Under the pieces are notes generated by a model, which made no database searches, was not told the DNA's origin, and was given only the letters and a program-made list of their open reading frames with translations. Position numbers and translations under genes: made by a program. Below, piece after piece: positions 1 to 64,000 of a stretch of DNA of 64,000 nucleotides; the stretch's first letter is position 1, and the number at the start of each line of letters is the position of its first letter. The stretch comes from Candidatus Hydrogenedens sp. (GTDB taxonomy: Bacteria; Hydrogenedentota; Hydrogenedentia; Hydrogenedentales; Hydrogenedentaceae). The stretch covers positions 32,001 to 96,000 of the forward strand of contig JBMFRC010000003.1 of assembly GCA_049968235.1 (NCBI GenBank), written 5' to 3'.

Positions 1-1170
1 AAAGTTCTGTATATTTCCAACTACCGCATCTTCATCTGTGTCAATAGTAATGGTTGATGTTCCTGTTTTCAAAAATGTTAATGTAGTCCCTGTAATTGCA
101 TCTGTAACTACATTGCTATTCCGTGTCTCTTCTGCTCCACCGTTAATTTTAAAGATAGCATCCGAACCCGCTGTTTGACTTGCCGAAGTAAGGTTCATTA
201 CGGAAAGGAAATTGCTGGTATCTGAAGTTCCTCCAAATCGAATAAGCCGACTGCCCATATCCCTGGCTACAAATCGTAATGTATCCGTTAGAGAATCATA
301 ACTTGCTGTAACACCTGCATCGGAAGCATTAATTCGTGAAATTATATCCGCCAGTGTATCCGATGTCGGGTCAATGGTAATACTGAAACCATTGATGCTA
401 AATGACCCCCCTGTTATTGCCCCATTCTGTAAATTCAGGTCCTGTAGTTTAACGCCTGTATTTATCGCACCTAATGGCTGTCTGCTTCGTAATTCCGTAG
501 AACCGTTACCATTGGTATATTGCACAACATTTGTCCAGCCCAATGCCGAAATCAAATTACTGGTATCATTAGAACTACCTAAAACTATTCGTGTCGTATC
601 TCCCGGCGTAGTATTTTGGAGATAAATTCGGTCCTCACTCGCATTGTAAGTAGCGGTTACACCAGCACTACTCGAATTTATCATTGAAACAATATCATTC
701 AAACTTTGTGTGGTAGGGTCAACAGTAAACTCAACTCCATTTATCGTAAAAGTTCCTGATTGTACGGTTGTCGTCAATCCACTATTTTCCAACGCTACAT
801 TGGGGTCTATTGAAGAACTTACCCGTCCACTGCTATTCGCCACAGTTGCAGATGCCAACTGTATTACCTCTACCTGATATGTCCCTAAAACAGGATTAGA
901 ATCAGACACATTCGATTGAACAACACTTGTATCAGAACTGGTAGACTTAAATGCAGTAAAAATATTATTTAAATTAAAATCTTGAAGTCTATTTCGAAGT
1001 GTCGTTAAAGCAGTTCGCACATTTTGTATAGCAGTTCTCTGCCTCTGTAACCTTGTTACTTTCTGTTGAAGGCGAGTTATTGGCTGTCGCTCAATCTGTA
1101 TTAACTGGCTAATAATCGTATTAGTATCTAACCCCGAAACTAATCCGCCAATATTAAATGTGCCTGACAT
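1..1170 (-). CDS. fliD: Flagellar filament cap protein FliD (hook-associated protein 2). C-terminus truncated by the window edge; start codon at 1168-1170.
   Basis: Minus-strand translation from ATG (rc of 1168-1170) reads MSGTFNIGGLVSGLDTNTIISQLIQIERQPITRLQQ..., the typical FliD N-terminus. Later AIFKINGGAEETRNSNVV...TLTFLKTG is also FliD-like. The ORF stays open to position 1, so it is absent from the ORF track. SD GGAGA lies upstream. Confidence 0.8.
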   Translation of the reverse strand, partial: MSGTFNIGGLVSGLDTNTIISQLIQIERQPITRLQQKVTRLQRQRTAIQNVRTALTTLRNRLQDFNLNNIFTAFKSTSSDTSVVQSNVSDSNPVLGTYQVEVIQLASATVANSSGRVSSSIDPNVALENSGLTTTVQSGTFTINGVEFTVDPTTQSLNDIVSMINSSSAGVTATYNASEDRIYLQNTTPGDTTRIVLGSSNDTSNLISALGWTNVVQYTNGNGSTELRSRQPLGAINTGVKLQDLNLQNGAITGGSFSINGFSITIDPTSDTLADIISRINASDAGVTASYDSLTDTLRFVARDMGSRLIRFGGTSDTSNFLSVMNLTSASQTAGSDAIFKINGGAEETRNSNVVTDAITGTTLTFLKTGTSTITIDTDEDAVVGNIQNF

Positions 1171-1206
1171 ATCAATTTCTCCTAATTCAGTTATACTCTA
1201 ATCTAT

Positions 1207-1234
1207 ATTTCGGCAAGAAAATTTAAAACTTTAG
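1207..1234 (-). promoter_or_regulatory. Sigma-28 (FliA)-type promoter upstream of fliD
   Basis: The minus strand reads TAAAGTTT-N11-GCCGAAAT, against the FliA consensus TAAAGTTT-N11-GCCGATAA. It lies about 40 nt upstream of the fliD start. Confidence 0.6.
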
Positions 1235-1582
1235 TCTATTTACCAAAAATATTCTGAATATCTGCATATTTATTTCATAAATTATATAAATATGATATTT
1301 GTGCTAATGTATGGTATCTGTGTTTTGTTTTGTAAATCGTCTATTTTTAACAAGTATATTGATTGTAAGTATATAGCGATAAGAGATAGGATAAAACAGA
1401 TATTGACAGAAAAGCAAGGGGAAAAGTATTTGGAGAAAGTATGAAAAATGATATAATAAAATTTCCCCTTTTTCAGTTCTCTTTCTATCTATCAAAATAT
1501 ATAAATCTGTCACATATTGTCGAAACCAAATATTTAATTTATTAAATTACATTTTGGTAGAACGGGATGCTGAACAAGTTGA

Positions 1583-2293
1583 TTATTCTTTGATGATTTT
1601 TATACGGATATTGCGAAATTGGACTTTCATAGGTGGTCCTGGATGCATTTGTAAAGCGATATATCCTTTCCGACGTGAATATTGTTTATCATCATCAAAA
1701 ACTTCACACATTTTTGTTCCATTAATAAAGAGTTCTATATGGTTTCCAATCGCTCTTATTTCATATTCATTCCAATCTTTGAATTTGACAGCCGATAGTA
1801 ATTCCTTTGGGTCTTTAATTTGTTCTTCTTTGCGGTTTCCGTCTTTGTCTATCCATGCTTTATAGCCCCGTTTAACAACAGCCCATCGGTCATGTTGAAA
1901 CAGGCAACCTGTCCATTCGCCATTTTCATCTATATCTGCCTGGTAGCCCCAGATATCGTAGTCTGGTCGTTTTTCACTCCGGAATTGGACGCCTGAATTG
2001 TTATTTTCGAGGCGAAATTCCAGTTTTAAGATGAAATCTTCAGGTTGACCACCCATCCAGTATAGGTAATGTGCCTTTTCACAGGGTTTTTGTTGTGTAC
2101 TCTGGCTTGTTATTGCCCCATCTTCAAGCCACCACCAGCCTTCCAGTCCTTCCCATCCTTTTAATGTTTTCCCGTCAAAGATAGAAACAAAGCCTTCTTC
2201 TTTTAGAGCGTCAGGAGCAGATATAAAACCCTGTAAAAGTAATACTGTCATAAGGAATATGTACATGAATGGACTCCTTTTCAAAAAATGCAT
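1583..2293 (-). CDS. DUF1080 (3-keto-disaccharide hydrolase/LamG-like jelly-roll) family protein, secreted
   Basis: N-terminal signal peptide. Motifs FDGKTLKGWE...GYIALQMH are typical of DUF1080. It sits adjacent to, and is co-oriented with, a Gfo/Idh/MocA oxidoreductase. Confidence 0.65.
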   Translation of the reverse strand: MHFLKRSPFMYIFLMTVLLLQGFISAPDALKEEGFVSIFDGKTLKGWEGLEGWWWLEDGAITSQSTQQKPCEKAHYLYWMGGQPEDFILKLEFRLENNNSGVQFRSEKRPDYDIWGYQADIDENGEWTGCLFQHDRWAVVKRGYKAWIDKDGNRKEEQIKDPKELLSAVKFKDWNEYEIRAIGNHIELFINGTKMCEVFDDDKQYSRRKGYIALQMHPGPPMKVQFRNIRIKIIKE

Positions 2294-2305
2294 TTTGATG
2301 TATTT

Positions 2306-3661
2306 TCATGAAGGTAATTCGTAGCCTTTGCGACGGGGACGAGAGAGCATAGCATTCCCTTCATCACAATTTTTGAATTGTTCTTTCTTCGGGTCCCATT
2401 TTAATACTTCACCCACTTTTCCCACATCACGGGCAATGTTCACAAGGATACATAGTGTATTGCTCCTATGCCCAATTTCAATATCTGCATGACATTGTTT
2501 TCGTGTTTTAATTGCCTGAATCCAATCTTCAAGATGTGGTTGTGTTTCGGGCACGGCTAATTTTTCCGGTTTATCAGGGCGTTGTAATATTTCTGGAGGA
2601 TTTGAGGAGATAGCATCACGATTTATTTCGATACTTCCATTTTCACCCACAAAGATACATCCCAATCCGGGACCTTTATCGGAATCATAATATAATTCCA
2701 ATTCAACACCATTTTTGTATCGCATACGAACTTTTGCGCGGGGACCTACGATTCCTTTTGTCATGGGATAATATGGGGCCCCTGTTTCTTCCGGTTTAAT
2801 TTCACGTTCTTCAAACAAGCCCGCAGGCATATCCTTAACAGGTTCCTCCAGTATTACCTCAACAGGTCCTGTTGTATCTGTTCCTAATCCTCTTTGAATC
2901 TGGTCATAAGCGTGAGCACCCCAGCCTGTTACACCAAAGGAAGTTCCTCCTCCATCATAATCCCACCATTTTGCCCAGCCACGATGTAACTCTTCATGAT
3001 AAGGTCGAAATACCGCCTGATTTGTCCATAAATCCCACCAGGGTTCATTTGTATAGGGTGATTCGGGATATTGTGTATTTTCATTCCATCGTAATGGACT
3101 TACAAAATTGGCAGATATGACCTTCTTTAACTTACCAATAGCACCATTTTTAACAAGGTCACTTGCCCAGTTGTTTAAAGGAATAGAACGTTGTTGTGTT
3201 CCTACCTGCGTAACACATTTATACTTTCGTGCCATTTTTACAAGTTTGCGTCCTTCCTCCACAGTTAAAGCCATCGGCTTTTCCATATATACATCTATTT
3301 TTCGAACCATAGCATTTGCGGAAACCCACGCACGCGAATGGGTCGTCGTAGCAACCACAACTCCGTCTAATTTTTCCTTATCCAACATTTCCAATGGATT
3401 TGTATAAGCATGCCAACCATTCTTTTCACCAACAGATTTCATTGCGGAATCAATTCTTGGCTTAAAACAATCACATGCAGATACAATGCGAGCAGTGGGA
3501 ATATTAAATAAAGTTTTAATCAGTTCACGAGAACGACCGCCAATGCCGACTACACCGATTAGCACCTGTTCTGAAGATGGAACACCCTGGGCTCCTAACA
3601 CAGATGATTTAACAATTAGTGGAGCACTAACTGCCAATTTTAAAAAATTACGCCTCTTCAT
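2306..3661 (-). CDS. Gfo/Idh/MocA-family NAD(P)-dependent oxidoreductase with twin-arginine (Tat) signal
   Basis: N-terminus MKRRNFLKLAVSAPL fits the Tat motif RRxFLK. Rossmann motif GVVGIGGRSRE. Size and layout fit secreted Gfo/Idh/MocA (GH109-like) enzymes. Confidence 0.7.
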   Translation of the reverse strand: MKRRNFLKLAVSAPLIVKSSVLGAQGVPSSEQVLIGVVGIGGRSRELIKTLFNIPTARIVSACDCFKPRIDSAMKSVGEKNGWHAYTNPLEMLDKEKLDGVVVATTTHSRAWVSANAMVRKIDVYMEKPMALTVEEGRKLVKMARKYKCVTQVGTQQRSIPLNNWASDLVKNGAIGKLKKVISANFVSPLRWNENTQYPESPYTNEPWWDLWTNQAVFRPYHEELHRGWAKWWDYDGGGTSFGVTGWGAHAYDQIQRGLGTDTTGPVEVILEEPVKDMPAGLFEEREIKPEETGAPYYPMTKGIVGPRAKVRMRYKNGVELELYYDSDKGPGLGCIFVGENGSIEINRDAISSNPPEILQRPDKPEKLAVPETQPHLEDWIQAIKTRKQCHADIEIGHRSNTLCILVNIARDVGKVGEVLKWDPKKEQFKNCDEGNAMLSRPRRKGYELPS

Positions 3662-3788
3662 TGTTCATATCCTTTTATTTCTTTAGTTATCAGAAGGCAT
3701 ACTAATAAATTACTACTTTTTATCTATAATAAACAAATTGATTGCTGTGTATCCGAGGGAAAAGATGTTTCATGCCAACGAAATTATT

Positions 3789-3817
3789 TTGACAGTCGTT
3801 AAGATATATGGTAAACT
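3789..3817 (+). promoter_or_regulatory. Sigma-70-type promoter of the hrcA operon (TTGACA-N17-TAAACT)
   Basis: TTGACA at 3789-3794, a 17-nt spacer, TAAACT at 3812-3817. It lies immediately upstream of CIRCE. Confidence 0.55.
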
Positions 3818-3821
3818 ATTA

Positions 3822-3848
3822 TTAGCATTCTACCTTAGTGAGTGCTAA
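3822..3848 (+). promoter_or_regulatory. CIRCE operator (HrcA binding site)
   Basis: TTAGCATTC-N9-GAGTGCTAA matches the CIRCE consensus TTAGCACTC-N9-GAGTGCTAA at 17 of 18 positions. It lies between the -10 element and the hrcA start. Confidence 0.9.
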
Positions 3849-3861
3849 AAGGTGTTGTGTT

Positions 3862-4920
3862 ATGAATATGAATTTTCCTCCATTGAACGAACGAGAACGA
3901 ACCGTTTTGGAAGCAGTTGTGCATATATATATTACAACTGCAGAACCTGTGGGTTCACGAACTGTTGTAAAGAAATTGGGCTTAAATTTGAGCCCGGCAA
4001 CTATTCGCAATGTAATGGCGGATTTGGAGGATATGGGTTATCTCACTCAGGTTCATACAAGTTCTGGTAGAGTGCCTACAGATATGGGTTATAAATATTA
4101 CGTTACTTACTTAATGAAGGTTCAGGAGTTAACATTAGCAGAGCGTGAACATATTAAACAGGAATTAACAAAAAAGATAGATTCCGCAGACCAGATTCTT
4201 CGTCAAACGAGCCATTTATTGGCTCTGGCAAGTCATCAGGCGGGACTGGCAGAATTACCGGCTGAAAGCACGGCAGTTATCCGTCGTGTTGAACTTGTCC
4301 CCCTTTTAGAACGACAGCTGGCTATTTTGATAGTGGATAGTTTCGGATGTGTTCACACATCTTCGGTTATTTTAGATAATACCGTATCACCGCAACTTTT
4401 AGAAACATTAAGTAAATTCTTAAACGAATCTTTACTTAATGTTTCGATAGATAATATTTATCCTGTTGTTCGGGAAAGTTTAAAGAAATTCTTTGATGAA
4501 CGCAGGAAATTGGCTGAGTTAGCATTAAAGATTCTGACGCAGGTGGACCCTCCTGCCAATCAGATGTTCTTAGATGGAACCAACAATCTATTTGACCAGC
4601 CAGAATTTCAGGAACCGATAAAGGTGAAAAGTATTATTGGCATCATGGAGGACCCATCTCCATTAGTAAAAGCATTAAGAGAATCCCTCGCTCGTTCTGA
4701 AAACCGACAACGAACTGTTTTAATTGGTTCAGAAACGATGATGAACAATATTAGTGAGTTTGGAGTTATTGCTTCTCCATATCAGTTAGAGGAACAGGAA
4801 GAGCCTGCAGGTTTTATTGGCATTCTGGGACCGAAACGGATGCCTTATGAACGGCTCTCTTCCATCGTAGATTATACAGCGGGAATGGTAGGGAAAATGC
4901 TAACCCGTCTGTGGAGGTAA
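3862..4920 (+). CDS. hrcA: Heat-inducible transcription repressor HrcA
   Basis: LNERERTVLEAVVHIYITTAEPVGSRTV...ATIRNVMADLEDMGYL is a classic HrcA winged-helix N-terminus. It is the first gene of hrcA-grpE-dnaK-dnaJ. The ORF-track start (GTG at 3838) lies inside CIRCE, so the ATG at 3862 (MNMNFPPL) is preferred. Confidence 0.9.
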   Translation: MNMNFPPLNERERTVLEAVVHIYITTAEPVGSRTVVKKLGLNLSPATIRNVMADLEDMGYLTQVHTSSGRVPTDMGYKYYVTYLMKVQELTLAEREHIKQELTKKIDSADQILRQTSHLLALASHQAGLAELPAESTAVIRRVELVPLLERQLAILIVDSFGCVHTSSVILDNTVSPQLLETLSKFLNESLLNVSIDNIYPVVRESLKKFFDERRKLAELALKILTQVDPPANQMFLDGTNNLFDQPEFQEPIKVKSIIGIMEDPSPLVKALRESLARSENRQRTVLIGSETMMNNISEFGVIASPYQLEEQEEPAGFIGILGPKRMPYERLSSIVDYTAGMVGKMLTRLWR

Positions 4921-4972
4921 CTGTATAATTTTATTTAAACTATTTTGAGTTGTAAAAATCATAGGTAAAGGA

Positions 4973-5629
4973 GTGGTGATTTTATATATGGAAAACGGGA
5001 AATCGGAATTAGAGAAAAAATTTGAACAGGATAAAGAAAGCACTGCATCCGATTCTGAAATTATAAGACGGGCTTCTATAGTTCCTCCTTCTTTAGAGGA
5101 ACCAGTGGAACAGGAAACTGTTTCAAAATCGAACTCTCTGGAAGAAATTTCTAAATTGTTTGAAGAAAAGACAAAAGAATTAGAAGAATTAAAAGACCGT
5201 TATCTCCGTGTCTGTGCGGAATATGACAATTATCGAAAACGAACAGTGCGGGAGATAAAAGAAATTCGTGAAGTAGCCACAGAACAATTGGTTAGGGACC
5301 TACTTCCTGTCTTAGATAATTTTGAAAGGGCTTTACAACATGTTGTGGACCCGGAGGACGCTTTTGCTTCGGGTATTCGTATGGTCTTTTCTCAATTGAA
5401 AGACACACTCATGGCACGCGGTTTGCTACCTATAGAAGCGATAGGACAACCGTTCGATCCCAATGTTCATGAGGCAATAGCCCAAATGGAAACAGAACAA
5501 CCGGAGGGAACGGTAGTCCAGGAATATCAAAAGGGTTATTTATTCGGTAAACGCGTGCTACGACCTGCAAAGGTTGTAGTAAGCAAAAGACCGGAGCAAA
5601 TAACTGAAAGTAATGAAGAGAATAAATAA
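4973..5629 (+). CDS. grpE: Nucleotide exchange factor GrpE
   Basis: LRVCAEYDNYRKRTVREIKE and the downstream GrpE coiled-coil and beta-domain motifs. Positioned between hrcA and dnaK. The true start may be the ATG at 4988. Confidence 0.9.
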   Translation: MVILYMENGKSELEKKFEQDKESTASDSEIIRRASIVPPSLEEPVEQETVSKSNSLEEISKLFEEKTKELEELKDRYLRVCAEYDNYRKRTVREIKEIREVATEQLVRDLLPVLDNFERALQHVVDPEDAFASGIRMVFSQLKDTLMARGLLPIEAIGQPFDPNVHEAIAQMETEQPEGTVVQEYQKGYLFGKRVLRPAKVVVSKRPEQITESNEENK

Positions 5630-5702
5630 TTAAATTTTTTGAAAAATATGTTCTATAATGAAACATTTTATTAAAATTTTATAAAAGGAGGTTGAAAGAC
5701 CT

Positions 5703-7604
5703 ATGGGAAAAGTTATAGGAATTGATTTAGGAACAACAAATTCCTGTGTTGCGGTGATGGAAGGTGGCGAACCTGTAGTCATTGCAAATGCAGAAGGGAA
5801 CCGCACAACACCTTCTGTGGTAGGTTTTACAAAGGATGGAGAACGATTGGTGGGTGCTATTGCAAAACGGCAGGCAGTTACCAATCCCCAGAATACCGTA
5901 TTTTCAATTAAGAGATTTATGGGTCGTCGTTATCATGAAGCAACAGAAGAAATTAAGCGTGTCCCATATAAAGTAACGGAAGCCTCAAATGGAGATTGTC
6001 AGGTAGAAATTCATGGCAAGGCTTATAAACCCCCCGAGATTTCTGCGATGATTCTTCAAAAAATGAAGGAAACCGCAGAAGCCTATTTAGGGACAAAAGT
6101 TACGCAAGCAGTTATTACAGTCCCTGCATACTTCAACGACTCTCAAAGACAAGCAACCAAAGATGCCGGTAAAATTGCTGGACTGGAAGTTCTGCGGATA
6201 ATCAATGAGCCAACAGCAGCAGCTCTGGCTTATGGTTTAAATAAGAAAAAGGATGAAAAGATAGCCGTTTACGATTTAGGTGGTGGAACTTTCGATATTT
6301 CTATACTGGCTATCGGTGATGACAGTTTTGAAGTATTGAGTACGAACGGAGATACCCATTTAGGTGGTGATGATTTTGACCAACGCGTAATAGACTGGTT
6401 AGCGGGTGAATTTCTGAAGGACCAGGGTATAGATTTGCGAAAAGACCCGATGGCATTGCAGAGATTGAAAGAAGCGGCAGAAAAAGCAAAGTGTGAATTA
6501 TCCACCACAATGAGCACGGATATTAATCTGCCCTTTATCTCAGCAGATGCGTCAGGTCCGAAACACTTAAATTATACACTGACACGGGCAAAATTGGAGC
6601 AACTTTGTGATGATTTACTACAACGGACAAAGGGACCCTGTTTACAAGCATTGCAGGACGCGGGCTTAAAAGCAAGTGATATTGATGAGGTTATCCTTGT
6701 CGGTGGTATGACACGGATGCCCGCAGTTATACGCCTTGTTCAGGATTTATTCGGAAAAGAACCACATCGAGGTGTAAATCCGGACGAAGTGGTTGCAATA
6801 GGTGCAGCAATTCAAGGTGGCGTTCTTGCGGGTGAAGTAAAAGACATTCTATTGCTGGATGTTACTCCTCTATCATTAGGTATTGAAACATTAGGAGGCG
6901 TTTGCACCAAGTTAATTGAACGGAATACAACAATCCCTGTTAACAAACGGCAGATATTTACAACGGCTGCAGATAATCAGACCTCTGTAACTATCCATGT
7001 GCTTCAAGGAGAGCGTGAGATGGCAAGGGATAACCGCACATTAGGTCGGTTTGACCTTGTAGGTATTCCGCCAGCACCACGTGGTGTCCCGCAAATTGAA
7101 GTAACCTTTGATATCGACGCAAATGGTATATTACATGTTTCAGCAAAAGACCTTGCTACCGGCAAGGAACAAAAAATACGTATCGAAAGTTCCAGTGGAC
7201 TGACAGAAGAAGAAATCCAAAAGATGGTGAAAGAAGCAGAACAACATGCGGAGGAAGATAAAAAACGTCGTAAGGAAATAGAAATACGCAACAATGCAGA
7301 TTCTCTGTTGTATAGCACGGAGAAACTGTTAAAAGAATACGGCGATAAGGTTTCTGGACCTGAAAAAGCAGAGGTAGAGTCCGCTCTGGAAGAATTACGC
7401 AAAGCCTTAGCAGGAGACCGTATTGAAGAGATAGAATCCGCAATAAATAAAGTAACTTCCGCAACGCATAAATTATCAGAAGCCATGTATCGTTCTGCAA
7501 CTCAGGCAAAAGGTCCTTCTACAGAACAAACAACCCAGACTTCATCAGACGGCGGAAACTCTTCGTCGGAGGGTGAAGGTGGGCAACGTGTTGTAGATGT
7601 ATAA
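5703..7604 (+). CDS. dnaK: Molecular chaperone DnaK (Hsp70)
   Basis: [32 protein letters not shown] and the other Hsp70 signatures. SD AAGGAGG is present. Confidence 0.97.
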
Positions 7605-7606
7605 AA

Positions 7607-7650
7607 GGAAGACCTCAATCTATCGAATAGGACTTCTGCCTTTTTGTATA
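7607..7650 (+). terminator. Possible imperfect rho-independent terminator after dnaK
   Basis: An imperfect inverted repeat (AGGAAGACC ... GGACTTCT) followed by TTTTTG. Confidence 0.3.
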
Positions 7651-7687
7651 ATACAGCATAAATCGTAGTAGGTGATGAGTAGTAAAT

Positions 7688-8833
7688 ATGGTTCGTGGTA
7701 AGGACTTATATGAAATATTAGGTGTCCCGAAGAACGCTTCGCAGGACGAGATTCGTCGTGCTTACTTAAAATTAGCACACAAATACCATCCGGATAAAAC
7801 CGGCGGAGACAAAGAGGCGGAAGAAAAATTAAAAGAAATCAATGCGGCGTATGATATTCTTAAAAATCCTGAGAAAAGGGCACAATATGACCGCTACGGT
7901 ACGGTTGATGGTCAACCCTTTGATATGGGTAATTTCACCGGTGGTTTCCGTGGCTTCACGGAAGGCTTTGGAGAAGGTTTTGAATCGCCGTTTGACGACC
8001 TGTTTGATATGATTTTTGGCTCCGGTACCCGTCGAACGGGTCGCCGGAGCAATGCCCAGCGTGGTAGCGATGTTGAAACCACATTAACAATAACATTAAA
8101 AGAGTCTGCCACCGGAGCCAGAAAAAAAGTCCGTTATATTTGTAAAGAACAATGTAGCGAATGTCATGGAACAGGTGCAGAACCGGGTTCCAAATTGGAG
8201 GTTTGTCCTCAATGTGGAGGGACAGGACAAATACGGGCTTCTCATGGATTTTTCAGCATTACACGGACCTGTCCTCAATGTCGTGGAGAGGGGAAATATA
8301 TATCACGACCCTGTATGCGTTGTAGCGGACAGGGGAGAATTTCCTCAACACGCGAAACAGAAATAAACATTCCACCGGGTGTGGATGCCGGGACAACTTT
8401 GCGTTCCGTAGGTGATGGTGAAGCAGGAATAGGGGGAGGTCCTCCGGGGGATTTATATGTTCATTTACAGATAAAAGAACATCCTTTATTCGAGCGTAAG
8501 GGTAGTGATTTGTATTGTGAAGTTCCGGTAACATTGTCTCAAGCAATTTCCGGAACAGTCATTAAAGCACCTACGCTCATTGATGGAATGATTGACCTAA
8601 CCATTCCTGAAGGCACACAATCCGGAGACCTTTTAAGAAAAAAAGGCTTGGGGATGCCTCGATTGAATAATCGCGGAAGAGGTGACTTATACTACAAAAT
8701 TGTGGTTGAAATACCCGTTCGTCTATCCAAACACCAGCAAGACCTGCTCCGAGAACTGGATGATTTAGCCAATGCCAAAAATTACCCCAAATATTGGAAA
8801 TTCCGTGAACTCAAAGAAAAAAATTTTGATTAA
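7688..8833 (+). CDS. dnaJ: Molecular chaperone DnaJ (Hsp40)
   Basis: J-domain with HPD (KYHPDK), a G/F-rich region, and four CxxCxGxG zinc-finger repeats (CSECHGTG, CPQCGGTG, CPQCRGEG, CMRCSGQG). Confidence 0.95.
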   Translation: MVRGKDLYEILGVPKNASQDEIRRAYLKLAHKYHPDKTGGDKEAEEKLKEINAAYDILKNPEKRAQYDRYGTVDGQPFDMGNFTGGFRGFTEGFGEGFESPFDDLFDMIFGSGTRRTGRRSNAQRGSDVETTLTITLKESATGARKKVRYICKEQCSECHGTGAEPGSKLEVCPQCGGTGQIRASHGFFSITRTCPQCRGEGKYISRPCMRCSGQGRISSTRETEINIPPGVDAGTTLRSVGDGEAGIGGGPPGDLYVHLQIKEHPLFERKGSDLYCEVPVTLSQAISGTVIKAPTLIDGMIDLTIPEGTQSGDLLRKKGLGMPRLNNRGRGDLYYKIVVEIPVRLSKHQQDLLRELDDLANAKNYPKYWKFRELKEKNFD

Positions 8834-8897
8834 CCCTGCAGGTTTCGTTATTCTATAAGTTATATTATATTATGGTTAAATTTGGAAGGAGGAGTAA

Positions 8898-9239
8898 ATG
8901 GCGTTTGTTGTTTGCGAACCCTGTATTAAATGTAAATATACCAGTTGTGTAGAAGTATGTCCGGTGGCATGTTTTCATGAAGGAGCCAATATGCTGGTCA
9001 TAGACCCACAAGAATGTATTGACTGTGCGGTTTGCGTGGACGAATGTCCCGTTCGTGCTATATATTCGATTGATGAGGTTCCAGAAGAGTGGAAGGAATA
9101 CATACAACTGAATGCAGAATACTCCAAAATCTGGCCCGTTATACGAAATAACAAACCCGTCTCTCCTGAATCTGAGGAATATCGAACTGTGAAAAATAAA
9201 CGGGGACTCTTTGACCCAACACCGGGCACGGGAAATTAA
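8898..9239 (+). CDS. 7Fe (3Fe-4S/4Fe-4S) ferredoxin
   Basis: [14 protein letters not shown] and [12 protein letters not shown] cysteine clusters, typical of FdxA-like ferredoxins. SD GGAGG. Confidence 0.8.
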
Positions 9240-9282
9240 AAAAGATTAAGATATAAACAAAGATAATAAAAGGAGAAACGTC

Positions 9283-12087
9283 ATGAAAAAAGAGAAAGAG
9301 AAGAAATATGTCCATTTTATTTCAAATACACATTGGGACCGCGAATGGCTCTATTCTTTTCAGGAAACGAGAATTCAACTTATTGATTTTTTCCAGCGAT
9401 TGTTAAATATCCTTGAAAAAAACAAAGAATATAAGTCGTTTGTTCTGGATAGTCAGGTAGTCCCTGTTGAAGATTATCTCGAAATATTTCCCAATGAACG
9501 GGAACGAATAAAAAGGCAGGTAGAAGAAGGACGATTGCTTATAGGTCCATGGTATACATGTCCGGAATGTTTTCAGGTTGGGAGTGAATCTATCATTCGA
9601 AATTTACTATACGGACATAGTATTGCAAAACAGATGGGCGGTGTAATGAAAGTTGGACACACACCCTTTTCATACGGTCAGATTTCACAGTTACCACAAA
9701 TATACAAGGGCTTTGGAATCCACATTGCTCTTTTTTATCATGGTGTCAGCCATGATGAGGTTCCCAATGAATTCTGGTGGGAAGGAGCGGATGGAACAAA
9801 AATTTTGGCAAGTCAGATGAGTCGGCATGCACGATATAACTTCTATCATCAGGTATATCGCCCTGTTGTATATGGCATGGAGCCGGAAGAACGGACCTGG
9901 GACTGGAATAAAAGAGGAGTTCCTTTCCGCCTTGCAGATGAAAAGGCACAATTTGAACATTATTTGCTTTTACAACCTACCCGAAACTTTGATGAAAAAC
10001 AGTTAAAGGAACGGGTAAAGAAACTCTTGAAATCAGAATGTGAAGTGGCAACTACACCACATATTGCTTTTATGATGGGACACGATAGTAGTGTTCCGGA
10101 CGAACTGGAAGTATGTCTCATTCATAAAACGCAACAAATTCTTGAAGAACATATTGTTAAACATGCGAACTATCATGATTATGCAGAAGAGGTTTTAAGG
10201 GAAGTGCAGAACAAAGAAATTCCTACTTTACAAGGGGAACGACGAACTCCCAAACCTATGCCTCGAATCTACCATTTGTATAGTGATGTGCTTTCCAGCA
10301 GGACGCATGTAAAACGAGAAAATTTCTATTCCGAACGCGATTTACAACGGTTAGCAGAACCGTTCTCCGTTTTGAGTGCATGCTTGGGCATGGAGTATCC
10401 AAAGGATTTCATTGACCTTGCATGGAAAGAACTTCTACGTTGTCATGCCCATGATACGATATCCGGCTCGGGTGTAGATATTATTGAGCAGGATACCTTG
10501 CATCGGTTACGGCAGGTTCGCGAAATATCACGAAGTGTTATGCGTCGTGCCTTAGCTTTCTGTCAAAAGAGTATAGATTTTTCAAAAGAGGATAAAAATG
10601 CTGTATTAATTACCGTATATAACCCATTACCCCAGGAAAGAGAAGAGACTATTTCTACAATTATTGACTTTCCAGGGACTATTTCTGCAGGTGAGTTTTG
10701 TCTTGAAAATATAGAAACAGGAGAAGAAGTACCTGTGCAGATACACTCGCAAGAACGAACAAATGTGGTTATAACCCAGCCCGAAGATGCACGACACTCC
10801 ATGAAAGTTCAGCGGTATAATGTATCATTTACTACGACTAAAATACCACCCCTGGGATATACCTCCTACCGTATTAAACAAAATAAGCCTTTCCTGCAAG
10901 GAACACTTATTACAAGTGACCGCGTATTGGAAAATCAATATATGCGTGTGGCTATTCGAGATGATGGTACTTTCGATATATACCATAAAGCCTCCGAAAA
11001 AATATATTGCGGTTTAGGTTACCTTTTAGATGATGGGGAAGCCGGCCATGCCTGGATGCATATAGCCCCTGCCCATAATGAAGTGATTGATAGTCGTCCT
11101 TTTCCGAAAAAAATCTCTCTTTTGGAAGATGGTCCTCTATCTGCCACATATAAAATTGATTACGAAATGATAGTCCCCGGTCAATTAGTCTCCACAAATG
11201 AAGATTTAAATGACCGATTGGATGGTGTCGGAAATAATTCAAAACGAAGTATTCGGCAGGTAAGTATTCCTGTTCAAATGTTTGTTACTTTAAGAAATCA
11301 AGCACATTCGTTAGAATTGAAGGTTAAACTTATCAATAATGCTCGTGACCATCGTCTGCGAATAGCATTTCCAACCAATCTGGATGCAGATATTGTCCGG
11401 GTGGAATCCGCTTTTGATATTGTAGAACGAGAAATTGTCCCCGGTCCAAATAATCCCTGGAAACATACAAAATCCGTTACATTCCCTCAATATCGATTTG
11501 TAGATCTGGATGATACATGGGGCGGAATTGCCATTATTAATGATGGACTAAAGGAATATGAAGTCTCTCGTGATTTAACAAGGACAGTGCTTATTACCTT
11601 ATTAAGAGCCTATACAATCCATCTGGCAACTGTATCTAAACAATGGGAAACCCATCCCGAAATGAACTTATCACAATGTCCCGGAGAACATGAATATAAT
11701 TTCTGGATATATCCGCATGCGGGAGGTACAATGAAAGGAAATGTCGTTCAAGAAACAGAACGGATATATTCACCCCTAATACCTGTCCAGTCTGGTGTTT
11801 CAAAAGGAATTCAGCCTCCATCAAAGACTCTTATTAAAATTCAGCCGGATATAATCACAATGTCCGCTCTTAAACTTGCTGAAGATAGACAGGGCTATAT
11901 ATTACGCATATACAACCCATCTACCGAACCGATAGAAGCAGTTCTGGAATTTGGAGAGCAATTAAAAGAGATTTATGAAGTTAATTTTGAGGAAACTATT
12001 ATCCAAAAACTGGAAATTACCTCTCCAAATATCGTGAAATTACAATGTAATGGGAAGAAAATTATTACAATTAAATTTGTTATTTGA
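9283..12087 (+). CDS. Glycoside hydrolase family 38 (alpha-mannosidase/mannosylglycerate hydrolase-like)
   Basis: N-terminus FISNTHWDREWLYSFQETR matches the GH38 catalytic domain, including CHAHDTISGSG. Length 934 aa. Confidence 0.75.
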   Translation: MKKEKEKKYVHFISNTHWDREWLYSFQETRIQLIDFFQRLLNILEKNKEYKSFVLDSQVVPVEDYLEIFPNERERIKRQVEEGRLLIGPWYTCPECFQVGSESIIRNLLYGHSIAKQMGGVMKVGHTPFSYGQISQLPQIYKGFGIHIALFYHGVSHDEVPNEFWWEGADGTKILASQMSRHARYNFYHQVYRPVVYGMEPEERTWDWNKRGVPFRLADEKAQFEHYLLLQPTRNFDEKQLKERVKKLLKSECEVATTPHIAFMMGHDSSVPDELEVCLIHKTQQILEEHIVKHANYHDYAEEVLREVQNKEIPTLQGERRTPKPMPRIYHLYSDVLSSRTHVKRENFYSERDLQRLAEPFSVLSACLGMEYPKDFIDLAWKELLRCHAHDTISGSGVDIIEQDTLHRLRQVREISRSVMRRALAFCQKSIDFSKEDKNAVLITVYNPLPQEREETISTIIDFPGTISAGEFCLENIETGEEVPVQIHSQERTNVVITQPEDARHSMKVQRYNVSFTTTKIPPLGYTSYRIKQNKPFLQGTLITSDRVLENQYMRVAIRDDGTFDIYHKASEKIYCGLGYLLDDGEAGHAWMHIAPAHNEVIDSRPFPKKISLLEDGPLSATYKIDYEMIVPGQLVSTNEDLNDRLDGVGNNSKRSIRQVSIPVQMFVTLRNQAHSLELKVKLINNARDHRLRIAFPTNLDADIVRVESAFDIVEREIVPGPNNPWKHTKSVTFPQYRFVDLDDTWGGIAIINDGLKEYEVSRDLTRTVLITLLRAYTIHLATVSKQWETHPEMNLSQCPGEHEYNFWIYPHAGGTMKGNVVQETERIYSPLIPVQSGVSKGIQPPSKTLIKIQPDIITMSALKLAEDRQGYILRIYNPSTEPIEAVLEFGEQLKEIYEVNFEETIIQKLEITSPNIVKLQCNGKKIITIKFVI

Positions 12088-12150
12088 GCATTGCCATTAT
12101 ATCGATTGGAAAAGGGAAAAAGTATATCAGAGCGTAATCAAATGTGTTAT

Positions 12151-13560
12151 TTACATCAGAGGTGCGATAAGCAGACTCAGATTTTCGAACCAAACATGAA
12201 TGGAATCATCGGGCAAGGATGATATTTTTTGGGAATTGTTGATGAGTTGATAAATCCACCCTGCGATAGCGTCAATTTCATTGGGGGAGTAATGAAACAG
12301 AGCAATTTCAAAGTTGAGATACATACTTCGAATATCCAGATTGGGTGAACCGGTAACAGCGAGAAATCGGTCAAATACAAGTAATTTGGAATGCACCATG
12401 CTTTTCTCATAAAACCATATATTTGCACCACTGTCGAGGAGTTCTCGAAGGGCAGGACCGCGTGCAAAATCCGCTATTCTGTGGTTGGAATGTTTTGGCA
12501 TAATGATAGAAACATCTACTCCTGCCCGTGCTTGCAAGTTGAGTGCTTTTAATATCGGTTCATCCGGCACAAAGTAAGGTGTAACTATCCAGATACGCTC
12601 CCTGGTTTCCATACATGCGGTTAGTATCGCATCATATAATATATCTTCGGAAACATCAGGACCACTGGCGACAACCTGCACAAGACCCGGAAGGGAATGA
12701 GTATCCGTCTCCACATGGAAAGAATCTGTTTTGGGCTCTGGCAAATCTTTTTCTGTTGTGAAATACCAATCGCTTCGGAATACCTGTTCTATGTCGTATA
12801 TGGCTTCTCCCTTCAAGAAAACAGTATTATCCAGAAATCTTTTAGGCGAAGATGTAGGACCTAAAAAATTATCCGAGAGGTTCATCCCGCCTATCATTGC
12901 AATATTCCCATCAACAATGACAATTTTTCGATGATTGCGGAGGTTAGCAGACCATTTCCTACGGAAGGGTAGAACTGGCAGAAAAAAGCCCACTTCTCCA
13001 CCGGCTTGTATCAAGGGGGCAAGGGTCTTTTTTGTAACGGTTAAACACCCAAGGCTATCTAAAAGCAAACTTACTCGAACCCCTTGCCTGGATTTTTCTG
13101 CTAATGCGTTAATAATGCTCAGACCTGTTCTGTCCTTGCCTAAGATAAAAGTTGTGCAATAAATGTATTCTTTTGCTTTATTTATGATTTCCATCAATCG
13201 GTTATATGCTTCAACACCATCAAATGAAAATGAAACCGAATGGGTTCGCCGTATAGGAGGCATGCCTGACGATAAAAGAACGCGTTCTACCGGATTTCTT
13301 GTAACTTGCTCCGGTTTTGTAATTGGCTTGGTATATAGAGGTTCTTTCCGGTTTATTTTTTTGGCTATTTTTCTACCTCCGAATATGAAATATAGAGGGA
13401 CACCGATATAGGGAGCAAAAATAATGGCTATCACCCATGATATAGCACCGCCAGGACGACGATGTTCTCCGACTATTTTTAAGAGAAGGAAAACCGCAAA
13501 CAAGAACCCAATAACAGTGAAAAAATGTTCAATCAGAAACTGATAAATTAAGGTGTTCAT
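12151..13560 (-). CDS. cls: Cardiolipin synthase (PLD superfamily)
   Basis: Two HKD motifs (HRKIVIVDG and HSKLLVFD) and N-terminal TM helices. Confidence 0.85.
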   Translation of the reverse strand: MNTLIYQFLIEHFFTVIGFLFAVFLLLKIVGEHRRPGGAISWVIAIIFAPYIGVPLYFIFGGRKIAKKINRKEPLYTKPITKPEQVTRNPVERVLLSSGMPPIRRTHSVSFSFDGVEAYNRLMEIINKAKEYIYCTTFILGKDRTGLSIINALAEKSRQGVRVSLLLDSLGCLTVTKKTLAPLIQAGGEVGFFLPVLPFRRKWSANLRNHRKIVIVDGNIAMIGGMNLSDNFLGPTSSPKRFLDNTVFLKGEAIYDIEQVFRSDWYFTTEKDLPEPKTDSFHVETDTHSLPGLVQVVASGPDVSEDILYDAILTACMETRERIWIVTPYFVPDEPILKALNLQARAGVDVSIIMPKHSNHRIADFARGPALRELLDSGANIWFYEKSMVHSKLLVFDRFLAVTGSPNLDIRSMYLNFEIALFHYSPNEIDAIAGWIYQLINNSQKISSLPDDSIHVWFENLSLLIAPLM

Positions 13561-13578
13561 GCTATTAATGGTTTCCCT

Positions 13579-15354
13579 TTATTTCTCTTTAGGTTTTAGT
13601 ATGATAAATGTTGGCAAACCTAAAACTTCTAAATGGTCAAGCACTTTTCGGACTTCCGATGCATCCGGATTTTCCGCCTGGAATTTAATCTGAACAAATT
13701 TGTTGAGTTTCTGCTTTACGGTTTCGTCAGATAAAACGGTTTTATTCATAACGATACAGTTTTTACACCATGTCGCCCAGAAATCAATAACAACAGGCTG
13801 ATTGCTTATTTTCGCTTTATTCAGCCCTTCCGCTAATGAGGTATGCCAGCCTTCTGTAATTTTATTCACGGAAATATCTCGGGTAGCCAATAGGGTATAG
13901 GTAGTATATCCATAATAACCTGCAAGGCAAAGTAAGAACACACCAAAAGCATATTTCACATATTCCATCCATTTACCGGGTTTGGGTAAAAGCGTCATAC
14001 CAGCACCTAATATGGGCCAGGGTAAAGCCATTCCGACACCTAATAGCAAGGGGAGGAAAAGAGCAGAAGAATAACCCTGACTATACAAATCCTGTGCCTG
14101 CAGTATTGTGGATATGACAACCGGAGCCACACAAGCACCCGCTAATAACGCAGATACCCCACCCATAAATAAGGCAACGAAAAAACTTCCTTGTGTATTT
14201 CTGCGAATGCCTATAAAAGATTGGAAACGGGAAAAATCGATGATAATAAAATCAAACATGGCTAATGCTAATATTATAAATAATAAAGTTATAAAGCCAT
14301 TGAACCAATAGGTTGAATTGATGGCTCCGAATGTTTTGGAAATACCCAGAACGACAGCAATCCCCAATCCGCCATAGACAAGAGAAATACCCAACCCATA
14401 GGCTAAACCCAGTAATGAACCGCGTATGCGTGAACCTGCTCGTGCTCCTGCACCAATAATCGCCAAATTTAATGGAATTACAGGTAGCACACAGGGCGTA
14501 AGATTTAACGCAAGTCCACCTATGAGGATAATAAAAAGGAGGGAAATAATACTGCGGTTTGTTTTTTTCGTGACAGAGGTTGTGCCGTCCTGTTCTGCGG
14601 ATTCTATAAATCGTATAAATTCATCCCGATTGGCATAACCATCCAATCGGGACACTACTCGAAAATCTTTTATAAGTTCCTCCCAATTCTTTTGTCCAGT
14701 AACGAGGGCACTTATTTGTGATGGTGAGGTTTTATCAGAAACTTTTTCCTGTGGAACTGTTTCGGTTCCCGAAAAGGTTTCTGCTTGAGTCCATTGTATC
14801 GTTTTTATTTTTTGTTGTATCTCATCACTGGCAAGAATGGAGTTTTCACCGATGTTTAAAGATATTTTTACTGGAATGGTCGAAGGAGGAAGGCATTGCC
14901 GGTCATTACAAGATTGATATTTCAAAGTTCCCGTTAATTCTATTGAACCGCGATTTTCAGCATTATTTAAAACGACAATTTCAATACCGATGAAAAAATC
15001 ATTTTCAAAAACCGATAAGGGTTCTTCCGAAAAGGATAATTTCACTTCTTTAGATGCAGGATAAATAATTTTTTTTATCTGAATTAGCGGGTTTTCTTCA
15101 AATGTGAGTTCAGTAGGTATTAAAAATTCATCCAGAGGTTTATTGCTGTTAATATGCCATTCAGGTTCTAACTGAAATTGTATAACTATCTTAGAAGGAA
15201 GTCCCGGTTTTATACGTTCATATTCCACAAAAACTTTATAAGTTATTTCAGGTCCTTTGGAAATCTTCTGCCATTGTGCCGGTGCATCTACGATGATAAA
15301 AAAAATAAAAATAAATAATGATACCGCTATAAAGTAAAAATCCTTTTTCTTCAT
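13579..15354 (-). CDS. dsbD: Thiol:disulfide interchange protein DsbD-like (periplasmic N-domain, CcdA-type membrane core, C-terminal thioredoxin)
   Basis: TM cysteines in CVLPVIPL and ACVAPV, as in CcdA/DsbD TM1/TM4. C-terminal thioredoxin motif WATWCKNC. N-terminal signal peptide. Confidence 0.75.
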   Translation of the reverse strand: MKKKDFYFIAVSLFIFIFFIIVDAPAQWQKISKGPEITYKVFVEYERIKPGLPSKIVIQFQLEPEWHINSNKPLDEFLIPTELTFEENPLIQIKKIIYPASKEVKLSFSEEPLSVFENDFFIGIEIVVLNNAENRGSIELTGTLKYQSCNDRQCLPPSTIPVKISLNIGENSILASDEIQQKIKTIQWTQAETFSGTETVPQEKVSDKTSPSQISALVTGQKNWEELIKDFRVVSRLDGYANRDEFIRFIESAEQDGTTSVTKKTNRSIISLLFIILIGGLALNLTPCVLPVIPLNLAIIGAGARAGSRIRGSLLGLAYGLGISLVYGGLGIAVVLGISKTFGAINSTYWFNGFITLLFIILALAMFDFIIIDFSRFQSFIGIRRNTQGSFFVALFMGGVSALLAGACVAPVVISTILQAQDLYSQGYSSALFLPLLLGVGMALPWPILGAGMTLLPKPGKWMEYVKYAFGVFLLCLAGYYGYTTYTLLATRDISVNKITEGWHTSLAEGLNKAKISNQPVVIDFWATWCKNCIVMNKTVLSDETVKQKLNKFVQIKFQAENPDASEVRKVLDHLEVLGLPTFIILKPKEK

Positions 15355-15508
15355 AATATATCCTTTTGTTAAAACAATTTTATATAATATTATATTCTAC
15401 TTTTTAAAGATAAATAATTAAAACAAAATAGCATCCATCTGTGTCTAACATCTCAGTATAATTTTAACGAAAACATAACCCAAACTATTTCAATGTGGTA
15501 TAAGGAGT

Positions 15509-16492
15509 ATGTATATGGAAAGCAAGGTTTTATTCTTCATTGTATGTTTAACAATCACCACTTCGATTGTTGCTCAGGACTCATCGAAGAAAATTCCTCT
15601 GGTAGAACGATTGGGATTTCCGCCTGATACCAAGGTATTAATTATAAATGCAGATGATTTTGGGATGAATCATGCAACCAATATGGCGACGATTCGAGCC
15701 TTAAGAGTAGGTGGTGTTACATCATCAACGGTGATGGTCCCTTGTCCATGGTTCCCTGAGGCGGTAAGTATAATAAAAGAAAATCCAAAGGTAAGCATAG
15801 GCGTGCATACAACATTAACCAGTGAATGGGGAAAGTATAAATGGGGTCCCGTTTTAGGAAGAACTGCTGTTCCCAGTTTATGTGATGAGATGGGGTATTT
15901 TTATGCGGATGTGCCTTTTGTATATCTGAATGCAAAACCTGAAGAAGTAGAAAAAGAAGTCCGTGCTCAAATAGATAAAGCTTTATCCGCTGGAATTGAT
16001 GTAACGCATATTGACTCTCACATGGGAACATTGCAATATGCACCGGGCTATCACGAGATTTATATCAAAATTGCAAAGGATTATAACTTGCCCTGTCGCA
16101 TGGCGGGTCGTGAATTAATGAGAAAATACGGTGGTGAATATTTGATAGATAAGGCAGATGAATTAGGTGTTCTACATCCCGACGAATTGTTCATGGATGA
16201 CCCACCAACGATTGAAGAAACCGAAAGTTGGTGGAAAGAACGACTGGCACAAATTCCCGCAGGGAAAGTTTCTGAAATTTATATACATTGTGGTGAATTA
16301 ACACCGGAAATGAAGGCAACTACGGGTTCTGCAGGTCGTAGAACAGCAGATACAGACTTTTTCTGCAAACCGGAAACGCGCGAATATATCAAATCACTCG
16401 GAATTGAATTAATTAGTTATAAAGAATTGCGTTATCTTCAAAGAGAGGGAAAACCCATGCCTCGTGTTCAATATGGCTGGGCAACAGAATAA
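15509..16492 (+). CDS. YdjC/ChbG-family carbohydrate deacetylase, secreted
   Basis: LIINADDFGMNHATN...HTTLTSEWG...HIDSHMG are YdjC-family motifs. Signal peptide present. Confidence 0.7.
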   Translation: MYMESKVLFFIVCLTITTSIVAQDSSKKIPLVERLGFPPDTKVLIINADDFGMNHATNMATIRALRVGGVTSSTVMVPCPWFPEAVSIIKENPKVSIGVHTTLTSEWGKYKWGPVLGRTAVPSLCDEMGYFYADVPFVYLNAKPEEVEKEVRAQIDKALSAGIDVTHIDSHMGTLQYAPGYHEIYIKIAKDYNLPCRMAGRELMRKYGGEYLIDKADELGVLHPDELFMDDPPTIEETESWWKERLAQIPAGKVSEIYIHCGELTPEMKATTGSAGRRTADTDFFCKPETREYIKSLGIELISYKELRYLQREGKPMPRVQYGWATE

Positions 16493-16516
16493 CGAATATC
16501 GCGAGAAAAATTTTGA

Positions 16517-16553
16517 ATAGGCTCTATATTTTTTTATAGAGCCTATTTTTTTT
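16517..16553 (+). terminator. Rho-independent terminator
   Basis: Perfect inverted repeat ATAGGCTCTATA-tttttt-TATAGAGCCTAT followed by a T-run. Confidence 0.8.
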
Positions 16554-16775
16554 GAGGTATATTTGAATTGTCCTATTTTGTATTATTATAAAATTGATAA
16601 ATATTGTTTAATGTAAAACAATAAAAATAAAAATATAAGGTATTTCTTGAAGTAGCGAAAATAATTTGCAATTTTGATTTGCAGATAGTATTATAAATGT
16701 TGTATAACGAACGGTAAGTATATATGGTTCTATAAAAATTTAAACACTAAACCCAGTGATAGGAGTAAAAAATCC

Positions 16776-19175
16776 ATGAGGGAAATTCGAAAAGCAGCAG
16801 TTTTAGGCTCTGGCGTTATGGGTGCCGCAATTGCCGCACACCTTGCCAACTGTGGAGTTCCCAGTATTATGCTGGATATAGTAACTCCAAACCTCTCTGA
16901 GGATGAAAAGAAGAATCCGAAAAAAAGAAATGCGCTGGTTGAGGGTAACAAAGCAAATCTGCTGAAAGCGAAACCGGCTCCTCTTTACAGTAAAAGTTAT
17001 CTCAATATGATAGAAACGGGTAACTTTGAGGATGATATGCACAAGATAGCAGATTGCGATTTAATTATTGAAGTAGTGATGGAAAATCTGGACATTAAGA
17101 AGCAGGTATATGCCCAGGTTGCTCAATACCGCAAGCCGGGAAGCATTGTTACATCCAATACAAGTGGTATTCCGATTCGTGCTATGGCTAAGGATATGCC
17201 GAAAGAGATGAGTCAGCACTTCATGGGAACTCATTTCTTCAATCCTCCTCGCTATTTGAGATTGTTAGAATTGATTCCCGGCCCGGATACTCTTCCCGAA
17301 GTGATTGATACAATGGCATGGTTTGGTGAGAATGTATTAGGGAAAGGAATTGTTTATGCAAAAGATACTCCAAACTTTATTGCCAATCGTATTTTGACCT
17401 TTACGATGTCCTGGATATTGCATGAGATGACGAAGGAAGGTTTAACGGTTGAAGAGATTGATGCATTAACAGGACCGGCTATTGGGCATGCCAGTTCTGC
17501 AACTTTCCGCACAGCAGATTTGGTAGGTTTAGACACCTTTGTGAAGGTGGTGAAAAATGTATATGATGGTTGTCCGGATGATGAGTGCAGAGATTACTTT
17601 AAGATGCCCGATTGGGTAGAGAAGATGGTAGAGAAAAAACTGTGGGGGAATAAAACAGGTAGTGGGTTCTATAAGAAAACCGATAAGAAAGATGAAAAAG
17701 GGAAAGCCATTGTTCAGGCAATTGACCCTGCTACGGTTGAATATCGCGACCCCGTTAAAGCGAAGTTTGAATGCACAGGTGCTGTTCGCAGTATTGAAGA
17801 CCTTGCTGAGAAATTAAAGGTTATGCATTTCAGTGAGGATAAGGGTTCCAAATTTGTATTTAAGTTGTTTGCTAATGTTGCTAAATATGCAGGGAATCGC
17901 ATCCCTGAAATTTCAGATGATATTGTAAACATTGATAATGCAGTGAAATGGGGATTTGCATGGGAAGCAGGAATCTTTGAGACCTGGGATTTGTTAGGTT
18001 TTGAAGAAGTTTGCAAGCGAATGGAAAACGAAGGGTTCGATTTACCAGAGATTGCCAAAGCGATAAAGAAAGCAGGTGGAAGTTCCTTTTATAAGACTGA
18101 AAATGGTGTAGATTATTATTTTGATATTGCCACGAAATCCTACAAACCAGTACCAAAGAATCCGAAAGAGATTCGTTTGGCATCAGTCAAAGCACAGCCC
18201 AACAAAGAGATTGATAGAAATGACAGTGCCAGTTTAATTGACATCGGTGACGGGATTATTTGCTGTGAGTTCCATTGCAAGATGAATGCCGTGGATGCAG
18301 ATATTGTTACCATGTTAAGTAAAGGTGTTGACCTTCTGGAAGAGGGTAAATATGAAGGTATGGTCGTTGCAAATCAAGGACCGCATTTCAGTGCCGGTGC
18401 CAATCTGTTCCTGATTTTAGGACAAATTATGCAACAGGATTGGAATGCAATTGAGGCGATGGTGCGTGGTTTGCAGGGAGCCAATATGCGGATGAAATAT
18501 TGTTCCAGACCTGTGGTTATAGCACCGCATCATTATACCTTTGGTGGCGGGCTTGAAATCTGTATGCACGGTGCAAAGTGTGTGATTGCAGGTGAAACTT
18601 ATGCGGGTCTGGTAGAAGCCGGTGTTGGTGTTATCCCCGCCGGTGGTGGAACGAAGGAACTGACGGTTCGTGCTCTGGAATTAGTTCCGGAAGGAGTAAA
18701 TGCAGACCCATTCCCATTTATCCGTCGTTCATTTGAAGATATTGCTATGGCGAAGGTTGGCACCAGTGGTGCAGAGGTCGTTGAATTAGGATATTTAAGA
18801 CCCACCGATATAATCGAACCGAATTTTGAACTTCAAGTAGGTAGAGCGAAGAATGTATGTTTGAGTTTGATACAGGCTGGTTATCGTCCTCCACGTCCAC
18901 CAAGATTATGGGCATTGGGCGAAACACCACGTGCAGCATTTGAAGCGGCGGTATGGGGTATGAAGGAAGCCGGATTCGCATCAGAACATGATATGCTTAT
19001 CGCAACGAAAGTGGCTTATATCCTGACCGGCGGTGACCGTGCAGAAGGAACACCGATAACCGAACAAGACCTGCTTGATTTAGAATGCGAAGCCTTCTGC
19101 AGTCTTTGCGGAACAGAAAAAACACAACAGAGAATTCAACACATGTTACAAACAGGTAAACCATTGCGGAATTAA
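16776..19175 (+). CDS. Fatty-acid oxidation multifunctional protein: N-terminal 3-hydroxyacyl-CoA dehydrogenase fused to a C-terminal enoyl-CoA hydratase (FadN-type domain order)
   Basis: NAD-binding motif AVLGSGVMGAAIAAHLA at the N-terminus. Crotonase fold (GPHFSAGANLF...) at the C-terminus. 799 aa. Followed by a thiolase gene. Confidence 0.85.
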   Translation: MREIRKAAVLGSGVMGAAIAAHLANCGVPSIMLDIVTPNLSEDEKKNPKKRNALVEGNKANLLKAKPAPLYSKSYLNMIETGNFEDDMHKIADCDLIIEVVMENLDIKKQVYAQVAQYRKPGSIVTSNTSGIPIRAMAKDMPKEMSQHFMGTHFFNPPRYLRLLELIPGPDTLPEVIDTMAWFGENVLGKGIVYAKDTPNFIANRILTFTMSWILHEMTKEGLTVEEIDALTGPAIGHASSATFRTADLVGLDTFVKVVKNVYDGCPDDECRDYFKMPDWVEKMVEKKLWGNKTGSGFYKKTDKKDEKGKAIVQAIDPATVEYRDPVKAKFECTGAVRSIEDLAEKLKVMHFSEDKGSKFVFKLFANVAKYAGNRIPEISDDIVNIDNAVKWGFAWEAGIFETWDLLGFEEVCKRMENEGFDLPEIAKAIKKAGGSSFYKTENGVDYYFDIATKSYKPVPKNPKEIRLASVKAQPNKEIDRNDSASLIDIGDGIICCEFHCKMNAVDADIVTMLSKGVDLLEEGKYEGMVVANQGPHFSAGANLFLILGQIMQQDWNAIEAMVRGLQGANMRMKYCSRPVVIAPHHYTFGGGLEICMHGAKCVIAGETYAGLVEAGVGVIPAGGGTKELTVRALELVPEGVNADPFPFIRRSFEDIAMAKVGTSGAEVVELGYLRPTDIIEPNFELQVGRAKNVCLSLIQAGYRPPRPPRLWALGETPRAAFEAAVWGMKEAGFASEHDMLIATKVAYILTGGDRAEGTPITEQDLLDLECEAFCSLCGTEKTQQRIQHMLQTGKPLRN

Positions 19176-19201
19176 CCTTAAAGTTGTAAGGAGGATTATA
19201 T

Positions 19202-20368
19202 ATGGAAAAATCATATATTGTAGCAGCATGTAGAACTGCGGTAGGCAAGTCCAAGAAAGGAAGTGCTATCGCACATGTTCGCCCGGATGATTTATTAGCA
19301 GCAGTATTAAAAGAAGTCGTAAAGCGGTCGGGTATTCCAGCCGAGCGGTTTCAGGATTGTATCATCGGTTGTGCGTTCCCTGAAGCGGAAGCAGGGATGA
19401 ATGTCGGTCGTATTGGATTGCTTATAGCAGGATTACCGGACACGATTGCGGGAGAGACTATAAATCGGTTCTGTTCGTCAGGTCTGGATACGATGGCAAT
19501 TTTGTCCACGAAAATCGAATGCGATATGTTAGATGTCGGCATTGCTGGTGGTGTGGAAAGTATGAGTGTAATCCCTATGGGTGGAAATAAGACATGTCCA
19601 AACCCAAGGTTAATTCGCGAGAATCCGCGTGCCTACACCTCTATGGGACAATGTGCTGATAATATTGCTAATGATTTCGGTATTACACGCGAAGAATGTG
19701 ACCAATGGGCTTTGCGTAGTAATCAATTAGCTGTGAAAGCAATTAAAGAAGGTAAATTCAAAGAAGAAATTGTTCCGATAGAAGTGAAAGGGTTGGATGG
19801 GAAAACCTTTATCTTTGATACTGATGAAGGACCCCGTGCTGATACGACACTTGAGGGATTAGCCAAGTTGAAACTCGCATTCCAGGGTCCTGCCGGTAAA
19901 GGCGTAACGACTGCAGGAAATGCAAGTCAAACCAGTTGTGGTGCGGCTGCAACAGTCATTGTGAGTGAGGATATTGTAAAAGAGTTCAACTTGAAACCGC
20001 TGGCAAGGTTAAGGGGATACGCAGTTGGCGCTGGGGACCCGGGATATTTAGGACCTGCCCAGATTCCTGCTATTCAAGAAGCATGCCGTCAGGCAGGAAT
20101 TAAAATAGATGACATCGGTTTGATAGAATGCAATGAAGCCTTTGCTTCCCAGACACTTTATGTGATTAAGACTCTTGGATTAAATCCGGATATAATAAAT
20201 GTCAATGGAAGTGCTATTGCACTTGGACATCCCTTAGGTTGCACTGGTACAAAACTTGCATGTACGTTGATATATGAAATGAGACGCCGTGGTGTAAAAT
20301 GGGGTCTCGAGACCATGTGTATTGGCGGTGGTATGGGTGCTGCAGGTGTGTTCGAATTATGTGAATAG
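19202..20368 (+). CDS. Acetyl-CoA C-acyltransferase (thiolase)
   Basis: Active-site NRFCSSGL, C-terminal GHPLGCTG and CIGGGMG thiolase signatures. Confidence 0.9.
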   Translation: MEKSYIVAACRTAVGKSKKGSAIAHVRPDDLLAAVLKEVVKRSGIPAERFQDCIIGCAFPEAEAGMNVGRIGLLIAGLPDTIAGETINRFCSSGLDTMAILSTKIECDMLDVGIAGGVESMSVIPMGGNKTCPNPRLIRENPRAYTSMGQCADNIANDFGITREECDQWALRSNQLAVKAIKEGKFKEEIVPIEVKGLDGKTFIFDTDEGPRADTTLEGLAKLKLAFQGPAGKGVTTAGNASQTSCGAAATVIVSEDIVKEFNLKPLARLRGYAVGAGDPGYLGPAQIPAIQEACRQAGIKIDDIGLIECNEAFASQTLYVIKTLGLNPDIINVNGSAIALGHPLGCTGTKLACTLIYEMRRRGVKWGLETMCIGGGMGAAGVFELCE

Positions 20369-20396
20369 TTAATACTTAATAGTCCTTGATTGCCTT

Positions 20397-20438
20397 CAAC
20401 CTTTGCCTCGTATTACGGGGCAAAGGTTGATTTTTTTG
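20397..20438. terminator. Strong rho-independent terminator, possibly bidirectional, between convergent genes
   Basis: Perfect 11-bp stem CAACCTTTGCC/GGCAAAGGTTG with an 11-nt loop, followed by ATTTTTTTG. Confidence 0.85.
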
Positions 20439-20471
20439 TCGGATAAGTCGGACAGGTTGAGCAGGTCCGAC
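20439..20471. repeat. Dispersed intergenic motif, copy 1 (TCGGATAAG-TCGGAC plus GTCGGAC/GTCCGAC hairpin)
   Basis: tcggataagtcggacaggttgagcaggtccgac. Tandem 9-mers TCGGAYNNG. Related copies at 43454-43470, 45535-45560 and 52888-52922. Confidence 0.5.
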
Positions 20472-20477
20472 GAAAGA

Positions 20478-21983
20478 TTATTCTTCATAAGTTCTTAGTG
20501 CTCTTGCCCATTGTTCCATACGCCAGTCTGCATTTTTTATTCGCCAGCGGAGAAGTAAAGAGAGGTAATAATTTATAAGGGAGTGATACCTCTTATCATT
20601 TGCTAAATCATTTATTTCTCCATCCGAATAAGAGATGTCAAAAAGTCGAGGAGGTAATATATCTTCTCCAAAGAAGACACATTTGTATCTTGTATCACGG
20701 ACCACACACAGTAAACATTTTTCGGGGTCTGTTTTTTCTTGCTCCTCCGGAGTAAGATGATAGTAATAGTAATATTCTGAAAAGATGGCTTTGCGGTTAA
20801 TCGAATATATTTTATTATGAATACGGGGTAATAAATTATTCCCTTGAAAAAGGGGATAGATGGGAATGTTGAGGTAATCACAAATTGTAGGTGCTATATC
20901 AATTAATTCGACCAAATCATGTATTATTTGCCCCCGAGTGGAACTTGCTTGTTCTGATGGGTCATATATAATTAATGGAACATGATAAGCACCATCAAAG
21001 TAATGAGATTTGCCAGTTAAAAAATGGTCCCCTAAATGTTCTCCATGGTCGGAAGTAAATATAATCAAAGTGTTATTCCATAAATCATGAGATTTTAAGT
21101 AATCAAATAAAATTCCGAGATTAAAATCTAATTCTGTAATCATTCCATAGTAGGCAGAACGAAAGTCCTGCAAATGTGTCGGATTTATCAAGGCATTACA
21201 AGCGTCTTTTCCCAATCTTTTGAAGTAAGGGTCGTTTTGGTAATAATCTAATCTGGCTCGTATAGGGGGAGGAAATGTGGTATTCCGATAGAGTTTATGG
21301 TAAGGGTCCGAGCATAGATTGGGACTATGCGGTTTAATATAATTCAAACTCAAAAACCATGAAGAGTCTTTTTGATGATGGATATAGTCAATCGCTTTTT
21401 CTGTTATGAATCTACATTCACTATGTTCCGCTTTATAATGTGCAGGATAATATTCAGGTAGATGTTCTTGTGGTCCTGCAGTTGGGACATCGGGTTGACA
21501 CATGTATTCACGAGTGCACTGCTCCTGGGGGTAACCTTTTTCCCGCAGGAATACATACCATTCCGGCGAGTCATATTCATGTTGAAACAGGTGATTAAAT
21601 CCGGGCAGGGCATATTCATAACTCAACGAAAAACGATGAGGGTGATTCGATGGAAGAATCTCAGGGTCTTTCGCATAGTCATTGTAGCCAATCAATGTTG
21701 GGTCATAGTTATAACGACGCAAATAGAACGCAAGATTTTCTTTGGCATGGCGAAGAGGTGTTTTATTCCAGAGGCAACCATGCGAAAACATATACCTGCC
21801 TGTGAACATACACATACGGCTTGGAGCACATGGGGTAGCCTGAGCAAAACAATTGGAGAACACGGCACTTTCTTTACACAGACTGTCTAGATGGGGTGTT
21901 TGTATTATTGAATTTCCTGAATACCCTAAACAGTCTGCTCGAAACTCATCACTAATAATCCATAAAACATTCTTCGCTGGCAT
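20478..21983 (-). CDS. Sulfatase (arylsulfatase family)
   Basis: Sulfatase signature C-x-P-S-R in ATPCAPSRMCMFTGRY. N-terminal LWIISDEFRAD metal-binding region. Confidence 0.8.
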   Translation of the reverse strand: MPAKNVLWIISDEFRADCLGYSGNSIIQTPHLDSLCKESAVFSNCFAQATPCAPSRMCMFTGRYMFSHGCLWNKTPLRHAKENLAFYLRRYNYDPTLIGYNDYAKDPEILPSNHPHRFSLSYEYALPGFNHLFQHEYDSPEWYVFLREKGYPQEQCTREYMCQPDVPTAGPQEHLPEYYPAHYKAEHSECRFITEKAIDYIHHQKDSSWFLSLNYIKPHSPNLCSDPYHKLYRNTTFPPPIRARLDYYQNDPYFKRLGKDACNALINPTHLQDFRSAYYGMITELDFNLGILFDYLKSHDLWNNTLIIFTSDHGEHLGDHFLTGKSHYFDGAYHVPLIIYDPSEQASSTRGQIIHDLVELIDIAPTICDYLNIPIYPLFQGNNLLPRIHNKIYSINRKAIFSEYYYYYHLTPEEQEKTDPEKCLLCVVRDTRYKCVFFGEDILPPRLFDISYSDGEINDLANDKRYHSLINYYLSLLLRWRIKNADWRMEQWARALRTYEE

Positions 21984-21993
21984 AAGGTTCTTC

Positions 21994-24426
21994 CTAATAA
22001 ATAATTTCCCAGATATATTTCATAATCTCTTTGTTTTGTATCTCTTGCCATTCTGTTAATTTTTCAAGAAAACCCTGCTCATCATTTAATAGAGAATAGG
22101 TATCCATCAAACCAAGCCAAGCAGGGGCATAATATGGAAATATTTGAACCGCTTCTTCCAACAAACAATTCCCCTGCTCAATATCACCTCTGGATAATAA
22201 CTCCTCTGCTTCTTTCGTAAACAGACAGGTTAATTTGTAGTAATTGTATATATTTGAGGGTGAAACTGAAATTGCCTTTCGTAATAGTTCTATTGACTTC
22301 CGGATTTGATTTTCATCTTCATAGATATTAGATAAAAAACTGTAAGGCAACTCGGATTGGGTATCCTTTTGGATTATTTCCAATAAGGTTTCTTTTAATA
22401 GTTCCTTTTCTGCTCTACTCTGGGCTTGATTGCTAATATATTCAAAACTATCAAATGACCATGGACTTTTCTGCAGGACTTCTTTCCATTGTGTTATTTT
22501 TTGTTGGAAGGATAGATTTTTGTTTTCATTGATTAAAACACATTGGGCTAATGTTTTTCGGAAAGGCAGAGAGTAGGGTTCTGCTATTAATTTTTTACTA
22601 ATCTCTATTGCCTTTTCTTTTTTATCCTGTTTTATTGCCCATTTAAGAGAGAGATTTAGATAAATATCATGCGGGTAAATAACAGATTTTTTTATCTTAT
22701 CTAAAGCGTATTCCACAGTTTCCTTGTCGTCTGCATAATAAGCAAAAATAAATAATAAGTAATAAAGATTTATATTTTCTGGATAAATCTTACATAGTCT
22801 CTTTGTCTTTGAAATACCCTGACGAAAAGAACCCAAATTATTTAAAATGTCCAAACAGATTAAGGATAAATTAATGTCGTTAGGAGTGGTGTTTAAAATC
22901 TCAAATAGCATTTCGGCAGTTCTTATATCATAATGAAATTCATGAACGGCTTCTCTGGGAGAGAAAGGAAGAACGTTTTCTTTTAATTGTGTAAGGATTT
23001 CTTTGTAATTAAACGTTTTACATTCATTCGGGAAATAAATTAAATTTGTAGGTGATTCTATGTAGGCATGAACGTAATACTCCTGTTCTTTATTTTTCGT
23101 AATGCCTAATCTTATTTTCACATCTTCAAACGAAGGGATTGGAAAGGATTTTAATGAGTAGTAATGGATAATTTCATGGAGATATGCACAGGCAATAAGA
23201 TAACTTCCATAGAAATTAAGATGACATGAATCTATAAATAAATCATTGCCGGGGATATTCTTTATTGCATGTTGAGAAAGTGTTTGTGTTACAGGGATTA
23301 AAGAGACATTTTGAGATTGAGAATATTCCTGTGCGATTTTGGTAATGGTCTGATTGATAAAAGGTTTTGCTCGAACAAAACCGAAACCATCTTTATCACA
23401 TGCCTCCAGAAAATATTTTCTTGCTTCTTCCGTGTTATTCTCTGCTAATAATGACCATGCGAAAAAGAAATTAAGAATAGCAGGTGAAGAATCAATCCGC
23501 ATGGCTTGTGTAAAAGCATTCTTTGCCTCTATAATATTTTTTTCTTTCAGGAAGTCCAAACCTTTATTAAAATCTTCATTCCATTTTTCTGCTTCTGCAT
23601 TTGTTATATCACTTCGGAACCACGACTCTATAGGTTGCCAATCACGCAAGTTGGCTCCCATCGTGCTGATGAAAATAGGGATATGTTTTTGGGTTAGTGT
23701 GTTTATAATAGATTTAAGATTTTTTTCAAAATTATTTTTTACCATATCCACTTTAGGGTCATCCCATCGAATGGTATGTGTTGATTTTTGAGGGGAAGTT
23801 ATTCTTAGAGAGATTGCCCATTTACGGAGTTGTTGGACGAGATAAAAATTTTGCAAATATATATGAGTTTGCACAATCCAGGGAGAAAAAGGAATAGAAT
23901 TTTTAAACGAATGAAGCAGACCAAAAGTCCCATGGGTTTCATTATTTCCCATATAAAATATAACAAGGTCCGGTTGTAAGAAGAGGCTATTTTCTACCAA
24001 ATAACGAAGGATATGTGAATTAATTCCAGCAAAACATAAATTGAACACTTCCCAGCGATGTTCTGGATAAAGCATGTTTAACATCACTTCCAGAAACTTT
24101 CCCATCGAATAACTCGAATCCGGCCAGCCTAATGCGGCAGACTCTCCGAAAACGAAGATACGGATAGTATTATCTGGTTTTGGTAATTGAATAACTGTTA
24201 TGTGGGGTTCGTATTCTAATGGATTAACAGGATGTTCAAAGAATTGTTGATAGAAAGCAATATTTTTTGTATATATTCTTTTATCTCCAACAACCTGTTC
24301 TCTCCATGGAAATCGGTTTTCACCCCAACCTTTATAACGCAGAAAGCCTTCTATGCCAGCAAGGATAAGAAGAGGAATAATGAGATAAAAAAACAAATAT
24401 TTACATAATTTTATGATAAATTTCAT
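21994..24426 (-). CDS. Membrane-anchored SGNH/GDSL-type hydrolase domain fused to a long TPR-repeat region
   Basis: N-terminal TM helix. IFVFGESAALGW is a GDSL-like block I. The C-terminal two-thirds are TPR-like repeats. Its start codon overlaps the stop of the upstream gene (TAATG). Confidence 0.55.
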   Translation of the reverse strand: MKFIIKLCKYLFFYLIIPLLILAGIEGFLRYKGWGENRFPWREQVVGDKRIYTKNIAFYQQFFEHPVNPLEYEPHITVIQLPKPDNTIRIFVFGESAALGWPDSSYSMGKFLEVMLNMLYPEHRWEVFNLCFAGINSHILRYLVENSLFLQPDLVIFYMGNNETHGTFGLLHSFKNSIPFSPWIVQTHIYLQNFYLVQQLRKWAISLRITSPQKSTHTIRWDDPKVDMVKNNFEKNLKSIINTLTQKHIPIFISTMGANLRDWQPIESWFRSDITNAEAEKWNEDFNKGLDFLKEKNIIEAKNAFTQAMRIDSSPAILNFFFAWSLLAENNTEEARKYFLEACDKDGFGFVRAKPFINQTITKIAQEYSQSQNVSLIPVTQTLSQHAIKNIPGNDLFIDSCHLNFYGSYLIACAYLHEIIHYYSLKSFPIPSFEDVKIRLGITKNKEQEYYVHAYIESPTNLIYFPNECKTFNYKEILTQLKENVLPFSPREAVHEFHYDIRTAEMLFEILNTTPNDINLSLICLDILNNLGSFRQGISKTKRLCKIYPENINLYYLLFIFAYYADDKETVEYALDKIKKSVIYPHDIYLNLSLKWAIKQDKKEKAIEISKKLIAEPYSLPFRKTLAQCVLINENKNLSFQQKITQWKEVLQKSPWSFDSFEYISNQAQSRAEKELLKETLLEIIQKDTQSELPYSFLSNIYEDENQIRKSIELLRKAISVSPSNIYNYYKLTCLFTKEAEELLSRGDIEQGNCLLEEAVQIFPYYAPAWLGLMDTYSLLNDEQGFLEKLTEWQEIQNKEIMKYIWEIIY

Positions 24427-25343
24427 TATTTGCTGGATTCTTTTTTCTCCTGGCTTGTATCGGTTTTGTTAGTCTTTTGTGCAAGGCATGTTTTTATGTC
24501 CTGTTGTATTTTTTGGAGTTCTGAAATATCTCCCTGAGGCATCCATACGCCAATGATTCGGTTTTTTGATAATGATATAACTGCCGTTTCTGATGCCGGA
24601 GAAGTAATCACAATTTCATTTTCCTGAGATTGATACTCTGCCCCAATTTCTTCTAAGTAATTTCGATATTCATTCCATCCTTTATTCGTTTCTATATCAT
24701 CATGGAACATTACTATGAAGCCTGTTGCGGTTTTATCTCCTATTTTGTAAAGTGCGGTAGTTCCGCGAGGTAGAAAGGATTGTGCGAGAACATCTTTAGC
24801 AAGATAGCATTCCGAACGAGGAATTTTATCAAGTTGGTCTAAACATAACAATTCCGGAACGGTATCCTCTGATTTGGGAAATAATCGAGATATTTCTTTG
24901 CCAAAAAACTCAAGAACTGATTTTGCATTTTGCGTTTGCTGTATCAGGAGTTTAACAAAATATTGTGCCTGGTAAAACATGGCTTGATTCTCACCAATAA
25001 AACCGTCCTGCCCATATGGGAAAACATCCTTATTGCGGTCTCGATGGACAGAGTATATTCCAAAGGCTTCCAGAGGCGTTGCCATCCGGTATATTTGAAC
25101 CTCAATACTATTTTCAGGATTGGAATCATTATGATAGAAAAGGACGGTTAATTTCTGAAAGTTATAAGGTAAATATCGGTCAGCATCGCCATCAATATAA
25201 TCGAACAGGGTATCCGGCAGAAATTCTAAAACCTTCTGCTCCTTTGTCCATGAACCGATTTTATCGGGAATTTTATCGATTGAAAACGACCCGGCATTTG
25301 TCCCGATAGCACATAAATATATTGCAGTTATGATGTATGCCAT
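24426..25343 (-). CDS. Hypothetical secreted protein
   Basis: 305-aa ORF with an N-terminal signal-like segment and no recognisable motifs. Translationally coupled to the SGNH/TPR gene. Confidence 0.45.
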   Translation of the reverse strand: MAYIITAIYLCAIGTNAGSFSIDKIPDKIGSWTKEQKVLEFLPDTLFDYIDGDADRYLPYNFQKLTVLFYHNDSNPENSIEVQIYRMATPLEAFGIYSVHRDRNKDVFPYGQDGFIGENQAMFYQAQYFVKLLIQQTQNAKSVLEFFGKEISRLFPKSEDTVPELLCLDQLDKIPRSECYLAKDVLAQSFLPRGTTALYKIGDKTATGFIVMFHDDIETNKGWNEYRNYLEEIGAEYQSQENEIVITSPASETAVISLSKNRIIGVWMPQGDISELQKIQQDIKTCLAQKTNKTDTSQEKKESSK

Positions 25344-25477
25344 TACAAGTATCCTTTACTGATGGTTGTATTATCACATGTCATCTTTGTCATAATTATA
25401 AGAATAAGAAAAAAGCACTATATATTTCACATTAAGTGGCATATCATTTGTCTTGCTAAAACGATAGGAGTAGTTCT

Positions 25478-26587
25478 ATGTTGTACAAGGAATATGGAAA
25501 GACAGGGTTAAAGGTTTCGCGATTAGGTATGGGCGGTATGCGTTTTGAGGACCCGCATAAGACAGAGAAAATGGCTGAAGTGCTCATTCGTGCATATGAA
25601 TTAGGGATTAATTTTTTTGATACGGCTCCCTCTTATTGTGATGACCAGAGTGAGATTATTTATGGATGTGCCTTCAAGCAAATGAAAAAGCCTCGCGATA
25701 GTTTTTATGTCTGTTCCAAAACGATGGCAGATAATCCTAAGGATATTCGCGAAGCATGTATGCGTAGTCTGGACAGGCTCGGGCTGGATTATCTGGATTT
25801 TTATTATGTCTGGTGTCTGGTGCATCCCGAAGATTTGCCGAAACGGAAGAGGAACGGAGTATTGGACGGCTTCCGCCAACTAAAAGAAGAAGGACTGATT
25901 AAACACATTTGTGTTTCTACTCATCTGGAACATAAAAAAATTGCAGAGATGTTAGACCAGGGCGAGGGTTTATTTGAAGGAATGTTAATCGGTTTGAGTG
26001 CTATTAATTTCCCTTTGCGTTATCCCGGTGTTGTAGAGGCTGGAAAACGAGGTATGGGTGTAGTTACAATGAACACTTTAGGAGGTGGAATTATTACCCA
26101 GCATCCCGAACGGTTTTCATTCCTGATGAAAGAAGGAGATAAAAGTGTTCTTGATTCCGCTATTCGGTTTAACCTATCCCTGCCGGAAATAACTGTTGCA
26201 TTGGTGGGTTTTCGCAATGTAAACGATGCAGAAACCGCCGTAGAAAGTGTGAACCGATTCGAACAAATGGATTGGTCTGAGATTGAAGCGTTGCAAAAGC
26301 ACATAGCGGAAGTTCAACATGATTTTTGTACCCAATGCGGATATTGTGAAGGTTGTCCAGCAGAAATTCCTATTGTGCGATTGATGGACACATACAACTA
26401 TCGGCTTTTATTCGGTCCCGAAAAGGCAATGGAACATCTAAAATGGCACTGGTGGACCGAAGACATCCGCAGTATTATCGACAAATGTACCCAATGCAGA
26501 CATTGCGAAGAAGAATGCACACAAAGCCTCCCGATATTAGAGCGATTTCAGGAGTTATGCCGGGACTACGAAACATGGAAAAAGTAA
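25478..26587 (+). CDS. Aldo/keto reductase with C-terminal Fe-S (4Fe-4S ferredoxin-like) cysteine motifs
   Basis: AKR N-terminal region (GMGGMRF...FFDTAPSY...). C-terminal CTQCGYCEGCP and CTQCRHCEEEC. Confidence 0.75.
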   Translation: MLYKEYGKTGLKVSRLGMGGMRFEDPHKTEKMAEVLIRAYELGINFFDTAPSYCDDQSEIIYGCAFKQMKKPRDSFYVCSKTMADNPKDIREACMRSLDRLGLDYLDFYYVWCLVHPEDLPKRKRNGVLDGFRQLKEEGLIKHICVSTHLEHKKIAEMLDQGEGLFEGMLIGLSAINFPLRYPGVVEAGKRGMGVVTMNTLGGGIITQHPERFSFLMKEGDKSVLDSAIRFNLSLPEITVALVGFRNVNDAETAVESVNRFEQMDWSEIEALQKHIAEVQHDFCTQCGYCEGCPAEIPIVRLMDTYNYRLLFGPEKAMEHLKWHWWTEDIRSIIDKCTQCRHCEEECTQSLPILERFQELCRDYETWKK

Positions 26588-26695
26588 GGGAGAAATAAAG
26601 ATATACCGAGAGATAAAGGAGACTTCAATTTAATGATATATGGATAACTGCGTTAGGGGATATGTGTGTTATCTCTGGATTGGCGATAATCAGGA

Positions 26696-29128
26696 CTATT
26701 TTTGTGTAAGTTTTAAAGATGTTTTATATACATTAGTTATAGAGCAAAGAATCAAAGCGGTAATTGCCATATCAAACAAGGTATAACTAATACGGATTAG
26801 TGAAGTTAGTTGATTACCTTTACTTGCCATGATACCTCCACTAATAATTGCAATTACCAAGAAAAGTCCAGTAATCCATGAAAGTATTTTACTGTGGGCA
26901 TCTCTGTGTTGTGTAATTAAGAAGAATAGCGATACAAAGACAGGAAAAGCGGTAACATAAAAATGGTTTTTGTCGAACCAGAGCCTCTCAGGAATAACCC
27001 AAAAGGCAATATCAGGTTTGATGATTAAAATGAAGACACCGACTAAAATCAGTAAATACACGAGTGAAATCTGAAGAGATGTTAAGGCAAATTCGTTATG
27101 TGATGAACTTAGTTTATGTAATAGCCAAACTAAAGTAAAGAGAAATAGTAAAAATACAAGTTGATATTCAATGGGTTTTAATATTTGTTCTCGAAAGGCT
27201 GATAGGGTAACCATCCACCGACTTAAACCTAAACGAATATATTGTGGTTCGTAAACAGGTTTTCCATCCTTGCCAAAGGGATATTTAACGATATTTCTAA
27301 ACAACATACTTTGCGATGAAAAGGAATGACACTCAACGCAACCTTTTCTGCCGAGTGCTGATAAAGCCGGCGATACATCATGGTTATATTTATATACAGA
27401 AGCATATGGTGAAGACTCATACAAATCTTTGTTTATCCATTGGAATTCTGAACTATTAAAGTACATTCTATCATCGTTAACCCAAACTACCTTCTTATGA
27501 GCTAAATCATAACCTTTGCTTGTCAGCATATCTGTTACTGATTTAATAATCGCATCAATTTCTTCATCTCGATTTACCTCAGGGATGCCATCATTGTTAT
27601 CGTCTTTAATTTTTGCTAATTCAGGATATGCATTGGGGTCTTTCTGGTGAGTAACCCACATTTCATATACATCTTTCATCCGTGGTTGATGAAGTCCATT
27701 TTTACCCTTGGTGTAGATACCGGGCCAGGTACTATGCACAGGGTTAACAGGGAATATTTGTCCTTTATAGCGAGCATATTGTGGATAGAACAGGTCGGTT
27801 GGTTGGTCTTTTTCAGTAAATTGAGCCAGTTCTCCATAGTGATTCCAGTAATTCATATCTTGGTCATAAAAAGTCCAGACATACTTGGGTGGTGGTGTAA
27901 TTTTAGGACCTGGATTCAGCACATCACTTACTTGCACAAGTGCAGATTTTACTTTTCTTACAGGAATATGACAGGTTTGACAGGATAAACTTTCCATGTG
28001 AAATGGAGGCAACCATTCATGCCGGGCTATGGGCGCATTCATATATCCCTTAATGTGGCAATCGGTGCATTTCCGCATAGTGTTATCTAAATCATCGCGA
28101 ACAAAACCAGAAGGGTCGTCGCCTTTTCCAAACTGATGTTCTTCCTTCCCCTTAATTCGAGTATCTACTGCCATAGAACCAGCAGGATGACAATCAACGC
28201 ACTTTAATCCTTTTGCTATGTGTACATCTGTTAGCGGAGAAAAAGAGGCTCCTCGTTTTTTCCATTGAGGCTTAGAATGACAATTCAAACAATTTTCCAC
28301 TCTCGGTTCACGAACAAGATGAAGGGATACTTTCCCATCTTTATCAAATTTGGATATATCATATTGAATATTAATTTCCTCATTATCTTTTATAGAACCG
28401 TTTATCTTTGCTAAACCGCTTCCAATAGTTGCCATCCACTTAAAATTCCATTTTAAAAGATTTTCATTTCTTTCCTTGTAATCGTATTCAGGTAAATGAC
28501 ACATGTTGCAATCTGCCTCTGCAACGCCTGATTTTTTCCAGAAAGATTTATAGTAATCACCATCATAATTGTTTATCCCCCCATCCTCATAATTTGCTTT
28601 ATTCATATACTTATCATACCTGTTTCCTGTTCGGTCATATTCAAAAGGTCCACCCCCCGGATGACAGGTGCCACATCCATTAGCAAAAATGGTGAATGAA
28701 GTCATATCCATTTCTGTATCGGTTGTGTTTTCTTTTTTGGAAAGATAATTATAAAGGGGTGCTGGTGAACACCAATTACCCCCATAAAGACCGGGATATA
28801 ATACCCATTGGTATCGTTCTGCTAATTTATCCGTTACATTTTCATCTCTTCCCTGTTGGAAATGAAAACCTTTTGTTATCTTATCGTAATTATGACACTT
28901 CCCACAGGTCTGTTTTGTTGAATAAGGTTTGTCGGTATTAATATTATGAACAGGGTCAATCAGATTTCCATCTTCATCATATAAATAGAAAGGTGGACAT
29001 ACTCCTGACTGGGTAACTAAATCTCGTTTTATTGGGGGTATTCGTTCTTCATATTGATAATTAACCCGTGTAATATAACATGAAATCAATATTATCAAAA
29101 CAGTTAAAAAAAGATAACAAATTTTCAT
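26696..29128 (-). CDS. Multiheme c-type cytochrome (8 CxxCH motifs) fused to a C-terminal polytopic membrane domain
   Basis: CxxCH motifs CGKCH, CGTCH, CNMCH, CLNCH, CVDCH, CTDCH, CQTCH and CVECH. N-terminal signal anchor. The last ~200 aa contain about 5 predicted TM helices. Confidence 0.8.
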   Translation of the reverse strand: MKICYLFLTVLIILISCYITRVNYQYEERIPPIKRDLVTQSGVCPPFYLYDEDGNLIDPVHNINTDKPYSTKQTCGKCHNYDKITKGFHFQQGRDENVTDKLAERYQWVLYPGLYGGNWCSPAPLYNYLSKKENTTDTEMDMTSFTIFANGCGTCHPGGGPFEYDRTGNRYDKYMNKANYEDGGINNYDGDYYKSFWKKSGVAEADCNMCHLPEYDYKERNENLLKWNFKWMATIGSGLAKINGSIKDNEEINIQYDISKFDKDGKVSLHLVREPRVENCLNCHSKPQWKKRGASFSPLTDVHIAKGLKCVDCHPAGSMAVDTRIKGKEEHQFGKGDDPSGFVRDDLDNTMRKCTDCHIKGYMNAPIARHEWLPPFHMESLSCQTCHIPVRKVKSALVQVSDVLNPGPKITPPPKYVWTFYDQDMNYWNHYGELAQFTEKDQPTDLFYPQYARYKGQIFPVNPVHSTWPGIYTKGKNGLHQPRMKDVYEMWVTHQKDPNAYPELAKIKDDNNDGIPEVNRDEEIDAIIKSVTDMLTSKGYDLAHKKVVWVNDDRMYFNSSEFQWINKDLYESSPYASVYKYNHDVSPALSALGRKGCVECHSFSSQSMLFRNIVKYPFGKDGKPVYEPQYIRLGLSRWMVTLSAFREQILKPIEYQLVFLLFLFTLVWLLHKLSSSHNEFALTSLQISLVYLLILVGVFILIIKPDIAFWVIPERLWFDKNHFYVTAFPVFVSLFFLITQHRDAHSKILSWITGLFLVIAIISGGIMASKGNQLTSLIRISYTLFDMAITALILCSITNVYKTSLKLTQK

Positions 29129-29186
29129 TCGAGACCTCTAAATAAGTTATCCGAGTTAGGTAGTATATAAAACAGTGTATAGAAAT

Positions 29187-29225
29187 GAGACCTCTGAACC
29201 ATTATACTAATTGTTCAGAAGTCTC
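29187..29225 (-). promoter_or_regulatory. Leader hairpin in the cytochrome 5'UTR, with a duplicate of its 3' arm overlapping the SD
   Basis: Plus-strand GAGACCTCTGAAC-N13-GTTCAGAAGTCTC (12 of 13 positions complementary). A second GAGACCTCT sits at 29131-29139, immediately 5' of the start codon and covering the putative SD AGAGG. Confidence 0.4.
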
Positions 29226-29544
29226 ATTTGCAAATTGATAATAAGTTAATTTAAAGGGCGGAAAATATTTTGTTATACATTAGTCTGTATTTTGATGGTG
29301 AAATGGGAATCTTTTATTTCATAATGTGAAATATTGTCCCATATTAAATTAAGTAATTTTCATGCTTTTATATGTTTATTTATACTATCTATGAATTATT
29401 GCCTTCTTTGTTAATCTGTTTTATTAATAATTTATTCTATTCATTTTATCAGTTGAATTGCTGTCATTGGGACTATTCTTCGCAATTGTAATTCAGGGAT
29501 TATCCCATGATAGGTGGTGATGTAATAATCTTGACCGGGTTTGT

Positions 29545-31386
29545 CTATGCAATGTAAACATCTATGGGATTATATTTATTATGGAGGAATAGGGCATCGC
29601 GGAAGGTTCCCGTTTTTTGAAATTGTAGTTTCTCTATAAAAGAAATCAGTGGTATATCATTGGGATTTACATAAATAAGCCAGCGATTTTTGGGAAATCG
29701 GCTTTTGATTTGATTAAATAGAATCTGGAAGTTATCCTGAATATCTTTATTCATATAATCATCCGGGTTATGAAAATATATATACACTACGGATAGATTG
29801 GGGATTGTATGCATGTGTATTTTTATCAATCCACGAGGTTTCGTCTTTTTATCGATGATGACCCATTCTTCATATTCTCTGCTTGTATTTAAAATCTCCT
29901 GCTCTTTCTCATGCCTTGTGGTTGTTAAAATATTTCCCCATTGAAGTGTAAAATAGATATTGCTATTCCATGTTTCCCATTGAGCAAGCCAATCTTCATC
30001 TTGTGGTCGTAGAGGTCGGATAGAAATATGTTCTTTAAAGAAACTACGGAAAATATGTTTCAGGATAGATAATTTGCCGGGTTTTTGAACATCTCTATTT
30101 ATAGGCATATCTGCGAAAAGAGCAACCCCGGCATTGTTTAACTCCTGATAGCGGACAATTACTTCTTCTATCCATTTTCGTTGTGCTATACACCAGTCCT
30201 TTCTAGGTTCCGTTACTTTTCCTGTATATCGATAATGAATTGTTCCATGTCCACCTCCGCAGAAATTTTGAGCCCAGCAAGTAATACATGCAGGAGTTGT
30301 ATTAATCCCCAGACGATATAGACATTCTGCATCTTTCAGAGGGATTTCGTCCTTCCGTATATTTCCCATGTAGCAGAGGTTCTTTTTATAGTATAAATAT
30401 CCACCATACACATCGCCAGTAGATGTTATAAACCATTCTTGTATACCTGCGGGGTCTCTTCGTTTTGTAGGGATACCATGTTGAATGTTCTGAAACAACT
30501 GCATAATGGGTTCTAATATGTATCTGTTCCCTTTTTTTAATTGTTGTGTATATACGGCGGTTAGGTGTGTTAGTTCCTGGAAAAAGGTTCCAATATTCCT
30601 ATCCGGATTTAAGGCAAGGGGCGAAAATATGTCAATTAGTATTTTTTTTACATCATAATTAAAAACTTTTTCAATGGTTGGAGTAAAAGGTAATTCTTCG
30701 GGAAGGAAAAGAATGTGTCCGTTCTGACTATTTAGAAAATTATGGAACACTGATTCATTAATGGTTTCTATTTGTTGTACAAGTTCAGCGGAAATTTTCG
30801 GAAAGACTAAAAATAGTTTTCCCATATCCTCTATTTTCAATTTCGCACGGATATAATCCGACATAGGGAGATATAGATTTATAACCACATTTTTATCTCT
30901 ATTCGGGCACTGTTCATGAATGAATAAATTAAGTGTATTAAGAATATCCTGAATAGTTTCGTATTTTTGGTGAAGCCATAAATTTATCTGAAATTTTGGG
31001 TTTGCCTGAATGTAAGGTAATGCTTTTAATATTGCCAATGGAATTATCTTTTGAATGAGAGAGAAATTGGATTCATCTATCAAGAAGGAAAGTGTGTTGA
31101 GATGGAGAGTTTGGGTAAGAGATTGAACCCAATTCTCTATTTTTTGATATTTCAAAATAGAGCCAATTGAACGCAGGTATTCGAGTTCATCCCAGACTTC
31201 CCGTAGTTCTTTTTCCGTATATTGTGTAGATAGGATATTTTGTATTTTATGTTGTGTATTTTCTGGGTAGTATTGCAGGGTATCGTATGTAATTTTATCG
31301 CATTCAAAACAGAAAGTATCAAACACATCTACAGCAAAGAATCTTCCCTCTCGTTCAAAGGTATATATAGGTCTTATCTTGCTCAT
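29545..31386 (-). CDS. Radical-SAM-like/SPASM-domain protein with a degenerate SAM-cluster motif (putative peptide-maturation or scaffold protein)
   Basis: C-terminal region GDVYGGYLYYKKNLCYMGNIRKDEIPL...CITCWAQNFCGGGHG matches the SPASM pattern (G.VYPC...GNI...CxxCx5CxGGC). N-terminus RFFAVDVFDTFCFECDKITYDTLQYY resembles the pre-core region of peptide-modifying rSAMs. At the position where the rSAM motif L.L.ITE.CNL.C.YC is expected, the sequence is LSFLIDESNFSLIQ, with no CxxxCxxC. The C-terminal ~200 aa start IRPLRPQDEDWLAQW, which is GNAT-like. Confidence 0.55.
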   Translation of the reverse strand: MSKIRPIYTFEREGRFFAVDVFDTFCFECDKITYDTLQYYPENTQHKIQNILSTQYTEKELREVWDELEYLRSIGSILKYQKIENWVQSLTQTLHLNTLSFLIDESNFSLIQKIIPLAILKALPYIQANPKFQINLWLHQKYETIQDILNTLNLFIHEQCPNRDKNVVINLYLPMSDYIRAKLKIEDMGKLFLVFPKISAELVQQIETINESVFHNFLNSQNGHILFLPEELPFTPTIEKVFNYDVKKILIDIFSPLALNPDRNIGTFFQELTHLTAVYTQQLKKGNRYILEPIMQLFQNIQHGIPTKRRDPAGIQEWFITSTGDVYGGYLYYKKNLCYMGNIRKDEIPLKDAECLYRLGINTTPACITCWAQNFCGGGHGTIHYRYTGKVTEPRKDWCIAQRKWIEEVIVRYQELNNAGVALFADMPINRDVQKPGKLSILKHIFRSFFKEHISIRPLRPQDEDWLAQWETWNSNIYFTLQWGNILTTTRHEKEQEILNTSREYEEWVIIDKKTKPRGLIKIHMHTIPNLSVVYIYFHNPDDYMNKDIQDNFQILFNQIKSRFPKNRWLIYVNPNDIPLISFIEKLQFQKTGTFRDALFLHNKYNPIDVYIA

Positions 31387-32225
31387 TAATAAATCCCCAG
31401 CGTGCCTTTGTATCTACTATAGTTTTCCATTATCTTAAATAAAGAAATTCCGATAAAAGTCCAGATAATACAACTAGCACAAAGCCAATAGAAGCAGGGG
31501 TGTAAGAAAACGGACATAAATTGTCCCGGTGCCATTTGTTGACCTTTTACAAGCACATATTTTAAGCAGATAGAAGCGTCTGTGATAGGTAAAGCATGCA
31601 TAAAAGCAGATATAAACCAGCCCTGCTGTAAAAATTCTTCACGGGCAAAGATGGCTAATGCGAACAATGCCATTCGCACAATAATTGTCAGTTGTCCTAC
31701 TTGTTTAAATACGAGCACCAGTCCTCCTACCAAAAAACCAAATCCCAATAAATTGATAAAGGACAGGGTTAGTAGAACAACAACAGGGATAGGGTCAAAA
31801 TAAAGTTTTCCACCGACACTAATCACAACAAAATAAACCATAATAGCGGAATAAAGAATTGTTGTTACTGACGCAACCACGGCACGGGCAAGAAAATTCG
31901 TTACCAGACCATAAGGGCTCATACATAATTGTTCTAACACACCCGTTTGTGCCATACCCTGAATTCCCTGTGTGAACATGCCAATTACGCCGAAGGCAAA
32001 TAATCCGATAATAAAGCCCAGAATATAGTTTGTGGCACGTGTCGGGTCATCCAGTTGATTTATTCCCTTTTCGATTGCGGGCTGGCTATAAAAAAAACCA
32101 GCAATGAGTATCATGAGCATCCCATAGCCAATAATCAGTCCTGTTAATGTACGGAACCAGTAGCGTCGGGTGATAATCCATCCACGTATTATCTCTGCTT
32201 TCATAATGAGTAGAAAACCAAGCAT
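31386..32225 (-). CDS. ABC-2 type transporter permease
   Basis: About 6 TM helices in 279 aa. Sits directly downstream of an ABC ATPase and overlaps the next gene by 1 nt. Confidence 0.7.
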   Translation of the reverse strand: MLGFLLIMKAEIIRGWIITRRYWFRTLTGLIIGYGMLMILIAGFFYSQPAIEKGINQLDDPTRATNYILGFIIGLFAFGVIGMFTQGIQGMAQTGVLEQLCMSPYGLVTNFLARAVVASVTTILYSAIMVYFVVISVGGKLYFDPIPVVVLLTLSFINLLGFGFLVGGLVLVFKQVGQLTIIVRMALFALAIFAREEFLQQGWFISAFMHALPITDASICLKYVLVKGQQMAPGQFMSVFLHPCFYWLCASCIIWTFIGISLFKIMENYSRYKGTLGIY

Positions 32226-32229
32226 GATA

Positions 32230-33309
32230 TTATTCCTGTTCTTGTGAATTTATCGCATCAAATACGGGTTTTTCACCTGTAAGTTGTAAAAAGACATATT
32301 CCAGATTTACCTGTTTTTGTTGTATGGAGCGTAATTGATATTTTTTCCTACGAAGTGTTTCAAATAGAAGATATAATGCTTCTGACCGTTCTTCATACGG
32401 TTCCGGTACCTGCACCGTAATTGTAGGACCATCCGCCGTCAGGTCTGATTGGAGAAAAATAATCTGCGGACCAAGAGCATCGAGGTCCCCATCTGCCAGG
32501 TTACGGTCTAATCGCAGGGAAAAGATTTGTTTTGAAAATAGTTCCAGCAGTTCAGAAGTAGGTTTGCAGGTAATAAGTTTTCCCTTGTTAATAATTCCAA
32601 TACGATCACAGAGTTCTTGAGCCACATGCATATCATGAGTAGTAACCAGCACAGAACGACCATATTTTCGGGTCAGTTCCAGAATTTTGTCTTTAATGGA
32701 GCGACTGCTTTGCACATCCAGACCCGTAGTAGGTTCATCTAACAGAATAATTTTGGGGTCAGCAATCAGAGCGATGCATATCGCTAATTTTTGCTTCTGT
32801 CCTCGTGATAGTTTGCGAACTTCTATGTCTTTTTTGTCATTCAACCCGATAAAATCAAGTAGTTGATGGGCTCTTTCTTTGAGGATTTTTCCGCGAATAT
32901 TTCGCAAATTTCCATAATAATAAAGATTTTCAAGAGGTGTCAGGGGCCAGATACTGGTTCGTGTTCCTTCAAGCACAACGCCGATTTGTGAAAGGACCTG
33001 TTTCCGTTTCTTTTCTACATTCATCCCATCCACATAAACTGTTCCACTATCCGGTTTTACTAGTCCTGAAATCATTTTTACCGTGGTTGTTTTTCCAGCA
33101 CCATTGGGACCCAATAATCCCATAATTTCACCGGGCATAATACCAAAAGTAATTTTATCTGCTGCACATGCTTCTTTCTTTTTTATTAAACTCCTCTTAC
33201 CTGTTTCCTCGTCTTTATAAAGAAAGTGAGATGTGTGAAAGGTCTTTGATACCGCATCAAGATAAACCGTATATTTTTTTATATTTGTATTCAATTCATT
33301 TTTATACAT
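32230..33309 (-). CDS. ABC transporter ATP-binding protein
   Basis: Walker A GLLGPNGAGKTTT, ABC signature LSRGQKQKL, Walker B ILLDEPTTGLD. Confidence 0.9.
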   Translation of the reverse strand: MYKNELNTNIKKYTVYLDAVSKTFHTSHFLYKDEETGKRSLIKKKEACAADKITFGIMPGEIMGLLGPNGAGKTTTVKMISGLVKPDSGTVYVDGMNVEKKRKQVLSQIGVVLEGTRTSIWPLTPLENLYYYGNLRNIRGKILKERAHQLLDFIGLNDKKDIEVRKLSRGQKQKLAICIALIADPKIILLDEPTTGLDVQSSRSIKDKILELTRKYGRSVLVTTHDMHVAQELCDRIGIINKGKLITCKPTSELLELFSKQIFSLRLDRNLADGDLDALGPQIIFLQSDLTADGPTITVQVPEPYEERSEALYLLFETLRRKKYQLRSIQQKQVNLEYVFLQLTGEKPVFDAINSQEQE

Positions 33310-34007
33310 TATGAAACTCCACCTCCTTCAAATAATGTCCTTTCTAATTCGTCCATACATTTATCGGGGTCATTTATCTCCTGCAACTTGTCTAAATACT
33401 CAAGGTAATTGCTTTCCATATTACGAATGAAATGTAGAATTGTTACAAAACCCAGGTCATTTGTAACATGGTAAAGAATGCTTATGATAATAGAGAATAT
33501 CAAAAATTCGATGTTCTGGCGTAGTTGATTTTGAAAAATATGTTCATGCACCAATGTAAAAGTGAGGGATACGATAAGAATCGCAATAGCGGGACTTCCC
33601 ATTATCCCTATCAGAATAGGTTGGATTGTAGCCCGATAAATAATCTCCTCTGTAAGTGCAACTGTAAAAGTCTTTCCTAATAACACCGGCGAAAGAAATG
33701 AGAAACGGAACACCTGTAAAAAGGATAGAAATTGATTTTTTACAATAGAATTAAAGCCTACTGTAATAAGAAATCCGATGGTATATAAAATATGTCCCAA
33801 TACTAATCCCACTATCCAATTAGGCACGAAAAATAAATTTCTGGGGAGTATTTGCTGGATAAATAGATAAAAAATCGCACAAATAAGTAAAAGGGATTGA
33901 ATAATTTTTACAATTGTAGTTAATTTCTGAATCTGGAAAAAATTGCGACATAATTCCAGCAGGAAATTCAAGGAGAAGAGGACTACAAGAATTATTTTGA
34001 TATTCAC
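33309..34007 (-). CDS. CPBP-family intramembrane metalloprotease (CAAX protease/Abi-like)
   Basis: Polytopic membrane protein with motif 1 EEIIYR (EExxxR), FTLVH (FxxxH) and a YHVTND motif. GTG start overlaps the GNAT stop (GTGA). Confidence 0.65.
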   Translation of the reverse strand: MNIKIILVVLFSLNFLLELCRNFFQIQKLTTIVKIIQSLLLICAIFYLFIQQILPRNLFFVPNWIVGLVLGHILYTIGFLITVGFNSIVKNQFLSFLQVFRFSFLSPVLLGKTFTVALTEEIIYRATIQPILIGIMGSPAIAILIVSLTFTLVHEHIFQNQLRQNIEFLIFSIIISILYHVTNDLGFVTILHFIRNMESNYLEYLDKLQEINDPDKCMDELERTLFEGGGVS

Positions 34008-34624
34008 GAAGACTTCTCCAGATAATTCTTTATGCTTTCAGCCATTTTTTGTAGTGTAATTTCCCTTGTATGTTCGGTATTTTTTTCACGCCAGATTTGA
34101 AACTCCTGTTTTAATAATCCGTAAACATAAACATCATGCCAGACCCCGTTTCGTGTAATGTGTTCCTTTAGTGTGAGTTCTCGTTGGGCACCGAGAAATT
34201 CCAATAATTTCCATGATGGTTTATTGAAAGCATAAATAATAGCGGTAATGCGGTGTAAATTGAGTTCATCAAACGCATATTCCAATGCACGAAAAACATT
34301 AATTCCTGTCGTCAAATGATTCCGATGTTCCGGTGCTATATATACATCCAGATTGCAGGAACGATTCCGCCAGCTGATATTTTGTAGTGAAATCATTCCT
34401 AAAGGACCCTCCGGTGAATCAACGATGAAATATACACCAGCAGGGATAGGACTACCTGTATTTTTACTTAAAAACCCGATAATCTGTTCGCGAATAGTTC
34501 TTGGAGAACGGGCAGGGTCACCATACAGGAAGTATTGAAAATCTTCATCTTCCATCCAGCGGATAAGTGTGTCGAGGTCATCGCGGTCTGCTCTGCGGAT
34601 AAAAGATTTTGTAATAATACTCAC
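34004..34624 (-). CDS. GNAT-family N-acetyltransferase (RimL/RimJ-like)
   Basis: IRRADRDDLDTLIRWMED... N-terminus and GNAT fold length (206 aa). A paralogue lies upstream. Confidence 0.6.
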   Translation of the reverse strand: MSIITKSFIRRADRDDLDTLIRWMEDEDFQYFLYGDPARSPRTIREQIIGFLSKNTGSPIPAGVYFIVDSPEGPLGMISLQNISWRNRSCNLDVYIAPEHRNHLTTGINVFRALEYAFDELNLHRITAIIYAFNKPSWKLLEFLGAQRELTLKEHITRNGVWHDVYVYGLLKQEFQIWREKNTEHTREITLQKMAESIKNYLEKSS

Positions 34625-34637
34625 GAAAAACCCCTTC

Positions 34638-35183
34638 TTATTTCAATTCGACCGACAAAGTATTACTATTTTGAAATTTTGCCCATGTCTCAAGATTATG
34701 CCATTTCCCACAGGTGAATAGCACCTCTCGCATACATCCTTCACATTGATATGAATGATTTAATAGAAAGTTTCGCAGTCTTTCTTCCACATCCAGACAG
34801 GTTGTCATTAATTTTCTTAAATGGAGTTGTTGAAATGCCCGCACCTCAATAAATTCTAATGCTTCACCAATCAGAGCGGATTCATTATCGTAGGTCTCAT
34901 TTTCAAACAGGAGCATCATCTCCCCAAAAAGTGCCTCCGCATTTATCCCTTTTAGGATAACAAAGCCGGAAATATCTCCAATTTTATTTTCAACAGCATA
35001 AAAGGACTGAGCAGTATCTTTATGTTGAAGAAGTTCCTCCAACTCACTTAGATTGGGCATGAGCGGTTCTCGTTTCGTATCCAGCAGGGTGGCAAAGATG
35101 GGTTTGTGCAGGTAAAAACGGAGCAGTTCTTTTGCATCAAAACGGTCCGCATTGCGAATAGTCGCATAAGTCTTTTTTATCAT
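34638..35183 (-). CDS. GNAT-like acetyltransferase paralogue
   Basis: IRNADRFDAKELLRFYLHK... parallels the adjacent GNAT N-terminus. 181 aa. Confidence 0.45.
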   Translation of the reverse strand: MIKKTYATIRNADRFDAKELLRFYLHKPIFATLLDTKREPLMPNLSELEELLQHKDTAQSFYAVENKIGDISGFVILKGINAEALFGEMMLLFENETYDNESALIGEALEFIEVRAFQQLHLRKLMTTCLDVEERLRNFLLNHSYQCEGCMREVLFTCGKWHNLETWAKFQNSNTLSVELK

Positions 35184-35219
35184 ATAGAAAGGTTATATCC
35201 CGCAGTTAAAATTACACGC

Positions 35220-35247
35220 TTCCATGCCCTAAAATGGCATGAAGACA
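35220..35247 (-). promoter_or_regulatory. Intercistronic stem-loop between the small-peptide genes and the downstream enzyme genes (possible attenuator or processing site)
   Basis: Imperfect inverted repeat TCCATGCCC-taaaat-GGCATGAAG on the plus strand. It lies between the stop of the last small ORF and the GNAT start. Confidence 0.35.
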
Positions 35248-35280
35248 ACTGAAAAAATCCCTGCTTATAATAACGAAAAG

Positions 35281-35400
35281 TTAAAAGCCAATTTCGTTTT
35301 TCTTTTCGTAGCGGAAATCCTGCCAGGCTCGCCACACCGCATTAAAAAAGTTTGTAAAGGCATCAGCTTTCCGTAATGTCAACTTTTGAATGTGCTTCAT
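35281..35400 (-). CDS. Small peptide E (39 aa from MKHIQKLTL...; alternative start 35415)
   Basis: Minus-strand ORF MKHIQKLTLRKADAFTNFFNAVWRAWQDFRYEKKNEIGF. Shares the MKHI+K/R N-terminus with the neighbouring small ORFs. Not in the ORF track (under 60 aa). Confidence 0.45.
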   Translation of the reverse strand: MKHIQKLTLRKADAFTNFFNAVWRAWQDFRYEKKNEIGF

Positions 35401-35451
35401 GTTCTTATTTCCCATATTACAAGTTTTAGGTGTTAATATATAAAAATTTAT

Positions 35452-35652
35452 TTAACTGCTTGAAGAGGTTGTTGTAGTAGTTGTTGTCCCGGTGCTCGGC
35501 AATGGAGACTCCGGGTCCTTATTCTTGAAAACAGGAATAAAAATTTTTATTATATCTTCAATAAATTTTATTATATTAACTGTGGTATAGGGGAAATCAC
35601 TCGCGGATAGGGGTTGAGTTATCTTCTGAATATGTATCTTATTACGCACCAT
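35452..35652 (-). CDS. Small peptide D (66 aa), Ser/Thr-rich C-terminus
   Basis: MVRNKIHIQKITQPLSAS...PSTGTTTTTTTSSSS. SD GGAAG upstream of the ATG at 35652. Overlaps the end of peptide A in another frame. Confidence 0.45.
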   Translation of the reverse strand: MVRNKIHIQKITQPLSASDFPYTTVNIIKFIEDIIKIFIPVFKNKDPESPLPSTGTTTTTTTSSSS

Positions 35653-35809
35653 ACTTCCCACTTCCGTCCAATGTTGAGGTATCTTCTGTATTTCTCGTTT
35701 CGAGTAAAGTTCGAACTGCTGTCAATATCTGAAGAAAAATTGTCAAAATAACATCAATCGTAACCGCTTGAACAGGTCTACTGTATGTCTGTCTTTTAAT
35801 ATGTTTCAT
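35642..35809 (-). CDS. Small peptide A (55 aa)
   Basis: MKHIKRQTYSRPVQAVTIDVILTIFLQILTAVRTLLETRNTEDTSTLDGSGKYGA. Its N-terminus and hydrophobic core (ILTIFLQILTAV) are paralogous to peptide B (ILTLIANILSVV). Not in the ORF track. Confidence 0.55.
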   Translation of the reverse strand: MKHIKRQTYSRPVQAVTIDVILTIFLQILTAVRTLLETRNTEDTSTLDGSGKYGA

Positions 35810-35884
35810 AAAAATACCTTTAAACTATAAATCTATTATACTAAATATAAAGTATTTTACAAACTACAAAGATTCTGTATCTTA

Positions 35885-36070
35885 CTAACTGGTCGTAGTA
35901 TTTGTTGTTTCCTGAGGTTTTTTTACTTCCGCTAAAGGCAAGAAGAAATTTGTAAGCACAGAAAGCAAAAAACAAAGAAATGCCTGATAATCACTTGTGA
36001 TATTTGTGCAAAAGTTAGAACTTTGCTGTGCCCTTGATGGTTTAACAGTGATACATTGGATTCTCTTCAT
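35885..36070 (-). CDS. Small peptide C (61 aa)
   Basis: MKRIQCITVKPSRAQQSSNFCTNITSDYQAFLCFLLSVLTNFFLPLAEVKKPQETTNTTTS. Strong SD AAGGAG 9 nt upstream. The only member with Cys (3). Confidence 0.55.
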   Translation of the reverse strand: MKRIQCITVKPSRAQQSSNFCTNITSDYQAFLCFLLSVLTNFFLPLAEVKKPQETTNTTTS

Positions 36071-36094
36071 TATTTCTATCTCCTTTTATTTAGA

Positions 36095-36250
36095 CTACGA
36101 AGAAGAGGAGGTGCCTCCTTCTTTAGCGACAAAAGCCTGAGCGACGACAGATAAAATATTCGCAATCAGGGTTAATATCTGTCCAATACTCAAAGTTGTC
36201 TCTATTTGTGCTTTGTGTAATGTGGCGGTTAATCTTCTTATATGTTTCAT
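36095..36250 (-). CDS. Small peptide B (51 aa)
   Basis: MKHIRRLTATLHKAQIETTLSIGQILTLIANILSVVAQAFVAKEGGTSSSS. SD GGGAG 8 nt upstream. Not in the ORF track. Incompatible with the overlapping 71-aa track ORF 36123..36338, which is considered spurious. Confidence 0.55.
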   Translation of the reverse strand: MKHIRRLTATLHKAQIETTLSIGQILTLIANILSVVAQAFVAKEGGTSSSS

Positions 36251-36475
36251 TTTCCAACTCCCGTATATTGGTTATAATATTATCTAATATAGAATATTGT
36301 TTACATTCTATTTCATTACAGATTTCTTTTAATATCATATATTAATTTAATACCAAATTACATAAAAAAGTTTTCCCTTTCCACCTCATAATAACACGGA
36401 ATTATAAGATATATTTTACAAAATAAGAAGCAATATAGGAAATATTTAACAGAATTTAAGTATATCAATAACTTT

Positions 36476-39046
36476 TTATTTCTTTAATCGAGCACTGCTC
36501 ATCATAAATAACAATATACCGATAAATATAAAATCAAACAGATATTTCAATAAGGAATTGTTGTTTAAGGATTTGTTTATACAGCCACAAACATTTGTTG
36601 CTCCAGTTTCTTCCTTACTGATATTTCCATCACCATTCGTATCTATTTGATTAAATATTTCATGGGTTAACCATGGATACACAATACTTAACTCATCCCA
36701 ACTTAACATATTATCGCCGTTCGCATCAAACAATGAAAACCGTTTCTTGAGTATATTCTTTAATTCCTTTAATGTCATTGGACATGTACCCGCAGAAACC
36801 GTAATATTAACTACTGATTCCGGCTCTACCTGAGTTCCTGCGGGTGGATATTGAGTTATGACATTGCCTGTAGCTATGTCATTACTACACTCCTGGGTAA
36901 CATCCCCAACCTTCAGGTTTGCAGATTTTATAACATTTTTTGCAGAATCCTGGTTCATACCAACTACATCCGGAACCACATTTAATCCGACATACTGAGA
37001 CACTAATTGTGGATAAGATTTATTTTCTTTTATATACCATACTTTTTCAAAATCCCAACCATTAAAAGTGGCTTGCTGTTTCATTTTTGCCGTTGTTTTA
37101 CCCGTGCCACCTGCAGAATTTTTTTGTCCGGAAGTCTCTGTGTCCCAATATGAATTACTTACCGTACCGGAATGGTTATATCCCAAAAGCCCCCCAATAT
37201 ACGAAGCCCCGGAAGAATTGGACACAGAACCTGCTGAATAACAATAATTTATTGTGCCTCTATAATTTCCACCTACCAGTCCACCACTGTATAGAACTCC
37301 TGAAACAGACCCTATGGCATAACAGTTGCTAATTTCATTATTATTCTCACCTACCAGACCACCAACATTTATATGTCCCTGAGTTGTAACCTCCGCACAA
37401 CAACTACTTGCCTTACCCGAATTTGAACCTATTGCCCCACCAATAGAACTATATCCTGTTACAGACCCCTCTGCATGACAACCACTTACTGTACCATAAT
37501 TCTGACCTGCTAATATGCCTATAGAAGAAATATTCGTATCCCCGGAAACAGAACCTTTTGCATGGCAATTACTCACAGTACCATAATTTCGTCCTATTAA
37601 TATACCGACGGAAGTGGAAGTAACAGAAAGAGTATTTGTATGTCCTGATACGGAACCTTCTACATAACAATTACTTACTGTGCCATAATTTTGTCCTGCC
37701 AATATACCCACGAAAGAAGAACCCGCGACAATAGCATTTTCTATACTTAAATTTTTAACCACACCTTTCATATCAATATAGCCAAAGAAACCAACATAGT
37801 TTTCAGAAGGACGATTTATCGTTAGACCAACTATTTTATGCCCTTTACCATCAAAATTGCCTTTGAATGGATGCTCTTTATCTGCCCCTATAGGAGGCAA
37901 ATCTATTCCTGCAACATTAATATCATTAATTAATTCATAATCGCCATTCAAAGGATAAATGTCCCCTATCTTTTGCAATTCCCCGACATTATCTACAAGG
38001 ATAGTCCCCGGATTAATATTTCGCAGGAAAGGATATTGATATGGATAGGAATACACATCACTGCTGACATAGATTCTCCAAACTGTTTCAAAATCCCAGC
38101 CCACATAAGTGTTCTTTAATTTCATTTCTTCCGCTGTTTTCCCTGTTCCCCCATCAGAAGCACTCTGTCCGGATGCTATTATGTCCCAGTAACAATTACT
38201 AACATAGCCACTTTCTTTCTTTGCAATAAGCCCGCCTGTTATATGTTCTTCCGTTGAAGTCGCTGTTGACCGAACAGTTCCTCGACAATAACAATTAGTT
38301 ACACCATTTTCATTGCTGTTATTGTAGCCAATAAGTCCCGCAACATAATTCTTCCCTGTAATAGAACTTGAACTGTAACTATTATCAACAGAGCCTATAT
38401 TTTCACCTATCAATCCGCCAACACGATTTATTCCTGTTATAGATGCAAGATTATAACACTGACTTACTGTTCCCAAATTTTGACCCGTAATACCGCCAAC
38501 ATAATCCGTTCCTTTTACCGTTCCGCTGTTAACACAACTCTGTAATACTACACCGAAATTCCGACCGACAATCCCACCAACATTTGAATTACCTTTAATT
38601 GATATATTTTCTAAACGGAGATTATGGACTTTCCCACCAGCATCAACATATCCAAATAATCCAATATCATCCTCATCTCCCCGCGATATAACAAGACCTT
38701 TTATCTTATATCCTTTGCCATTAAAATCACCTGTAAAAGGACTATTAAATGTTCCTATGGGTTTAAACCCCGCTTTATCATTCCAGGTCGATGTGCTACT
38801 TGCGTCAATATCTTCTGTCAATTCATATTCCGCACTTAACGGGTAATTTGCATCATTACCTATTTTCTGTAATTCCTCAATACTGTTTATCTGGATTACA
38901 GTTGCACCATAACTGTTTCCGAAATAGAAACTCATGCAAAAAATAAAAAATAAACAAAAGGGGAAATATATGGTCTTTTTTGAAAAACTTCGATTATTCA
39001 TCAAACAGCTCCTTGTTATTAATAAAATTACATGCAATAAACGCAA
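36476..39046 (-). CDS. Large surface protein with two blocks of GLUG-motif repeats, a PASTA-like domain, a dockerin/EF-hand-like Ca-binding pair and a C-terminal hydrophobic anchor
   Basis: Repeated VGG(I/L)(V/I)GxNxGx(V/I) units (GGIVGRNFGVV, VGGITGQNLGTV, VGGLIGENIGSV, VAGLIGYN...; a second block GILAGQNYGTV, GILIGRNYGTV, GGLVGEN...). PASTA-like VVPDVVGMNQDSAKNVIKSANLKVGDV. DANGDNMLSWDEL and DTNGDGNISKEE. N-terminal signal; C-terminal TM plus KK tail. Confidence 0.6.
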   Translation of the reverse strand: MRLLHVILLITRSCLMNNRSFSKKTIYFPFCLFFIFCMSFYFGNSYGATVIQINSIEELQKIGNDANYPLSAEYELTEDIDASSTSTWNDKAGFKPIGTFNSPFTGDFNGKGYKIKGLVISRGDEDDIGLFGYVDAGGKVHNLRLENISIKGNSNVGGIVGRNFGVVLQSCVNSGTVKGTDYVGGITGQNLGTVSQCYNLASITGINRVGGLIGENIGSVDNSYSSSSITGKNYVAGLIGYNNSNENGVTNCYCRGTVRSTATSTEEHITGGLIAKKESGYVSNCYWDIIASGQSASDGGTGKTAEEMKLKNTYVGWDFETVWRIYVSSDVYSYPYQYPFLRNINPGTILVDNVGELQKIGDIYPLNGDYELINDINVAGIDLPPIGADKEHPFKGNFDGKGHKIVGLTINRPSENYVGFFGYIDMKGVVKNLSIENAIVAGSSFVGILAGQNYGTVSNCYVEGSVSGHTNTLSVTSTSVGILIGRNYGTVSNCHAKGSVSGDTNISSIGILAGQNYGTVSGCHAEGSVTGYSSIGGAIGSNSGKASSCCAEVTTQGHINVGGLVGENNNEISNCYAIGSVSGVLYSGGLVGGNYRGTINYCYSAGSVSNSSGASYIGGLLGYNHSGTVSNSYWDTETSGQKNSAGGTGKTTAKMKQQATFNGWDFEKVWYIKENKSYPQLVSQYVGLNVVPDVVGMNQDSAKNVIKSANLKVGDVTQECSNDIATGNVITQYPPAGTQVEPESVVNITVSAGTCPMTLKELKNILKKRFSLFDANGDNMLSWDELSIVYPWLTHEIFNQIDTNGDGNISKEETGATNVCGCINKSLNNNSLLKYLFDFIFIGILLFMMSSARLKK

Positions 39047-39534
39047 TCAAATACATAGCTCTATTTCGCAATATATCTCTTTTAATTTATAAAATATCTT
39101 GTTGCCTCGGACTATCTTTGTATTTTAATAAGAAAGAGGCAATCCGCTTAAAATTTAAAGAAATACTATCATAGTATTATTGAATAATATAATTCTATTT
39201 TCAACATTTTAGAGTGATAATGAAATGTTAAAACAAACAAAATATTAACGGCATCTTTTGTGTCTCCGCTGACTGAATATAAAAAGATGAGCAAATAAGA
39301 AAAAGTTGTATTGTTTATAAGATAAAATCATTACGCATGTTATAAACGGTATTGTTATTTTATAATATAATTCCCGCTGTTCGTTGATAATACTATGATT
39401 ATTTCATACATGCTATTACCATACGGTCATTGGGAAAGATAGTTCAGGTTGCAATTTGATAATCACATAGAATTGAAATTACACTTATTACAGATTTTTT
39501 GTGTTCTGGAAAGTTAAATATAAGGAATGGGAAA

Positions 39535-40578
39535 ATGAAAAATGTATTGTTGCACATCTTCTTTATCTTGATTTTATCCTGTATTGCGACAGCACAAAAT
39601 ACGGATGTAGGAAATGCATCAGGCACAACACCTCCAGGGTCAGAAACGGAATTAAAAATAGGGTTAATAGGACTGGATACTTCCCATGTCATTGCTTTTA
39701 CGCGATTATTTAATGACCCTAATAATCCGAAACATATTCCCGGTGCCAGAGTAACATTGGGGTATCGTGGAGGCAGTCCGGATTTAGAAGCGAGTTATAC
39801 ACGTGTGGATGGCTTTACGGAACGATTAAAAAAAGAATATGGCGTAGAAATTGTAAATACTATTGAAGAACTCTGTTCTCGTGTGGATGCTGTTATGTTG
39901 ACCAGTGTTGACGGTAGGGTGCATTTAGAACAAGTAAAACCTGTGTTTCAAGCCAAAAAACGGGTATTCATTGATAAACCATTGGCAGGTTCTTTGATAG
40001 ATGTCATAAAAATTGCACGGTTAGCGAAAGAAAATGATATTCCATGGTTTTCCAGTTCCTCCTATCGCTATTATTCCAGTTTAACAAAGTTACGCCAGCA
40101 GGACGTGGGTCCCATTCATACAGTTATTTCGTATGGACCCTGCCATTTAGAACCTCATCACCCTGATTTGTTCTGGTATGGTATACACCCTGCTGAAGCA
40201 TTGTACACCGTCATGGGAAGAGGTTGTGAAACCGTATCCCGTGTTAGCACAGCCGATACCGATGTGGTTACAGGTGTGTGGAAAGATGGGCGTGTTGGTA
40301 TTCTCGTTGGACTGAGAAAAGGACCTTTACCTCATCAGGTTATTGCTTTCGGTGAGAATGGAACTGCCTATCAGGAAGAAGGGGGCGATTATGCGGAATT
40401 GGCACAGGAAGTAATTAAATTTTTTAAATCAGGGGTGCCTCCTATCACACCGAAAGAAACCATCGAAATTTTTGCTTTCCTGGAATCTGCAGATGAAAGT
40501 AAACGACAAGAAGGCAAACCAGTACGATTGGAAGAAGTTATTGCAAATGCGGAAAAACAAATCGCCGAAGGCAAATAA
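39535..40578 (+). CDS. Secreted Rossmann-fold oxidoreductase (Gfo/Idh/MocA-like)
   Basis: Signal peptide MKNVLLHIFFILILSCIATAQ, then KIGLIGLDTSHVIAF. The ORF-track start at 39499 is probably too early. Confidence 0.5.
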   Translation: MKNVLLHIFFILILSCIATAQNTDVGNASGTTPPGSETELKIGLIGLDTSHVIAFTRLFNDPNNPKHIPGARVTLGYRGGSPDLEASYTRVDGFTERLKKEYGVEIVNTIEELCSRVDAVMLTSVDGRVHLEQVKPVFQAKKRVFIDKPLAGSLIDVIKIARLAKENDIPWFSSSSYRYYSSLTKLRQQDVGPIHTVISYGPCHLEPHHPDLFWYGIHPAEALYTVMGRGCETVSRVSTADTDVVTGVWKDGRVGILVGLRKGPLPHQVIAFGENGTAYQEEGGDYAELAQEVIKFFKSGVPPITPKETIEIFAFLESADESKRQEGKPVRLEEVIANAEKQIAEGK

Positions 40579-40620
40579 TACAAAAGAATACTTCTTTAGA
40601 TTTTAATAAATATTGTTAAA

Positions 40621-42987
40621 ATGTTTTTCCACCGTCATTGGGTAATTATCTGTGTAGGGTTTGTATGTGGTGCTTTCTTTGCCAAAATACAATGGATAAC
40701 ATGGGCGTTATTACCTGTTATTATCAGTATCATTGTCATTTTTCTTTTAATAAATTATCAGAAGAGAATACGATATGCAGAAAATATCGGGATTTTTCTG
40801 TTTTCCTTCATTATTGGTTCGTTATCTTATTTATTACACCCCTATCCTCAGGAAGGGGATGATTTTTTCGTATGGTTGAGACAGCAACAACCTAATATAT
40901 ATGTTGAAGTTGAAGGATATGTAACAGAAAATACGCTTTTTGACCCTATCAATAAACAAATTCGCTTTGTGATTAATATCTCAAAGGTAAAAGAAAAAAA
41001 TACATGGAAAAATATAAAGGGGAAAGCCCTTGTTTTATACAAAGATGCTCAATCTCCCATCTATACACATACCCGGCTTCGGTTATCCGGGAAAACTTCT
41101 CTATATTTAAGTCCAGTAAATGAAATATTAAGTGATTATGAAACCTATCTTCGTTCCCATAGAATTTATTCATTAATTTTTGTATATGCACCGCAAATAC
41201 AAACAATACATACTTACACATTTTCTCCATTTTATCACATATCCCGATTGCAACAATATTTTTATGAACGAATAATTCAATATACACCTACTTCCATCAG
41301 GGATATGACAAGAGCTATTTGGTTGGGAGACCGAAGTGGTCTGGATTATAAGGAAGAACAGAACTTTATGCTCACAGGAACCATACATATCATTGCTATT
41401 TCAGGACTGCATATCGGTCTGGTATTCTGGTTTACTCAGGTTGCGATACGGGCAATTTTCAAAACAAGGAGGCGATTGGCAGATATACCTGCCCTATTGT
41501 TATGTGTTTTTTATGCACTGATAAGTGGTGCTCATGGCTCTTCTTTGAGAGCAATCCTTATGCTGTTAATTTATGAGTTGTATGTGTTTAGTAGAAGAAA
41601 TGCGGATATTCTAACAACTCTTTCTATAACAGCAACACTACTTTTTCTCTGGAGCACAGATCTCATCTGGGATATAGGGACAGAAATGTCCATATTAGCA
41701 GTTGTTTCCATCATATTATTCAACGAACCCATCTCAAAACTATTACGCATCTTCCCATGGACAATCCGTTCCTATTTTTCGGCGATTATATCTGCACAGA
41801 TACTTTTACTGCCTTTACTTATTACAATAAACTCACAAATAAATGCTTTAAACCCTGTATATAATCTTTTTGTTGTTCCGTCAATTACACTTTATTTAAT
41901 GACCAGCATTTGTGGATTGGCTTTTATTTTTATTCCATTTTTACCGACTTTATTTTTCTACGCAAGTGGAGTATTTTTAATCTTCATTCAATCGTTATGT
42001 AAATGGGGTAGTTCTTTTTCCTATACTTTGTTTGCCATTCCCCATCTATCCTATTTCGGAATCTTCCTTTACTTTATCCTTTGCATGTTCCTTTATCGCT
42101 GGCTTATTAAACAAAAACGAAAAGAGTTTTTGATATTCATTGCAGGATGTGTCGTGTTATTCTTTTTCTGGAGGGGTATCCCGTTTTATAGAGAAACGAC
42201 TGTGCATATACTCGATGTAGGACATGGTGATGCTATACTTATCTCAACCGCAGAGAAAGAGAATATCCTTGTGGACGGGGGAACCCCATTTATGGGAGAA
42301 CGAGTTGTGCTTCCTTTTCTGTTTGCAAAAGGAATACGGACATTGGATTATGTCATCGCAACACATGCAGACGAAGACCATATAGGGGGGCTATTTAACG
42401 TTATAGACAAACTGCGTGTTCGACATTTTATTTATGGTGAAGGGTTTTTAAACACCGAACCCGGTAGTAAGATTATAAAAAAAGCCATGTCCCGCGGTAT
42501 TAACCTTATAAAAACTGAAAAAGGACAACAAATAAAATTGAGAAAGAGTTTTTTAAATGTTCTTTATGCGGGTAGAACTTACTACAATGAGACCAACGAA
42601 AATTCACTTGTCTTGAAATTTGTAAATTATCGTTTTTCCATATTGCTAACAGGGGATTTTCCTGCCCACTTGACAAATAAGGAACTTGCCTCTGCCGATT
42701 GTTCTACAACAATCATAAAAATAGCCCATCATGGTTTGAAGAATTCACTAAATCAGGATTTATTGGAGAAATCACACCCCGAGATTGCCGTTGTCTCTGT
42801 TAATGAATTCCAACGCAATTGGGGTGTGCGGAAGGAAATTAAAGACCTGCTACAACAATACCAAATTCCACTCTGGCGAACAGATTACTATGGAGGAATT
42901 ATTATACGAACGGATGGGAACAAAATAAATCTCTATGGGGCAAGACAGAAAAAAGGATACCTTCTCAGAAAAGAAACTTGTTTTTAA
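40621..42987 (+). CDS. comEC: DNA internalisation competence protein ComEC/Rec2 (with C-terminal metallo-beta-lactamase domain)
   Basis: Polytopic competence domain, then HILDVGHGDAILIS...ATHADEDHIGG MBL motifs. 788 aa. Confidence 0.8.
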   Translation: MFFHRHWVIICVGFVCGAFFAKIQWITWALLPVIISIIVIFLLINYQKRIRYAENIGIFLFSFIIGSLSYLLHPYPQEGDDFFVWLRQQQPNIYVEVEGYVTENTLFDPINKQIRFVINISKVKEKNTWKNIKGKALVLYKDAQSPIYTHTRLRLSGKTSLYLSPVNEILSDYETYLRSHRIYSLIFVYAPQIQTIHTYTFSPFYHISRLQQYFYERIIQYTPTSIRDMTRAIWLGDRSGLDYKEEQNFMLTGTIHIIAISGLHIGLVFWFTQVAIRAIFKTRRRLADIPALLLCVFYALISGAHGSSLRAILMLLIYELYVFSRRNADILTTLSITATLLFLWSTDLIWDIGTEMSILAVVSIILFNEPISKLLRIFPWTIRSYFSAIISAQILLLPLLITINSQINALNPVYNLFVVPSITLYLMTSICGLAFIFIPFLPTLFFYASGVFLIFIQSLCKWGSSFSYTLFAIPHLSYFGIFLYFILCMFLYRWLIKQKRKEFLIFIAGCVVLFFFWRGIPFYRETTVHILDVGHGDAILISTAEKENILVDGGTPFMGERVVLPFLFAKGIRTLDYVIATHADEDHIGGLFNVIDKLRVRHFIYGEGFLNTEPGSKIIKKAMSRGINLIKTEKGQQIKLRKSFLNVLYAGRTYYNETNENSLVLKFVNYRFSILLTGDFPAHLTNKELASADCSTTIIKIAHHGLKNSLNQDLLEKSHPEIAVVSVNEFQRNWGVRKEIKDLLQQYQIPLWRTDYYGGIIIRTDGNKINLYGARQKKGYLLRKETCF

Positions 42988-43072
42988 TACACTTCGTATT
43001 CAAAAACTTATTATTCAAACATAACTCTTCTTTTTTCCCTACCTATTTCTTTATTACAAACTGTCCCATAGT

Positions 43073-43423
43073 CTAATCATTCTTTGCATCATATTTCTTT
43101 TCCAAAAATTTGTTTTTAAAATAAATCAAAGACAAAATGGGATGATACAAGAACATTCTGGGTCCGGAAAACCGCATTACTGTTTTAATACGCTCTTTAT
43201 GTTTCTTATCATAACAGTGGATATGGCAATTCTTGCAGGTAGGTTTATCTGGCATGAGAGGACATTTCTCAATACGTTTATAAGCATACTCTAAAAGTTC
43301 ATGGCACTCTCCACACACAGGATTTATATGATGAAACTTGCAATAAATTTCTATCATGCTTTTGATAGTTTTTTTCTCAAACTTTTCTCTACGAAGGTTC
43401 TTTCTATTTTCTTTTTTTCTCAT
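43073..43423 (-). CDS. Nitrous-oxide-stimulated-promoter (YgbA-like) family cysteine-rich protein
   Basis: IKSMIEIYCKFHH...CGECHELLEYAYKRIEKCPL...KPTCKNCHIHCY...RFSGPRM matches the YgbA family pattern. Confidence 0.55.
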   Translation of the reverse strand: MRKKENRKNLRREKFEKKTIKSMIEIYCKFHHINPVCGECHELLEYAYKRIEKCPLMPDKPTCKNCHIHCYDKKHKERIKTVMRFSGPRMFLYHPILSLIYFKNKFLEKKYDAKND

Positions 43424-43453
43424 TAGGGGTTAGTCCTTCCTTTTTATCGAGCC

Positions 43454-43470
43454 TGTCAGACCTGTCGGAG
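43454..43470. repeat. Dispersed intergenic motif, copy 2
   Basis: TGTCAGACCTGTCGGAG, lying between the M48 stop and the ygbA-like start. Confidence 0.4.
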
Positions 43471-43471
43471 G

Positions 43472-44848
43472 CTACACCGTATAAACTGCTTTACAACGGG
43501 GACATATTACCTTCCTATTGTAACCCGGTGGGACTTTCAACGTTACTCCGCATTTACAGTTAAGGAAGGTATATTTCTGTGCCTTCATTATAGCATCACC
43601 ACTTAGACGTGCATTTTGAAGAGGTGTGGTAGAAACCTGCGACATGGTTGTCGTTGCGCTAGAAAGCGGATTTGCAGGAGGAGTAATAGCCCCTTTTGTC
43701 CATTTCTTCCCTTCGACTTCCTGCCATGCTTGTTCATAAGTAAGAAAAGGGCTTCTGGCAATATTTCGTAATATTTGTATCCGTCTTTGTAATGGTGGAT
43801 GTGTGCTAAAAATAGATGATGCATCGAGGTTCCGCGTCTCTAATGGATTTACGATATAAAGAGGGGCAATTATCTGGTTTACATCTGTAGCAGGTTGTTT
43901 TTGATAACGTTTTGCAATTGTTTCGAGAGCCGAAGCCAGTCCTTCCGGATTGCGTGTAAATACAACCGCTCCTGCATCGGCTAAGTATTCCCGCTGACGA
44001 GAACAGGCAAAATAAATAATTTGAGCAAGGAATGGTGCTATTAGTGATAGTAGTAGAGCAAAGATATAGACCAATATCAAAAATAGGATAATCCCACTTG
44101 TCTCCTTTCGATTGCGTCCACTATACCGTGCGGAACCATGAATCCCTGCTCCAACAATTTCACGCAGTCCCACAACCAGCAAAATAATAGTGCCGAGTGA
44201 TACCGCAAGCATGGTCATGTACAATGTGTCGCGGTGTGTAATATGACTAATTTCATGAGCAATAACACCCTGTATCTGGTCCCGGTTCATCGTGTTTAGC
44301 AATCCGCGGGTTACCGCAACAGCAGAATGTTCCGGCGACCGACCTGTTGCAAAGGCATTTATAGATGGGTCATCAATTACATATATCTCCGGCATCGCAG
44401 GAAGTCGCGAAGCAATTTTCATCTCCTCAACGATATTATATAACTGAGGATGGTCTACCTTTTCAATTTTAACAGCATTGCTGATGGATAAAAGCATATT
44501 TCCGCCGGAGTAGTAAGCAAACAACATTTGTATAAACCAGATTACAAATGCAACCAGAGCCCCGAGAGGTCCCCAATACAACCAGATAAAATACTGGACC
44601 TGCTCGTAAGTCAAATGATTTTCTTCAGACAGACGAGGAGAGTAATGATTGGGTGAGGAGTAAGGAGCGTATTGTTGGGTAGGATTATTTATTATCCTGT
44701 CATTGGCAAAGGCATAGGGTTCCGAGAAGTAATAGAAAACAAAAGCGAGAAACGAGCCAATAACATAGCCTATTAACAGCATGAAAATAAGCATAAGAAT
44801 GGCAAGTAAAATAGAACGGCGTTTGTTTTGACGGATAAGTTCAAACAT
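43472..44848 (-). CDS. M48-family zinc metalloprotease (HtpX-like) with C-terminal zinc-ribbon
   Basis: HEISHITHRD (HExxH), TM helices, and a C-terminal CKCG...CPRC ribbon. Adjacent to lemA. Confidence 0.75.
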   Translation of the reverse strand: MFELIRQNKRRSILLAILMLIFMLLIGYVIGSFLAFVFYYFSEPYAFANDRIINNPTQQYAPYSSPNHYSPRLSEENHLTYEQVQYFIWLYWGPLGALVAFVIWFIQMLFAYYSGGNMLLSISNAVKIEKVDHPQLYNIVEEMKIASRLPAMPEIYVIDDPSINAFATGRSPEHSAVAVTRGLLNTMNRDQIQGVIAHEISHITHRDTLYMTMLAVSLGTIILLVVGLREIVGAGIHGSARYSGRNRKETSGIILFLILVYIFALLLSLIAPFLAQIIYFACSRQREYLADAGAVVFTRNPEGLASALETIAKRYQKQPATDVNQIIAPLYIVNPLETRNLDASSIFSTHPPLQRRIQILRNIARSPFLTYEQAWQEVEGKKWTKGAITPPANPLSSATTTMSQVSTTPLQNARLSGDAIMKAQKYTFLNCKCGVTLKVPPGYNRKVICPRCKAVYTV

Positions 44849-44878
44849 CGTTGAATTTTATATCCTTGAGTGGTGTTA

Positions 44879-45439
44879 TTAAAACGATACTTTTGGCACA
44901 GCCCGTTCTGCAATATTCTCCAGTTCAAAGAAACTTTGTTCTTTAAATCCGAACATAGTACCCACAATATTTGTCGGGAACATCTGCATCACATTATTAA
45001 AATTCATTACCGTATCATTATATGCCTGACGGGCAAAAGAGATTCGGTTCTCTGTAGAAGTAAGTTCTTCCTGCAAGGCAAGGAAATTCTGGTTCGCTTT
45101 CAGGTCAGGATAATTTTCTACTACAACAAAGAAATTATGTAACGCCTGTGTTAGTTGTTGTTCCGCTTGAGCCCGCTCATTAACAGAACCCGGCTTCATT
45201 GCAAGATTGCGTGCCTGAGTTATGTTTTCCAGTGTTGCCCGTTCATGTTGCATATAACCTTTAACCGTTTCTACCAGATTGGGAATAAGGTCATGTCTGC
45301 GTTTTAACTGCACATCAATTTGTGACCATGCATTTTTCACCTCATTTAGCAATCGAACCAGTCGATTATATGTGCTGATGAAAAATAACACTAACAGTAC
45401 GATAAATACCAGAACAGCGATTAGTATTCCTATTGTCAT
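44879..45439 (-). CDS. lemA: LemA family protein
   Basis: N-terminal TM helix plus the LemA core (YNRLVRLLNEVKNAWSQIDVQLKRRHDLIPNLVETVKGY). SD AGGAG. Confidence 0.8.
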   Translation of the reverse strand: MTIGILIAVLVFIVLLVLFFISTYNRLVRLLNEVKNAWSQIDVQLKRRHDLIPNLVETVKGYMQHERATLENITQARNLAMKPGSVNERAQAEQQLTQALHNFFVVVENYPDLKANQNFLALQEELTSTENRISFARQAYNDTVMNFNNVMQMFPTNIVGTMFGFKEQSFFELENIAERAVPKVSF

Positions 45440-45534
45440 AGTTCGTTTCTCCTATTTATGGTCTAAAATCTATAACAGACCGTTTTGTTAATAGTAACAT
45501 AGTTAACAACATAAGCAAAAAAATAGAGGTGTTC

Positions 45535-45560
45535 TGTCGGATTTGTCGGATTCGTCTGAG
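45535..45560. repeat. Dispersed intergenic motif, copy 3 (three tandem 9-mers)
   Basis: TGTCGGATTTGTCGGATTCGTCTGAG in the lemA/cydA divergent intergenic region. Confidence 0.45.
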
Positions 45561-45729
45561 TTATTTAAATTTAAAAGAATAAAATAACTCTTACTCTTGT
45601 TCCTCTTTATGTATAAAAGAAATTTTCACCAATTCCTTCCGTGAGGGTTGGATAATTGATAGAAACGAAACAATATAAATATTATAATGGTAAAATAAGT
45701 AATGCAATAATATACAGGAGTATTTATCT

Positions 45730-47067
45730 ATGTTTAGTGATGCACTCATGTTAGCACGAATTCAATTTGCTTTAACCGCCATGTTTCATTACCTTTATCC
45801 GCCTTTAACAATAGGATTGGGCTGGATTATGGTTTATATGTCCTATCAACGTTTCAAAACCGAGGAAAAGATTTATGATAAAATGGCACGCTTTTGGACC
45901 AATATCTTCGCTATAACCTTTGCTATGGGTGTTACTACGGGCATAGTTATGGAATTTGAATTTGGGACAAACTGGTCCGAATATTCTCGATTTGTAGGTG
46001 ATGTTTTTGGTTCCCCATTAGCTGCAGAAGCATTAATCTCTTTCTTCCTTGAATCTACATTTTTAGGTATCCTCGTTTTTGGATGGAATCGCGTATCCAA
46101 AAAGGCTCACTTTTTTGCTACATTTTTGGTAGCTTTAGGAGCGACTCTATCCGCGTTGTGGATTATAGTAGCAAATTCATGGCAACATACCCCCGCAGGT
46201 TTTCATATTGTAGAAACGCATCTGGGACCGCGAGCAGAAATCATTAGTTTCTGGCAGATGTTTTTTAATCCTTCCACAGTGGGCAGATATTTCCATGTCA
46301 TTTTCAGTGCCATGTTAAATGCTTCCTTTTTTGTCATGAGCATTTCTGCACTTTATATCTTAAAGGGCAGGTATGAAGAATTTGCTCGTCGTTCCTTAAA
46401 AATTGCTCTGATATTTGGTGTTATCGGAGCTTATTTCACATTGCTTTTTGGACATCATCAGGCAATAGTGGTTGCACGACATCAACCTGCAAAATTAGCC
46501 GCCTTTGAAGGACATTTCAAGACAACAGAAGGGGGCACTCCTTACTATCTTTTCGGAATACCAAACGAGGAGAAGAAAAAAGTTGATTATGGTATTACTG
46601 TCCCCGGCTTTTTGAGTTTCCTGGTCTATTTTGACTTTAATAAGCCCGTAAAAGCCTTAGACCAGTTCCCACCTGAAGACCCGCCACCCGTAAAATTACC
46701 CTTTTTCACCTTCCATTTGATGGTAAGTTTAGGAATGTTCTTCATCGCTTTAACCACACTATCTTTATTTCTCTGGTGGAAAAATAAGTTGTTTGACTAT
46801 CGCTGGCTTTTATGGATATTTGTTTTTTCACTTCCGTTACCTTATATCGCCAACATGGCAGGCTGGATTGCTGCGGAAGTGGGTAGACAACCCTGGATTG
46901 TTCAAGATTTATTGCGAACCAAAGATGGTGTTTCTCCGGGTGTCTCAGCCAGTCAGGTTTTCTCTTCTACTGTAATGTTCACCATGATTTACTCCCTTTT
47001 ATTCATTCTATATGTGTTTATTCTTGTTAAGAAAGTAAAAAAAGGTCCTGAACTCATAAACCATTAA
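45730..47067 (+). CDS. cydA: Cytochrome bd ubiquinol oxidase subunit I
   Basis: MLARIQFALTAMFHYLYPPLTIGL..., a Q-loop, and the characteristic GRQPW motif. Confidence 0.9.
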   Translation: MFSDALMLARIQFALTAMFHYLYPPLTIGLGWIMVYMSYQRFKTEEKIYDKMARFWTNIFAITFAMGVTTGIVMEFEFGTNWSEYSRFVGDVFGSPLAAEALISFFLESTFLGILVFGWNRVSKKAHFFATFLVALGATLSALWIIVANSWQHTPAGFHIVETHLGPRAEIISFWQMFFNPSTVGRYFHVIFSAMLNASFFVMSISALYILKGRYEEFARRSLKIALIFGVIGAYFTLLFGHHQAIVVARHQPAKLAAFEGHFKTTEGGTPYYLFGIPNEEKKKVDYGITVPGFLSFLVYFDFNKPVKALDQFPPEDPPPVKLPFFTFHLMVSLGMFFIALTTLSLFLWWKNKLFDYRWLLWIFVFSLPLPYIANMAGWIAAEVGRQPWIVQDLLRTKDGVSPGVSASQVFSSTVMFTMIYSLLFILYVFILVKKVKKGPELINH

Positions 47068-47092
47068 ACTTCAATAAGCAGAGGAGTTTTTT

Positions 47093-48097
47093 ATGTTACT
47101 TAATGTAATCTGGTTTGTTTTAATGACAGTCTTGCTCATGGTTTATGCCATTCTGGAAGGTTTTGATTTAGGTGTCGGAATTTTACATCTATTCACACGA
47201 AAAAATGAGCATCGGCGTATCTTGATGAATTCCATCGGTCCTGTTTGGGATGGAAATGAGGTCTGGTTGATTACCTTCGGAGGTGCCTTATTTGCCGCAT
47301 TCCCAACAGCATACGCTACCGTTTTTTCTGCTTTTTATACACCCTTTATGATATTGCTTACTACTTTAATATTCCGTGCCGCATCAATGGAATTTCGGAA
47401 CAAAGTGGAGTCGCCCGTGTGGCAGGATATCTGGGATGTCCTATTTTCTATCTCCAGTCTTATAGCAACACTTTTATTAGGTGTGGCAGGAGGAAACGCC
47501 CTACAAGGGATAACTATCAATGAAAAAGGAATTTTCCAGGGCAATTTCTTCTCTTTCCTCAATCCTTTGGGAGTAATCGCAGGTTTATTTGTTATATTCC
47601 TTTTCGCTTTACACGGTTCCTTATACCTTCAAATGAAAACAGAGGAAGAACTAAACTACCAGATAAAACAAACATCAAAGGTATTAAGTTTTTTTGTCCT
47701 CATCCTTTTTGCAGTGTTAACCTCTGTTAGTTTTTCCTCTGTCGCATGGGCAAAGCCTCGGCTTATCACATCTATTTTAGGCTTGATTGCGGTTGCTATG
47801 TTAGGACTAACTCTCTGGTTATCCTGGAAAGAGAAGGGTGGTATTGCCTTTTTAAGCAATACAGGCTTTATTGCTTCCATCATCCTGCTATTTTCATCTA
47901 ATATGTTTCCCTATCTTGTCCGCTCTTCCCTAAATCCTTCTTTCAGTCTTGATATATACAATTCCGCTTCCAGTCCTAAAACGCTGGCTATTATGTTAGG
48001 CATTGTTCTAGCCGTGTTACCCATAGTCCTTGTCTATACAGGGTATGTCTATTGGGTATTTCGCGGTCCTGTCAAATTAGATGAAAATTCCTACTGA
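47093..48097 (+). CDS. cydB: Cytochrome bd ubiquinol oxidase subunit II
   Basis: Polytopic 334-aa protein immediately after cydA, with WDGNEVWL-type motifs. Confidence 0.85.
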   Translation: MLLNVIWFVLMTVLLMVYAILEGFDLGVGILHLFTRKNEHRRILMNSIGPVWDGNEVWLITFGGALFAAFPTAYATVFSAFYTPFMILLTTLIFRAASMEFRNKVESPVWQDIWDVLFSISSLIATLLLGVAGGNALQGITINEKGIFQGNFFSFLNPLGVIAGLFVIFLFALHGSLYLQMKTEEELNYQIKQTSKVLSFFVLILFAVLTSVSFSSVAWAKPRLITSILGLIAVAMLGLTLWLSWKEKGGIAFLSNTGFIASIILLFSSNMFPYLVRSSLNPSFSLDIYNSASSPKTLAIMLGIVLAVLPIVLVYTGYVYWVFRGPVKLDENSY

Positions 48098-48190
48098 TGG
48101 CAATATTTCAGGTTTAAATTCATGATTTGAAAGAGGTAAGATAAGTAGAAACAACGAATTAATGACCTGAATAATAGGAGCGACAGGATT

Positions 48191-49882
48191 ATGAAGGATA
48201 CCTATGCCCTTGGACTGGATTATGGAACCAATTCGGTTCGTGCGTTGATTGTCAATGTTCATACGGGTGAAGAAATTGGGACCGCAGTTGTAAATTATAC
48301 CCACGGTGAACAGGGAATTATTCTAGCCTCGAAAGACCCTCATCTTGCCCGCCAGCATCCCAAAGATTACATTCAAGGGCTGGAACAGGTGGTAAAAGAT
48401 GCAATAGAAGATGCTAAAGCCAACAATCCCTATTTCAATGCAGAAAGTATAATCGGTATTGGTGTTGATACTACGGGTAGCACACCTTTACCTGTGGACC
48501 GCGAAGGCACACCGCTTGCTTTCCATGAAGAATTTGCCAACGACCCCAATGCAATGGCATGGCTCTGGAAAGACCATACCTCATATGCAGAAGCGGATGA
48601 AATCACACAGCAGGCAAAACAACAGAGACCCCATTTCCTTGCCAAATGTGGTGGGACATATTCCTCCGAATGGTTCTGGTCAAAATTACTTCACTGTCGG
48701 CGTATTGCCCCCAAAGTGTTCACATCCGCTTATACCTGGGTCGAATGTGCTGATTGGATACCTGCAGTGCTCACAGGAACGACCCATCCGGATAAAATTA
48801 AGCGATGTATTTGTGCCGGTGGGCATAAAGCTATGGCAAATCCCTCCTGGCATGGCTATCCCGATGAAACTTTTTTGGGCTTTCTTGACCCCGAATTAGC
48901 ACGAATTCGTCAGACCTTACCGGATATTTTATTCTGTGTAAAAGATAAAGCGGGAGATTTAACGCAGGAATGGGCAGAAAAATTATCTTTGCGTGCAGGT
49001 ATTCCTGTGGCAGTAGGTGCCTTTGATGCTCACTTAGGGGCAGTCGGTTGTGGAATAGCTCCCGGGGTGCTTACGAAAATTGTAGGCACATCCACCTGCG
49101 ATATGATGGTGGCACCTATGGACCAACCCCTGCCTGACATTCCCGGACTTTGCGGAATTGTTCCTGAATCTATTTTACCCGGCATGTTCGGATTGGAAGC
49201 GGGACAATCTGCCTTTGGGGATATTTATAACTGGTTTGTACAGTATATTCAACCCGGTGGTCCTGTCGAAGGGTCCCATGAAAAACTTACCGAAGAAGCA
49301 GAAAAATTAAAGCCCGGTGAAAGCGGATTGTTGGCATTGGACTGGCATAATGGGAACCGAACTATTCTTGTGGACCCGCAATTAACAGGAGCGGTCATCG
49401 GTTTAACACTTCTTACCAAACCTGCAGAAATATATCGTGCATGGATTGAAGCCACAGCCTTCGGGGCTCGTGTTATTATGGAACGTTTTGAAGAGTATGG
49501 CGTTAAAGCGGAACGCGTTATCAATTGTGGTGGTATCGCTATGAAGAATCCATTGGTAATGCAAATCCTTGCAGATGTTATGGGTAAAACAATGGAACTT
49601 TCTCGAAGTCAACAGACCTGTGCACTTGGCTCTGCTATATGTGGGTCTGTTGTTGCAGGTTCCGCAAACGGGGGACATACCGATTTTGCCTCCGCTATTA
49701 AAGCAATGACAGGTGTTCAATCCACAAAATATATACCCAATCCGAAAAATCAACAAATATATAACCAACTATACAAACTATACCGTCAGTTACATGATGC
49801 TTTTGGGACTAAAGAATATCAGGGCAACCTTGCCAATGTCATGAAAGAACTTCTGACCATTCGACGCAATATCAGCCAGTAA
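48191..49882 (+). CDS. araB: L-ribulokinase (FGGY family)
   Basis: The N-terminus is near-collinear with E. coli AraB (ALGLDYGTNSVRAL...GIGVDTTGSTP...ENPNAMAWLWKDHT). 563 aa. Confidence 0.8.
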   Translation: MKDTYALGLDYGTNSVRALIVNVHTGEEIGTAVVNYTHGEQGIILASKDPHLARQHPKDYIQGLEQVVKDAIEDAKANNPYFNAESIIGIGVDTTGSTPLPVDREGTPLAFHEEFANDPNAMAWLWKDHTSYAEADEITQQAKQQRPHFLAKCGGTYSSEWFWSKLLHCRRIAPKVFTSAYTWVECADWIPAVLTGTTHPDKIKRCICAGGHKAMANPSWHGYPDETFLGFLDPELARIRQTLPDILFCVKDKAGDLTQEWAEKLSLRAGIPVAVGAFDAHLGAVGCGIAPGVLTKIVGTSTCDMMVAPMDQPLPDIPGLCGIVPESILPGMFGLEAGQSAFGDIYNWFVQYIQPGGPVEGSHEKLTEEAEKLKPGESGLLALDWHNGNRTILVDPQLTGAVIGLTLLTKPAEIYRAWIEATAFGARVIMERFEEYGVKAERVINCGGIAMKNPLVMQILADVMGKTMELSRSQQTCALGSAICGSVVAGSANGGHTDFASAIKAMTGVQSTKYIPNPKNQQIYNQLYKLYRQLHDAFGTKEYQGNLANVMKELLTIRRNISQ

Positions 49883-49940
49883 GGTTATAAAAATATGATA
49901 ATATAATATATATAAGCAAGAATCTTTTTAAGGGTAGAGT

Positions 49941-51821
49941 ATGAGTCAAAATATCGAGGGCAATTTAAGTTCGCCAATGGGACAGGCTCTGGTAGACGAA
50001 GGTGTTATCACCGAGGAACAGTTAAGACGGGCTCTACGTATCCAGAGTTTACTGGAACAACCCAGACATCTTAGTGATGTTTTAATTGAATTAGGCTATG
50101 CTACCCGTCAGACAATTAATCAGGCGATTACAAAGCATGGGGGGAATCTTCGTTTAGGGGATTTGTTAATAGAACAAGGAATTATTACACCAGAGGTATT
50201 AAATTCCGCACTGGCTCTTCAAAAGGAACGCGGTATTCGACTTGGGGAGGCTCTTATTGAATTAGGGGCTATTAACGAACGCACATTACTTCGAAATTTG
50301 GCACATCAGATGAGTGTGCCTTTCATTGAACCGGAATTCCCTATGATTGACCCCCGTCTTTTGCAGGGCGTATCTCCGGCATATTTGCGAAAGTATAATT
50401 TTATCCCTTTCTCGAAGGAGGAAGATGGGAGTATTACCGTTGTAGTAAGCGATATTAACAATGACCAGGTTCGGCAGGCTATTCAAGATGTTTTTCAGGG
50501 ACAATTTAATGTGGCGTTAGGACCACAAGATGCTATTCAGGAGTCCATCCAGGCGTTTGAAGAATACCGACGACAGATAACACAGGCCCCTGGTACAGCA
50601 CATGCAGGAGAAGATAATATTATTCAATTGGTAGACCATCTTCTTATAACTGCCATTGAACGCCGTGCTAGTGATATTCATATTGAACCTATGGCGGACA
50701 AAATTAGAATACGCTATCGAATTGACGGCGTATTGGTATATCATACCGACCTACCCCTGACAATGCTACCGCGTCTTATATCCCGTATCAAAATTATGGC
50801 AGGCTGTAATATCACAGAACATCAACGACATCAAGGGGAACGTATTCTTTTTCCATATAAGGGGAAAGATATTGATTTGCGATTATCCATTTATGTTACG
50901 GTATATGGCGAATCCGCAGTTATGCGTGTTTTGAACAGAGATTTGGCTTTGGTAACTCTGGATGAATTGGGGATGAACCGTAGCATGTTGGAGCGTTATC
51001 GCTATGATGTTCTGGACTTGCCCACAGGGGTAGTGCTGATTACCGGACCTACCGGTTCAGGAAAAACGACAACATTATATGCCAGTATTGCCTATTCAAA
51101 TGATGTATCACGAAAAATTATCACTGCGGAAGACCCTGTTGAATTCACTATTGATGGAGTTGTGCAATGTTCCGTTAACGACAAGGTCAATCGCACTTTC
51201 GACTCTACCCTGCGTGAAATTGTGCGTCAGGACCCGGATATAATTGTTATCGGAGAAATCCGGGACCGTGAAACAGCCCAGGTAGCCATTCAGGCTGCAT
51301 TAACCGGGCATAAAGTATATTCGACATTCCATACAGAAGACACCATCGGTGGACTTCTACGTTTGATTGATATGGATATAGAAACTTTCCTCATTTCCTC
51401 AACTGTTATCTCGGTACTGGCTCAACGATTACTCCGTCGCATCTGTCCCAAATGCATTGTCCCTTATATCCCTACTGCAAGAGAGGCACAATCATTGGGA
51501 TTAGACTATGCCGAGGTGCGAGAATATGAATATAAGCGAGGAAAGGGCTGTCAGTATTGTTCATACACGGGTTACCGGGGAAGAGTAGGGGCTTATGAAT
51601 TGCTGGTCCTTAATGAAGATGTGAAGGAAGCAATTCTTCAGAAAAAGACCGCTCACGAAATACGACGAATTAGCGTAGATTCCACAGGACTTATTAGTAT
51701 GCGAGAAGATGCCATTTCAAAAGTCATTCGTGGCACTACTACATACGAAGAAGTCGTTAAACATACACCGCGAACCTTTAATCTGCGTTCCATACGGCAA
51801 ATTATGACTTTATGTTCATAA
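49941..51821 (+). CDS. GspE/PilB/MshE-family secretion ATPase with N-terminal MshEN (c-di-GMP-binding) domain
   Basis: Two 24-aa MshEN motifs RLGDLLIEQGIITPEVLNSALALQ and RLGEALIELGAINERTLLRNLAHQ separated by a 5-aa spacer. Walker A GPTGSGKTT. Tetracysteine CPKC...CQYC. Confidence 0.8.
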   Translation: MSQNIEGNLSSPMGQALVDEGVITEEQLRRALRIQSLLEQPRHLSDVLIELGYATRQTINQAITKHGGNLRLGDLLIEQGIITPEVLNSALALQKERGIRLGEALIELGAINERTLLRNLAHQMSVPFIEPEFPMIDPRLLQGVSPAYLRKYNFIPFSKEEDGSITVVVSDINNDQVRQAIQDVFQGQFNVALGPQDAIQESIQAFEEYRRQITQAPGTAHAGEDNIIQLVDHLLITAIERRASDIHIEPMADKIRIRYRIDGVLVYHTDLPLTMLPRLISRIKIMAGCNITEHQRHQGERILFPYKGKDIDLRLSIYVTVYGESAVMRVLNRDLALVTLDELGMNRSMLERYRYDVLDLPTGVVLITGPTGSGKTTTLYASIAYSNDVSRKIITAEDPVEFTIDGVVQCSVNDKVNRTFDSTLREIVRQDPDIIVIGEIRDRETAQVAIQAALTGHKVYSTFHTEDTIGGLLRLIDMDIETFLISSTVISVLAQRLLRRICPKCIVPYIPTAREAQSLGLDYAEVREYEYKRGKGCQYCSYTGYRGRVGAYELLVLNEDVKEAILQKKTAHEIRRISVDSTGLISMREDAISKVIRGTTTYEEVVKHTPRTFNLRSIRQIMTLCS

Positions 51822-51843
51822 TCAGTAAAAAAGGGCTTAATTT

Positions 51844-52872
51844 ATGAATCTTACATGTCCATTTTGTCAGGCAGTTATATCTCCTCCCCAAAAAATGCGA
51901 AAGTGGTTTTTGTGGATTTGCAAAGAATGTAATAATCCTTTATGGATACAGGCACAAGGAACGAAAAACCTTGTTCAACCGTTTAGCAATTACACCGATG
52001 TTCGGTCGGTGCTACAACCCAACTCCATTGGAGCAAAAATTTTTGAACATCTGCCCGGGTATATCGAAAAGATACCTGTCATTCCTCGTATCGGACAGCG
52101 ATTGCTAAATACTATTCAAAAACCGGATGTCTCTTTTTCAGAATTGGTTTCCATTGTCCAGGAAGACCCTTCTTTATCCATGTCCATATTAAAAATGGCA
52201 AATAGTGCTTATTATGCAGGTTTGCAGGAAGTTAAAGATTTATTAACTGCCTGCTCACGCCTGGGCTTACAAACTTTAACGAACTTGGCACAGGTTTATG
52301 CAAGCCAGAAAGTATTTCAATCTTCAGACCCAAAATTAAATGCAGAGTTTCAGAAATTATGGAAACATTCCATTGCAACCGCTCATGCTTCGTATGAACT
52401 GGCGATTATTGTTGCAGAACCCCATCCGGAAGTTATGTTTCTCGCAGGTTTGCTTCATGATGTAGGGCATATTGTTCTACTTCAAATATTAAATGAGGTA
52501 AAATCATCTGCTTTTTCACAACTTATCGCCAGTCCTCAATTAACACAAGAGGTATTGATGCAATTTCATCCATTGGTGAGCCTTTTCGTCTTACAAAAAT
52601 GGGATATACCCGATGAATTTGCCGTTTTATCTTTTTCCCATCACGACCCATCACTTACACCTATGGAAGATTTACGAACACAAACACACATTCTCTGTCT
52701 ATCCAATTTAATTGTTTCAAGAGAAGGTTATAATTTCTTCCCCTTGACCGAAAATATTGTTTTCCTACAACATCCTTCCACACAATATTTAAATCTGAAT
52801 GATTTGAAAATTGCGACATTACGTGTGGACCTTGCAGACAAACTGGATGCTTATTTCTCCTCTATCGGGTAG
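51844..52872 (+). CDS. HDOD-domain signalling protein with N-terminal zinc-ribbon
   Basis: N-terminal CPFC...CKEC, then HDOD motifs (LAGLLHDVGHIVLLQ). Confidence 0.7.
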   Translation: MNLTCPFCQAVISPPQKMRKWFLWICKECNNPLWIQAQGTKNLVQPFSNYTDVRSVLQPNSIGAKIFEHLPGYIEKIPVIPRIGQRLLNTIQKPDVSFSELVSIVQEDPSLSMSILKMANSAYYAGLQEVKDLLTACSRLGLQTLTNLAQVYASQKVFQSSDPKLNAEFQKLWKHSIATAHASYELAIIVAEPHPEVMFLAGLLHDVGHIVLLQILNEVKSSAFSQLIASPQLTQEVLMQFHPLVSLFVLQKWDIPDEFAVLSFSHHDPSLTPMEDLRTQTHILCLSNLIVSREGYNFFPLTENIVFLQHPSTQYLNLNDLKIATLRVDLADKLDAYFSSIG

Positions 52873-52887
52873 CTGAACCTAAATACC

Positions 52888-52922
52888 GTCAAACGGGTCA
52901 GACTTATCGGATTTGTCGGACC
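52888..52922. repeat. Dispersed intergenic motif, copy 4 (four tandem units)
   Basis: GTCAAACGGGTCAGACTTATCGGATTTGTCGGACC, lying between the HDOD and terminase convergent stops. Confidence 0.45.
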
Positions 52923-52923
52923 T

Positions 52924-54345
52924 TCAAAACACATGGATCCTTGGCTTTACCCGAATATGTGGAATTACCCTTTCATGTGTATCCATATACCACGCTAACA
53001 GTGCACATCGGTCTGCATCAATAATATGGTCATTCCCTTTCGAATACACATATTGCCCTTGAGCATTTAATACATAGGTGTGATTTGCATATTGTTGCTC
53101 CCGCTCTGCGCTTTTCGGAAATATAATTGTATGCTCCGCTAAACGCCGTTGTAGCAATTCCGTCATCCATTCTTTGGTTCGCCGTTTCTGAAGCACCCCA
53201 TTTGATAACTGCCCCGTTTCTATCATTCCTCCAAATTCGAACGCACAAACTCGATGTTCCCAATCCTTACCTGATGCCATTAATTGATGTGCCACCGCTC
53301 TACCACTATTCCCACAGTCAATCCCTATCTTACAAAAATGATAATGATTATCCAACTCTTGTATCGTCATCTGTTGCTGAACATAGTTTACATTCTCCAG
53401 ATGCATACGCAGTACACAAATCAAATACGGTGGTTCATTTTTAAAAACGATGAATTCAGAAGGGTCTCGCGAAAAGCCTAAATCACAGCCTAAATAATAC
53501 ATCCCCTTTTTTACAGGTTCCGGCAATTCCCATTTTATCTCTGACCCTTTAAGTCGAATCTCATTTGCCGGCAAACTATCATCAACGCAAAGGAGATAAT
53601 CGTCCAGATTAAACACCGCATTCATCGGTTCTCCATGCAATCCCAATACCCGATGTACATATCCTGGACTATCTCTCCCTCCGTACAACAAAGCCAGTTC
53701 AGCATCTTTCTCAGGGATAAAATCCGGATTAAGATAACTGGGCCAGTGATATTGTTCCGCCTCCGGTAAAAAAGTCATACGGTAAAATGTATTCCGAAGC
53801 CCATTCGGTACACCATAAACCCATCGTTTACCCCCACCTTTCAGGGATTGATACAATTCCCCCCAACTTGTTTCTGTCATTTCCTGTGCCTCATCTACAA
53901 TCTGCCAGTCCACATGCATCCCCTGAAAATTTATTCCACGCGGTCCTGCAATCCGACCCCATAGAGTAAATCCATTCACAAATCGTATGAAGTAGGAAGG
54001 GGAACGACGCAATTCTGCAATACCTCCTGCGAATTCCGTCGTTGTTTCAAAACGACGCACCAGTCGATTCATTACCGGGAACAAATGATTTTCACATTGT
54101 GTAGCAATTAACATGGATTTTCCCGGACAATTAACCATAGCCCAGCAGGCTATAATTTCTATTTCCGTCGTTTTCCCTACATCTCTTCCATCACAATGCA
54201 CCTTGCGTAATGCCTGTGATTCCAGAGAATTGCGTTGATAATTGCGAACTCGCCAATGCGTACCATCAACATTATGAAAGAAACGATATGCAAACAATTC
54301 CCGCCGTTGAAGTAACTGAATTAAAGTCTGTTTCAGAACGGACAC
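52924..54345 (-). CDS. Phage-type terminase large subunit homologue (orphan)
   Basis: Walker A GRDVGKTT and Walker B WQIVDEAQE. C-terminal RNase-H-like nuclease motifs (LGCDLGFSRDPSEF, IGIDCGNSG, HIIDADR), as in TerL. Confidence 0.6.
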   Translation of the reverse strand: MSVLKQTLIQLLQRRELFAYRFFHNVDGTHWRVRNYQRNSLESQALRKVHCDGRDVGKTTEIEIIACWAMVNCPGKSMLIATQCENHLFPVMNRLVRRFETTTEFAGGIAELRRSPSYFIRFVNGFTLWGRIAGPRGINFQGMHVDWQIVDEAQEMTETSWGELYQSLKGGGKRWVYGVPNGLRNTFYRMTFLPEAEQYHWPSYLNPDFIPEKDAELALLYGGRDSPGYVHRVLGLHGEPMNAVFNLDDYLLCVDDSLPANEIRLKGSEIKWELPEPVKKGMYYLGCDLGFSRDPSEFIVFKNEPPYLICVLRMHLENVNYVQQQMTIQELDNHYHFCKIGIDCGNSGRAVAHQLMASGKDWEHRVCAFEFGGMIETGQLSNGVLQKRRTKEWMTELLQRRLAEHTIIFPKSAEREQQYANHTYVLNAQGQYVYSKGNDHIIDADRCALLAWYMDTHERVIPHIRVKPRIHVF

Positions 54346-54392
54346 ACTACACTCCCCTGAATAAATAAAAATCAGAAATTAAAAAGACGCGA

Positions 54393-54896
54393 TTATTTTC
54401 CCGGTGGATACCACACCTTCACCTTTTTAGTTTGTCTTCCCCAACGCATTGCTTCTTTGTGTTTCTTAAAAAACAGGTCTATACTATTCCCTTTTACAGA
54501 ACCACCACGGTCTTCCACTCTGCCATAACCATAGCCCGGAATATACATAACCGTCCCAAAAGGGAAGCGACTTATATCGGCTGAAATGGTTCCCTTCTTT
54601 GCTTTAACACCACTGGCAGTCACACCTACTTTCTTGGGTTTCCCTTTATTAGGACCATGGGCAACTACCGGACGGAAATACCAATTCCTTTTCCAATTAC
54701 AGCATTTACCACATGGACAATACCCACGCGTTTCTAAAGTTAATATCTCGGAACGAGAACCCGCCTGAGGCTTAAATCGAGATGAAGTTGTAGCACAGCC
54801 CGCAGAAAAAAACAAGAATACTGTTAGCGTTAGTATCAAATATCGTCGAAGCATCTTTTCAATGTTCCTTATCCATTGTTTATTTACTTTAATCAT
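54393..54896 (-). CDS. 3D-domain (MltA-like) lipoprotein
   Basis: Lipobox FFSAGC. C-terminal GTVMYIPGYGYGRVEDRGGSVKGNSIDLFF fits the 3D-domain pattern. Confidence 0.6.
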   Translation of the reverse strand: MIKVNKQWIRNIEKMLRRYLILTLTVFLFFSAGCATTSSRFKPQAGSRSEILTLETRGYCPCGKCCNWKRNWYFRPVVAHGPNKGKPKKVGVTASGVKAKKGTISADISRFPFGTVMYIPGYGYGRVEDRGGSVKGNSIDLFFKKHKEAMRWGRQTKKVKVWYPPGK

Positions 54897-54929
54897 ATCC
54901 TTTACTATTCTATCAAATTTGTTGAATGA

Positions 54930-55433
54930 TTAATTATCTTGATTCACAAGAATTTCTTCTTTACTTCCCACGACTAAATTCTTTTGCATCGTTCCATTGC
55001 CTTTCTCCAATTCGTGCATACAACACACCAAATCCTGAACAAGTTCCGCAATACTCATAGAAGATGTTTTTGCTTCCACTGGCTTGATATTTTCAAATTC
55101 CTGCACCAACTTGCGTTGCCGTTCCATATATTTACATAAAATCTCATAATATTGTAAAGAATGGTTTGTCTTTTCTGTTTTTTTGGAAGATTCTATACAC
55201 ACATCTTCCTTTTTAGACATCAGTGGAGATAATAGGAATTCCTGTTCCAGCCTCTGGATAAAAAAAGTGAGTATAAGCAATTCTCGCAAACGCACTTGTA
55301 GCCAAGGTGATATTTCAATTCCATTATTCTGAAACCACACTTGCAGTGCTCTATATTTTTCTCGCCATTGCCGTTTTTCATATGGCGTTAGCCATGCTTC
55401 ACCTTTTTCAATAGAATAAAATATCGAGTCCAT
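54930..55433 (-). CDS. Hypothetical protein
   Basis: 167-aa ORF with no recognisable motifs. Co-oriented with the 3D-domain and terminase genes. Confidence 0.4.
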   Translation of the reverse strand: MDSIFYSIEKGEAWLTPYEKRQWREKYRALQVWFQNNGIEISPWLQVRLRELLILTFFIQRLEQEFLLSPLMSKKEDVCIESSKKTEKTNHSLQYYEILCKYMERQRKLVQEFENIKPVEAKTSSMSIAELVQDLVCCMHELEKGNGTMQKNLVVGSKEEILVNQDN

Positions 55434-55792
55434 AAAAATCTCCTATTATCTTTTATTGATATCTCTAAAAATATAGGAAAAAATTTTGCCCTGAAAAGCA
55501 GATAAACCTTTGACATATTTGAAGGAACACTTCCTTGCGATAAGTTATATATGATTTGCAGAAAAAGAATATAAGTCCAACACAATGATATTGAAATTCT
55601 ATTTATTTAGCATGCCAGCGGGATTATGAAACACGATATTTTAACATATATTAATATTATAATGTAATGTAATTGTATGCATACAAATATCACTCATTTA
55701 TAAAAAATAAATATCATATAATAAAGATAGAATAATTTGAATAACTTTACTTTTAATATGTATTTATTATTTAAATAATTATTAAAATTTAC

Positions 55793-55821
55793 TTGACAAA
55801 TAAAAATATATTTATTATAAT
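55793..55821 (+). promoter_or_regulatory. Perfect consensus sigma-70 promoter (TTGACA-N17-TATAAT) upstream of the DUF1559 pilin-like gene
   Basis: TTGACA 55793-55798, 17-nt spacer, TATAAT 55816-55821. It is embedded in a ~400-bp, ~80% AT tract. Confidence 0.6.
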
Positions 55822-55929
55822 TATCCCGTAACTACAATTTAATATTTTCGTTATATTCATGTGCCCTGCATGAATAAGGATTAAATCAATCAAAGGGTTT
55901 TCAGGGCAAACCCAAGAAGGAGTTCTAAT

Positions 55930-56940
55930 ATGAGTAAAAAAGGATTCACACTCATCGAATTGCTGGTAGTCATAGCGATTATTGGCATTCTTGCGGCAAT
56001 TCTGTTGCCGGCACTTGCTCGTGCGAGGGAAGCAGCGCGTAGAAGTAGTTGTCAGAACAACCTTAAACAATGGGGACTGGTCTTCAAGATGTATTCCAAT
56101 GAATCGAAAGGAGAACGGTTCCCGCCGATATGTCTTACAGCAGACCAACGAATGAATTGTAATGTCTATCCGTTTACACTGGAAGGTTCCTATGGAATTA
56201 TTGCAGCTGGACCCAATCCGAAAGTCCTTTATCCGGAATATTTAACCGATTTAAATATTATATTCTGTCCTTCGGATTCGGCAGAGAAACCCGGACTTCA
56301 ATTTAATCCTGCAGCACAAGCGGCAGGTGTTGAACTGACAGATGTAAATATCCCGTGTAATGATGCAGTTCGTGGTATGTCTATAATAGATTCCAGTTAT
56401 AACTATGTGGGTTATGTTCTTGACCTCTGTAATGCGGATGGCACAGACCCGTTGACAGATATATCAGGATTGGCAACACTGGTAGGTGCTACAGGAGTTA
56501 CAGGAATGGGACCTGCGCAGTTGGTTGCAGCAATGCTGGTTGTATTACAGGCATACATTAACAACCCTGTAACTGGCGCCCAAAGGGCAGACGAGGACCT
56601 GGATGTAAGTTCATATGCAAATTTAGGAACACCTCCCGGACCTGTAGGTAATGGCAGACAAAATACGATATATCGGCTTCGTGAAGGTATTGAACGTTTC
56701 TTAATTACTGATATTAACAATCCTGCTGCTTCTGCCAAAGCCCAGAGTGAGACATGGATTATGGCGGATACAATCGCAACAGAAGTTGGACATTACAACC
56801 ATATTCCGGGTGGTTCAAATGTCCTCTACATGGATGGTCATGTTGAATTTATGCGTTATCAGGAAACAGGGGAACAGCCGGTTAATGGCGCGGTTGCTCG
56901 TGTCGTAGGACTGATACTAAATTCAGAGAATTTAATATAG
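55930..56940 (+). CDS. Type IV pilin-like protein with prepilin N-terminal cleavage/methylation domain plus DUF1559
   Basis: [47 protein letters not shown]... and C-terminal [21 protein letters not shown]. Confidence 0.85.
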
Positions 56941-56980
56941 TACTCCCTTCCTTTCGCTTCTGTTCAAAACCCTCGCAAAT

Positions 56981-57014
56981 CCCCGATTACTACGGTAATC
57001 GGGGATATTTATTT
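56981..57014. terminator. Bidirectional rho-independent terminator between convergent genes
   Basis: Perfect 10-bp stem CCCCGATTAC/GTAATCGGGG with loop tacg, followed by ATATTTATTTAT. Confidence 0.8.
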
Positions 57015-57063
57015 ATAGAACAAATAAATTAAAGGGGACTTTTTATTCAGAATATTCTCTGAC

Positions 57064-58959
57064 TTAACTTGCGAGTTGTTTTATTTTTTCGAGGATATGT
57101 TCAGGGTCCAATCCTTGATAGGTAATATGTTCGGACAGTCCGCCTTTTCCGGGCTTGCTAACGCCCATGTAATCGAATTTAGGCATAAACCTTCTTTGAA
57201 GTAGCCAGGTACCAAAACGAATGCCTAAACCTGTTTTAATATTTTGTGCCTCAACCACCAAAACGAATGGGGATTGTCCTAAAGTATTCATTATTTCTTC
57301 ATCTACGACATTAAGTGTCGGTTTATTGATAAGGCCTACATCTAATCCCTGTTCTCGTGCTTGTTCCACAGCATCCAGTGCACGGTGTAGCATTTCTCCG
57401 TAAGACACTACATATCCCGCAGAGCCTTTTCGGATAATTTCATCTTTTCCAGGAACGAACTGATAATTACCCTCATAGAACTTTGTCCCATCTTCTTTGC
57501 ATATGTATGGAACTTTACTGCGGGTAGTAAAAATAAACCGAATACCTTCATCTTTCCAGATACGATGAACCACTGCTTTAAGTTGTAATGCATCTGCTGG
57601 GAAATAAAGCCTTGTATTATCACCTTCCGGAAGTCCATTATCCGCAAAGAAAATGTTAATTCCATAGTGGCATGTATTGTCTGCAATATCATCAACACCT
57701 GCATGGGAAAAATGACAGATTGCATTGGCTTTATTTAACCGTGCCATCGTTAATTCAGAAAGAATCATCTCTAAAAATGCAGAAAAGGTGCTGAAGATTC
57801 CCTGTCTACCTTTTTCAAAACCGAAGCCTGCTGAAGCGGAGAAATTACCGCGTTCCTGAACACCTCCATTTATAAATACATCCGGATGTGCCACACGAAT
57901 GGCTTTTAACCCTGTAGAACCTTCAAGGTCAGAATCAATAACTAATATTTTTCGTTCACTCTTTTCTTCCGGATGTGCCGTTAAATAATCCTTAACAATA
58001 TTTCCAAATTCCGTGCGATTACTACCTTGTTCTTTCGAACAACCCCGATATGTTCTGCTCCCGGATATTTTTTCCACTTTATTTAATGCTTCAATAACTT
58101 CAGGCATCCCTCGTTTTTCAAAGTAAGCAATGGCATTATCTTTTCCAATAACATCATGTCCCGAATGATTCCCTTCTATTCCGGGGACACCCGGTGCCAT
58201 TACCCGCTTATTAATCAGAGCAACAGGACCTTCTGTACGAACTGCATTAATCATGCGTTTTGTTAGACTTTCTAAATTCTCGCCTTTGCCCACATCCACA
58301 TTCAATCCGTGTCCGGAAAGTGTTTTGCCAATATCATATCCGGGTAGATATTGGGACGGATGACCTGAAATCGTTACATTGTTGTCATCAATACATAATT
58401 TAACATTTATCTTCTGAGCGACCGCAAGTCGTGCTGACTCTGCGTCATCTCCCTCCTGCTGAGAACCATCAGAGCCCAACATAAATACAACCTTATCCGG
58501 ATTCGCTAATGCCACGCCATTAACAAATGACCATAAATGTCCTAACCGACCGGAAGCAAACTTTATTCCCAATTCATGTTCAATTTCAGGATGTCCATAT
58601 AATCCATAATTTGCCTCGCGATAATGTAATAAATAATCAAAGGGAATAATTCCATTGAAAGCAGACATGGCATACTGAATAGCTACACGATGACCCGCTT
58701 CATCAAAATATACGGGATATACTTTTTCCGAACCCTTTATAAAACTGTCCAGAACCAATACTTCAGGAACGATACTATACGCTCCACCCGTATGTCCACC
58801 TAACCCACGTATTCCTGCAACAGCGGTATAAAAAATGATAGTATCACGAACAATTTGAATATTTGTTTTTAACTGTTCTAATTGTTCCTTAGTAAACTCC
58901 TGAGTGAATGGGTCAATAGCAACAGGTCTATACTTCTCTACATTAATTGGGAAACTCAT
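57064..58959 (-). CDS. Transketolase-family thiamine-diphosphate enzyme
   Basis: N-terminal GLGGHTGGAYS (compare TK GHPGGSLS). TPP motif LGSDGSQQEGDDAE...IDDNNVTISGH. TK-like C-terminal domain. 631 aa. Confidence 0.55.
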   Translation of the reverse strand: MSFPINVEKYRPVAIDPFTQEFTKEQLEQLKTNIQIVRDTIIFYTAVAGIRGLGGHTGGAYSIVPEVLVLDSFIKGSEKVYPVYFDEAGHRVAIQYAMSAFNGIIPFDYLLHYREANYGLYGHPEIEHELGIKFASGRLGHLWSFVNGVALANPDKVVFMLGSDGSQQEGDDAESARLAVAQKINVKLCIDDNNVTISGHPSQYLPGYDIGKTLSGHGLNVDVGKGENLESLTKRMINAVRTEGPVALINKRVMAPGVPGIEGNHSGHDVIGKDNAIAYFEKRGMPEVIEALNKVEKISGSRTYRGCSKEQGSNRTEFGNIVKDYLTAHPEEKSERKILVIDSDLEGSTGLKAIRVAHPDVFINGGVQERGNFSASAGFGFEKGRQGIFSTFSAFLEMILSELTMARLNKANAICHFSHAGVDDIADNTCHYGINIFFADNGLPEGDNTRLYFPADALQLKAVVHRIWKDEGIRFIFTTRSKVPYICKEDGTKFYEGNYQFVPGKDEIIRKGSAGYVVSYGEMLHRALDAVEQAREQGLDVGLINKPTLNVVDEEIMNTLGQSPFVLVVEAQNIKTGLGIRFGTWLLQRRFMPKFDYMGVSKPGKGGLSEHITYQGLDPEHILEKIKQLAS

Positions 58960-59138
58960 GTATATATCTCCTTTGTTATTAAATTCAATTTTTAGAAATG
59001 TAATATATCAAAAATCGGAGAGAATTATCTATCTGGTGAACTTTCCCCATTGTACTTGTGCCGGATATTTGTTGTTATATGCATCATCAAGTTTGAATTA
59101 GTATTCGTTTTTTGGTAAAATCATTAGTGCAAAAAGTT

Positions 59139-59214
<76 letters not shown>

Positions 59215-59224
59215 TTTTTTTATA

Positions 59225-59300
59225 GGGCCGTTAGCTTAGCTGGTAGAGCAGGGGACTCTTAATCCCAAGGTCGCAGGTTCGATTCCTGCACGGCCCACCA
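59225..59300 (+). tRNA. tRNA-Lys (anticodon CTT)
   Basis: Acceptor GGGCCGT...ACGGCCC, anticodon loop CTCTTAA, T-arm GCAGGTTCGATTCCTGC, encoded CCA. Confidence 0.9.
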
Positions 59301-59636
59301 GTTTGTGAAATCTACACGGTGAATATACCGTTCCCACCTTTTAGCATGTGTAGTAATACCTCCCTTATTTTTCAGTGTAATTATCTTAACAAAAGCAGAA
59401 AATTTTTGGGGAAATAGAAATATATAACATAGACAGGTATGTAGATATTACATTTTTGTTCGCTTTATTTGTAGATGAAAAATAAATAAATGTAAAATAA
59501 ACAGGGGTACAAATACCCCTCTGTAAATACAATGCAAACGAAACTGTTGCAACTTATCTCTTTACAAAAGGATAATATTAATATAGTTTAATGAACTACC
59601 TATTTTCACAAATAGCATAAAAAAGGAAATTGTTGC

Positions 59637-60371
59637 ATGTTCAAAGGGAAAATCTTTTTTTTGTTAGTTGCTGGCATTTTTTGTATCACTCTGTTTTCAT
59701 ATGCACAAAGTAGTCCTGATATGACGAATGTTCTACCTGTTCAGCAAAATCTTACATTATGGGACATGATAAAAGCAGGTGGGGTAATACTCTGGATAAT
59801 TGGAGGTTTGGGCTTTATTGGATTGGTATGGGCATTTTATCTTCTGTTGACATTAACTCCGCGGAGGGAACTTCCTTCAACCCTTATCCGTAGATTGTTC
59901 CATTTATTACAAGCCAATGATTACAAAGGGGTGTTGGAACTTTGTGAAGGGCGAGATGAACTTATTGCCAAGATGATATTTGCTGGAGTAAAACTGGTAG
60001 GTCATGACCGCTATGTTATTCAGGACGCTATGGAAAGTGAAGGGGAACGAGGAGCGAGTATTTTATGGCAACGCATATCTTATTTGAATAATATTGCGGT
60101 CTTAGCTCCATTATTAGGTCTTTTAGGAACTGTATGGGGTATGATGCAGGCTTTTGGGGCTATCGCATTTAATGATGCTCAGGTGAAAGGGCTTACAATG
60201 GCATACAGTGTTGCCACAGCAATGGTAACTACTGCAGGTGGATTGGTCGTTGCAATTCCTGCTATGGCAATTTATTTTTATCTGCGGGGTAGAGTAAACC
60301 GAATTATTGCAGAGGTAGAAGCCATTGCCAGTGAAATGGTAGAGCTTATTTTGAGAGGAACACGTCCATGA
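59637..60371 (+). CDS. exbB: MotA/TolQ/ExbB proton-channel protein
   Basis: Three TM helices with the conserved ...LGLLGTVWGMMQAF... region. Overlaps exbD (ATGA). Confidence 0.8.
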   Translation: MFKGKIFFLLVAGIFCITLFSYAQSSPDMTNVLPVQQNLTLWDMIKAGGVILWIIGGLGFIGLVWAFYLLLTLTPRRELPSTLIRRLFHLLQANDYKGVLELCEGRDELIAKMIFAGVKLVGHDRYVIQDAMESEGERGASILWQRISYLNNIAVLAPLLGLLGTVWGMMQAFGAIAFNDAQVKGLTMAYSVATAMVTTAGGLVVAIPAMAIYFYLRGRVNRIIAEVEAIASEMVELILRGTRP

Positions 60372-60862
60372 GAATCCGTCGTAATTATGAAAATGAGCCC
60401 GAACCCATTCAAATGGCTCCATTAATTGATATTGTATTTTTGACCCTTGTTTTTTTTATGGCAACAACTGTATATGGCGTTCTGGAGTCGGAAATTGACA
60501 TTACTTTACCGACCGCAGAAACTTCGGTTCCAACAACGCGTAGTCAGGGAGAAATTTATATTAATCTAAAAGCAGATGGGTCCATTGTTGTTAATAATCG
60601 TTCTGTGTCCCTATCGGAATTGCAGGAGGTATTGAACAAGGTGTCCCAATTTTTCCCCGGCAGTTCAGTTATTATCCGGGGCGACCAGAGTGCCATGTTG
60701 GGCAATGCCATACGGGTTCTGGATTGTTGCAGGAAAGCCAATATACAAAATGTAGCGTTCTCCGCAATTAATGAAAAACAAACAACCGATTCAGAACATT
60801 CCGTAAACGCAAATACTTCTCCAGATGCAGTTTCTCCAGCCACAGAGCCCACAAAACAATAA
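60368..60862 (+). CDS. exbD: Biopolymer transport protein ExbD/TolR
   Basis: Single N-terminal TM (MAPLIDIVFLTLVFFM) plus a periplasmic domain. Confidence 0.8.
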   Translation: MRIRRNYENEPEPIQMAPLIDIVFLTLVFFMATTVYGVLESEIDITLPTAETSVPTTRSQGEIYINLKADGSIVVNNRSVSLSELQEVLNKVSQFFPGSSVIIRGDQSAMLGNAIRVLDCCRKANIQNVAFSAINEKQTTDSEHSVNANTSPDAVSPATEPTKQ

Positions 60863-60875
60863 ACAGGATTCACAT

Positions 60876-63263
60876 ATGATATTTACGAAGCATTTATATA
60901 AATTATCCATGATTTATTTCTTAATGGTATGTAGTTTCGCCTGGACACAATCCTCTGAATCTCTTTCGGGAGAAAACACACAACTTGATTTTGCTAATGG
61001 TCTCTACAGCAGACAGTTCTTTAAAGAAGCCATTGATGAGTATAAAAAGTTTATTGCTCAATATCCGGATTCTCCTAAAATTGCTGAGGTTTATCTTCGT
61101 TTGGGAAAATCTGCTCTTGTTGAAAAACAATATGAAACCGCTATGGGTGCCTTTGACCAGGTGATTAACAAAGCAACAGATGCCAATCAACGAACAGAAG
61201 CCATTCTTCGTAAAGGTGAATGCTTTTATTATCTAAAACGTTGGGCAGAATGTAGTGAGACATTAAAACCCTTAATTGAGGAGACCACACCAAAGGATTA
61301 TCGTCCCCGTGCTATGTATTTTTATGCCCGTGCACTTGTACAAACGCAGAATTTTGAAACTGCAATACCTGTATTACAAAACATGGTAAAAACTTTTCCG
61401 GAATATCCCCTGGTACCTTTTGCAAAGTATGTTTTAGGGAACATTTACACTCGTCTTAATCAATTAGAAAATGCTGTATCCATTTTATCTGACGTGGCAT
61501 CTAACGAAAAGATAGACCCACAATTACGAATGGAGTGCAATTTCCGTGTCGCAGAGATATACTCCCAGTTAGGTTGGTATGAAGGGGCGATGAATGCATA
61601 TCAAACACTCAAAACACAGTTCAAAGAAGGTCCCTATAAAGAAAAATCGGATTTTGGATATTTATGGACATTATATCAGGCAAAGAAATTTCCAGAAGCA
61701 GTAAATGAAGGGAAAAACTTTATTCAGAATTATCCGCAATCTGAGAAGAAGCCTTTTGCCATGTATATCCTTGCCAATTCATTGCTGGAACAAAATATGC
61801 TGGATGAAGCCCTGTCTTTTTATAACTCCTTACGCCAACAATATGCCGATACTTCTTACGCTACCGAATCGCTATATAAAATTGCATGGGCACACTATTT
61901 AAAGAACGACCTGAACATTGCAAAAACGAATGTAACCGAGTTTCTGGACAAAGCCGGGGAGTCTCCATTTCGAGCGGATGCTTACTTTTTGCTGGGTTCA
62001 TTATATACTGCCGAAGGAAATTATGAGGATGCTATGGAAGAGTTTCAGATGGTATATGAAAAATACCCAACCTCCAAATTTGCACCTGAGGCATTATACA
62101 AATCGGCGGAATGTGCAGAATTATTAGGCATCATCAAACCTGCTATGCAATTATACAATCGTTTTATCCAGACCTATCCCCAGCATACATTAATTGTTTC
62201 TGCCTATCTCCACTATGGGGATTTACAGGGTAAAGATGGGAATTGGGAAGAAGCACTGAAAACTTATCTCAAAGCAAAAGAAATCTCAGAGAATAATCCT
62301 CTACAAGAACAAGTATTCCTACGATTAGCACATTGTTATGAACAGTTACATAAAGGAGAAGACGCCTTTCAAATTTATCAGGATTTCATCAGTAGGTTCC
62401 CACAATCTCAATATGTTCAAGATATGAAGTTAAAATTGGGAACCTATTATCTAAAAGAAAAGAAGGACTCTATAAAATCAATCGATTCCTTGCAAAATTT
62501 ATTAGCCCAGAATCCTGCTCCGACCATTGCAGGTCAAGCCTGGCTGGCAATCAGCATCGCCTATTATGAAGTAAAAGATTATGAAAAATCTGCGGAAGCG
62601 TTATTGAAAACCATTGTGGACTACCCCCAGGTTACAGTAGGAGAAGAACAGTTCGCATGGTTAGCCCAATACTATCTTGATGCGCAAAAATGGGAGCAGG
62701 CACGTCAGGTGTTAAAACGAATGCAGGAGGTATTAAAAGATTACCCTGCTCCTCAAAGATTGCAATTCCGATATGCAGAATGTATTCATAATTTAGGGAA
62801 ACTGGATGAAGCCATAAAAGAATACCAGAAAGTTGTGGATATGTCCCCTTCTTCCACATCCGCTACAGAATCTTTGTATCGCATAGCTCAAATATATGAA
62901 CAAAAAAATCAGGTATCTCAAGCCTTAGAATTTTATGAACGCTGTGCAAATAATGGTGGAAGTGAAACAAGTGCCCGTGCTCAATTTCGAATTTCAGAAA
63001 TTTATGAGAACCAGAACGAATTTGAAAAAGCAGGAAAAAATTATCTAAAAGTGGCTATTCTTTATCTCCATCCGGAACTTTCTCCTGAAGCATTATGGCG
63101 TTCCGGAAATTGCTATTTAAAAATCAATGAAAAGGGAAACGCACAGAGAGCATTTAAAGAATTATTAGATGATTTTCCTTCGCATCCTCTGGCAGAAAAA
63201 GTAAAAGGCATTCTGTCCAGTGAAAAAGAAAATACACCTGCATTATCAATAGAACTGAGGTAG
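60876..63263 (+). CDS. Large TPR-repeat protein, secreted
   Basis: Signal peptide, then more than 15 TPR-like repeats. The ORF-track start at 60825 overlaps exbD; the ATG at 60876 is preferred. Confidence 0.65.
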   Translation: MIFTKHLYKLSMIYFLMVCSFAWTQSSESLSGENTQLDFANGLYSRQFFKEAIDEYKKFIAQYPDSPKIAEVYLRLGKSALVEKQYETAMGAFDQVINKATDANQRTEAILRKGECFYYLKRWAECSETLKPLIEETTPKDYRPRAMYFYARALVQTQNFETAIPVLQNMVKTFPEYPLVPFAKYVLGNIYTRLNQLENAVSILSDVASNEKIDPQLRMECNFRVAEIYSQLGWYEGAMNAYQTLKTQFKEGPYKEKSDFGYLWTLYQAKKFPEAVNEGKNFIQNYPQSEKKPFAMYILANSLLEQNMLDEALSFYNSLRQQYADTSYATESLYKIAWAHYLKNDLNIAKTNVTEFLDKAGESPFRADAYFLLGSLYTAEGNYEDAMEEFQMVYEKYPTSKFAPEALYKSAECAELLGIIKPAMQLYNRFIQTYPQHTLIVSAYLHYGDLQGKDGNWEEALKTYLKAKEISENNPLQEQVFLRLAHCYEQLHKGEDAFQIYQDFISRFPQSQYVQDMKLKLGTYYLKEKKDSIKSIDSLQNLLAQNPAPTIAGQAWLAISIAYYEVKDYEKSAEALLKTIVDYPQVTVGEEQFAWLAQYYLDAQKWEQARQVLKRMQEVLKDYPAPQRLQFRYAECIHNLGKLDEAIKEYQKVVDMSPSSTSATESLYRIAQIYEQKNQVSQALEFYERCANNGGSETSARAQFRISEIYENQNEFEKAGKNYLKVAILYLHPELSPEALWRSGNCYLKINEKGNAQRAFKELLDDFPSHPLAEKVKGILSSEKENTPALSIELR

Positions 63264-63267
63264 ATGT

Positions 63268-64000
63268 ATGTCCCGGGCGAACACATTAAATAATCGTTCT
63301 ATCTCCTCAGGAACACTCGAATTCCTGTGGAGTAAACGAATTCGCTTTGGGATTAGTGTTATCCTGAGTATCCTTTTATATTTCTCGTTAATTTACACTT
63401 CGCAATACATACCTCTTTTCACAACCGGACCGAATAGAATTCCTTTAAACATTCGTGTTAAGTTGCTTGATGAAAAAATAACTGTTTCCCAGCAAATAGA
63501 AGAACCTGTCAGCACATCTTTATCTACTCGTCCCATTTCTTTCCAGAATTTTATTGAAGAACTACTTCCCGCTACAGAAATACCTGAAACTCCTCATAGT
63601 CCATCCTTACAAAAGGAAGCATTAGCAAAACAGGCAGTAACAGAACCCATTGACCGACCCACAGAACCGCTTACGCCGGACGAAATGATACAGCAAATAG
63701 AAGAACAAATCCTCATGATTGAAAAGGAATCCGAAAAAGACACCGTAGATGTTGCCCGACGATTATTGCCTCCCCCCGAAGAAAACATATTGAAACCCGG
63801 TGAAACACCTGCTTTTTCATTGGATAATACAACTCTTCCCTCACAGGGAACGCAAATTTCTTCTTCTGCCATACCGCGTATCGTTGGCACATCACCTTCT
63901 ACAGAACAAACGGGTTCTGATACCGGAGAAACAAATCCAGTCCCTGTAGTATTAGAACCCATAGAACCTCCTATTCCGTTAGAGCAAGTTTTAGAACAGG
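63268..64000 (+). CDS. TonB/TolA-like protein (N-terminal TM anchor plus Pro/Glu-rich linker). 3' end beyond the window.
   Basis: Open frame from ATG 63268 to the window end: MSRANTLNN...ISVILSILLYFSLIY (TM), then a PE/PT-rich region. Follows exbBD. Not in the ORF track because it runs off the edge. Confidence 0.5.
   Translation, partial: MSRANTLNNRSISSGTLEFLWSKRIRFGISVILSILLYFSLIYTSQYIPLFTTGPNRIPLNIRVKLLDEKITVSQQIEEPVSTSLSTRPISFQNFIEELLPATEIPETPHSPSLQKEALAKQAVTEPIDRPTEPLTPDEMIQQIEEQILMIEKESEKDTVDVARRLLPPPEENILKPGETPAFSLDNTTLPSQGTQISSSAIPRIVGTSPSTEQTGSDTGETNPVPVVLEPIEPPIPLEQVLEQ

What the first reader, a model, noticed from the sequence alone, without database searches (positions are those of the whole stretch)
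26696..29128. Eight-heme c-type cytochrome fused to a ~5-TM C-terminal membrane domain
Eight CxxCH motifs are spread over a ~600-aa periplasmic region. The final ~200 residues form several TM helices (…LVFLLFLFTLVWLL…, …ISLVYLLILVGVFILII…, …VTAFPVFVSLFFLI…, …ITGLFLVIAIISGGIM…, …DMAITALILCSI…). Fusion of a multiheme module to an integral membrane domain suggests a quinol or membrane-redox-linked electron conduit rather than a soluble cytochrome. The gene is monocistronic, with its own long AT-rich leader, and sits next to the peptide island.
Basis: seen in the sequence. Interest (0 to 1): 0.5.

Follow-up and report, generated by a model that had tools for sequence, protein, structure and literature searches.

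The report
Membrane-anchored eight-heme cytochrome, b561-derived tail
This is a real single gene for a membrane-anchored eight-heme cytochrome from a widespread, unstudied family; its membrane part looks like a cytochrome-b domain that has lost its heme-binding histidines, and most relatives (not this copy) sit inside arsenic-resistance gene clusters.

Summary
ORF 26696-29128 (-) encodes 810 aa with eight CxxCH motifs, an N-terminal signal-anchor and five C-terminal TM helices. More than 100 full-length homologs of 810-850 aa keep this layout, so it is not a frameshift artefact. The protein is identical to NCBI MGC8845644.1, 'multiheme c-type cytochrome', from a Ca. Hydrogenedens MAG.

The family is uncharacterised. 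It is found in at least 461 species-level genomes, and the top 80 are all MAGs. The same eight-heme periplasmic module is fused in sister lineages to genuine cytochrome b561 (HydC/FdnI) domains, which is the CbcL/MtoC/MtrH architecture.

In 69 of 80 related genome loci the gene lies in ArsR-controlled ars islands, with ArsE/F/G, ArsP, ACR3, ArsC, a rhodanese-like protein and a ProC-like reductase. The 64-kb window has no ars genes.

Best reading: a periplasm-facing heme wire anchored by a heme-b-less, possibly quinol-interacting, b561-derived domain. It is a new variant of a known kind.

The parts
26696..29128 (-). Complete ORF, 810 aa plus stop: octaheme c-type cytochrome with membrane domain
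   Evidence: 100% identical to NCBI MGC8845644.1 / MGC8737599.1, 'multiheme c-type cytochrome [Ca. Hydrogenedens sp.]'.
29057..29128 (-). N-terminal hydrophobic segment (aa 1-24): signal-anchor or signal peptide. A lipobox-like LISC is present at C17.
   Evidence: Hydropathy maximum 2.29. The segment is present in all homologs, but a lipobox occurs in only 3 of 100. AF2 models a helix at aa 2-23.
27968..28906 (-). Heme motifs 1-7. The CxxCH codons lie at 28892-28906, 28661-28675, 28496-28510, 28277-28291, 28187-28201, 28055-28069 and 27968-27982.
   Evidence: All are 98-100% conserved in 100 homologs. Only generic multiheme Pfam hits (Cytochrome_C7, MtrC II/IV) cover aa ~200-390.
27359..27928 (-). 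Non-heme insert (aa ~401-590) between hemes 7 and 8. It includes a confidently modelled alpha/beta sub-domain and an invariant D509-x-N-x-D...E517-x-N519 motif.
   Evidence: No Pfam hit. pLDDT is 70-89 for aa 467-556. Invariant columns are listed.
27326..27340 (-). Heme motif 8 (C597-VE-C-H601), the membrane-proximal heme, about 40 aa before the juxtamembrane helix
   Evidence: The surrounding 'SHxVxP..ALGxxGCxDCHS' is conserved even in the b561-fused relatives.
26702..27220 (-). C-terminal membrane domain (aa 637-809): amphipathic 'SAFREQxxKP' helix plus 5 TM helices. It is b561-derived and has no Pfam family.
26960..26992 (-). Conserved periplasmic-face motif P713-x-R715-x3-D719-x-N-H722-F723 at the start of TM3. 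H722 is the only conserved His of the membrane domain.
   Evidence: H722 is 100% conserved, D719 98%, R715 94% in 94 unique tails. H722 aligns within one residue of the helix-II heme-ligand His of the b561-type relatives.
26771..26785 (-). Y782-T-L-F-D786 at the periplasmic start of TM5. It is the counterpart of the b561 'YTLHD' heme-ligand motif, with His replaced by Phe.
   Evidence: Alignment. Y782 is 97% and D786 94% conserved.
29183..29229 (.). 47-bp near-perfect palindrome in the leader (22-nt arms, 3-nt gap), centred on a TATAAT, 55-100 nt upstream of the ATG. Candidate operator and/or RNA hairpin.
   Evidence: 91% complementary. Unique in the window, with 0.01 expected by chance. As RNA it folds at -25.2 kcal/mol, z=-6.7. 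It does not resemble the palindromes upstream of arsR in Bacteroidota relatives.
29135..29139 (-). Shine-Dalgarno-like AGAGG, 6 nt before the ATG
   Evidence: Read directly from the sequence.

Best explanation
The gene encodes an inner-membrane-anchored, periplasm-facing octaheme c-type cytochrome. The proposed layout is as follows.
- An N-terminal signal-anchor is followed by a periplasmic part of about 610 aa. That part carries eight hemes (probably all bis-His) and a non-heme insert.
- A five-helix membrane domain ends the protein, with the C-terminus in the cytoplasm.
- The membrane domain descends from the HydC/FdnI-type cytochrome b561 domain that sister proteins (CbcL/MtoC/MtrH-like) still carry. 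It has lost three of the four heme-b ligand histidines, so it can no longer hold the two-heme transmembrane wire.
- What selection has kept is a polar cluster on the periplasmic face (R715, D719, H722, Y782, D786), next to the membrane-proximal heme 8.

Most likely mechanism (inferred): electrons enter or leave the heme chain at this periplasmic-face site, probably by menaquinol oxidation with protons released to the periplasm. That would be non-electrogenic, as in NrfH/CymA-type quinol dehydrogenases. The electrons then travel along the eight hemes to a periplasmic partner or substrate.

In most lineages the family is expressed from ArsR-controlled ars islands, so its physiological acceptor or donor is probably linked to arsenic stress, possibly from organoarsenicals. 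The Hydrogenedens copy in this window is an orphan outside any ars island. It has its own palindromic control element.

Shown: the architecture, its conservation, the topology logic, the loss of ligands and the genomic association.
Inferred: quinol interaction, direction of electron flow and the substrate.
For: - Architecture and heme motifs.
- Conservation as one ORF in 100 unique homologs, with 10 extra conserved periplasmic His for distal ligation.
- Positive-inside loop charges.
- The same heme module is fused to PF01292 b561 domains in relatives (E=5e-22 and 1e-14).
- hhalign of the window-type tail against the b561-type tail gives Prob 98.7, E=3e-16. The core-only comparison gives Prob 87, E=4e-6, against 0.15 for the reversed control.
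- H722 is the only conserved His, 'YTLHD' has become 'YTLFD', and all invariant polar residues lie in periplasmic loops or helix ends.
- P0123, 56% identical in the heme module but carrying a true b561 tail, occupies the same ArsE/DGC gene niche.
- Ars-island association holds in 69 of 80 genome loci. ArsR lies upstream on the same strand in 52, and a ProC-like gene lies within 150 bp downstream in 18.
- NCBIfam identifies the neighbours as ArsE, ArsF and ArsG.
- Literature definition of CbcL/MtoC/MtrH as quinol oxidases or quinone reductases: PMC6295460, PMC9129911.
Against: - There is no direct evidence for quinol binding.
- The membrane domain matches no curated family. PF01292 hits only 1 of 20 members, at E=0.15.
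- The hhalign signal over the four-helix core is modest and confined to TM4-TM5.
- The heme region is poorly modelled (pLDDT below 50), so the distance from heme 8 to the conserved cluster is unknown.
- The window itself has no ars genes and no other respiratory partner nearby. The family-level context may therefore not apply to this copy.
- The closest relative's locus shares no neighbour with the window.
Confidence: 0.5

Rival explanations
1. The membrane domain is only an anchor. It is a vestigial b561 remnant with no redox role. It tethers the octaheme module to the membrane, and electrons come from other periplasmic or membrane proteins, for example other cytochromes or a thiol relay such as the DsbD/ArsG-type and thioredoxin-like proteins encoded next to many homologs.
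For: Three of the four heme ligands are lost and no curated family matches. The AF2 model is a tight helical bundle resembling generic bundles. Some relatives carry only a single C-terminal TM (P0121, P0168) or none (P0162, P0224), so the heme module can work without a polytopic domain.
Against: A pure anchor would not need five helices in addition to the N-terminal TM. It also would not keep an invariant polar cluster (R715, D719, H722, F723, Y782, D786, G764) across at least 12 phyla at only about 30% overall identity in the domain. All these residues lie together on the face next to heme 8.
Confidence: 0.25
2. The domain still binds one heme b near the periplasmic face and acts as a modified CbcL-type bc-cytochrome. 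The ligands could be H722 with M767 or Y782, or H722 from two protomers in a dimer.
For: H722 is 100% conserved and corresponds to the helix-II ligand of the periplasmic-side heme in b561-type relatives. M767 is 81% conserved and Y782 97%, both at the periplasmic ends of TM4 and TM5.
Against: The partner His of that heme is replaced by Phe throughout the family. M767 is also conserved in the relatives that keep all four His, so it is probably structural. There are no cytoplasmic-side ligands, so there can be no transmembrane wire. A single heme at the periplasmic side adds little beyond heme 8.
Confidence: 0.1
3. The protein is itself a periplasmic enzyme of arsenic metabolism rather than a mere wire. 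For example, it could be a quinol-driven reductase of pentavalent or nitro-aromatic organoarsenicals, or another arsenical redox enzyme. It might use one heme and the two invariant non-heme cysteines (C44, C120) as the active site.
For: The family is embedded in ArsR-regulated operons next to ArsE/F/G, ArsP, ACR3, ArsC and a rhodanese-like CxC protein. C44 is 98% and C120 100% conserved, and neither is part of a heme motif. A large conserved non-heme insert could form a substrate site. Microbial reduction of pentavalent organoarsenicals is documented, but the 2016 review I read names no enzyme for it (PMC6138428).
Against: Ten extra conserved His are enough to make all eight hemes six-coordinate. 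There is no similarity to catalytic octaheme enzymes: octaheme_Shew scores 30 bits against a 375-bit cut-off, and the PDB profile search gives 0 hits. C44 and C120 may simply form a disulfide. The window copy lacks any ars context. Heme-only chemistry on As(V) has no precedent that I know of.
Confidence: 0.13
4. The fusion is an artefact: a frameshift or assembly error has joined a cytochrome gene to a separate membrane-protein gene.
For: None found.
Against: There is one uninterrupted ORF. An identical protein occurs in independent MAG assemblies. 120 top database hits of 683-846 aa, most of them 800-846 aa, and 80 genome loci from at least 12 phyla show the same collinear layout.
Confidence: 0.01

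Closest known systems
CbcL / MtoC / MtrH bc-type inner-membrane cytochromes (Geobacter sulfurreducens CbcL; PMC6295460, PMC9129911)
   Same: One polypeptide carries an N-terminal periplasmic multiheme c domain with bis-His hemes, followed by a C-terminal polytopic membrane domain. The window's heme module is homologous at E<=1e-85 to proteins with exactly this architecture (P0138-P0145 and others). The membrane domains align by hhalign.
   Different: CbcL-type domains match PF01292 and keep the His ligands for two b hemes. The window family fails PF01292 and keeps one His only. It has eight c hemes, against nine in Geobacter CbcL. The genomic context is ars islands rather than Mtr/Mto-type extracellular electron-transfer clusters.
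FdnI / HydC-type cytochrome b561 (Pfam PF01292)
   Same: The region shows remote profile-profile similarity over helices III-IV, including the 'YTLHD'-type motif position and a Gly in 'SG/TGxxM'. It also has four helices following an extra TM.
NapC/NirT/NrfH/CymA tetraheme quinol dehydrogenases
   Same: The proposed working principle is the same: quinol oxidation at the periplasmic membrane face next to a c-type heme, without b hemes and non-electrogenic. There is a weak PF03264 similarity over hemes 3-5 (also precomputed for many homologs).
   Different: PF03264 is below threshold (21.2 against 24.1 bits) and does not cover the N-terminus. The N-terminal TM is about 50 residues away from heme 1. 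The conserved membrane-face residues lie in the C-terminal domain, not next to the N-terminal helix.
ArsEFG organoarsenical detoxification genes (Chen, Zhang and Rosen 2019, cited in PMC9144182; NCBIfam TIGR00412, NF040494, NF040495)
   Same: Homologs of the window protein are encoded immediately beside arsE, arsF and arsG under ArsR in many genomes.
   Different: The cytochrome is none of ArsE, ArsF or ArsG. It is an additional, unnamed gene. The window has no arsE, arsF or arsG. I could not read the primary paper, so what I say about ArsEFG function rests on the NCBIfam model names and my own recollection.

Membership tests
CbcL/MtoC/MtrH bc-cytochromes | Periplasmic N-terminal domain with multiple CxxCH motifs | tested here: met
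   Eight CxxCH motifs, all conserved.
CbcL/MtoC/MtrH bc-cytochromes | C-terminal polytopic membrane domain in the same polypeptide | tested here: met
   Five TM helices, conserved as a fusion.
CbcL/MtoC/MtrH bc-cytochromes | Membrane domain is a HydC/FdnI-type cytochrome b (PF01292) | tested here: not met
   The window protein has no PF01292 hit. Only 1 of 20 family members hits, at E=0.15. The only support is remote hhalign similarity to relatives' b561 tails.
CbcL/MtoC/MtrH bc-cytochromes | Conserved histidine ligands for b-type hemes in the TM helices | tested here: not met
   Only H722 is conserved among 94 unique tails. The b561-fused relatives keep His at four ligand positions.
CbcL/MtoC/MtrH bc-cytochromes | Quinol oxidase or quinone reductase activity feeding periplasmic cytochromes | not testable with these tools
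   Requires biochemistry.
NapC/NirT/NrfH/CymA | PF03264 match above threshold, with the N-terminal TM directly preceding heme 1 | tested here: not met
   PF03264 scores 21.2 bits against a 24.1-bit cut-off, over aa 198-314 only. Heme 1 is about 50 aa after the TM.
Catalytic octaheme cytochromes (OTR, ONR, HAO, MccA) | Family-level sequence match or a solved-structure relative | tested here: not met
   NCBIfam octaheme_Shew scores 30 bits against a 375-bit cut-off. The PDB profile search gives 0 hits at E<=1.
ars-island component (ArsR regulon) | Encoded within or adjacent to ArsR/ArsC/ACR3/ArsP/ArsEFG genes | tested here: not met
   Met for the family: 69 of 80 genome loci. Not met for this copy: the 64-kb window has none of these genes, and the closest relative (L005) has none either.
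Bacterial lipoprotein | Lipobox [LVI][ASTVI][GAS]C at the end of the signal sequence | tested here: inconclusive
   The window has L-I-S-C17, but only 3 of 100 homologs have a lipobox. It is probably fortuitous.

The most novel reading that the evidence does not exclude
The family is a previously unrecognised component of arsenic resistance in anaerobes. It would be an ArsR-induced, membrane-quinol-linked octaheme enzyme that performs a periplasmic redox step on arsenicals. One candidate step is the reduction of pentavalent or nitro-aromatic organoarsenicals that feeds the ArsEFG/ArsP efflux routes. The enzyme would use a heme chain plus the invariant Cys44/Cys120 pair, and a b561-derived domain whose former heme pocket has been converted into a quinol site. 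The Hydrogenedens copy would be a descendant recruited to another acceptor.
Probability: 0.12. Interest if true: 0.8.

Novelty: new variant of a known kind. Interest (0 to 1): 0.5.

Why it matters
Fusions of multiheme c domains to cytochrome b domains (CbcL, MtoC, MtrH) are the known way many bacteria connect the quinone pool to periplasmic and extracellular electron transfer. This family shows that the same heme module is also paired with a membrane domain that has shed its b hemes yet stays under strong selection. That points to a different and simpler way of coupling to the membrane.

Separately, finding a conserved octaheme cytochrome inside ArsR-controlled ars islands in dozens of anaerobic lineages flags a missing, testable function in arsenic biology. 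It sits with ArsE/F/G, ArsP, a rhodanese-like CxC protein and a ProC-like reductase. Current ars gene catalogues, as far as I could search them, do not list a cytochrome.

For this particular window the gene is an orphan copy. Its direct value is as a well-defined member of that family.

Tried and rejected
1. Pfam and NCBIfam on the whole protein, on the membrane domain alone and on the non-heme insert gave only generic multiheme hits and nothing for the other two regions.

2. Foldseek against the PDB with the full-length model gave nothing below E=0.5. That model's heme region is unreliable.

4. A PDB sequence-profile search gave 0 hits.

5. I considered a STEAP/MsrQ-like model, with cytoplasmic NAD(P)H passing electrons through the ProC-like partner across the membrane. 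I rejected it for three reasons: no cytoplasmic-face residues are conserved, there are no cytoplasmic-side heme ligands, and the partner is a flavin-less P5C-reductase-like protein.

6. I asked whether the cytochrome is ArsE. It is not: ArsE is the small Thioredoxin_3 protein.

7. I asked whether the window's leader palindrome is an ArsR operator like those upstream of arsR in Bacteroidota relatives. There is no resemblance.

8. I looked for synteny between the window and the nearest relative's locus and found none.

9. The sigma-70 promoter and terminator scan was not above shuffles. Rfam on the leader gave only a sub-threshold chance hit on the hairpin.

10. Literature. The primary ArsEFG paper is not held. 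Searches for a cytochrome in ars operons found nothing describing this family.
Full report
OBSERVATION.

The finding's coordinates are exact. ORF 26696..29128 on the minus strand encodes 810 aa from an ATG, preceded by a GAGG Shine-Dalgarno 6 nt upstream.

The protein has eight CxxCH motifs, at aa 75, 152, 207, 280, 310, 354, 383 and 597. Shuffles of the same composition give 0.012 motifs on average.

Hydropathy shows an N-terminal hydrophobic segment (aa 1-24) and five C-terminal ones between aa ~655 and 800. A domain-only AlphaFold model of aa 620-810 is confident (pLDDT 90, pTM 0.85). It shows a juxtamembrane amphipathic helix followed by five long helices.

The protein is 100% identical to NCBI MGC8845644.1 / MGC8737599.1, 'MAG: multiheme c-type cytochrome [Candidatus Hydrogenedens sp.]'.

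THE FUSION IS REAL.

A search of 5.8 billion proteins returns 1017 hits. The best 120 are 683-846 aa long, most of them 800-846 aa, and 52-73% identical to the query.

In an alignment of 100 unique full-length members, all eight CxxCH motifs are 98-100% conserved. Ten further periplasmic histidines are conserved at 91% or more: H89, H270, H303, H331, H370, H377, H430, H465, H494 and H583. That is enough for bis-His ligation of every heme. Two non-heme cysteines, C44 and C120, are 98% and 100% conserved.

Loop charges follow the positive-inside rule for a topology of N-terminus in, heme domain out and C-terminus in. The predicted cytoplasmic loops carry K+R of about 2.4-2.5, against about 1.5 in the periplasmic loops.

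The lipobox-like LISC of the window protein occurs in only 3 of 100 homologs. The N-terminus is best read as a signal-anchor or a Sec signal.

WHAT THE MEMBRANE DOMAIN IS.

Pfam and NCBIfam give nothing for it, whether in the window protein or when 20 members are scanned one by one. PF01292 appears once, at E=0.15.

The decisive evidence came from distant relatives. An exhaustive phmmer scan of 1.84 billion representatives finds 900 proteins at E<=1e-3. In these, the same eight-heme module recurs, recognisable by 'CPPF...PYSxxQTCGxCH...GYHFQ' and by a last heme in 'SHxVxP..ALGxxGCxDCHS'. It is joined to different C-termini:
- genuine prokaryotic cytochrome b561 domains of the HydC/FdnI type, in two variants (PF01292, E=5e-22 and 1e-14);
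- the window's five-TM type;
- another five-to-six-TM type;
- a single TM;
- no membrane part at all;
- tandem duplications with 15-16 hemes.

A multiheme c domain plus a HydC/FdnI-like di-heme b domain is the published definition of CbcL/MtoC/MtrH quinol oxidases or quinone reductases (PMC6295460, PMC9129911).

Profile-profile alignment of the window-type tail against the b561-type tail gives Prob 98.7%, E=3e-16 over 173 columns. Part of that score comes from a shared juxtamembrane 'FRExxLKP' segment and TM1. With those removed (94 against 11 sequences), TM4-TM5 still align to b561 helices III-IV at Prob 87%, E=4e-6. A reversed control gives E=0.15.

In that alignment the window family's invariant 'AYTLFD' lies on the b561 'YTLHD' heme-ligand motif, with His replaced by Phe. 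H722, in the motif 'NHF', falls within one residue of the helix-II ligand His.

The b561-type relatives conserve His at four ligand positions. In the window family, H722 is the only position in the whole domain with His in 30% or more of sequences, and it is 100% conserved.

The other conserved residues are R646, E647, K651, P713, R715, D719, F723, G764, Y782 and D786. All lie on the predicted periplasmic side, that is, beside the membrane-proximal heme 8. The cytoplasmic loops are short and unconserved.

I therefore call the domain 'b561-derived, not a member of PF01292'. I rest that on sequence profiles within the superfamily only.

THE HEME DOMAIN.

Only generic multiheme families match: Cytochrome_C7, MtrC/MtrF II/IV, and sub-threshold NapC/NirT over hemes 3-5. 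No catalytic octaheme family matches, and a PDB profile search gives no hit at E<=1. AlphaFold with 25 sequences models this region poorly (pLDDT below 50), so I draw no structural conclusions from it.

Between hemes 7 and 8 lies a conserved non-heme insert of about 190 aa. It has a confidently modelled alpha/beta sub-domain (aa 467-556) and no family match.

GENOMIC CONTEXT OF THE FAMILY.

A scan of one genome per species finds relatives in 461 genomes. The 80 best are all MAGs. They come from Bacteroidota, Ignavibacteriota, Planctomycetota, Nitrospirota, Verrucomicrobiota, KSB1, Latescibacterota, Chloroflexota, Armatimonadota, Hydrogenedentota, Spirochaetota and others.

Precomputed Pfam labels on nine contigs first showed ArsR-type regulators, LMWP-ArsC, ACR3, ArsP, Thioredoxin_3, AlgE-like porins and CDF transporters around the gene. 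I used those neighbours as seeds for iterative HMM searches over all ORFs of the 80 genome loci. The number of loci with each gene family is:

- ArsR: 56
- ArsP: 53
- DsbD_2/ArsG-like: 45
- Thioredoxin_3: 39
- ProC-like (F420_oxidored): 35
- ArsF: 34
- ACR3: 29
- rhodanese-like: 29
- ArsC: 25

69 of 80 loci have at least one of ArsR, ArsC, ACR3 or ArsP within 10 kb. ArsR lies upstream on the same strand in 52 loci. The ProC-like gene follows within 150 bp in 18.

NCBIfam identifies the Thioredoxin_3 proteins as 'MTH895/ArsE family'. It identifies the two genes upstream of the cytochrome in L008 as ArsF (105 bits, cut-off 60) and ArsG (304 bits, cut-off 200). The cytochrome is none of these. 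It is an extra, unnamed gene.

Two arrangements recur. One is a compact unit, ArsR > rhodanese-like (140 aa, PF00581) > cytochrome > ProC-like. In the rhodanese-like protein the active-site Cys position reads Asp, and there is a C-terminal CxC motif. The other is a long operon, ArsR > ArsE > ArsF > ArsG > ArsP > ... cytochrome.

A relative whose heme module is 56% identical but which carries a true b561 tail (P0123) sits behind ArsE-like and DGC genes, the same niche. The two tail types therefore appear functionally interchangeable.

I found no paper describing a cytochrome as an ars-island component. The primary ArsEFG paper was not available to me.

CONTEXT IN THIS WINDOW.

None of this applies locally. 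The 64-kb window has no ArsR, ArsC, ACR3, ArsP, ArsE/F/G, rhodanese-like or ProC-like gene. Its neighbours are:
- a convergent aldo-keto-reductase/4Fe-4S fusion;
- DUF6599 and TPR proteins;
- a sulfatase;
- upstream on the same strand, a 613-aa protein without Pfam hits, an ABC transporter, a CAAX protease and GNAT acetyltransferases.

A full-length DsbD lies 11 kb away.

The nearest relative (P0002, 73% identical) is also outside any ars island, and its locus shares only the cytochrome with the window. Another Hydrogenedentota MAG copy (L084, 50% identical) does sit among ArsP, ArsE, DGC, ArsG and ArsC. The window's sub-clade thus looks like an escape from the ars context.

The 416-bp leader contains a 47-bp near-perfect palindrome (29183-29229). 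It has 22-nt arms that are 91% complementary, is unique in the window, and is centred on a TATAAT. As RNA it would fold at -25.2 kcal/mol, z=-6.7. It may be an operator, a 5'-UTR hairpin, or the terminator of the upstream operon.

The palindrome does not resemble the TTCGTAA-N-TTACGAA palindromes about 60 nt upstream of arsR in Bacteroidota relatives. Generic promoter/terminator and Rfam scans were uninformative.

MECHANISM.

Shown:
- a membrane-anchored, periplasm-facing eight-heme chain;
- a membrane domain that descends from a quinone-interacting di-heme b domain but cannot hold two bis-His hemes;
- selection concentrated on a polar periplasmic-face cluster next to heme 8;
- family-level control by ArsR.

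Inferred (confidence about 0.5): the cluster is a site where electrons pass between the membrane quinol pool and heme 8, NrfH/CymA-style and non-electrogenic. The heme chain then serves a periplasmic partner or substrate, which in most lineages is connected to arsenic stress.

Rivals:
- the domain is a mere anchor (0.25);
- it retains one unusual b heme (0.1);
- the protein is itself an arsenical redox enzyme using C44/C120 and a heme (0.13);
- the fusion is an artefact (0.01, refuted).

I rejected a STEAP-like transmembrane route from the cytoplasmic ProC-like partner. Nothing on the cytoplasmic face is conserved, and that partner has no one-electron cofactor.

VERDICT.

The protein is indeed a membrane-redox-type fusion rather than a soluble cytochrome. 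However, it is not NrfD/NapH-like, it lacks the b hemes of its CbcL-type cousins, and quinol coupling remains unproven.

It is a new variant of a known kind. It belongs to a large, uncharacterised family whose strong and apparently undescribed association with ars islands is the most interesting lead, although this particular copy lies outside such an island.

Noticed in passing
window 29183-29229: A 47-bp near-perfect palindrome (22-nt arms, 91% complementary, 3-nt gap) sits in the leader of the cytochrome gene. It is centred on a TATAAT and is unique in the window. As RNA it forms a -25.2 kcal/mol hairpin (z=-6.7). It could be an operator, a 5'-UTR structure or the terminator of the upstream operon. 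A sub-threshold Rfam hit (Plastid-ccsA-ndhD-2, 30 bits against a 51.5-bit cut-off) falls on it and is probably chance.
   Followed up: partly
L007:2101-12860, L008:6021-14069, L010-L089 (homolog loci): Homologs of the window protein are a regular, unnamed component of ArsR-controlled ars islands (69 of 80 genome loci). They lie beside ArsE, ArsF, ArsG, ArsP, ACR3 and LMWP-ArsC. I found no description of this in the searchable literature.
   Followed up: yes
L019:9547-9969, L022:9143-9601, L013:2094-2516 (29 of 80 loci): A conserved 140-aa rhodanese-like protein (PF00581) is encoded between arsR and the cytochrome. The canonical active-site Cys position reads Asp ('FADSVGLRS'), and a C-terminal 'SGSCMCQ' CxC motif is conserved. 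It may be an As(III)-binding partner.
   Followed up: partly
L001:10479-11249, L008:10595-11362 (35 of 80 loci): A divergent pyrroline-5-carboxylate-reductase-like NAD(P)H protein is encoded directly downstream of the cytochrome, within 150 bp on the same strand in 18 loci. It matches PF03807, and NCBIfam proC at 88-94 bits, below the 197-bit cut-off. Its role in an ars operon is unexplained.
   Followed up: partly
L001:~7590, L049, L060 (about 60 nt upstream of arsR): Palindromes of the type TTTTCGTAA-N0-2-TTACGAAA lie upstream of the arsR that precedes the cytochrome in several Bacteroidota loci. They are candidate ArsR operators.
   Followed up: no
window 28997-28999 (C44) and 28769-28771 (C120), within ORF 26696-29128: Two non-heme cysteines are essentially invariant across the family: 'GVCPPF' at 98% and 'NWCSPAP' at 100%. 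They could form a disulfide, be a heme ligand, or act as a thiophilic (arsenic-binding) site. This is unresolved.
   Followed up: partly
window 27572-27604 (aa 509-519 of the ORF): An invariant D509-x-N511-x-D513...E517-x-N519 motif ('DDNxDGIPEVN') lies in the non-heme insert. By eye it resembles a calcium-binding loop. It was not tested.
   Followed up: no
window 35281-36250 (-): Several small ORFs start with a similar 'MKHI[KQR][KR].T' leader (35281-35415, 35642-35809, 36095-36250; also 35885-36070, 'MKRIQ'). They lie upstream of GNAT acetyltransferases, a CAAX protease, an ABC transporter and a 613-aa protein.
   Followed up: no
window 29545-31386 (-) and 31386-32225 (-): The 613-aa and 279-aa proteins immediately upstream of the cytochrome have no Pfam match at E<=1e-3. 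The 613-aa one carries a Cys-rich 'CITCWAQNFCGGGHG' stretch, and the 279-aa one is polytopic.
   Followed up: no
window 25478-26587 (+): The gene convergent on the cytochrome gene encodes an aldo/keto reductase fused to a C-terminal 4Fe-4S dicluster domain.
   Followed up: no
P0231 (1367 aa), P0239 (1446 aa): Distant relatives carry 15-16 CxxCH motifs. P0239 is a tandem duplication of the whole eight-heme module without a membrane domain.
   Followed up: no
window 13579-15354 (-): A full-length DsbD (DsbD_N, DsbD_TM and a thioredoxin domain) lies 11 kb from the cytochrome gene. It is the only hit in the window to any of the neighbour families of the homolog loci.
   Followed up: no

Follow-up and report, generated by a model that had tools for sequence, protein, structure and literature searches.

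The locus described here lies in a window of 64,000 nucleotides, the whole stretch of DNA analyzed, from a Candidatus Hydrogenedens MAG. An ORF check of this window identified eleven co-directional ORFs on the minus strand (29545-36250), in the order pepA to pepE (five short ORFs), GNAT1, GNAT2, a CPBP protease, an ABC ATPase, an ABC-2 permease, and a 613-aa protein, with a stem-loop in the interval between pepE and GNAT1:

36095..36250, minus strand: pepA, 51 aa; leader MKHIRRLTATLHKA, hydrophobic helix QILTLIANILSVVAQAFVA, Lys43, and tail EGGTSSSS
35885..36070, minus strand: pepB, 61 aa; leader MKRIQCITVKPSRA
35642..35809, minus strand: pepC, 55 aa; leader MKHIKRQTYSRPVQ, then a hydrophobic helix
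35452..35652, minus strand: pepD, 66 aa from its ATG, beginning MVRNKIHIQKIT
35281..35400, minus strand: pepE, 39 aa, MKHIQKLTLRKADAFTNFFNAVWRAWQDFRYEKKNEIGF; aromatic amphipathic helix
35219..35244, minus strand: stem-loop with a 9-bp stem, CUUCAUGCC-AUUUUAG-GGCAUGGAAG
34638..35183, minus strand: GNAT1, 181 aa; Pfam Acetyltransf_4, 28.9 bits (cut-off 24.3)
34004..34624, minus strand: GNAT2, 206 aa; Pfam Acetyltransf_3, 60.4 bits
33309..34007, minus strand: CPBP (Rce1-like) glutamic-type intramembrane protease, 232 aa; PF02517, 42.7 bits, above the cut-off
32230..33309, minus strand: ABC transporter ATPase, DrrA-like, 359 aa; PF00005 ABC_tran, 108.7 bits
31386..32225, minus strand: ABC-2 type permease, 279 aa, assigned through matches of its orthologues
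29545..31386, minus strand: 613-aa fusion protein, CteB-like body with a C-terminal GNAT

GNAT2 and the CPBP gene share a GTGA overlap (34004-34007), the CPBP/ATPase and permease/613-aa junctions are 1-nt TAATG overlaps (at 33309 and 31386, respectively), and 4 nt separate the ATPase and permease genes. A first-pass annotation of this DNA had reported the eleven minus-strand genes, the start/stop overlaps, and the 4-nt gap, all of which were reproduced from the ORF coordinates; the AT-rich boundaries and GLUG/PASTA neighbor that it described were also recovered, with a flanking GC content of 0.24 to 0.29 and a gene for a Glug/PASTA/EF-hand protein upstream of the locus. Its family calls were checked by HMM searches, which matched ABC_tran, CPBP, and the two GNATs in Pfam. 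The window permease has no Pfam match of its own, but 8 of 12 orthologues match PF12698 (ABC2_membrane_3; best E value, 4e-6), and the 613-aa protein gives SPASM/SCIFF-maturase matches that are only weak. The ATPase scores 240.7 bits against the drrA model TIGR01188, under its cut-off of 312. The protease (CPBP family protease in NCBI) carries the motifs EExxxR (TEEIIYR), FxxxH (FTLVH), and HxxxN (HFIRN), as read from the sequence; with these motifs in place it is apparently catalytically intact and may do more than confer immunity.

The short ORFs are real genes, all five of which are under purifying selection (dN/dS, 0.01 to 0.34). They had been proposed to be paralogous, and jackhmmer merges them into one family with a common leader of 14 residues (MKHI[RK]x[ILV][ST]..P..A); the leader consensus from 168 distinct peptides reads M139 K132 H148, I/L/V, R/K, x, I/V/L, S/T. 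All follow one plan: behind the cationic 14-residue leader comes a hydrophobic or amphipathic helix of 20 to 25 residues, then a Lys that is nearly invariant, and the peptide ends in a short hydrophilic tail that varies. The conserved parts are the leader, the helix, and this one lysine. The Ser/Thr-rich core suggested previously does not hold beyond the window's clade, to which S/T-rich tails are confined; the tails of distant relatives are variable hydrophilic stretches. The pepA product, preceded by a GGAG 8 nt upstream, is the NCBI hypothetical protein ACP5UA_03050 and has orthologues in loci L001, L003, L005, L007, and L008 (dN/dS, 0.12 to 0.15). The core of pepB combines two conserved Cys (FC..x..LCF) with a hydrophobic helix, KK, and a tail rich in Thr (dN/dS, 0.08 versus L005), and the Cys pair is retained in distant loci. 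In pepC (dN/dS, 0.15 to 0.34) an Arg stands in place of the usual Lys (ETRNT), one of only two Arg in that column of the global peptide alignment (K141/R2). The first 11 nt of pepD, from its ATG on, lie within the end of pepC, and the pepD product has an amphipathic helix (hydrophobic moment, 0.69), the motif NKDPESP, and a Thr/Ser tail (dN/dS, 0.04 to 0.20). Left without annotation in the source MAG, pepE is the last peptide gene in every case, is present in 52 loci, and is the most conserved of the peptides (dN/dS, 0.014 to 0.056); its median identity is 54% across loci whose 613-aa proteins are about 27% identical. None of the peptides was scored by the SCIFF model or any other peptide model.

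The previously noted intercistronic hairpin was found at 35219-35244, where it has no T-run and the surrounding region folds no better than shuffled sequences (z = -0.99). A hairpin with a T-tract occupies the same position in 41 of 52 related loci, and judged by its place in the sequence the window stem-loop is the positional equivalent of this terminator-like element. The locus had been described as a single transcription unit, a description to be qualified: in most relatives, a terminator-like hairpin lies between the peptide genes and those for the enzymes. There is also a promoter-like site within the peptide array.

Relatives of the 613-aa protein are encoded in 191 species-level genomes, of which the best 80 belong nearly all to Hydrogenedentota, and among these 80, every locus of sufficient length has the same gene order. 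The 4-nt GNAT2-CPBP overlap recurs in 58 of 63 loci and the overlap between the permease and 613-aa genes in 67 of 81, a conserved translational coupling in keeping with the first-pass view that the genes form one functional unit. Arrays of two to six paralogous peptide genes were found in 52 loci, and a search for homologous clusters bore out the expectation that MKHI-leader short ORFs accompany the SPASM-protein gene, the two occurring together in 52 of 60 assessable Hydrogenedentota loci. Nine enzyme loci have no MKH-leader ORF within 9 to 10 kb (eight in Hydrogenedentota, namely L002, L032, L057, L072, L021, L024, L040, and L076, and the outgroup L085), indicating that the enzymes can exist without peptide genes beside them. 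No flanking gene is universally conserved, and neighbors vary between clades.

The 613-aa protein comprises an RRE-like domain (residues ~1 to 90), a CteB-like radical-SAM barrel, a SPASM remnant with only four cysteines (C367, C370, C376, and C399), a disordered linker (428 to 452), and a GNAT domain (~453 to 613). In profile searches against the PDB, residues 3 to 407 match CteB (5WGG; E value, 9.5e-39) and residues 514 to 611 match RimL (E value, 5e-4). A Foldseek search with an AF2 model (pLDDT, 76) recovered CteB (E value, 2e-13; TMt, 0.64) and, for the C terminus, the GNATs SpeG, RimJ, RimL, and YdaF (TMt, about 0.7). Profile and predicted fold make it a full-length homologue of the SCIFF thioether maturase CteB that has kept the N-terminal RRE-like (leader-binding) domain; the loop for the radical-SAM cluster has been lost, as has one auxiliary cluster, and a GNAT domain is carried at the C terminus. 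The CteB DCNLRCKYC loop falls within an 18-residue insertion missing here, and CxxxCxxC is present in none of 15 homologues, upholding the description of a maturase without its SAM cluster. It is also the fastest-evolving component (27% median identity, versus 54 to 62% for GNAT2, pepE, and the transporter), which fits the role of a scaffold rather than a catalyst. The best-conserved protein of the cluster is the ATPase (62% median identity), and the permease has a median identity of 55% in distant loci. Neither the third GNAT domain nor the SCIFF ancestry nor the phylum-wide distribution had featured in the first-pass annotation.

That annotation had counted two GNATs, whereas the profile and Foldseek matches above bring the modules to three. 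GNAT2 is the best-conserved acyltransferase of the locus, with strongly conserved motifs, and its PDB relatives (SpeG, YdaF, AAC(6'), and RimJ; E values, 1e-11 to 1e-7) are amine N-acetyltransferases; it is likely the catalytic N-acyltransferase. GNAT1 is weakly conserved (median identity of 37% in distant loci), with RimL as its closest PDB match (E value, 0.04), and the N..S motif of GNAT2 is not seen in its family alignment. Neither GNAT1 nor GNAT3 showed the canonical acetyl-CoA loop motifs; for the Q/RxxGxG/A loop, this comes from inspection by eye of the window sequences only. GNAT1, although of GNAT fold, may be non-catalytic. Acylation of Lys and Orn side chains by GNATs is an established RiPP modification in the selidamides (PMC13647313; see also PMC8784127).

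We give about an even chance to the reading that the locus encodes a leader-guided (RiPP-like) peptide maturation and export system that arose from a SCIFF/ranthipeptide ancestor and has been kept throughout the uncultured phylum Hydrogenedentota. The RiPP assignment proposed at first gains support from the CteB homologue with its RRE-like domain and from the leaders, which begin like CteA, the SCIFF precursor and CteB substrate (MKHIKILN; MKHIKILNGSTLKDSLKKGGC in PDB 5WGG chain B), a similarity that spans 5 to 8 residues. The RRE-like domain would bind the SCIFF-type leader, and the dead radical-SAM body would then act as a scaffold. GNAT chemistry, most likely that of GNAT2, would N-acylate or N-acetylate the conserved Lys, with GNAT1 and GNAT3 as possible partner or substrate-positioning modules; the free N terminus is a less likely acceptor. 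The CPBP protease may then remove the leader (or tail) at the membrane, and the ABC-2 transporter would export the products or place them in the envelope. The hairpin/terminator after the last peptide gene could leave peptide mRNA in excess over enzyme mRNA. A parallel layout of precursor, tailoring enzymes, CPBP protease, and ABC-2 exporter is found in the streptolysin S sag operon (sagA, sagBCD, sagE, sagGHI). The system is undescribed in Pfam, NCBIfam, and the literature searched, and its absence from both databases at curated thresholds agrees with the earlier remark that no named class fits. The strong conservation of the system by vertical descent favors a housekeeping role, with envelope, surface-active, or signaling peptides as products, over warfare.

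We regard it as rather unlikely that the small ORFs instead encode membrane proteins retained in the envelope, for example, as substrates of the ABC-2 transporter or as its accessory subunits, and that the GNATs and CPBP protease act on these proteins or on some other component of the envelope in housekeeping envelope biogenesis. Vertical conservation across the phylum and the very tight constraint on the permease, ATPase, and pepE would suit such a role, as would the nine loci with enzymes but no adjacent peptide genes. The products of pepA to pepC resemble N-in single-pass proteins, with TM-like 19-residue segments (KD of 1.87 to 1.93; mean of 1.87 over 19 residues in pepA), a cationic N terminus (+3 to +4), and a hydrophilic C terminus, and the Lys at the end of their hydrophobic helix could be a plain membrane-flanking residue. 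However, pepD and pepE are amphipathic rather than TM-like, and the conserved Lys does not interchange with Arg, in contrast to the basic leader positions, which swap the two freely (R64/K53 and R43/K31 in the global alignment). Five loci adjoin rnpA-yidD-yidC-jag-mnmE, but these are basal loci only, and the neighborhood may be plain synteny. Moreover, a SCIFF-type leader paired with a CteB homologue that retains an RRE-like domain is the signature of leader-guided modification.

A multi-peptide bacteriocin locus, with antimicrobial peptides, the CPBP protein as Abi-type immunity, and the ABC-2 transporter for self-protection and export, is improbable. Several of the peptides are helical and cationic or amphipathic, and CPBP/Abi proteins and ABC-2 transporters, both found beside them here, are common in bacteriocin loci. 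The bacteriocin-like label given at first is nevertheless disfavored, since vertical conservation across the phylum argues against an ordinary bacteriocin and, with gene order fixed, the orthologous peptides are under strong purifying selection, pepE being nearly invariant, unlike antagonistic peptides. There is also no double-glycine leader, C39 peptidase, match to any bacteriocin family, or universally conserved flanking gene, and the catalytic motifs of the CPBP protein are intact.

Maturation as in the leader-guided reading but with secreted, quorum-sensing-type signaling peptides as products is quite improbable. The SCIFF descent of the system is compatible with this, as ranthipeptides are linked to regulation in Clostridia; the staphylococcal AIP precursor is processed by a CPBP protease, MroQ, and the fixed, conserved pepE sequence would fit a receptor-ligand pair. 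However, in no clade does a conserved sensor kinase, receptor, or regulator adjoin the cluster, and signals do not usually come as two to six different peptides of which three are TM-like. Mere adjacency of a drug efflux ABC transporter, stand-alone acetyltransferases, and spurious small ORFs without a common function is scarcely credible: the DrrA-type resemblance of the ATPase (below the cut-off) and a hairpin and promoter-like site that could split transcription would allow it, but the short ORFs are under purifying selection, and gene order and overlaps persist among proteins diverged to about 25% identity while the flanking genes differ between clades.

The cluster comprises eleven open reading frames on the minus strand in the region 29545-36250, positioned as the first-pass annotation had placed them:

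36095-36250, minus strand: pepA, short ORF
35885-36070, minus strand: pepB, short ORF
35642-35809, minus strand: pepC, short ORF
35452-35652, minus strand: pepD, short ORF
35281-35400, minus strand: pepE, short ORF
34638-35183, minus strand: GNAT1 gene (Pfam Acetyltransf_4)
34004-34624, minus strand: GNAT2 gene (Pfam Acetyltransf_3, 60.4 bits)
33309-34007, minus strand: CPBP/Rce1-like protease gene (PF02517)
32230-33309, minus strand: ABC ATPase gene (PF00005)
31386-32225, minus strand: permease gene, encoding a 279-aa membrane protein (ABC-2 type via its orthologues)
29545-31386, minus strand: gene for a 613-aa protein with homology to CteB

The tight junctions reported earlier were recovered as well: a GTGA overlap at 34004-34007, 1-base TAATG overlaps at 33309 and 31386, and a gap of 4 nt between the ATPase and permease genes. 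The flanking spacers are AT rich, as had been stated (GC content, 0.24 to 0.29), and the upstream neighbor called as a Glug/PASTA gene has Glug, PASTA, and EF-hand domains in Pfam. Among the cluster proteins, Pfam recognized ABC_tran, Rce1-like, Acetyltransf_3, and Acetyltransf_4, with no Pfam match for the window permease or the 613-aa protein. The window also contains two 810-aa ORFs, which are unrelated.

A pattern-plus-tblastn scan of one genome per species recovered relatives of the 613-aa protein in 191 genomes, and almost all of the best 80 of these 191 are labeled Hydrogenedentota, a phylum for which a 2024 catalog lists 179 genomes and 90 species-level taxa (PMC11406978). The first-pass annotation had raised the question of whether homologous clusters occur in related genomes; they do, and the gene order GNAT1-GNAT2-CPBP-ABC-permease-613-aa gene is kept wherever the related contig is long enough. 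The GNAT2-CPBP overlap is 4 nt in 58 of 63 loci, the CPBP-ABC overlap is 4 nt in 45 of 65, and the permease gene overlaps the 613-aa gene by 1 or 4 nt in 67 of 81. Median identity of distant loci to the window is highest for the ABC ATPase (62%), permease (55%), pepE (54%), and GNAT2 (54%), followed by pepB (44%), pepA (40%), GNAT1 (37%), pepD (34%), CPBP (32%), and the 613-aa protein (27%); the constrained core is the transporter, GNAT2, and pepE, and the 613-aa protein evolves fastest. This gene set is nearly universal in the Hydrogenedentota and probably highly expressed; current annotation lists its products as hypothetical proteins. One locus, L005 from Ca. Hydrogenedens terephthalaticus, has a cluster (106-7928) that is split and inverted between the CPBP and ABC ATPase genes, with ABC-permease-613-aa on the plus strand (106-3192) and peptides-GNAT-GNAT-CPBP on the minus strand (4791-7928), reflecting either rearrangement or misassembly.

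Genes outside the cluster vary by clade, and clustering of flanking genes found no universally conserved neighbor. We therefore take the cluster alone as the unit and regard the Glug/PASTA and multihaem cytochrome genes, which were considered as members and rejected on this ground, as mere neighbors. Genes for gltB/gltD lie upstream of the cluster in ∼23 loci, which we read as clade synteny. In the seven closest loci, the peptide array is immediately preceded, on its own strand, by a gene for a 73- to 78-aa protein and one for a 290- to 295-aa protein (2940-4051 in locus L001; 2795-3941 in L003); the window carries the Glug/PASTA gene in this place, again read as clade synteny. A PHP-like GNLH(T/S)HT motif can be made out by eye in the 290- to 295-aa product.

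The 613-aa protein is listed as a “hypothetical protein” in the source MAG. Searched against the PDB, a profile of 15 homologs matched CteB, the thioether maturase of the SCIFF precursor CteA, over residues 3 to 407 (5WGG; E value, 9.5e-39) and the acetyltransferase RimL over residues 514 to 611 (E value, 5e-4). Foldseek searches with an AlphaFold model (pLDDT 76) likewise returned CteB as the top match (E value, 2e-13; TMt 0.64) and, for the C-terminal domain, the GNATs SpeG, RimJ, RimL, and YdaF (TMt ∼0.7). The HMM alignment places CteB's radical-SAM loop (DCNLRCKYC) within an 18-residue insertion that is absent from the 613-aa family, and CxxxCxxC is missing from all 15 aligned homologs and from 72 locus-derived sequences. 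The SPASM motif has shrunk from CxxCx5Cx3C..C to CxxCx5C(GGGh)..C, with only C367, C370, C376, and C399 kept and the Cx3C cysteine varying as H, C, T, or N; together with C26 and C29 in the FCFECD motif of an RRE-like (leader-binding) domain, these four are the invariant cysteines. The CteB and GNAT matches, the lost loop, and the reduced SPASM motif together point to a protein made of an RRE, a dead radical-SAM barrel, a SPASM remnant, a linker, and a GNAT domain (GNAT3). The earlier designation of “pseudo-rSAM/SPASM” was thus apt, since the CteB homology comes with a deleted CxxxCxxC loop, and a third GNAT is now added to it.

This family is discrete. In NCBIfam, the 613-aa protein matched the SCIFF, PapB, and QhpD maturases only weakly, in its C-terminal part, and far under their cutoffs (52.5 bits against 425 for TIGR03974; 54.6 against 855 for NF040492, not_ScfB). 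An exhaustive HMM search of 1.84 billion representative proteins recovered members of ∼610 to 680 aa down to ∼225 bits, then a gap, and then ordinary maturases of 450 to 490 aa at ∼150 bits, three of which (P0067, P0069, and P0075) were examined and have an intact CxxxCxxC. Residues 25 to 30 are invariantly FCFECD in Hydrogenedentota (72 sequences) and FVFExD in the outgroup proteins P0053, P0055, and P0058. Another CteB-like protein without CxxxCxxC, the 656-aa P0072, ends by eye in an S24/S26-peptidase-like segment with a hydrophobic tail, which hints that fusion of dead radical-SAM/RRE scaffolds to other enzymes may be a recurring theme.

The five short ORFs had been described as paralogous, in agreement with jackhmmer, which merges all five families, and in the closer loci each is represented by a separate orthologue. 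Compared with four relatives, they show dN/dS values of 0.01 to 0.34, at synonymous divergence of 0.45 to saturation. One to six peptide genes lie directly upstream of GNAT1 in 52 loci (five genes in 18 loci, two in 14, three in 9, six in 5, four in 4, and one in 2). Among 168 distinct peptides, the leader follows M-K-H-[ILV]-[RK]-x-[ILV]-[ST]-x-x-[PKR]-x-x-A, with His3 present in 148 of the 168; it is conceivable that this histidine and the FCFECD motif of the RRE-like domain would form a shared metal site. A helix of 20 to 25 residues follows, then a lysine (K43 in pepA and K33/K34 in pepE) and a short hydrophilic tail. The lysine column in the global alignment contains 141 lysines and 2 arginines (window pepC is one of the exceptions), whereas basic columns in the leader are mixed (R64/K53 and R43/K31). 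The Ser/Thr-rich core proposed in the first-pass annotation did not generalize: S/T tails are confined to the window's clade, and tails elsewhere are acidic, Gly rich, or Pro rich.

The best conserved of the peptides is pepE (..ADAFTNFFNAVWRAWQDFRYEKKNE..), which is always encoded last in the array; its 39- and 44-aa forms are absent from the protein collection, so that it is unannotated in the source MAG, and pepA to pepD are annotated there as hypothetical proteins (ACP5UA_03035-03050). Cysteine is absent from pepA, pepC, pepD, and pepE; pepB contains three, of which two are conserved core residues and one belongs to the leader. The pepB family keeps this core pair, ∼12 residues apart (FC..N...D.Q..LCF), phylum-wide, with orthologues in loci including L017, L027, L030, and L075, and other peptide types do not have it; the pair might form a disulfide or contact the Fe-S site left in the 613-aa protein. 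Searching the peptides against Pfam and NCBIfam at E values up to 10 gave only noise, and a phmmer search of pepA against the PDB gave nothing meaningful.

Comparison with SCIFF systems provides the main new argument for the function of these ORFs. Homology between the 613-aa protein and CteB spans the RRE, barrel, and SPASM regions, and the CteA substrate in 5WGG (chain B, MKHIKILNGSTLKDSLKKGGC) begins MKHIKILN, closely resembling the MKHI[RK]x[ILV][ST] leaders of the short ORFs. Because there is a match both to the nearest enzyme of known structure and to that enzyme's own substrate, the short ORFs are best read as leader-bearing substrates of the 613-aa protein, and the joint match further suggests descent from a SCIFF-like ancestor with loss of the radical chemistry. 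The leader similarity covers only 5 to 8 residues and is scored by no profile, making this an argument from joint occurrence rather than a statistical one. The systems also differ in several respects: the 613-aa protein has lost CxxxCxxC and kept four of seven SPASM cysteines; the cores are helical and Cys free or with two cysteines, compared to six in 45 residues in SCIFF; there are several paralogous precursors; and the cluster adds a fused GNAT, two more GNATs, a CPBP protease, and an ABC-2 exporter. SCIFF/ranthipeptide systems are, like this cluster, widely and vertically conserved in one lineage, and to our knowledge their biological role is a long-open question.

GNAT2 is the best conserved of the three GNAT modules, with solved relatives among amine N-acetyltransferases (SpeG, YdaF, AAC(6'), and RimJ) and conserved FLYGD, ISWRNRS, and AFN..SW motifs in the family alignment. 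GNAT1 and GNAT3 are weakly conserved, and the canonical acetyl-CoA loop (Q/RxxGxG/A) was not seen by eye in the window sequence of either. Pairwise BLASTP found no significant similarity among the three modules, and they are therefore not recent duplicates. The CPBP protein exceeds its Pfam cutoff (PF02517, 42.7 bits against 22.4) and carries all three catalytic motifs, EExxxR (TEEIIYR), FxxxH (FTLVH), and HxxxN (HFIRN). The ABC ATPase (PF00005, 108.7 bits) has no peptidase domain and scores 240.7 bits against the DrrA model TIGR01188, under the cutoff of 312.45. It is encoded side by side with an ABC-2 family membrane protein; 8 of 12 permease orthologues match PF12698, the window permease does not, and a permease profile had no match in the PDB.

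Several other known systems share part of this architecture. In selidamides, a GNAT acylates the Lys or Orn side chain of a leader-bearing ribosomal peptide (PMC13647313; see also PMC8784127). These and other GNAT-acylated RiPPs (kamptornamide, phaeornamide, and nostolysamides) resemble the cluster in pairing a GNAT-superfamily enzyme with a leader-bearing peptide, and the near-invariant, Arg-intolerant lysine parallels the selidamide acceptor. The cluster differs in having no NHLP/Nif11 leaders (no Pfam or NCBIfam match by the peptides), no lanthionine synthetase (no LanM-like gene in the cluster), and no arginase, and in having one GNAT fused with a dead radical-SAM scaffold; here, the acyl donor and acceptor would be putative. 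The streptolysin S sag operon encodes a precursor, a hairpin, tailoring enzymes, the CPBP protease SagE, and the ABC-2 exporter SagGHI, and the cluster has the same layout, with precursors first, but it has neither a SagBCD cyclodehydratase/dehydrogenase nor a conserved heterocyclizable Cys/Ser/Thr-rich core, and it is phylum-wide rather than a sporadic virulence locus. Phenol-soluble modulins are small amphipathic helical peptides of the core genome exported by the DrrA-like ABC-2 type Pmt. The cluster likewise combines a lineage-wide set of small helical peptides with a DrrA-like ABC-2 type transporter, but the modulins have no leader, dedicated modification enzymes, or CPBP protease, and there is no sequence similarity.

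The best-supported model is a leader-guided maturation and export pathway, which we hold with about as much confidence as doubt, each of its steps being inferred. The leader would be bound by the RRE-like domain of the dead CteB homolog, and the peptide would be modified by GNAT chemistry (by analogy with the selidamide GNATs, most plausibly on the Arg-intolerant lysine), trimmed by the CPBP protease, and exported by the ABC-2 pump. The main competing explanation casts the peptides as small proteins residing in the membrane. Window pepA to pepC have transmembrane-like hydrophobic stretches (KD 1.87 to 1.93), pepD and pepE are amphipathic (hydrophobic moments of 0.69 and 0.64), and all carry a charge of +3 to +4 in their first 14 residues and the CteA-like leader; we regard membrane residence as unlikely. 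The bacteriocin-like function originally suggested fares worse: vertical conservation across the phylum and tight purifying selection weigh against a conventional bacteriocin and leave room for an envelope, surface-active, or signaling role, and we found no class II or leaderless bacteriocin features (the leader ends ..P..A without GG, C39-peptidase is absent, and no bacteriocin family was matched).

Returning to the maturation pathway, the system is built from known kinds of parts arranged by RiPP logic, and the view that it is undescribed stands, as we found no curated family in Pfam or NCBIfam and no description in the literature searched. A fuller reading, doubtful when taken as a whole, is that of a new phylum-inherited RiPP class in which a dead leader-binding scaffold hands SCIFF-type precursors to lysine-acylating GNATs, and two to six acylated helical peptides are exported and contribute to the structure or physiology of the envelope instead of acting as antibiotics. 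If true, the system would clearly illustrate how a RiPP radical-SAM maturase can be exapted as a pseudoenzyme scaffold, and such exaptation could be a route for RiPP pathways to change chemistry yet keep leader recognition. The cluster bears on the purpose of SCIFF/ranthipeptide systems as a diverged relative with a different output, and it offers a concrete handle on the biology of the uncultured, globally distributed Hydrogenedentota, in which the most conserved peptide is unannotated. Leader-dependent lysine acylation by the GNATs, if it occurs, would enlarge the small set of tools for genetically encoded lipo- and acyl-peptides.

Some loci have no adjacent peptide genes. A regex search found no ORF with an MKH leader within 9 to 10 kb of the enzyme genes in eight Hydrogenedentota loci and one outgroup locus (L085, the source of P0055), the last of which has FVFExD in place of FCFECD, a full CxxCx5Cx3C motif, and a gene for a TolC-like outer-membrane factor downstream of the pseudo-rSAM/GNAT gene. 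Five of these nine adjoin rnpA-yidD-yidC-jag-mnmE, with the enzyme operon divergent from it in L085 (6262-13871) and directly downstream in L002 (400-10803), L032, L057, and L072. Either the peptides of these loci are encoded elsewhere or the enzymes have another substrate.

The intercistronic hairpin noted previously exists in the window as a stem-loop at 35219-35244, but it has no T-run, and the region folds no better than shuffled sequences. Per-locus folding and a count of hairpins with T-tracts identified a GC-rich hairpin followed by a T-tract after the last peptide gene in 41 of 52 relatives, a pattern consistent with a leaky terminator that would raise peptide mRNA over enzyme mRNA. 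RNAalifold found no consensus structure in the pepE-GNAT1 spacer of seven close loci, for which the alignment is poor, and an Rfam scan of the region returned no known RNA family; a subthreshold match to Plastid-ccsA-ndhD-2 in the downstream AT-rich spacer (29181-29232, minus strand; 30.4 against 51.5 bits; E value, 0.007) was rejected as probably due to chance. Promoter-like sequences are not enriched (38 found; 30.8 ± 5.3 in shuffles). The best sigma-70-like match, TTGTAA-16-TATAAT (10/12), lies in the pepB-pepC spacer at 35835-35862 on the minus strand and could be an internal promoter. Twelve loci share the hairpin arm GAAGTCCCGG, and in these (L013, L018, L022, L025, L028, L038, L052, L053, L063, L079, L081, and L082) the hairpin is conserved in both sequence and position (CCGGGACTTC...GAAGTCCCGG). 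Across 1.25 Mb of loci, the hairpin 10-mer was counted 18 times, including 12 on the sense strand of the pepE-GNAT1 spacer, and the conserved hairpin might do more than terminate transcription, perhaps serving as a site for protein or RNA binding.

What the first reader, a model, noticed from the sequence alone, without database searches (positions are those of the whole stretch)
35281..36250. Tandem array of five paralogous small ORFs (39-66 aa) with a conserved MKHI(K/R/Q)(R/K) N-terminus, one hydrophobic segment and Ser/Thr-rich C-termini
The five ORFs are compared in reading order on the minus strand. (1) Family membership: B (MKHIRRLTATLHKAQIETTLSIGQILTLIANILSVVAQAFVAKEGGTSSSS), C (MKRIQCITVKPSR...FLLSVLTNFFLPLAEVKKPQETTNTTTS), A (MKHIKRQTYSRPVQAVTIDVILTIFLQILTAVRTLLETRNTEDTSTLDGSGKYGA) and E (MKHIQKLTLRKADAFTNFFNAVW...) share the start and the core [IL]LT-[LI]-x-x-x-ILS/T-[VA]V. 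D (MVRNKIHIQKITQ...STGTTTTTTTSSSS) shares only the KIHIQK motif and the Ser/Thr tail, so its membership is weaker. (2) Gene-level support: the 5' ends of A and B are near-identical at the DNA level (ATGAAACATATTAAAAGA vs ATGAAACATATAAGAAGA). B and C carry strong SDs (GGGAG, AAGGAG), and A and D overlap in different frames, which suggests tight packing. (3) Alternative roles: a conserved N-terminal segment with variable middles and Ser/Thr-rich ends fits a RiPP precursor family (leader plus variable cores). It also fits a family of small single-TM peptides, for example bacteriocin-like or toxin-like. (4) Four of the five are under 60 aa and were missed by the supplied ORF track.
Basis: seen in the sequence. 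Interest (0 to 1): 0.8.

Follow-up and report, generated by a model that had tools for sequence, protein, structure and literature searches.

The report
SCIFF-like-leader peptide array, Hydrogenedentota operon
Five real small genes in a Candidatus Hydrogenedens genome encode peptides that share a short N-terminal tag resembling the leader of clostridial SCIFF peptides. They sit in front of a gene cassette, found across many Hydrogenedentota genomes, whose SCIFF-maturase-like protein has lost its radical-SAM centre and is fused to an acyltransferase domain. This looks like an undescribed peptide maturation and export system.

Summary
All five minus-strand ORFs (B, C, A, D, E; 35281-36250) are conserved in order and frame in related genomes and are under strong purifying selection (dN/dS 0.006-0.37).

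- **Peptide layout:** a cationic leader (M-K-H-I/L/V-K/R-x-I/L/V-S/T ... P-x-K/R-A-x-D/E/Q), a conserved helical core, usually a Lys-Glu/Asp/Asn motif, then a variable polar tail.
- **Distribution:** I catalogued 139 such peptides in 49 loci, almost always directly upstream of a fixed cassette: GNAT, GNAT, CPBP intramembrane protease, ABC ATPase, permease, 613-aa fusion protein.
- **Fusion protein:** it is homologous along its length to the SCIFF maturase CteB (leader-binding RRE, barrel, SPASM) and carries a C-terminal GNAT domain. None of 76 family members has the radical-SAM CxxxCxxC triad.
- **Link to SCIFF:** real SCIFF leaders begin MKHIKTL. A matrix built from them ranks B, E and A first to third among 900 window ORFs.

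Best reading (confidence 0.55): the peptides are substrates of a RiPP-like system in which a radical-SAM-dead RRE scaffold presents them for GNAT acylation, CPBP cleavage and ABC export. The chemistry is inferred, not shown. The claimed shared core and the importance of the Ser/Thr tails are not. No prior description was found.

The parts
36095..36250 (-). Peptide B (51 aa). Leader MKHIRRLTATLHKAQ, TM-like core GQILTLIANILSVVAQAFVA, then K-E and a Ser/Thr tail.
   Evidence: ORF. Orthologues in 8 loci with an invariant core. dN/dS 0.04-0.21. Ranked first of 900 ORFs by the SCIFF-leader matrix. Annotated ACP5UA_03050, hypothetical protein.
35885..36070 (-). Peptide C (61 aa). Leader MKRIQCITVKPSRAQ. 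Core has two invariant Cys (FC.N..SDYQAFLCFLL.VL..FFLPLAE.KKPQ), then a Thr-rich tail.
   Evidence: dN/dS 0.05-0.09. 13 C-type orthologues across the phylum. Ranked fifth by the SCIFF-leader matrix.
35642..35809 (-). Peptide A (55 aa). Leader MKHIKRQTYSRPVQA, core VTIDVILTIFLQILTAVRTLL, polar tail. Paralogue of B along its full length.
   Evidence: dN/dS 0.18-0.37. hhalign B-A 93.8% probability over 45 columns. Ranked third by the SCIFF-leader matrix.
35452..35652 (-). Peptide D (66 aa). N-terminally extended leader MVRNK-IHIQKIT, strongly amphipathic core NIIKFIEDIIKIFIPVFKNKDPE, then a Pro/Thr/Ser tail. Its start overlaps the stop of A by 11 nt.
   Evidence: dN/dS 0.08-0.20. Hydrophobic moment 0.69. 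D-type orthologues in other lineages start directly with M[KR]R[LIM][KR]x[LI][ST].
35281..35400 (-). Peptide E (39 aa). Leader MKHIQKLTLRKADA, then an aromatic amphipathic helix FTNFFNAVWRAWQDFRYEKKNE. The most conserved member and the last peptide gene before the enzymes. Not annotated in the source MAG.
   Evidence: dN/dS 0.006-0.04. Present in 42 of 49 peptide-bearing loci and last in 38 of 39 multi-peptide loci. 49 clusters at 50% identity among 1.84 billion representatives, all 35-87 aa. Absent from the protein collection as an exact sequence.
36251..36475 (-). AT-rich (about 24% GC) upstream region with sigma-70-like hexamers. Probable promoter region of the peptide array.
   Evidence: Composition. 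Consensus promoter matches on the minus strand at 36468-36441 and 36332-36305. Consensus matches only, not shown to function.
35221..35243 (-). 8-bp stem-loop between peptide E and GNAT1. Possible attenuator or mRNA-stabilising hairpin.
   Evidence: The stem is kept in the window and L001-L004, but only through one-sided (G-U) changes and no double compensation. It is absent in L007 and L008. Weak support.
34638..35183 (-). GNAT1 (181 aa), a RimL-like acetyltransferase fold.
   Evidence: Pfam PF13420, 1.4e-6. Weak hit to RimL 1s7k/1z9u, E about 0.04. 33-50% identity to distant loci, position fixed.
34004..34624 (-). GNAT2 (206 aa), an amine N-acetyltransferase type (SpeG, YdaF, AAC(6'), RimJ-like). 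The best conserved of the three GNAT domains.
   Evidence: Pfam PF13302, 4e-16. PDB hits 8fv0 at 1.4e-11 and 1nsl at 4.4e-10. 49-64% identity to distant loci.
33309..34007 (-). CPBP (Rce1-like) glutamic intramembrane protease with intact EExxxR (EEIIYR), FxxxH (FTLVH) and HxxxN (HFIRN) motifs.
   Evidence: Pfam PF02517, 6.9e-11. Motifs read from the translation. Position fixed.
32230..33309 (-). ABC transporter ATP-binding protein, DrrA type.
   Evidence: PF00005, 4.5e-31. TIGR01188 drrA, 2e-71, below its cut-off. 57-74% identity to distant loci.
31386..32225 (-). Polytopic membrane protein (279 aa), presumed permease partner of the ABC ATPase. Very highly conserved and in no curated family.
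   Evidence: No Pfam, NCBIfam or PDB hit. About 6 hydrophobic segments. 64-66% identity to L009-L011 and 44-82% overall. The single-sequence AF2 model was unusable.
29545..31386 (-). 613-aa fusion protein: N-terminal RRE (about residues 1-80, with invariant FCFECD on strand beta-3), a degenerate radical-SAM barrel without CxxxCxxC, a partial SPASM domain (invariant C367, C370, C376, C399), and a C-terminal GNAT domain (about residues 450-613).
   Evidence: The profile hits CteB 5wgg at E=1e-38 over residues 3-406 and RimL at 4e-4 over 515-611. AF2 pLDDT is 75.6. Foldseek top hits are 5wgg and TigE, then GNATs. 0 of 76 family ORFs have CxxxCxxC, 74 of 76 have FC[FL]EC[DE] and 76 of 76 have CxxCxxxxxC. 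Only sub-threshold NCBIfam SPASM and SCIFF-maturase hits.

Best explanation
The five small genes encode substrate (precursor) peptides of a RiPP-like maturation and export system that is characteristic of Hydrogenedentota.

**Peptide layout.** Each peptide has four parts:
- a cationic leader of about 14-16 residues (MKH-I/L/V-K/R-x-I/L/V-S/T, a variable linker, then P-x-K/R-A-x-D/E/Q);
- a conserved helical core, which is TM-like in B, C and A and amphipathic in D and E;
- usually a Lys-Glu/Asp/Asn motif at the end of the helix;
- a variable polar tail.

**Proposed mechanism.**
1. The leader docks as a beta-strand on the RRE domain of the 613-aa CteB-like protein. That protein has lost radical-SAM chemistry and acts as a substrate-presenting scaffold.
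2. Its fused GNAT domain and/or the two stand-alone GNATs N-acylate the peptides. Candidate acceptors are the conserved Lys at the helix end, or the new N-terminus after leader removal.
3. The CPBP intramembrane protease trims the leader and/or the tail at the membrane.
4. The highly conserved DrrA-type ABC system exports the products or places them in the envelope.

**Shown versus inferred.** Shown here: the peptides are real genes; the leader/core/tail architecture; the linkage to the cassette across the phylum; CteB homology with loss of the Cys triad; intact CPBP motifs. Inferred: RRE-leader docking, the acyl transfer and its site, the cleavage sites, export, and the biological role. Given vertical conservation across the phylum, the role is more likely envelope, membrane or signalling physiology than warfare.
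For: **Real genes.** The five frames are conserved in order in 8 loci with dN/dS 0.006-0.37.

**One family defined by the leader.**
- The motif occurs 4 times in the window against 0.03 expected.
- 139 unique peptides in 49 loci give the logo M-K-H-[ILV]-[RK]-x-[IVL]-[ST]-x-x-P-x-[KR]-A.
- Profile-profile similarity between the five groups lies in the leader, except for B-A.
- Some E-type members carry 10-20-residue inserts between the MKH motif and the ADA junction, so the leader is bipartite.

**Link to an RRE.**
- The 613-aa protein matches CteB at 1e-38 by sequence and is the top Foldseek hit.
- Real SCIFF precursors begin MKHIKTL(N/T). A matrix built from 70 SCIFF leaders ranks B, E and A first to third and C fifth among 900 window ORFs.
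- In CteB the CteA leader binds as a beta-strand between helix alpha-3 and strand beta-3 of the RRE (PMC8326336).
- In this family the invariant residues sit on exactly those elements: beta-3 is residues 26-29 (CFEC), and alpha-3 (residues 58-73) carries E60, E63, V64, E67, L68 and L71.
- The RRE is the best-conserved domain (42% identity in far relatives). The former catalytic barrel is the worst (15%).
- Leaders carry +3 to +4 net charge, against the acidic alpha-3.

**Loss of radical chemistry.** 0 of 76 family ORFs have CxxxCxxC.

**Acyltransferases.** There are three GNAT domains of amine-N-acetyltransferase type. K[EDNK] follows the hydrophobic core in 113 of 139 peptides, against 38 expected from shuffled tails.

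**Protease.** The CPBP motifs are intact.

**Fixed operon.** The order pepE > GNAT1 > GNAT2 > CPBP > ATPase > permease > fusion holds in 8 distant loci. 191 species genomes encode the fusion protein.

**Precedents.** GNATs acylate Lys/Orn side chains of RiPP precursors in selidamides (PMC8784127). The CPBP protease MroQ removes the AgrD leader (PMC12312760).
Against: - No modification, binding or expression has been observed. Everything downstream of 'real genes linked to these enzymes' is inference.
- The resemblance to SCIFF leaders covers only about 8 residues. It disappears when positions 9-12 are added. No SCIFF model (PF13165/TIGR03973) or any other Pfam or NCBIfam family matches the peptides.
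- The cores are strongly conserved rather than hypervariable, and there are five fixed core types. That fits structural or functional small proteins as well as it fits RiPP cores.
- The canonical Q/R-x-x-G-x-G/A acetyl-CoA loop is not obvious in the fused GNAT domain, where RimL QGQGI aligns to ENKDI. It is also atypical in GNAT1 and GNAT2, so some GNAT domains may be non-catalytic.
- The conserved Lys is not universal. The window's peptide A has Arg and the L007 copy has none at that position.
- Five loci forming a subclade (L009, L010, L043, L068, L083) carry the complete cassette directly after jag-mnmE with no peptide gene within 7-8 kb. Three to four more loci show none either.
- The transporter and peptide E are much better conserved than the putative modifying enzymes. 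That would also fit a transport-centred function.
Confidence: 0.55

Rival explanations
1. The five products are unmodified small membrane or amphipathic proteins. They would assemble into, or act as accessory subunits of, a membrane complex such as the very conserved ABC transporter. The basic N-terminus would be only a topology or targeting signal. The GNAT, CPBP and fusion proteins would act on something else, or on the complex.
For: - Each core type is strongly conserved as its own orthologue group, and E is nearly invariant.
- B, C and A have TM-like helices and D and E are amphipathic, a plausible hetero-oligomeric helix bundle.
- The ATPase, the permease and peptide E are the best-conserved components.
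- A subclade keeps the cassette without adjacent peptides.
- The system is inherited vertically across the phylum like a housekeeping module.
Against: - It does not explain why the N-terminus specifically matches the SCIFF leader while the operon's largest protein keeps a CteB-type RRE as its most conserved domain.
- The hydrophobic segment starts about 20 residues after the basic N-terminus, behind a polar linker with a conserved P-x-[KR]-A junction. That is not a signal-anchor layout.
- Variable-length linkers and tails look like leader and follower segments.
Confidence: 0.2
2. The array is a multi-peptide bacteriocin, cytolysin or PSM-like toxin locus. The helical peptides would be the toxins. 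The CPBP (Abi) protein and the ABC transporter would provide export and self-immunity, and the GNATs would detoxify by acetylation, as MccE/RimL do (from memory).
For: - There are several tandem small genes encoding amphipathic or hydrophobic helices.
- A CPBP/Abi gene and a DrrA-type ABC transporter are adjacent.
- The number of peptides varies between lineages from 1 to 6.
Against: - The same gene order is kept across at least 191 species genomes, with orthologous peptide types. This is not the patchy, strain-specific distribution typical of bacteriocins.
- After the leader the cores are net -2 to +1, not cationic.
- Purifying selection is extreme on E (dN/dS about 0.01-0.04), with no sign of diversifying selection.
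- There is no double-glycine leader or C39-peptidase transporter.
- In one subclade the cassette sits beside jag and mnmE, which I recognise as housekeeping genes.
Confidence: 0.12
3. The locus is a genuine ranthipeptide or sactipeptide (thioether) pathway, in which the SPASM protein installs radical-SAM cross-links in the peptides.
For: There is full-length homology to CteB and sub-threshold hits to SCIFF, PapB and QhpD maturase models. C-type peptides keep two invariant Cys.
Against: - The CxxxCxxC triad is absent in 76 of 76 family members, and the barrel is the least conserved domain.
- Only four SPASM Cys are invariant.
- B, A, D and E contain no Cys at all.
- TIGR03974 scores 52.5 bits against a 425-bit cut-off.
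Confidence: 0.02
4. The ORFs are chance open frames in an AT-rich intergenic region, or the conservation belongs to another strand, another frame or an RNA.
For: The region is AT-rich (32-35% GC), and small ORFs are common in such sequence.
Against: Frame-specific conservation is seen across 9 loci, with pN of 0.01-0.36 against pS of 0.29-0.94. Orthologues persist in 58-68% GC genomes. Independent gene callers predicted them.
Confidence: 0.01

Closest known systems
SCIFF/ranthipeptide system: precursor CteA/ScfA (PF13165, TIGR03973) with radical SAM/SPASM maturase CteB/ScfB (TIGR03974; PDB 5wgg)
   Same: - The large protein is homologous to CteB over RRE, barrel and SPASM (E=1e-38, top Foldseek hit).
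- The peptides start with the same MKHI(K/R)x(L/I)(T/N/S) segment as real SCIFFs.
- Like SCIFF in Clostridia, the system is lineage-wide rather than sporadic (PMC8326336).
   Different: - There is no six-Cys core, and most peptides have no Cys.
- The maturase homologue lacks the CxxxCxxC radical-SAM triad and three of the seven SPASM Cys.
- It is fused to a GNAT domain.
- There are 1-6 distinct precursors instead of one.
- The operon adds two GNATs, a CPBP protease and an ABC transporter.
- It occurs in Hydrogenedentota, not Firmicutes.
Selidamide-type RiPP lipopeptide pathways (GNAT N-acyltransferases such as KspN acting on Lys/Orn side chains; PMC8784127, PMC13647313)
   Same: GNAT-superfamily maturases are encoded next to leader-bearing precursor peptides. 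A recurrent Lys in the core (113 of 139 peptides) is a plausible acyl acceptor.
   Different: - The precursors are not Nif11 or proteusin type.
- Homology of these GNATs to selidamide acyltransferases was not tested.
- Three GNAT domains are present, one fused to a dead radical-SAM scaffold.
- The acyl donor and acceptor are unknown.
AgrD maturation by the CPBP/CAAX-type membrane protease MroQ (PMC12312760; bioRxiv 10.1101/516906)
   Same: The precursor is small and has three parts: an N-terminal leader, a functional middle and a polar C-terminal tail. It is processed at the membrane, and a CPBP-family protease removes the N-terminal leader. The CPBP here has intact catalytic motifs.
   Different: There is no AgrB homologue and no thiolactone-forming Cys. 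Here the hydrophobic or amphipathic segment is the conserved core, not the leader. Cleavage by the CPBP is inferred only.
Abi/CPBP immunity genes and ABC transporters of class II, multi-peptide bacteriocin loci, and PSM/Pmt export (from memory)
   Same: Tandem small genes for helical peptides are followed by a CPBP/Abi membrane protein and a DrrA/ABC-2-type transporter.
   Different: The cores are not cationic. Synteny is fixed across the phylum. An RRE-bearing scaffold and three GNAT domains are present. There is no double-glycine leader.
Bacillus subtilis yydFGHIJ epipeptide operon (from memory: peptide, radical-SAM enzyme, membrane protease, ABC transporter)
   Same: The operon logic is the same: small peptide gene(s), a radical-SAM-family protein, a membrane protease and a two-component ABC exporter.
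   Different: The radical-SAM homologue here is catalytically dead and fused to GNAT. There are multiple peptides and additional GNATs. No sequence relationship was tested.

Membership tests
SCIFF / ranthipeptide system | The precursor matches the SCIFF model (PF13165/TIGR03973), with the six-Cys C-terminal motif GGCGECQTSCQSACKTSC. | tested here: not met
   No Pfam or NCBIfam hit for any of the peptides, even at E<=10. B, A, D and E have no Cys, and C has three.
SCIFF / ranthipeptide system | The N-terminal leader begins MKHIKTL(N/T). | tested here: met
   A matrix from 70 real SCIFF leaders (positions 2-8) ranks B, E and A first to third and C fifth of 900 ATG ORFs in the window. The similarity is limited to about 8 residues.
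SCIFF / ranthipeptide system | The maturase is a radical-SAM enzyme with the CxxxCxxC cluster motif. | tested here: not met
   CteB HDCNLRCKYC aligns to LSFLIDES. 0 of 76 family ORFs carry CxxxCxxC in the first 300 residues.
SCIFF / ranthipeptide system | The maturase has an N-terminal RRE and a C-terminal SPASM domain, and is homologous to CteB/ScfB. | tested here: met
   Profile against 5wgg gives E=1e-38 over residues 3-406. Foldseek top hit is 5wgg_A at 2.8e-13. The AF2 topology is beta-1 to beta-3 then alpha-1 to alpha-3. TIGR03974 scores only 52.5 bits against a 425-bit cut-off, and only 4 SPASM Cys are invariant.
RiPP biosynthetic gene cluster (general definition) | Gene-encoded precursor peptide(s) lie adjacent to tailoring enzymes, with a leader/core organisation. 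| tested here: met
   The array lies directly upstream of the cassette in 44 of 52 loci with enough flank. The leader is shared while the cores differ. Linker length varies.
RiPP biosynthetic gene cluster (general definition) | A RiPP recognition element (RRE) that binds the leader. | tested here: inconclusive
   An RRE fold is present and is the most conserved domain. Actual binding to these leaders cannot be tested with these tools.
RiPP biosynthetic gene cluster (general definition) | The peptide is post-translationally modified and the leader is removed. | not testable with these tools
   This needs mass spectrometry of native or heterologously produced peptides.
Selidamide-type GNAT lipopeptide pathways | A GNAT maturase homologous to KspN and related selidamide N-acyltransferases. 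| not tested
The GNATs here are nearest to SpeG, YdaF, RimJ and RimL.
Selidamide-type GNAT lipopeptide pathways | A Lys or Orn acyl acceptor in the core. | tested here: inconclusive
   K[EDNK] follows the core in 113 of 139 peptides against 38 expected, but it is not universal. The window's peptide A has Arg.
Class II / leaderless multi-peptide bacteriocins with Abi immunity | Cationic mature peptides. | tested here: not met
   Net charge after the leader is -2 to +1.
Class II / leaderless multi-peptide bacteriocins with Abi immunity | A double-glycine leader with a C39-peptidase ABC transporter, or no leader at all. | tested here: not met
   There is no GG site. The ATPase is DrrA type with a separate permease and no peptidase domain.
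Class II / leaderless multi-peptide bacteriocins with Abi immunity | Sporadic, strain-variable distribution. | tested here: not met
   191 species genomes encode the fusion protein and the gene order is identical in distant loci.
CPBP (Rce1-like, PF02517) glutamic intramembrane proteases | The catalytic motifs EExxxR, FxxxH and HxxxN/D in a polytopic membrane protein. | tested here: met
   PF02517 at 6.9e-11. EEIIYR, FTLVH and HFIRN are read in the translation. About 5 hydrophobic segments.

The most novel reading that the evidence does not exclude
A SCIFF-type RiPP system was remodelled in the ancestor of Hydrogenedentota. The maturase lost radical-SAM catalysis and was kept as a leader-binding scaffold fused to a GNAT domain. 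It now serves a fixed repertoire of up to five or six different helical peptides, which are acylated, clipped by a CPBP protease and handed to a dedicated ABC system. The products would form a conserved hetero-oligomeric membrane or envelope component, or a signal, that is part of the core physiology of the phylum. That would make this a new RiPP class with a pseudo-enzyme at its centre and a housekeeping rather than antibiotic role.
Probability: 0.3. Interest if true: 0.85.

Novelty: new variant of a known kind. Interest (0 to 1): 0.72.

Why it matters
- **A new kind of maturase.** If the reading is right, this is a clear natural example of a radical-SAM RiPP maturase turned into a catalytically dead, leader-binding scaffold and re-wired to different chemistry (GNAT acyl transfer). 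That bears on how RiPP pathways evolve and on RRE-based genome mining, which normally assumes the SPASM protein is the catalyst.
- **An unnamed family.** It defines a peptide family of 139 members catalogued here, with no Pfam or NCBIfam model, and a six-gene cassette found in at least 191 species genomes, most of them labelled as the uncultured phylum Hydrogenedentota. The most conserved member, peptide E, is not even annotated in the source genome.
- **A handle on SCIFF function.** Like SCIFF in Clostridia, its lineage-wide conservation points to a physiological rather than antibiotic function. That gives a second, independent system in which to ask what SCIFF-like peptides are for.
- **Practical use.** The short leader together with the RRE could serve as a portable recognition pair for peptide engineering.

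Tried and rejected
1. **Curated family searches on the peptides.** Pfam and NCBIfam gave nothing meaningful, even at E<=10. The weak hits (EhbP, Erp_C, BacL2, PabC) were dismissed as chance.
2. **PDB search for the CteA leader chain.** I tried peptide B and a 21-column leader profile. There was no usable hit, so the SCIFF comparison used real SCIFF sequences retrieved with a lure written from memory.
3. **Primary CteB paper.** It is not held in the library, and a text search for 'MKHIKT' found nothing. I relied on a review for the RRE-leader contact.
4. **Peptide homologues near the distant cassettes L009 and L010.** There were none within 8 kb. These loci belong to a jag-mnmE-linked subclade. 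Four further zero-hit loci (L032, L035, L051, L087) showed no convincing small ORFs.
5. **The 73-78-aa and 290-aa gene pair upstream of the array in L002-L008.** I considered it as part of the system and rejected it. It is absent from the window and L001, which have a GLUG/PASTA protein there instead.
6. **Intergenic hairpin after E.** The first alifold run failed because of short spacers. The second shows an 8-bp stem with only one-sided changes, so it is kept only as a weak side note.
7. **Permease.** There is no Pfam, NCBIfam or PDB relative. The single-sequence model was too poor (pLDDT 53.5), so no fold search was run on it.
8. **Shared core among all five peptides.** Rejected by leader-trimmed hhalign, except for B-A.
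9. **Literature searches.** Hydrogenedentes with RiPP, CPBP with RiPP and leader peptide, and SPASM with GNAT and ranthipeptide found no description of this system.
10. **GNAT acetyl-CoA loop.** I examined it by eye in the alignments and could not decide whether the domains are active. This is left open.

Full report

Yes. Reading the minus strand of 35000-36600 and listing ORFs gives exactly the five ORFs described:
- B, 36095-36250, 51 aa
- C, 35885-36070, 61 aa
- A, 35642-35809, 55 aa
- D, 35452-35652, 66 aa from its ATG, overlapping the end of A by 11 nt
- E, 35281-35400, 39 aa

The motif HI[KRQ][KR][LIQ]T occurs four times in the six-frame translation of the whole 64-kb window. All four are in this kilobase, on one strand, at ORF N-termini, against 0.03 expected from shuffling. 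The 5' ends of A and B are 89% identical over 18 nt.

Small corrections:
- Three, not four, of the peptides are under 60 aa.
- B, C, A and D are already annotated as hypothetical proteins in the source MAG (ACP5UA_03050 to 03035). E is not called at all.

**2. Are they genes?**

The signature protein of the downstream operon (613 aa, 29545-31386) identified the source as a Candidatus Hydrogenedens MAG and gave a small family of homologues. Contigs encoding homologues at 79% to 36% identity (L001-L008) all carry the same five small frames, in the same order, directly upstream of the same six genes. Each peptide forms its own orthologue group.

Nei-Gojobori estimates give dN/dS of 0.006-0.37 in all five frames, with synonymous sites at 0.3 to saturation. 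E is nearly invariant, at dN/dS 0.006-0.04. The chance-ORF, other-strand and RNA explanations are excluded.

**3. Anatomy of the peptides**

The orthologue alignments and a catalogue of 139 unique peptides from 49 loci show a common four-part plan.

1. **N-terminal motif.** M-K-H-[ILV]-[RK]-x-[IVL]-[ST], carrying +3 to +4 net charge.
2. **Linker.** A short variable stretch ending in P-x-[KR]-A-x-[DEQ]. In E-type peptides this junction reads [KR]-A-D-A. Some E-type members have 10-20 extra residues here.
3. **Core.** A conserved helix. It is TM-like in B, C and A (mean hydrophobicity about 0.7) and strongly amphipathic in D and E (hydrophobic moment 0.64-0.69).
4. **Helix-end motif and tail.** K-[EDNK] follows the core in 113 of 139 peptides, against 38 expected from shuffled tails. 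A polar tail follows, with a median of 7 residues (range 2-34), rich in Thr, Glu, Ser, Asn, Gly and Pro.

Profile-profile comparison shows that similarity between the five groups lies in the leader. Only B and A are also related in the core (93.8% probability over 45 columns; core-only P = 3.8e-4). So this is one leader on several distinct cores, not one repeated core.

D is a true member. Its orthologues carry xHIxKI[TS] behind a 3-7-residue extension, and D-type peptides in other lineages start directly with the motif.

No Pfam or NCBIfam family matches any of the peptides.

**4. The operon**

Downstream on the same strand lie six genes.

| Gene | Coordinates | Identification |
|---|---|---|
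| GNAT1 | 34638-35183 | GNAT, PF13420 |
| GNAT2 | 34004-34624 | PF13302; nearest SpeG, YdaF, AAC(6') and RimJ |
| CPBP protease | 33309-34007 | PF02517 with intact EEIIYR, FTLVH and HFIRN motifs |
| ABC ATPase | 32230-33309 | DrrA type |
| Permease | 31386-32225 | 279-aa polytopic membrane protein, no known family |
| Fusion protein | 29545-31386 | 613 aa, CteB-like plus GNAT |

The order pepE > GNAT1 > GNAT2 > CPBP > ATPase > permease > fusion is identical in eight loci whose fusion proteins are only 25-36% identical to the window's.

Identity to the window copy across distant loci ranks as follows:
- peptide E, 45-92%
- ATPase, 57-74%
- permease, 44-82%
- GNAT2, 49-64%
- GNAT1, 33-50%
- CPBP, 30-44%
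- fusion protein, 25-36%

The neighbours outside this block differ. The window and L001 have a GLUG/PASTA protein upstream, while L002-L008 have other genes. The conserved unit is therefore the peptides plus the six genes.

**5. The 613-aa protein**

A family profile hits the SCIFF/ranthipeptide maturase CteB (PDB 5wgg) at E = 1e-38 over residues 3-406. It also hits RimL-type acetyltransferases over residues 515-611. An AlphaFold model (pLDDT 75.6) has 5wgg as its best Foldseek match, then TigE, then GNATs for the C-terminal domain.

The CteB radical-SAM motif (HDCNLRCKYC) aligns to LSFLIDES. None of 76 family ORFs from the genome scan has a CxxxCxxC in the first 300 residues. By contrast, 74 of 76 keep FC[FL]EC[DE] and all 76 keep CxxCxxxxxC. 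Only C26, C29, C367, C370, C376 and C399 are invariant. That pattern is compatible with one remaining auxiliary cluster; the cluster itself is inferred, not shown.

Per-domain identity to far relatives:

| Domain | Identity |
|---|---|
| RRE | 0.42 |
| SPASM | 0.32 |
| GNAT | 0.26 |
| Former catalytic barrel | 0.15 |

The protein is therefore a radical-SAM-dead CteB homologue whose peptide-binding domain is the part under strongest constraint, fused to an acyltransferase fold.

**6. The link between the peptides and that protein**

From memory, SCIFF precursors begin MKHIKT. A lure written from memory retrieved thousands of real SCIFF peptides (PF13165, named 'six-cysteine ranthipeptide SCIFF'). 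These indeed begin MKH[IV]KTL[NST]T.

A log-odds matrix built only from 70 real SCIFF leaders (positions 2-8) ranks B, E and A first, second and third, and C fifth, among all 900 ATG-initiated ORFs of at least 25 aa in the window. The resemblance fades beyond about residue 8.

In the CteB-CteA co-crystal the leader lies as a beta-strand between helix alpha-3 and strand beta-3 of the RRE (review PMC8326336). In the model here, beta-3 is residues 26-29 (the invariant C-F-E-C). Helix alpha-3 is residues 58-73 and carries the invariant E60, E63, V64, E67, L68 and L71. An acidic surface would face a +3/+4 leader.

I infer that the shared N-terminus is a recognition leader for this RRE. This is the best-supported mechanistic step, but it is not demonstrated.

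**7. Distribution**

A scan of species-representative genomes with the family alignment found 191 genomes encoding a relative. Of the 80 loci kept:
- 57 are labelled Hydrogenedentota, Hydrogenedentes, Hydrogenedentales or Hydrogenedens;
- the rest are unnamed MAGs or third-party co-assembly MAGs labelled Nitrospirales or Nitrospiraceae, plus one Bathyarchaeia bin and one Robiginitomaculum bin. I suspect mislabelling or mis-binning but cannot verify it.

Of 52 loci with enough upstream sequence, 44 carry 1-5 leader-type small ORFs directly before GNAT1. An E-type peptide is present in 42 of 49 peptide-bearing loci, and it is the last peptide gene in 38 of 39 multi-peptide loci. An exhaustive profile search of 1.84 billion representatives found only 49 E-type clusters, all free-standing peptides of 35-87 aa.

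One subclade (L009, L010, L043, L068, L083) has the complete cassette directly after jag-mnmE, with no peptide gene within 7-8 kb. This is unexplained. The peptides may be encoded elsewhere, or the cassette may work without them.

**8. How it most likely works (confidence 0.55)**

*Shown:* real peptide genes; a leader, core and tail plan; fixed linkage to the cassette; CteB homology with loss of the Cys triad; a strongly conserved RRE; three GNAT folds; intact CPBP motifs.

*Inferred:*
- The leader docks on the RRE of the dead scaffold.
- The fused and/or stand-alone GNATs acylate the peptides. The recurrent helix-end Lys, or the N-terminus exposed after leader removal, are the candidate sites.
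- The CPBP trims the leader and/or the tail at the membrane.
- The ABC system exports or places the products.

Both key steps have literature precedents. GNAT maturases acylate Lys/Orn side chains of leader-bearing precursors in selidamides (PMC8784127, PMC13647313). The CPBP protease MroQ removes the N-terminal leader of AgrD (PMC12312760).

Caveats:
- The acetyl-CoA loop is atypical in all three GNAT domains (and reading of the alignments).
- The Lys is not universal.
- The cores are conserved rather than hypervariable.
- The transporter and peptide E are better conserved than the putative modifying enzymes.

**9. Rivals**

- **Unmodified small membrane proteins forming a complex (0.20).** This fits the conserved, distinct cores and the highly conserved transporter. 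It does not explain the SCIFF-like leader paired with a conserved RRE.
- **Multi-peptide bacteriocin or PSM-like toxins with CPBP and ABC immunity (0.12).** This fits the gene types. Fixed synteny across the phylum, neutral or anionic cores and extreme purifying selection all count against it.
- **A true thioether (ranthipeptide) pathway (0.02).** It is effectively excluded by the missing cluster ligands and the Cys-free peptides.
- **Chance ORFs (0.01).** Excluded.

**10. Comparison with known systems, and novelty**

It works like a RiPP system and descends from, or mimics, the SCIFF system in its leader and RRE. It fails the defining SCIFF features (six-Cys core, radical-SAM triad, model cut-offs), so it is not a SCIFF or ranthipeptide member.

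I found no Pfam or NCBIfam model for the peptides or the permease. Three targeted full-text searches found no paper describing the system.

I rate it a new variant of a known kind: RiPP logic with an unprecedented enzyme set built around a pseudo-radical-SAM scaffold. Interest is 0.72. The most novel reading not excluded is that this is a conserved, housekeeping-type set of acylated helical peptides forming a membrane or envelope component or a signal across the phylum (probability about 0.3).

Noticed in passing
L009, L010, L043, L068, L083 (for example L010:4220-9866): A subclade of higher-GC Hydrogenedentota carries the complete six-gene cassette immediately downstream of yidC-jag-mnmE. No leader-type peptide gene lies within 7-8 kb. 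Either the peptides are encoded elsewhere, or the cassette can act without them.
   Followed up: partly
window 31386-32225 (-): The 279-aa polytopic membrane protein next to the ABC ATPase is 64-66% identical even in loci where the fusion protein is about 25% identical. It matches no Pfam, NCBIfam or PDB entry. It is an unusually constrained, unclassified membrane protein.
   Followed up: partly
window 35221-35243 (-): An 8-bp stem-loop lies between peptide E and GNAT1. It is kept in the window and L001-L004 only through G-U changes, and it is absent in L007 and L008. It could be an attenuator setting peptide-to-enzyme stoichiometry, but support is weak.
   Followed up: yes
window 36476-39046 (-): An 856-aa protein with GLUG repeats, a PASTA domain, an EF-hand pair and a C-terminal hydrophobic anchor lies directly upstream of the array. 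It is present only in the closest relative examined (L001), so it is not part of the conserved unit.
   Followed up: partly
L002-L008, about 1800-2950 and 1-1700: In most Hydrogenedens-like loci the array is preceded by a conserved pair of genes (73-78 aa and about 290 aa, no Pfam hit), and by a divergently transcribed pair (a Cep192_D4-like protein of about 360 aa and a TM7S3/TM198 protein). None of them is in the window.
   Followed up: partly
window 26696-29128 (-): An 810-aa multihaem c-type cytochrome (several CXXCH sites; MtrC/NrfB-like Pfam hits) has a C-terminal region that looks strongly hydrophobic in the translation, possibly a multi-helix membrane domain (not tested). It lies just downstream of the cassette.
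   Followed up: no
window 29545-31386 (-), residues 25-30 of the product: The RRE strand beta-3 carries an invariant FCFECD with two Cys (C26, C29) that CteB lacks (it has AVHVVD). C-type peptides keep two invariant Cys. A metal- or disulfide-mediated contact between scaffold and peptide is conceivable but untested.
   Followed up: no
L011:11985-14033, and L016-L095 in general: The fusion-protein ORFs (stop-to-stop spans in my scan, which can overestimate length) range from 599 to 1245 residues. L011 has an insertion of about 43 residues, rich in Ala, Pro and Arg, in the degenerate barrel. This is consistent with relaxed constraint on that domain.
   Followed up: partly
Record titles of L019, L021, L025, L029, L035, L038, L039, L040, L051, L054, L057, L058, L064, L066, L080: Thirteen MAGs carrying the cassette are labelled Nitrospirales or Nitrospiraceae, one Bathyarchaeia and one Robiginitomaculum. 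L019 is a close relative of the Hydrogenedens loci, so these labels probably reflect mis-assignment or mis-binning rather than true spread outside the phylum.
   Followed up: no
window 25478-26587 (+) and 40621-48097: The surrounding genes are ordinary: an aldo/keto reductase with a C-terminal Cys-rich region, a ComEC-like protein (788 aa), a LemA-like protein beside an HtpX-like membrane protease, and cytochrome bd oxidase-like subunits. These names rest on reading the translations, not on a search, and I see no link to the finding.
   Followed up: no
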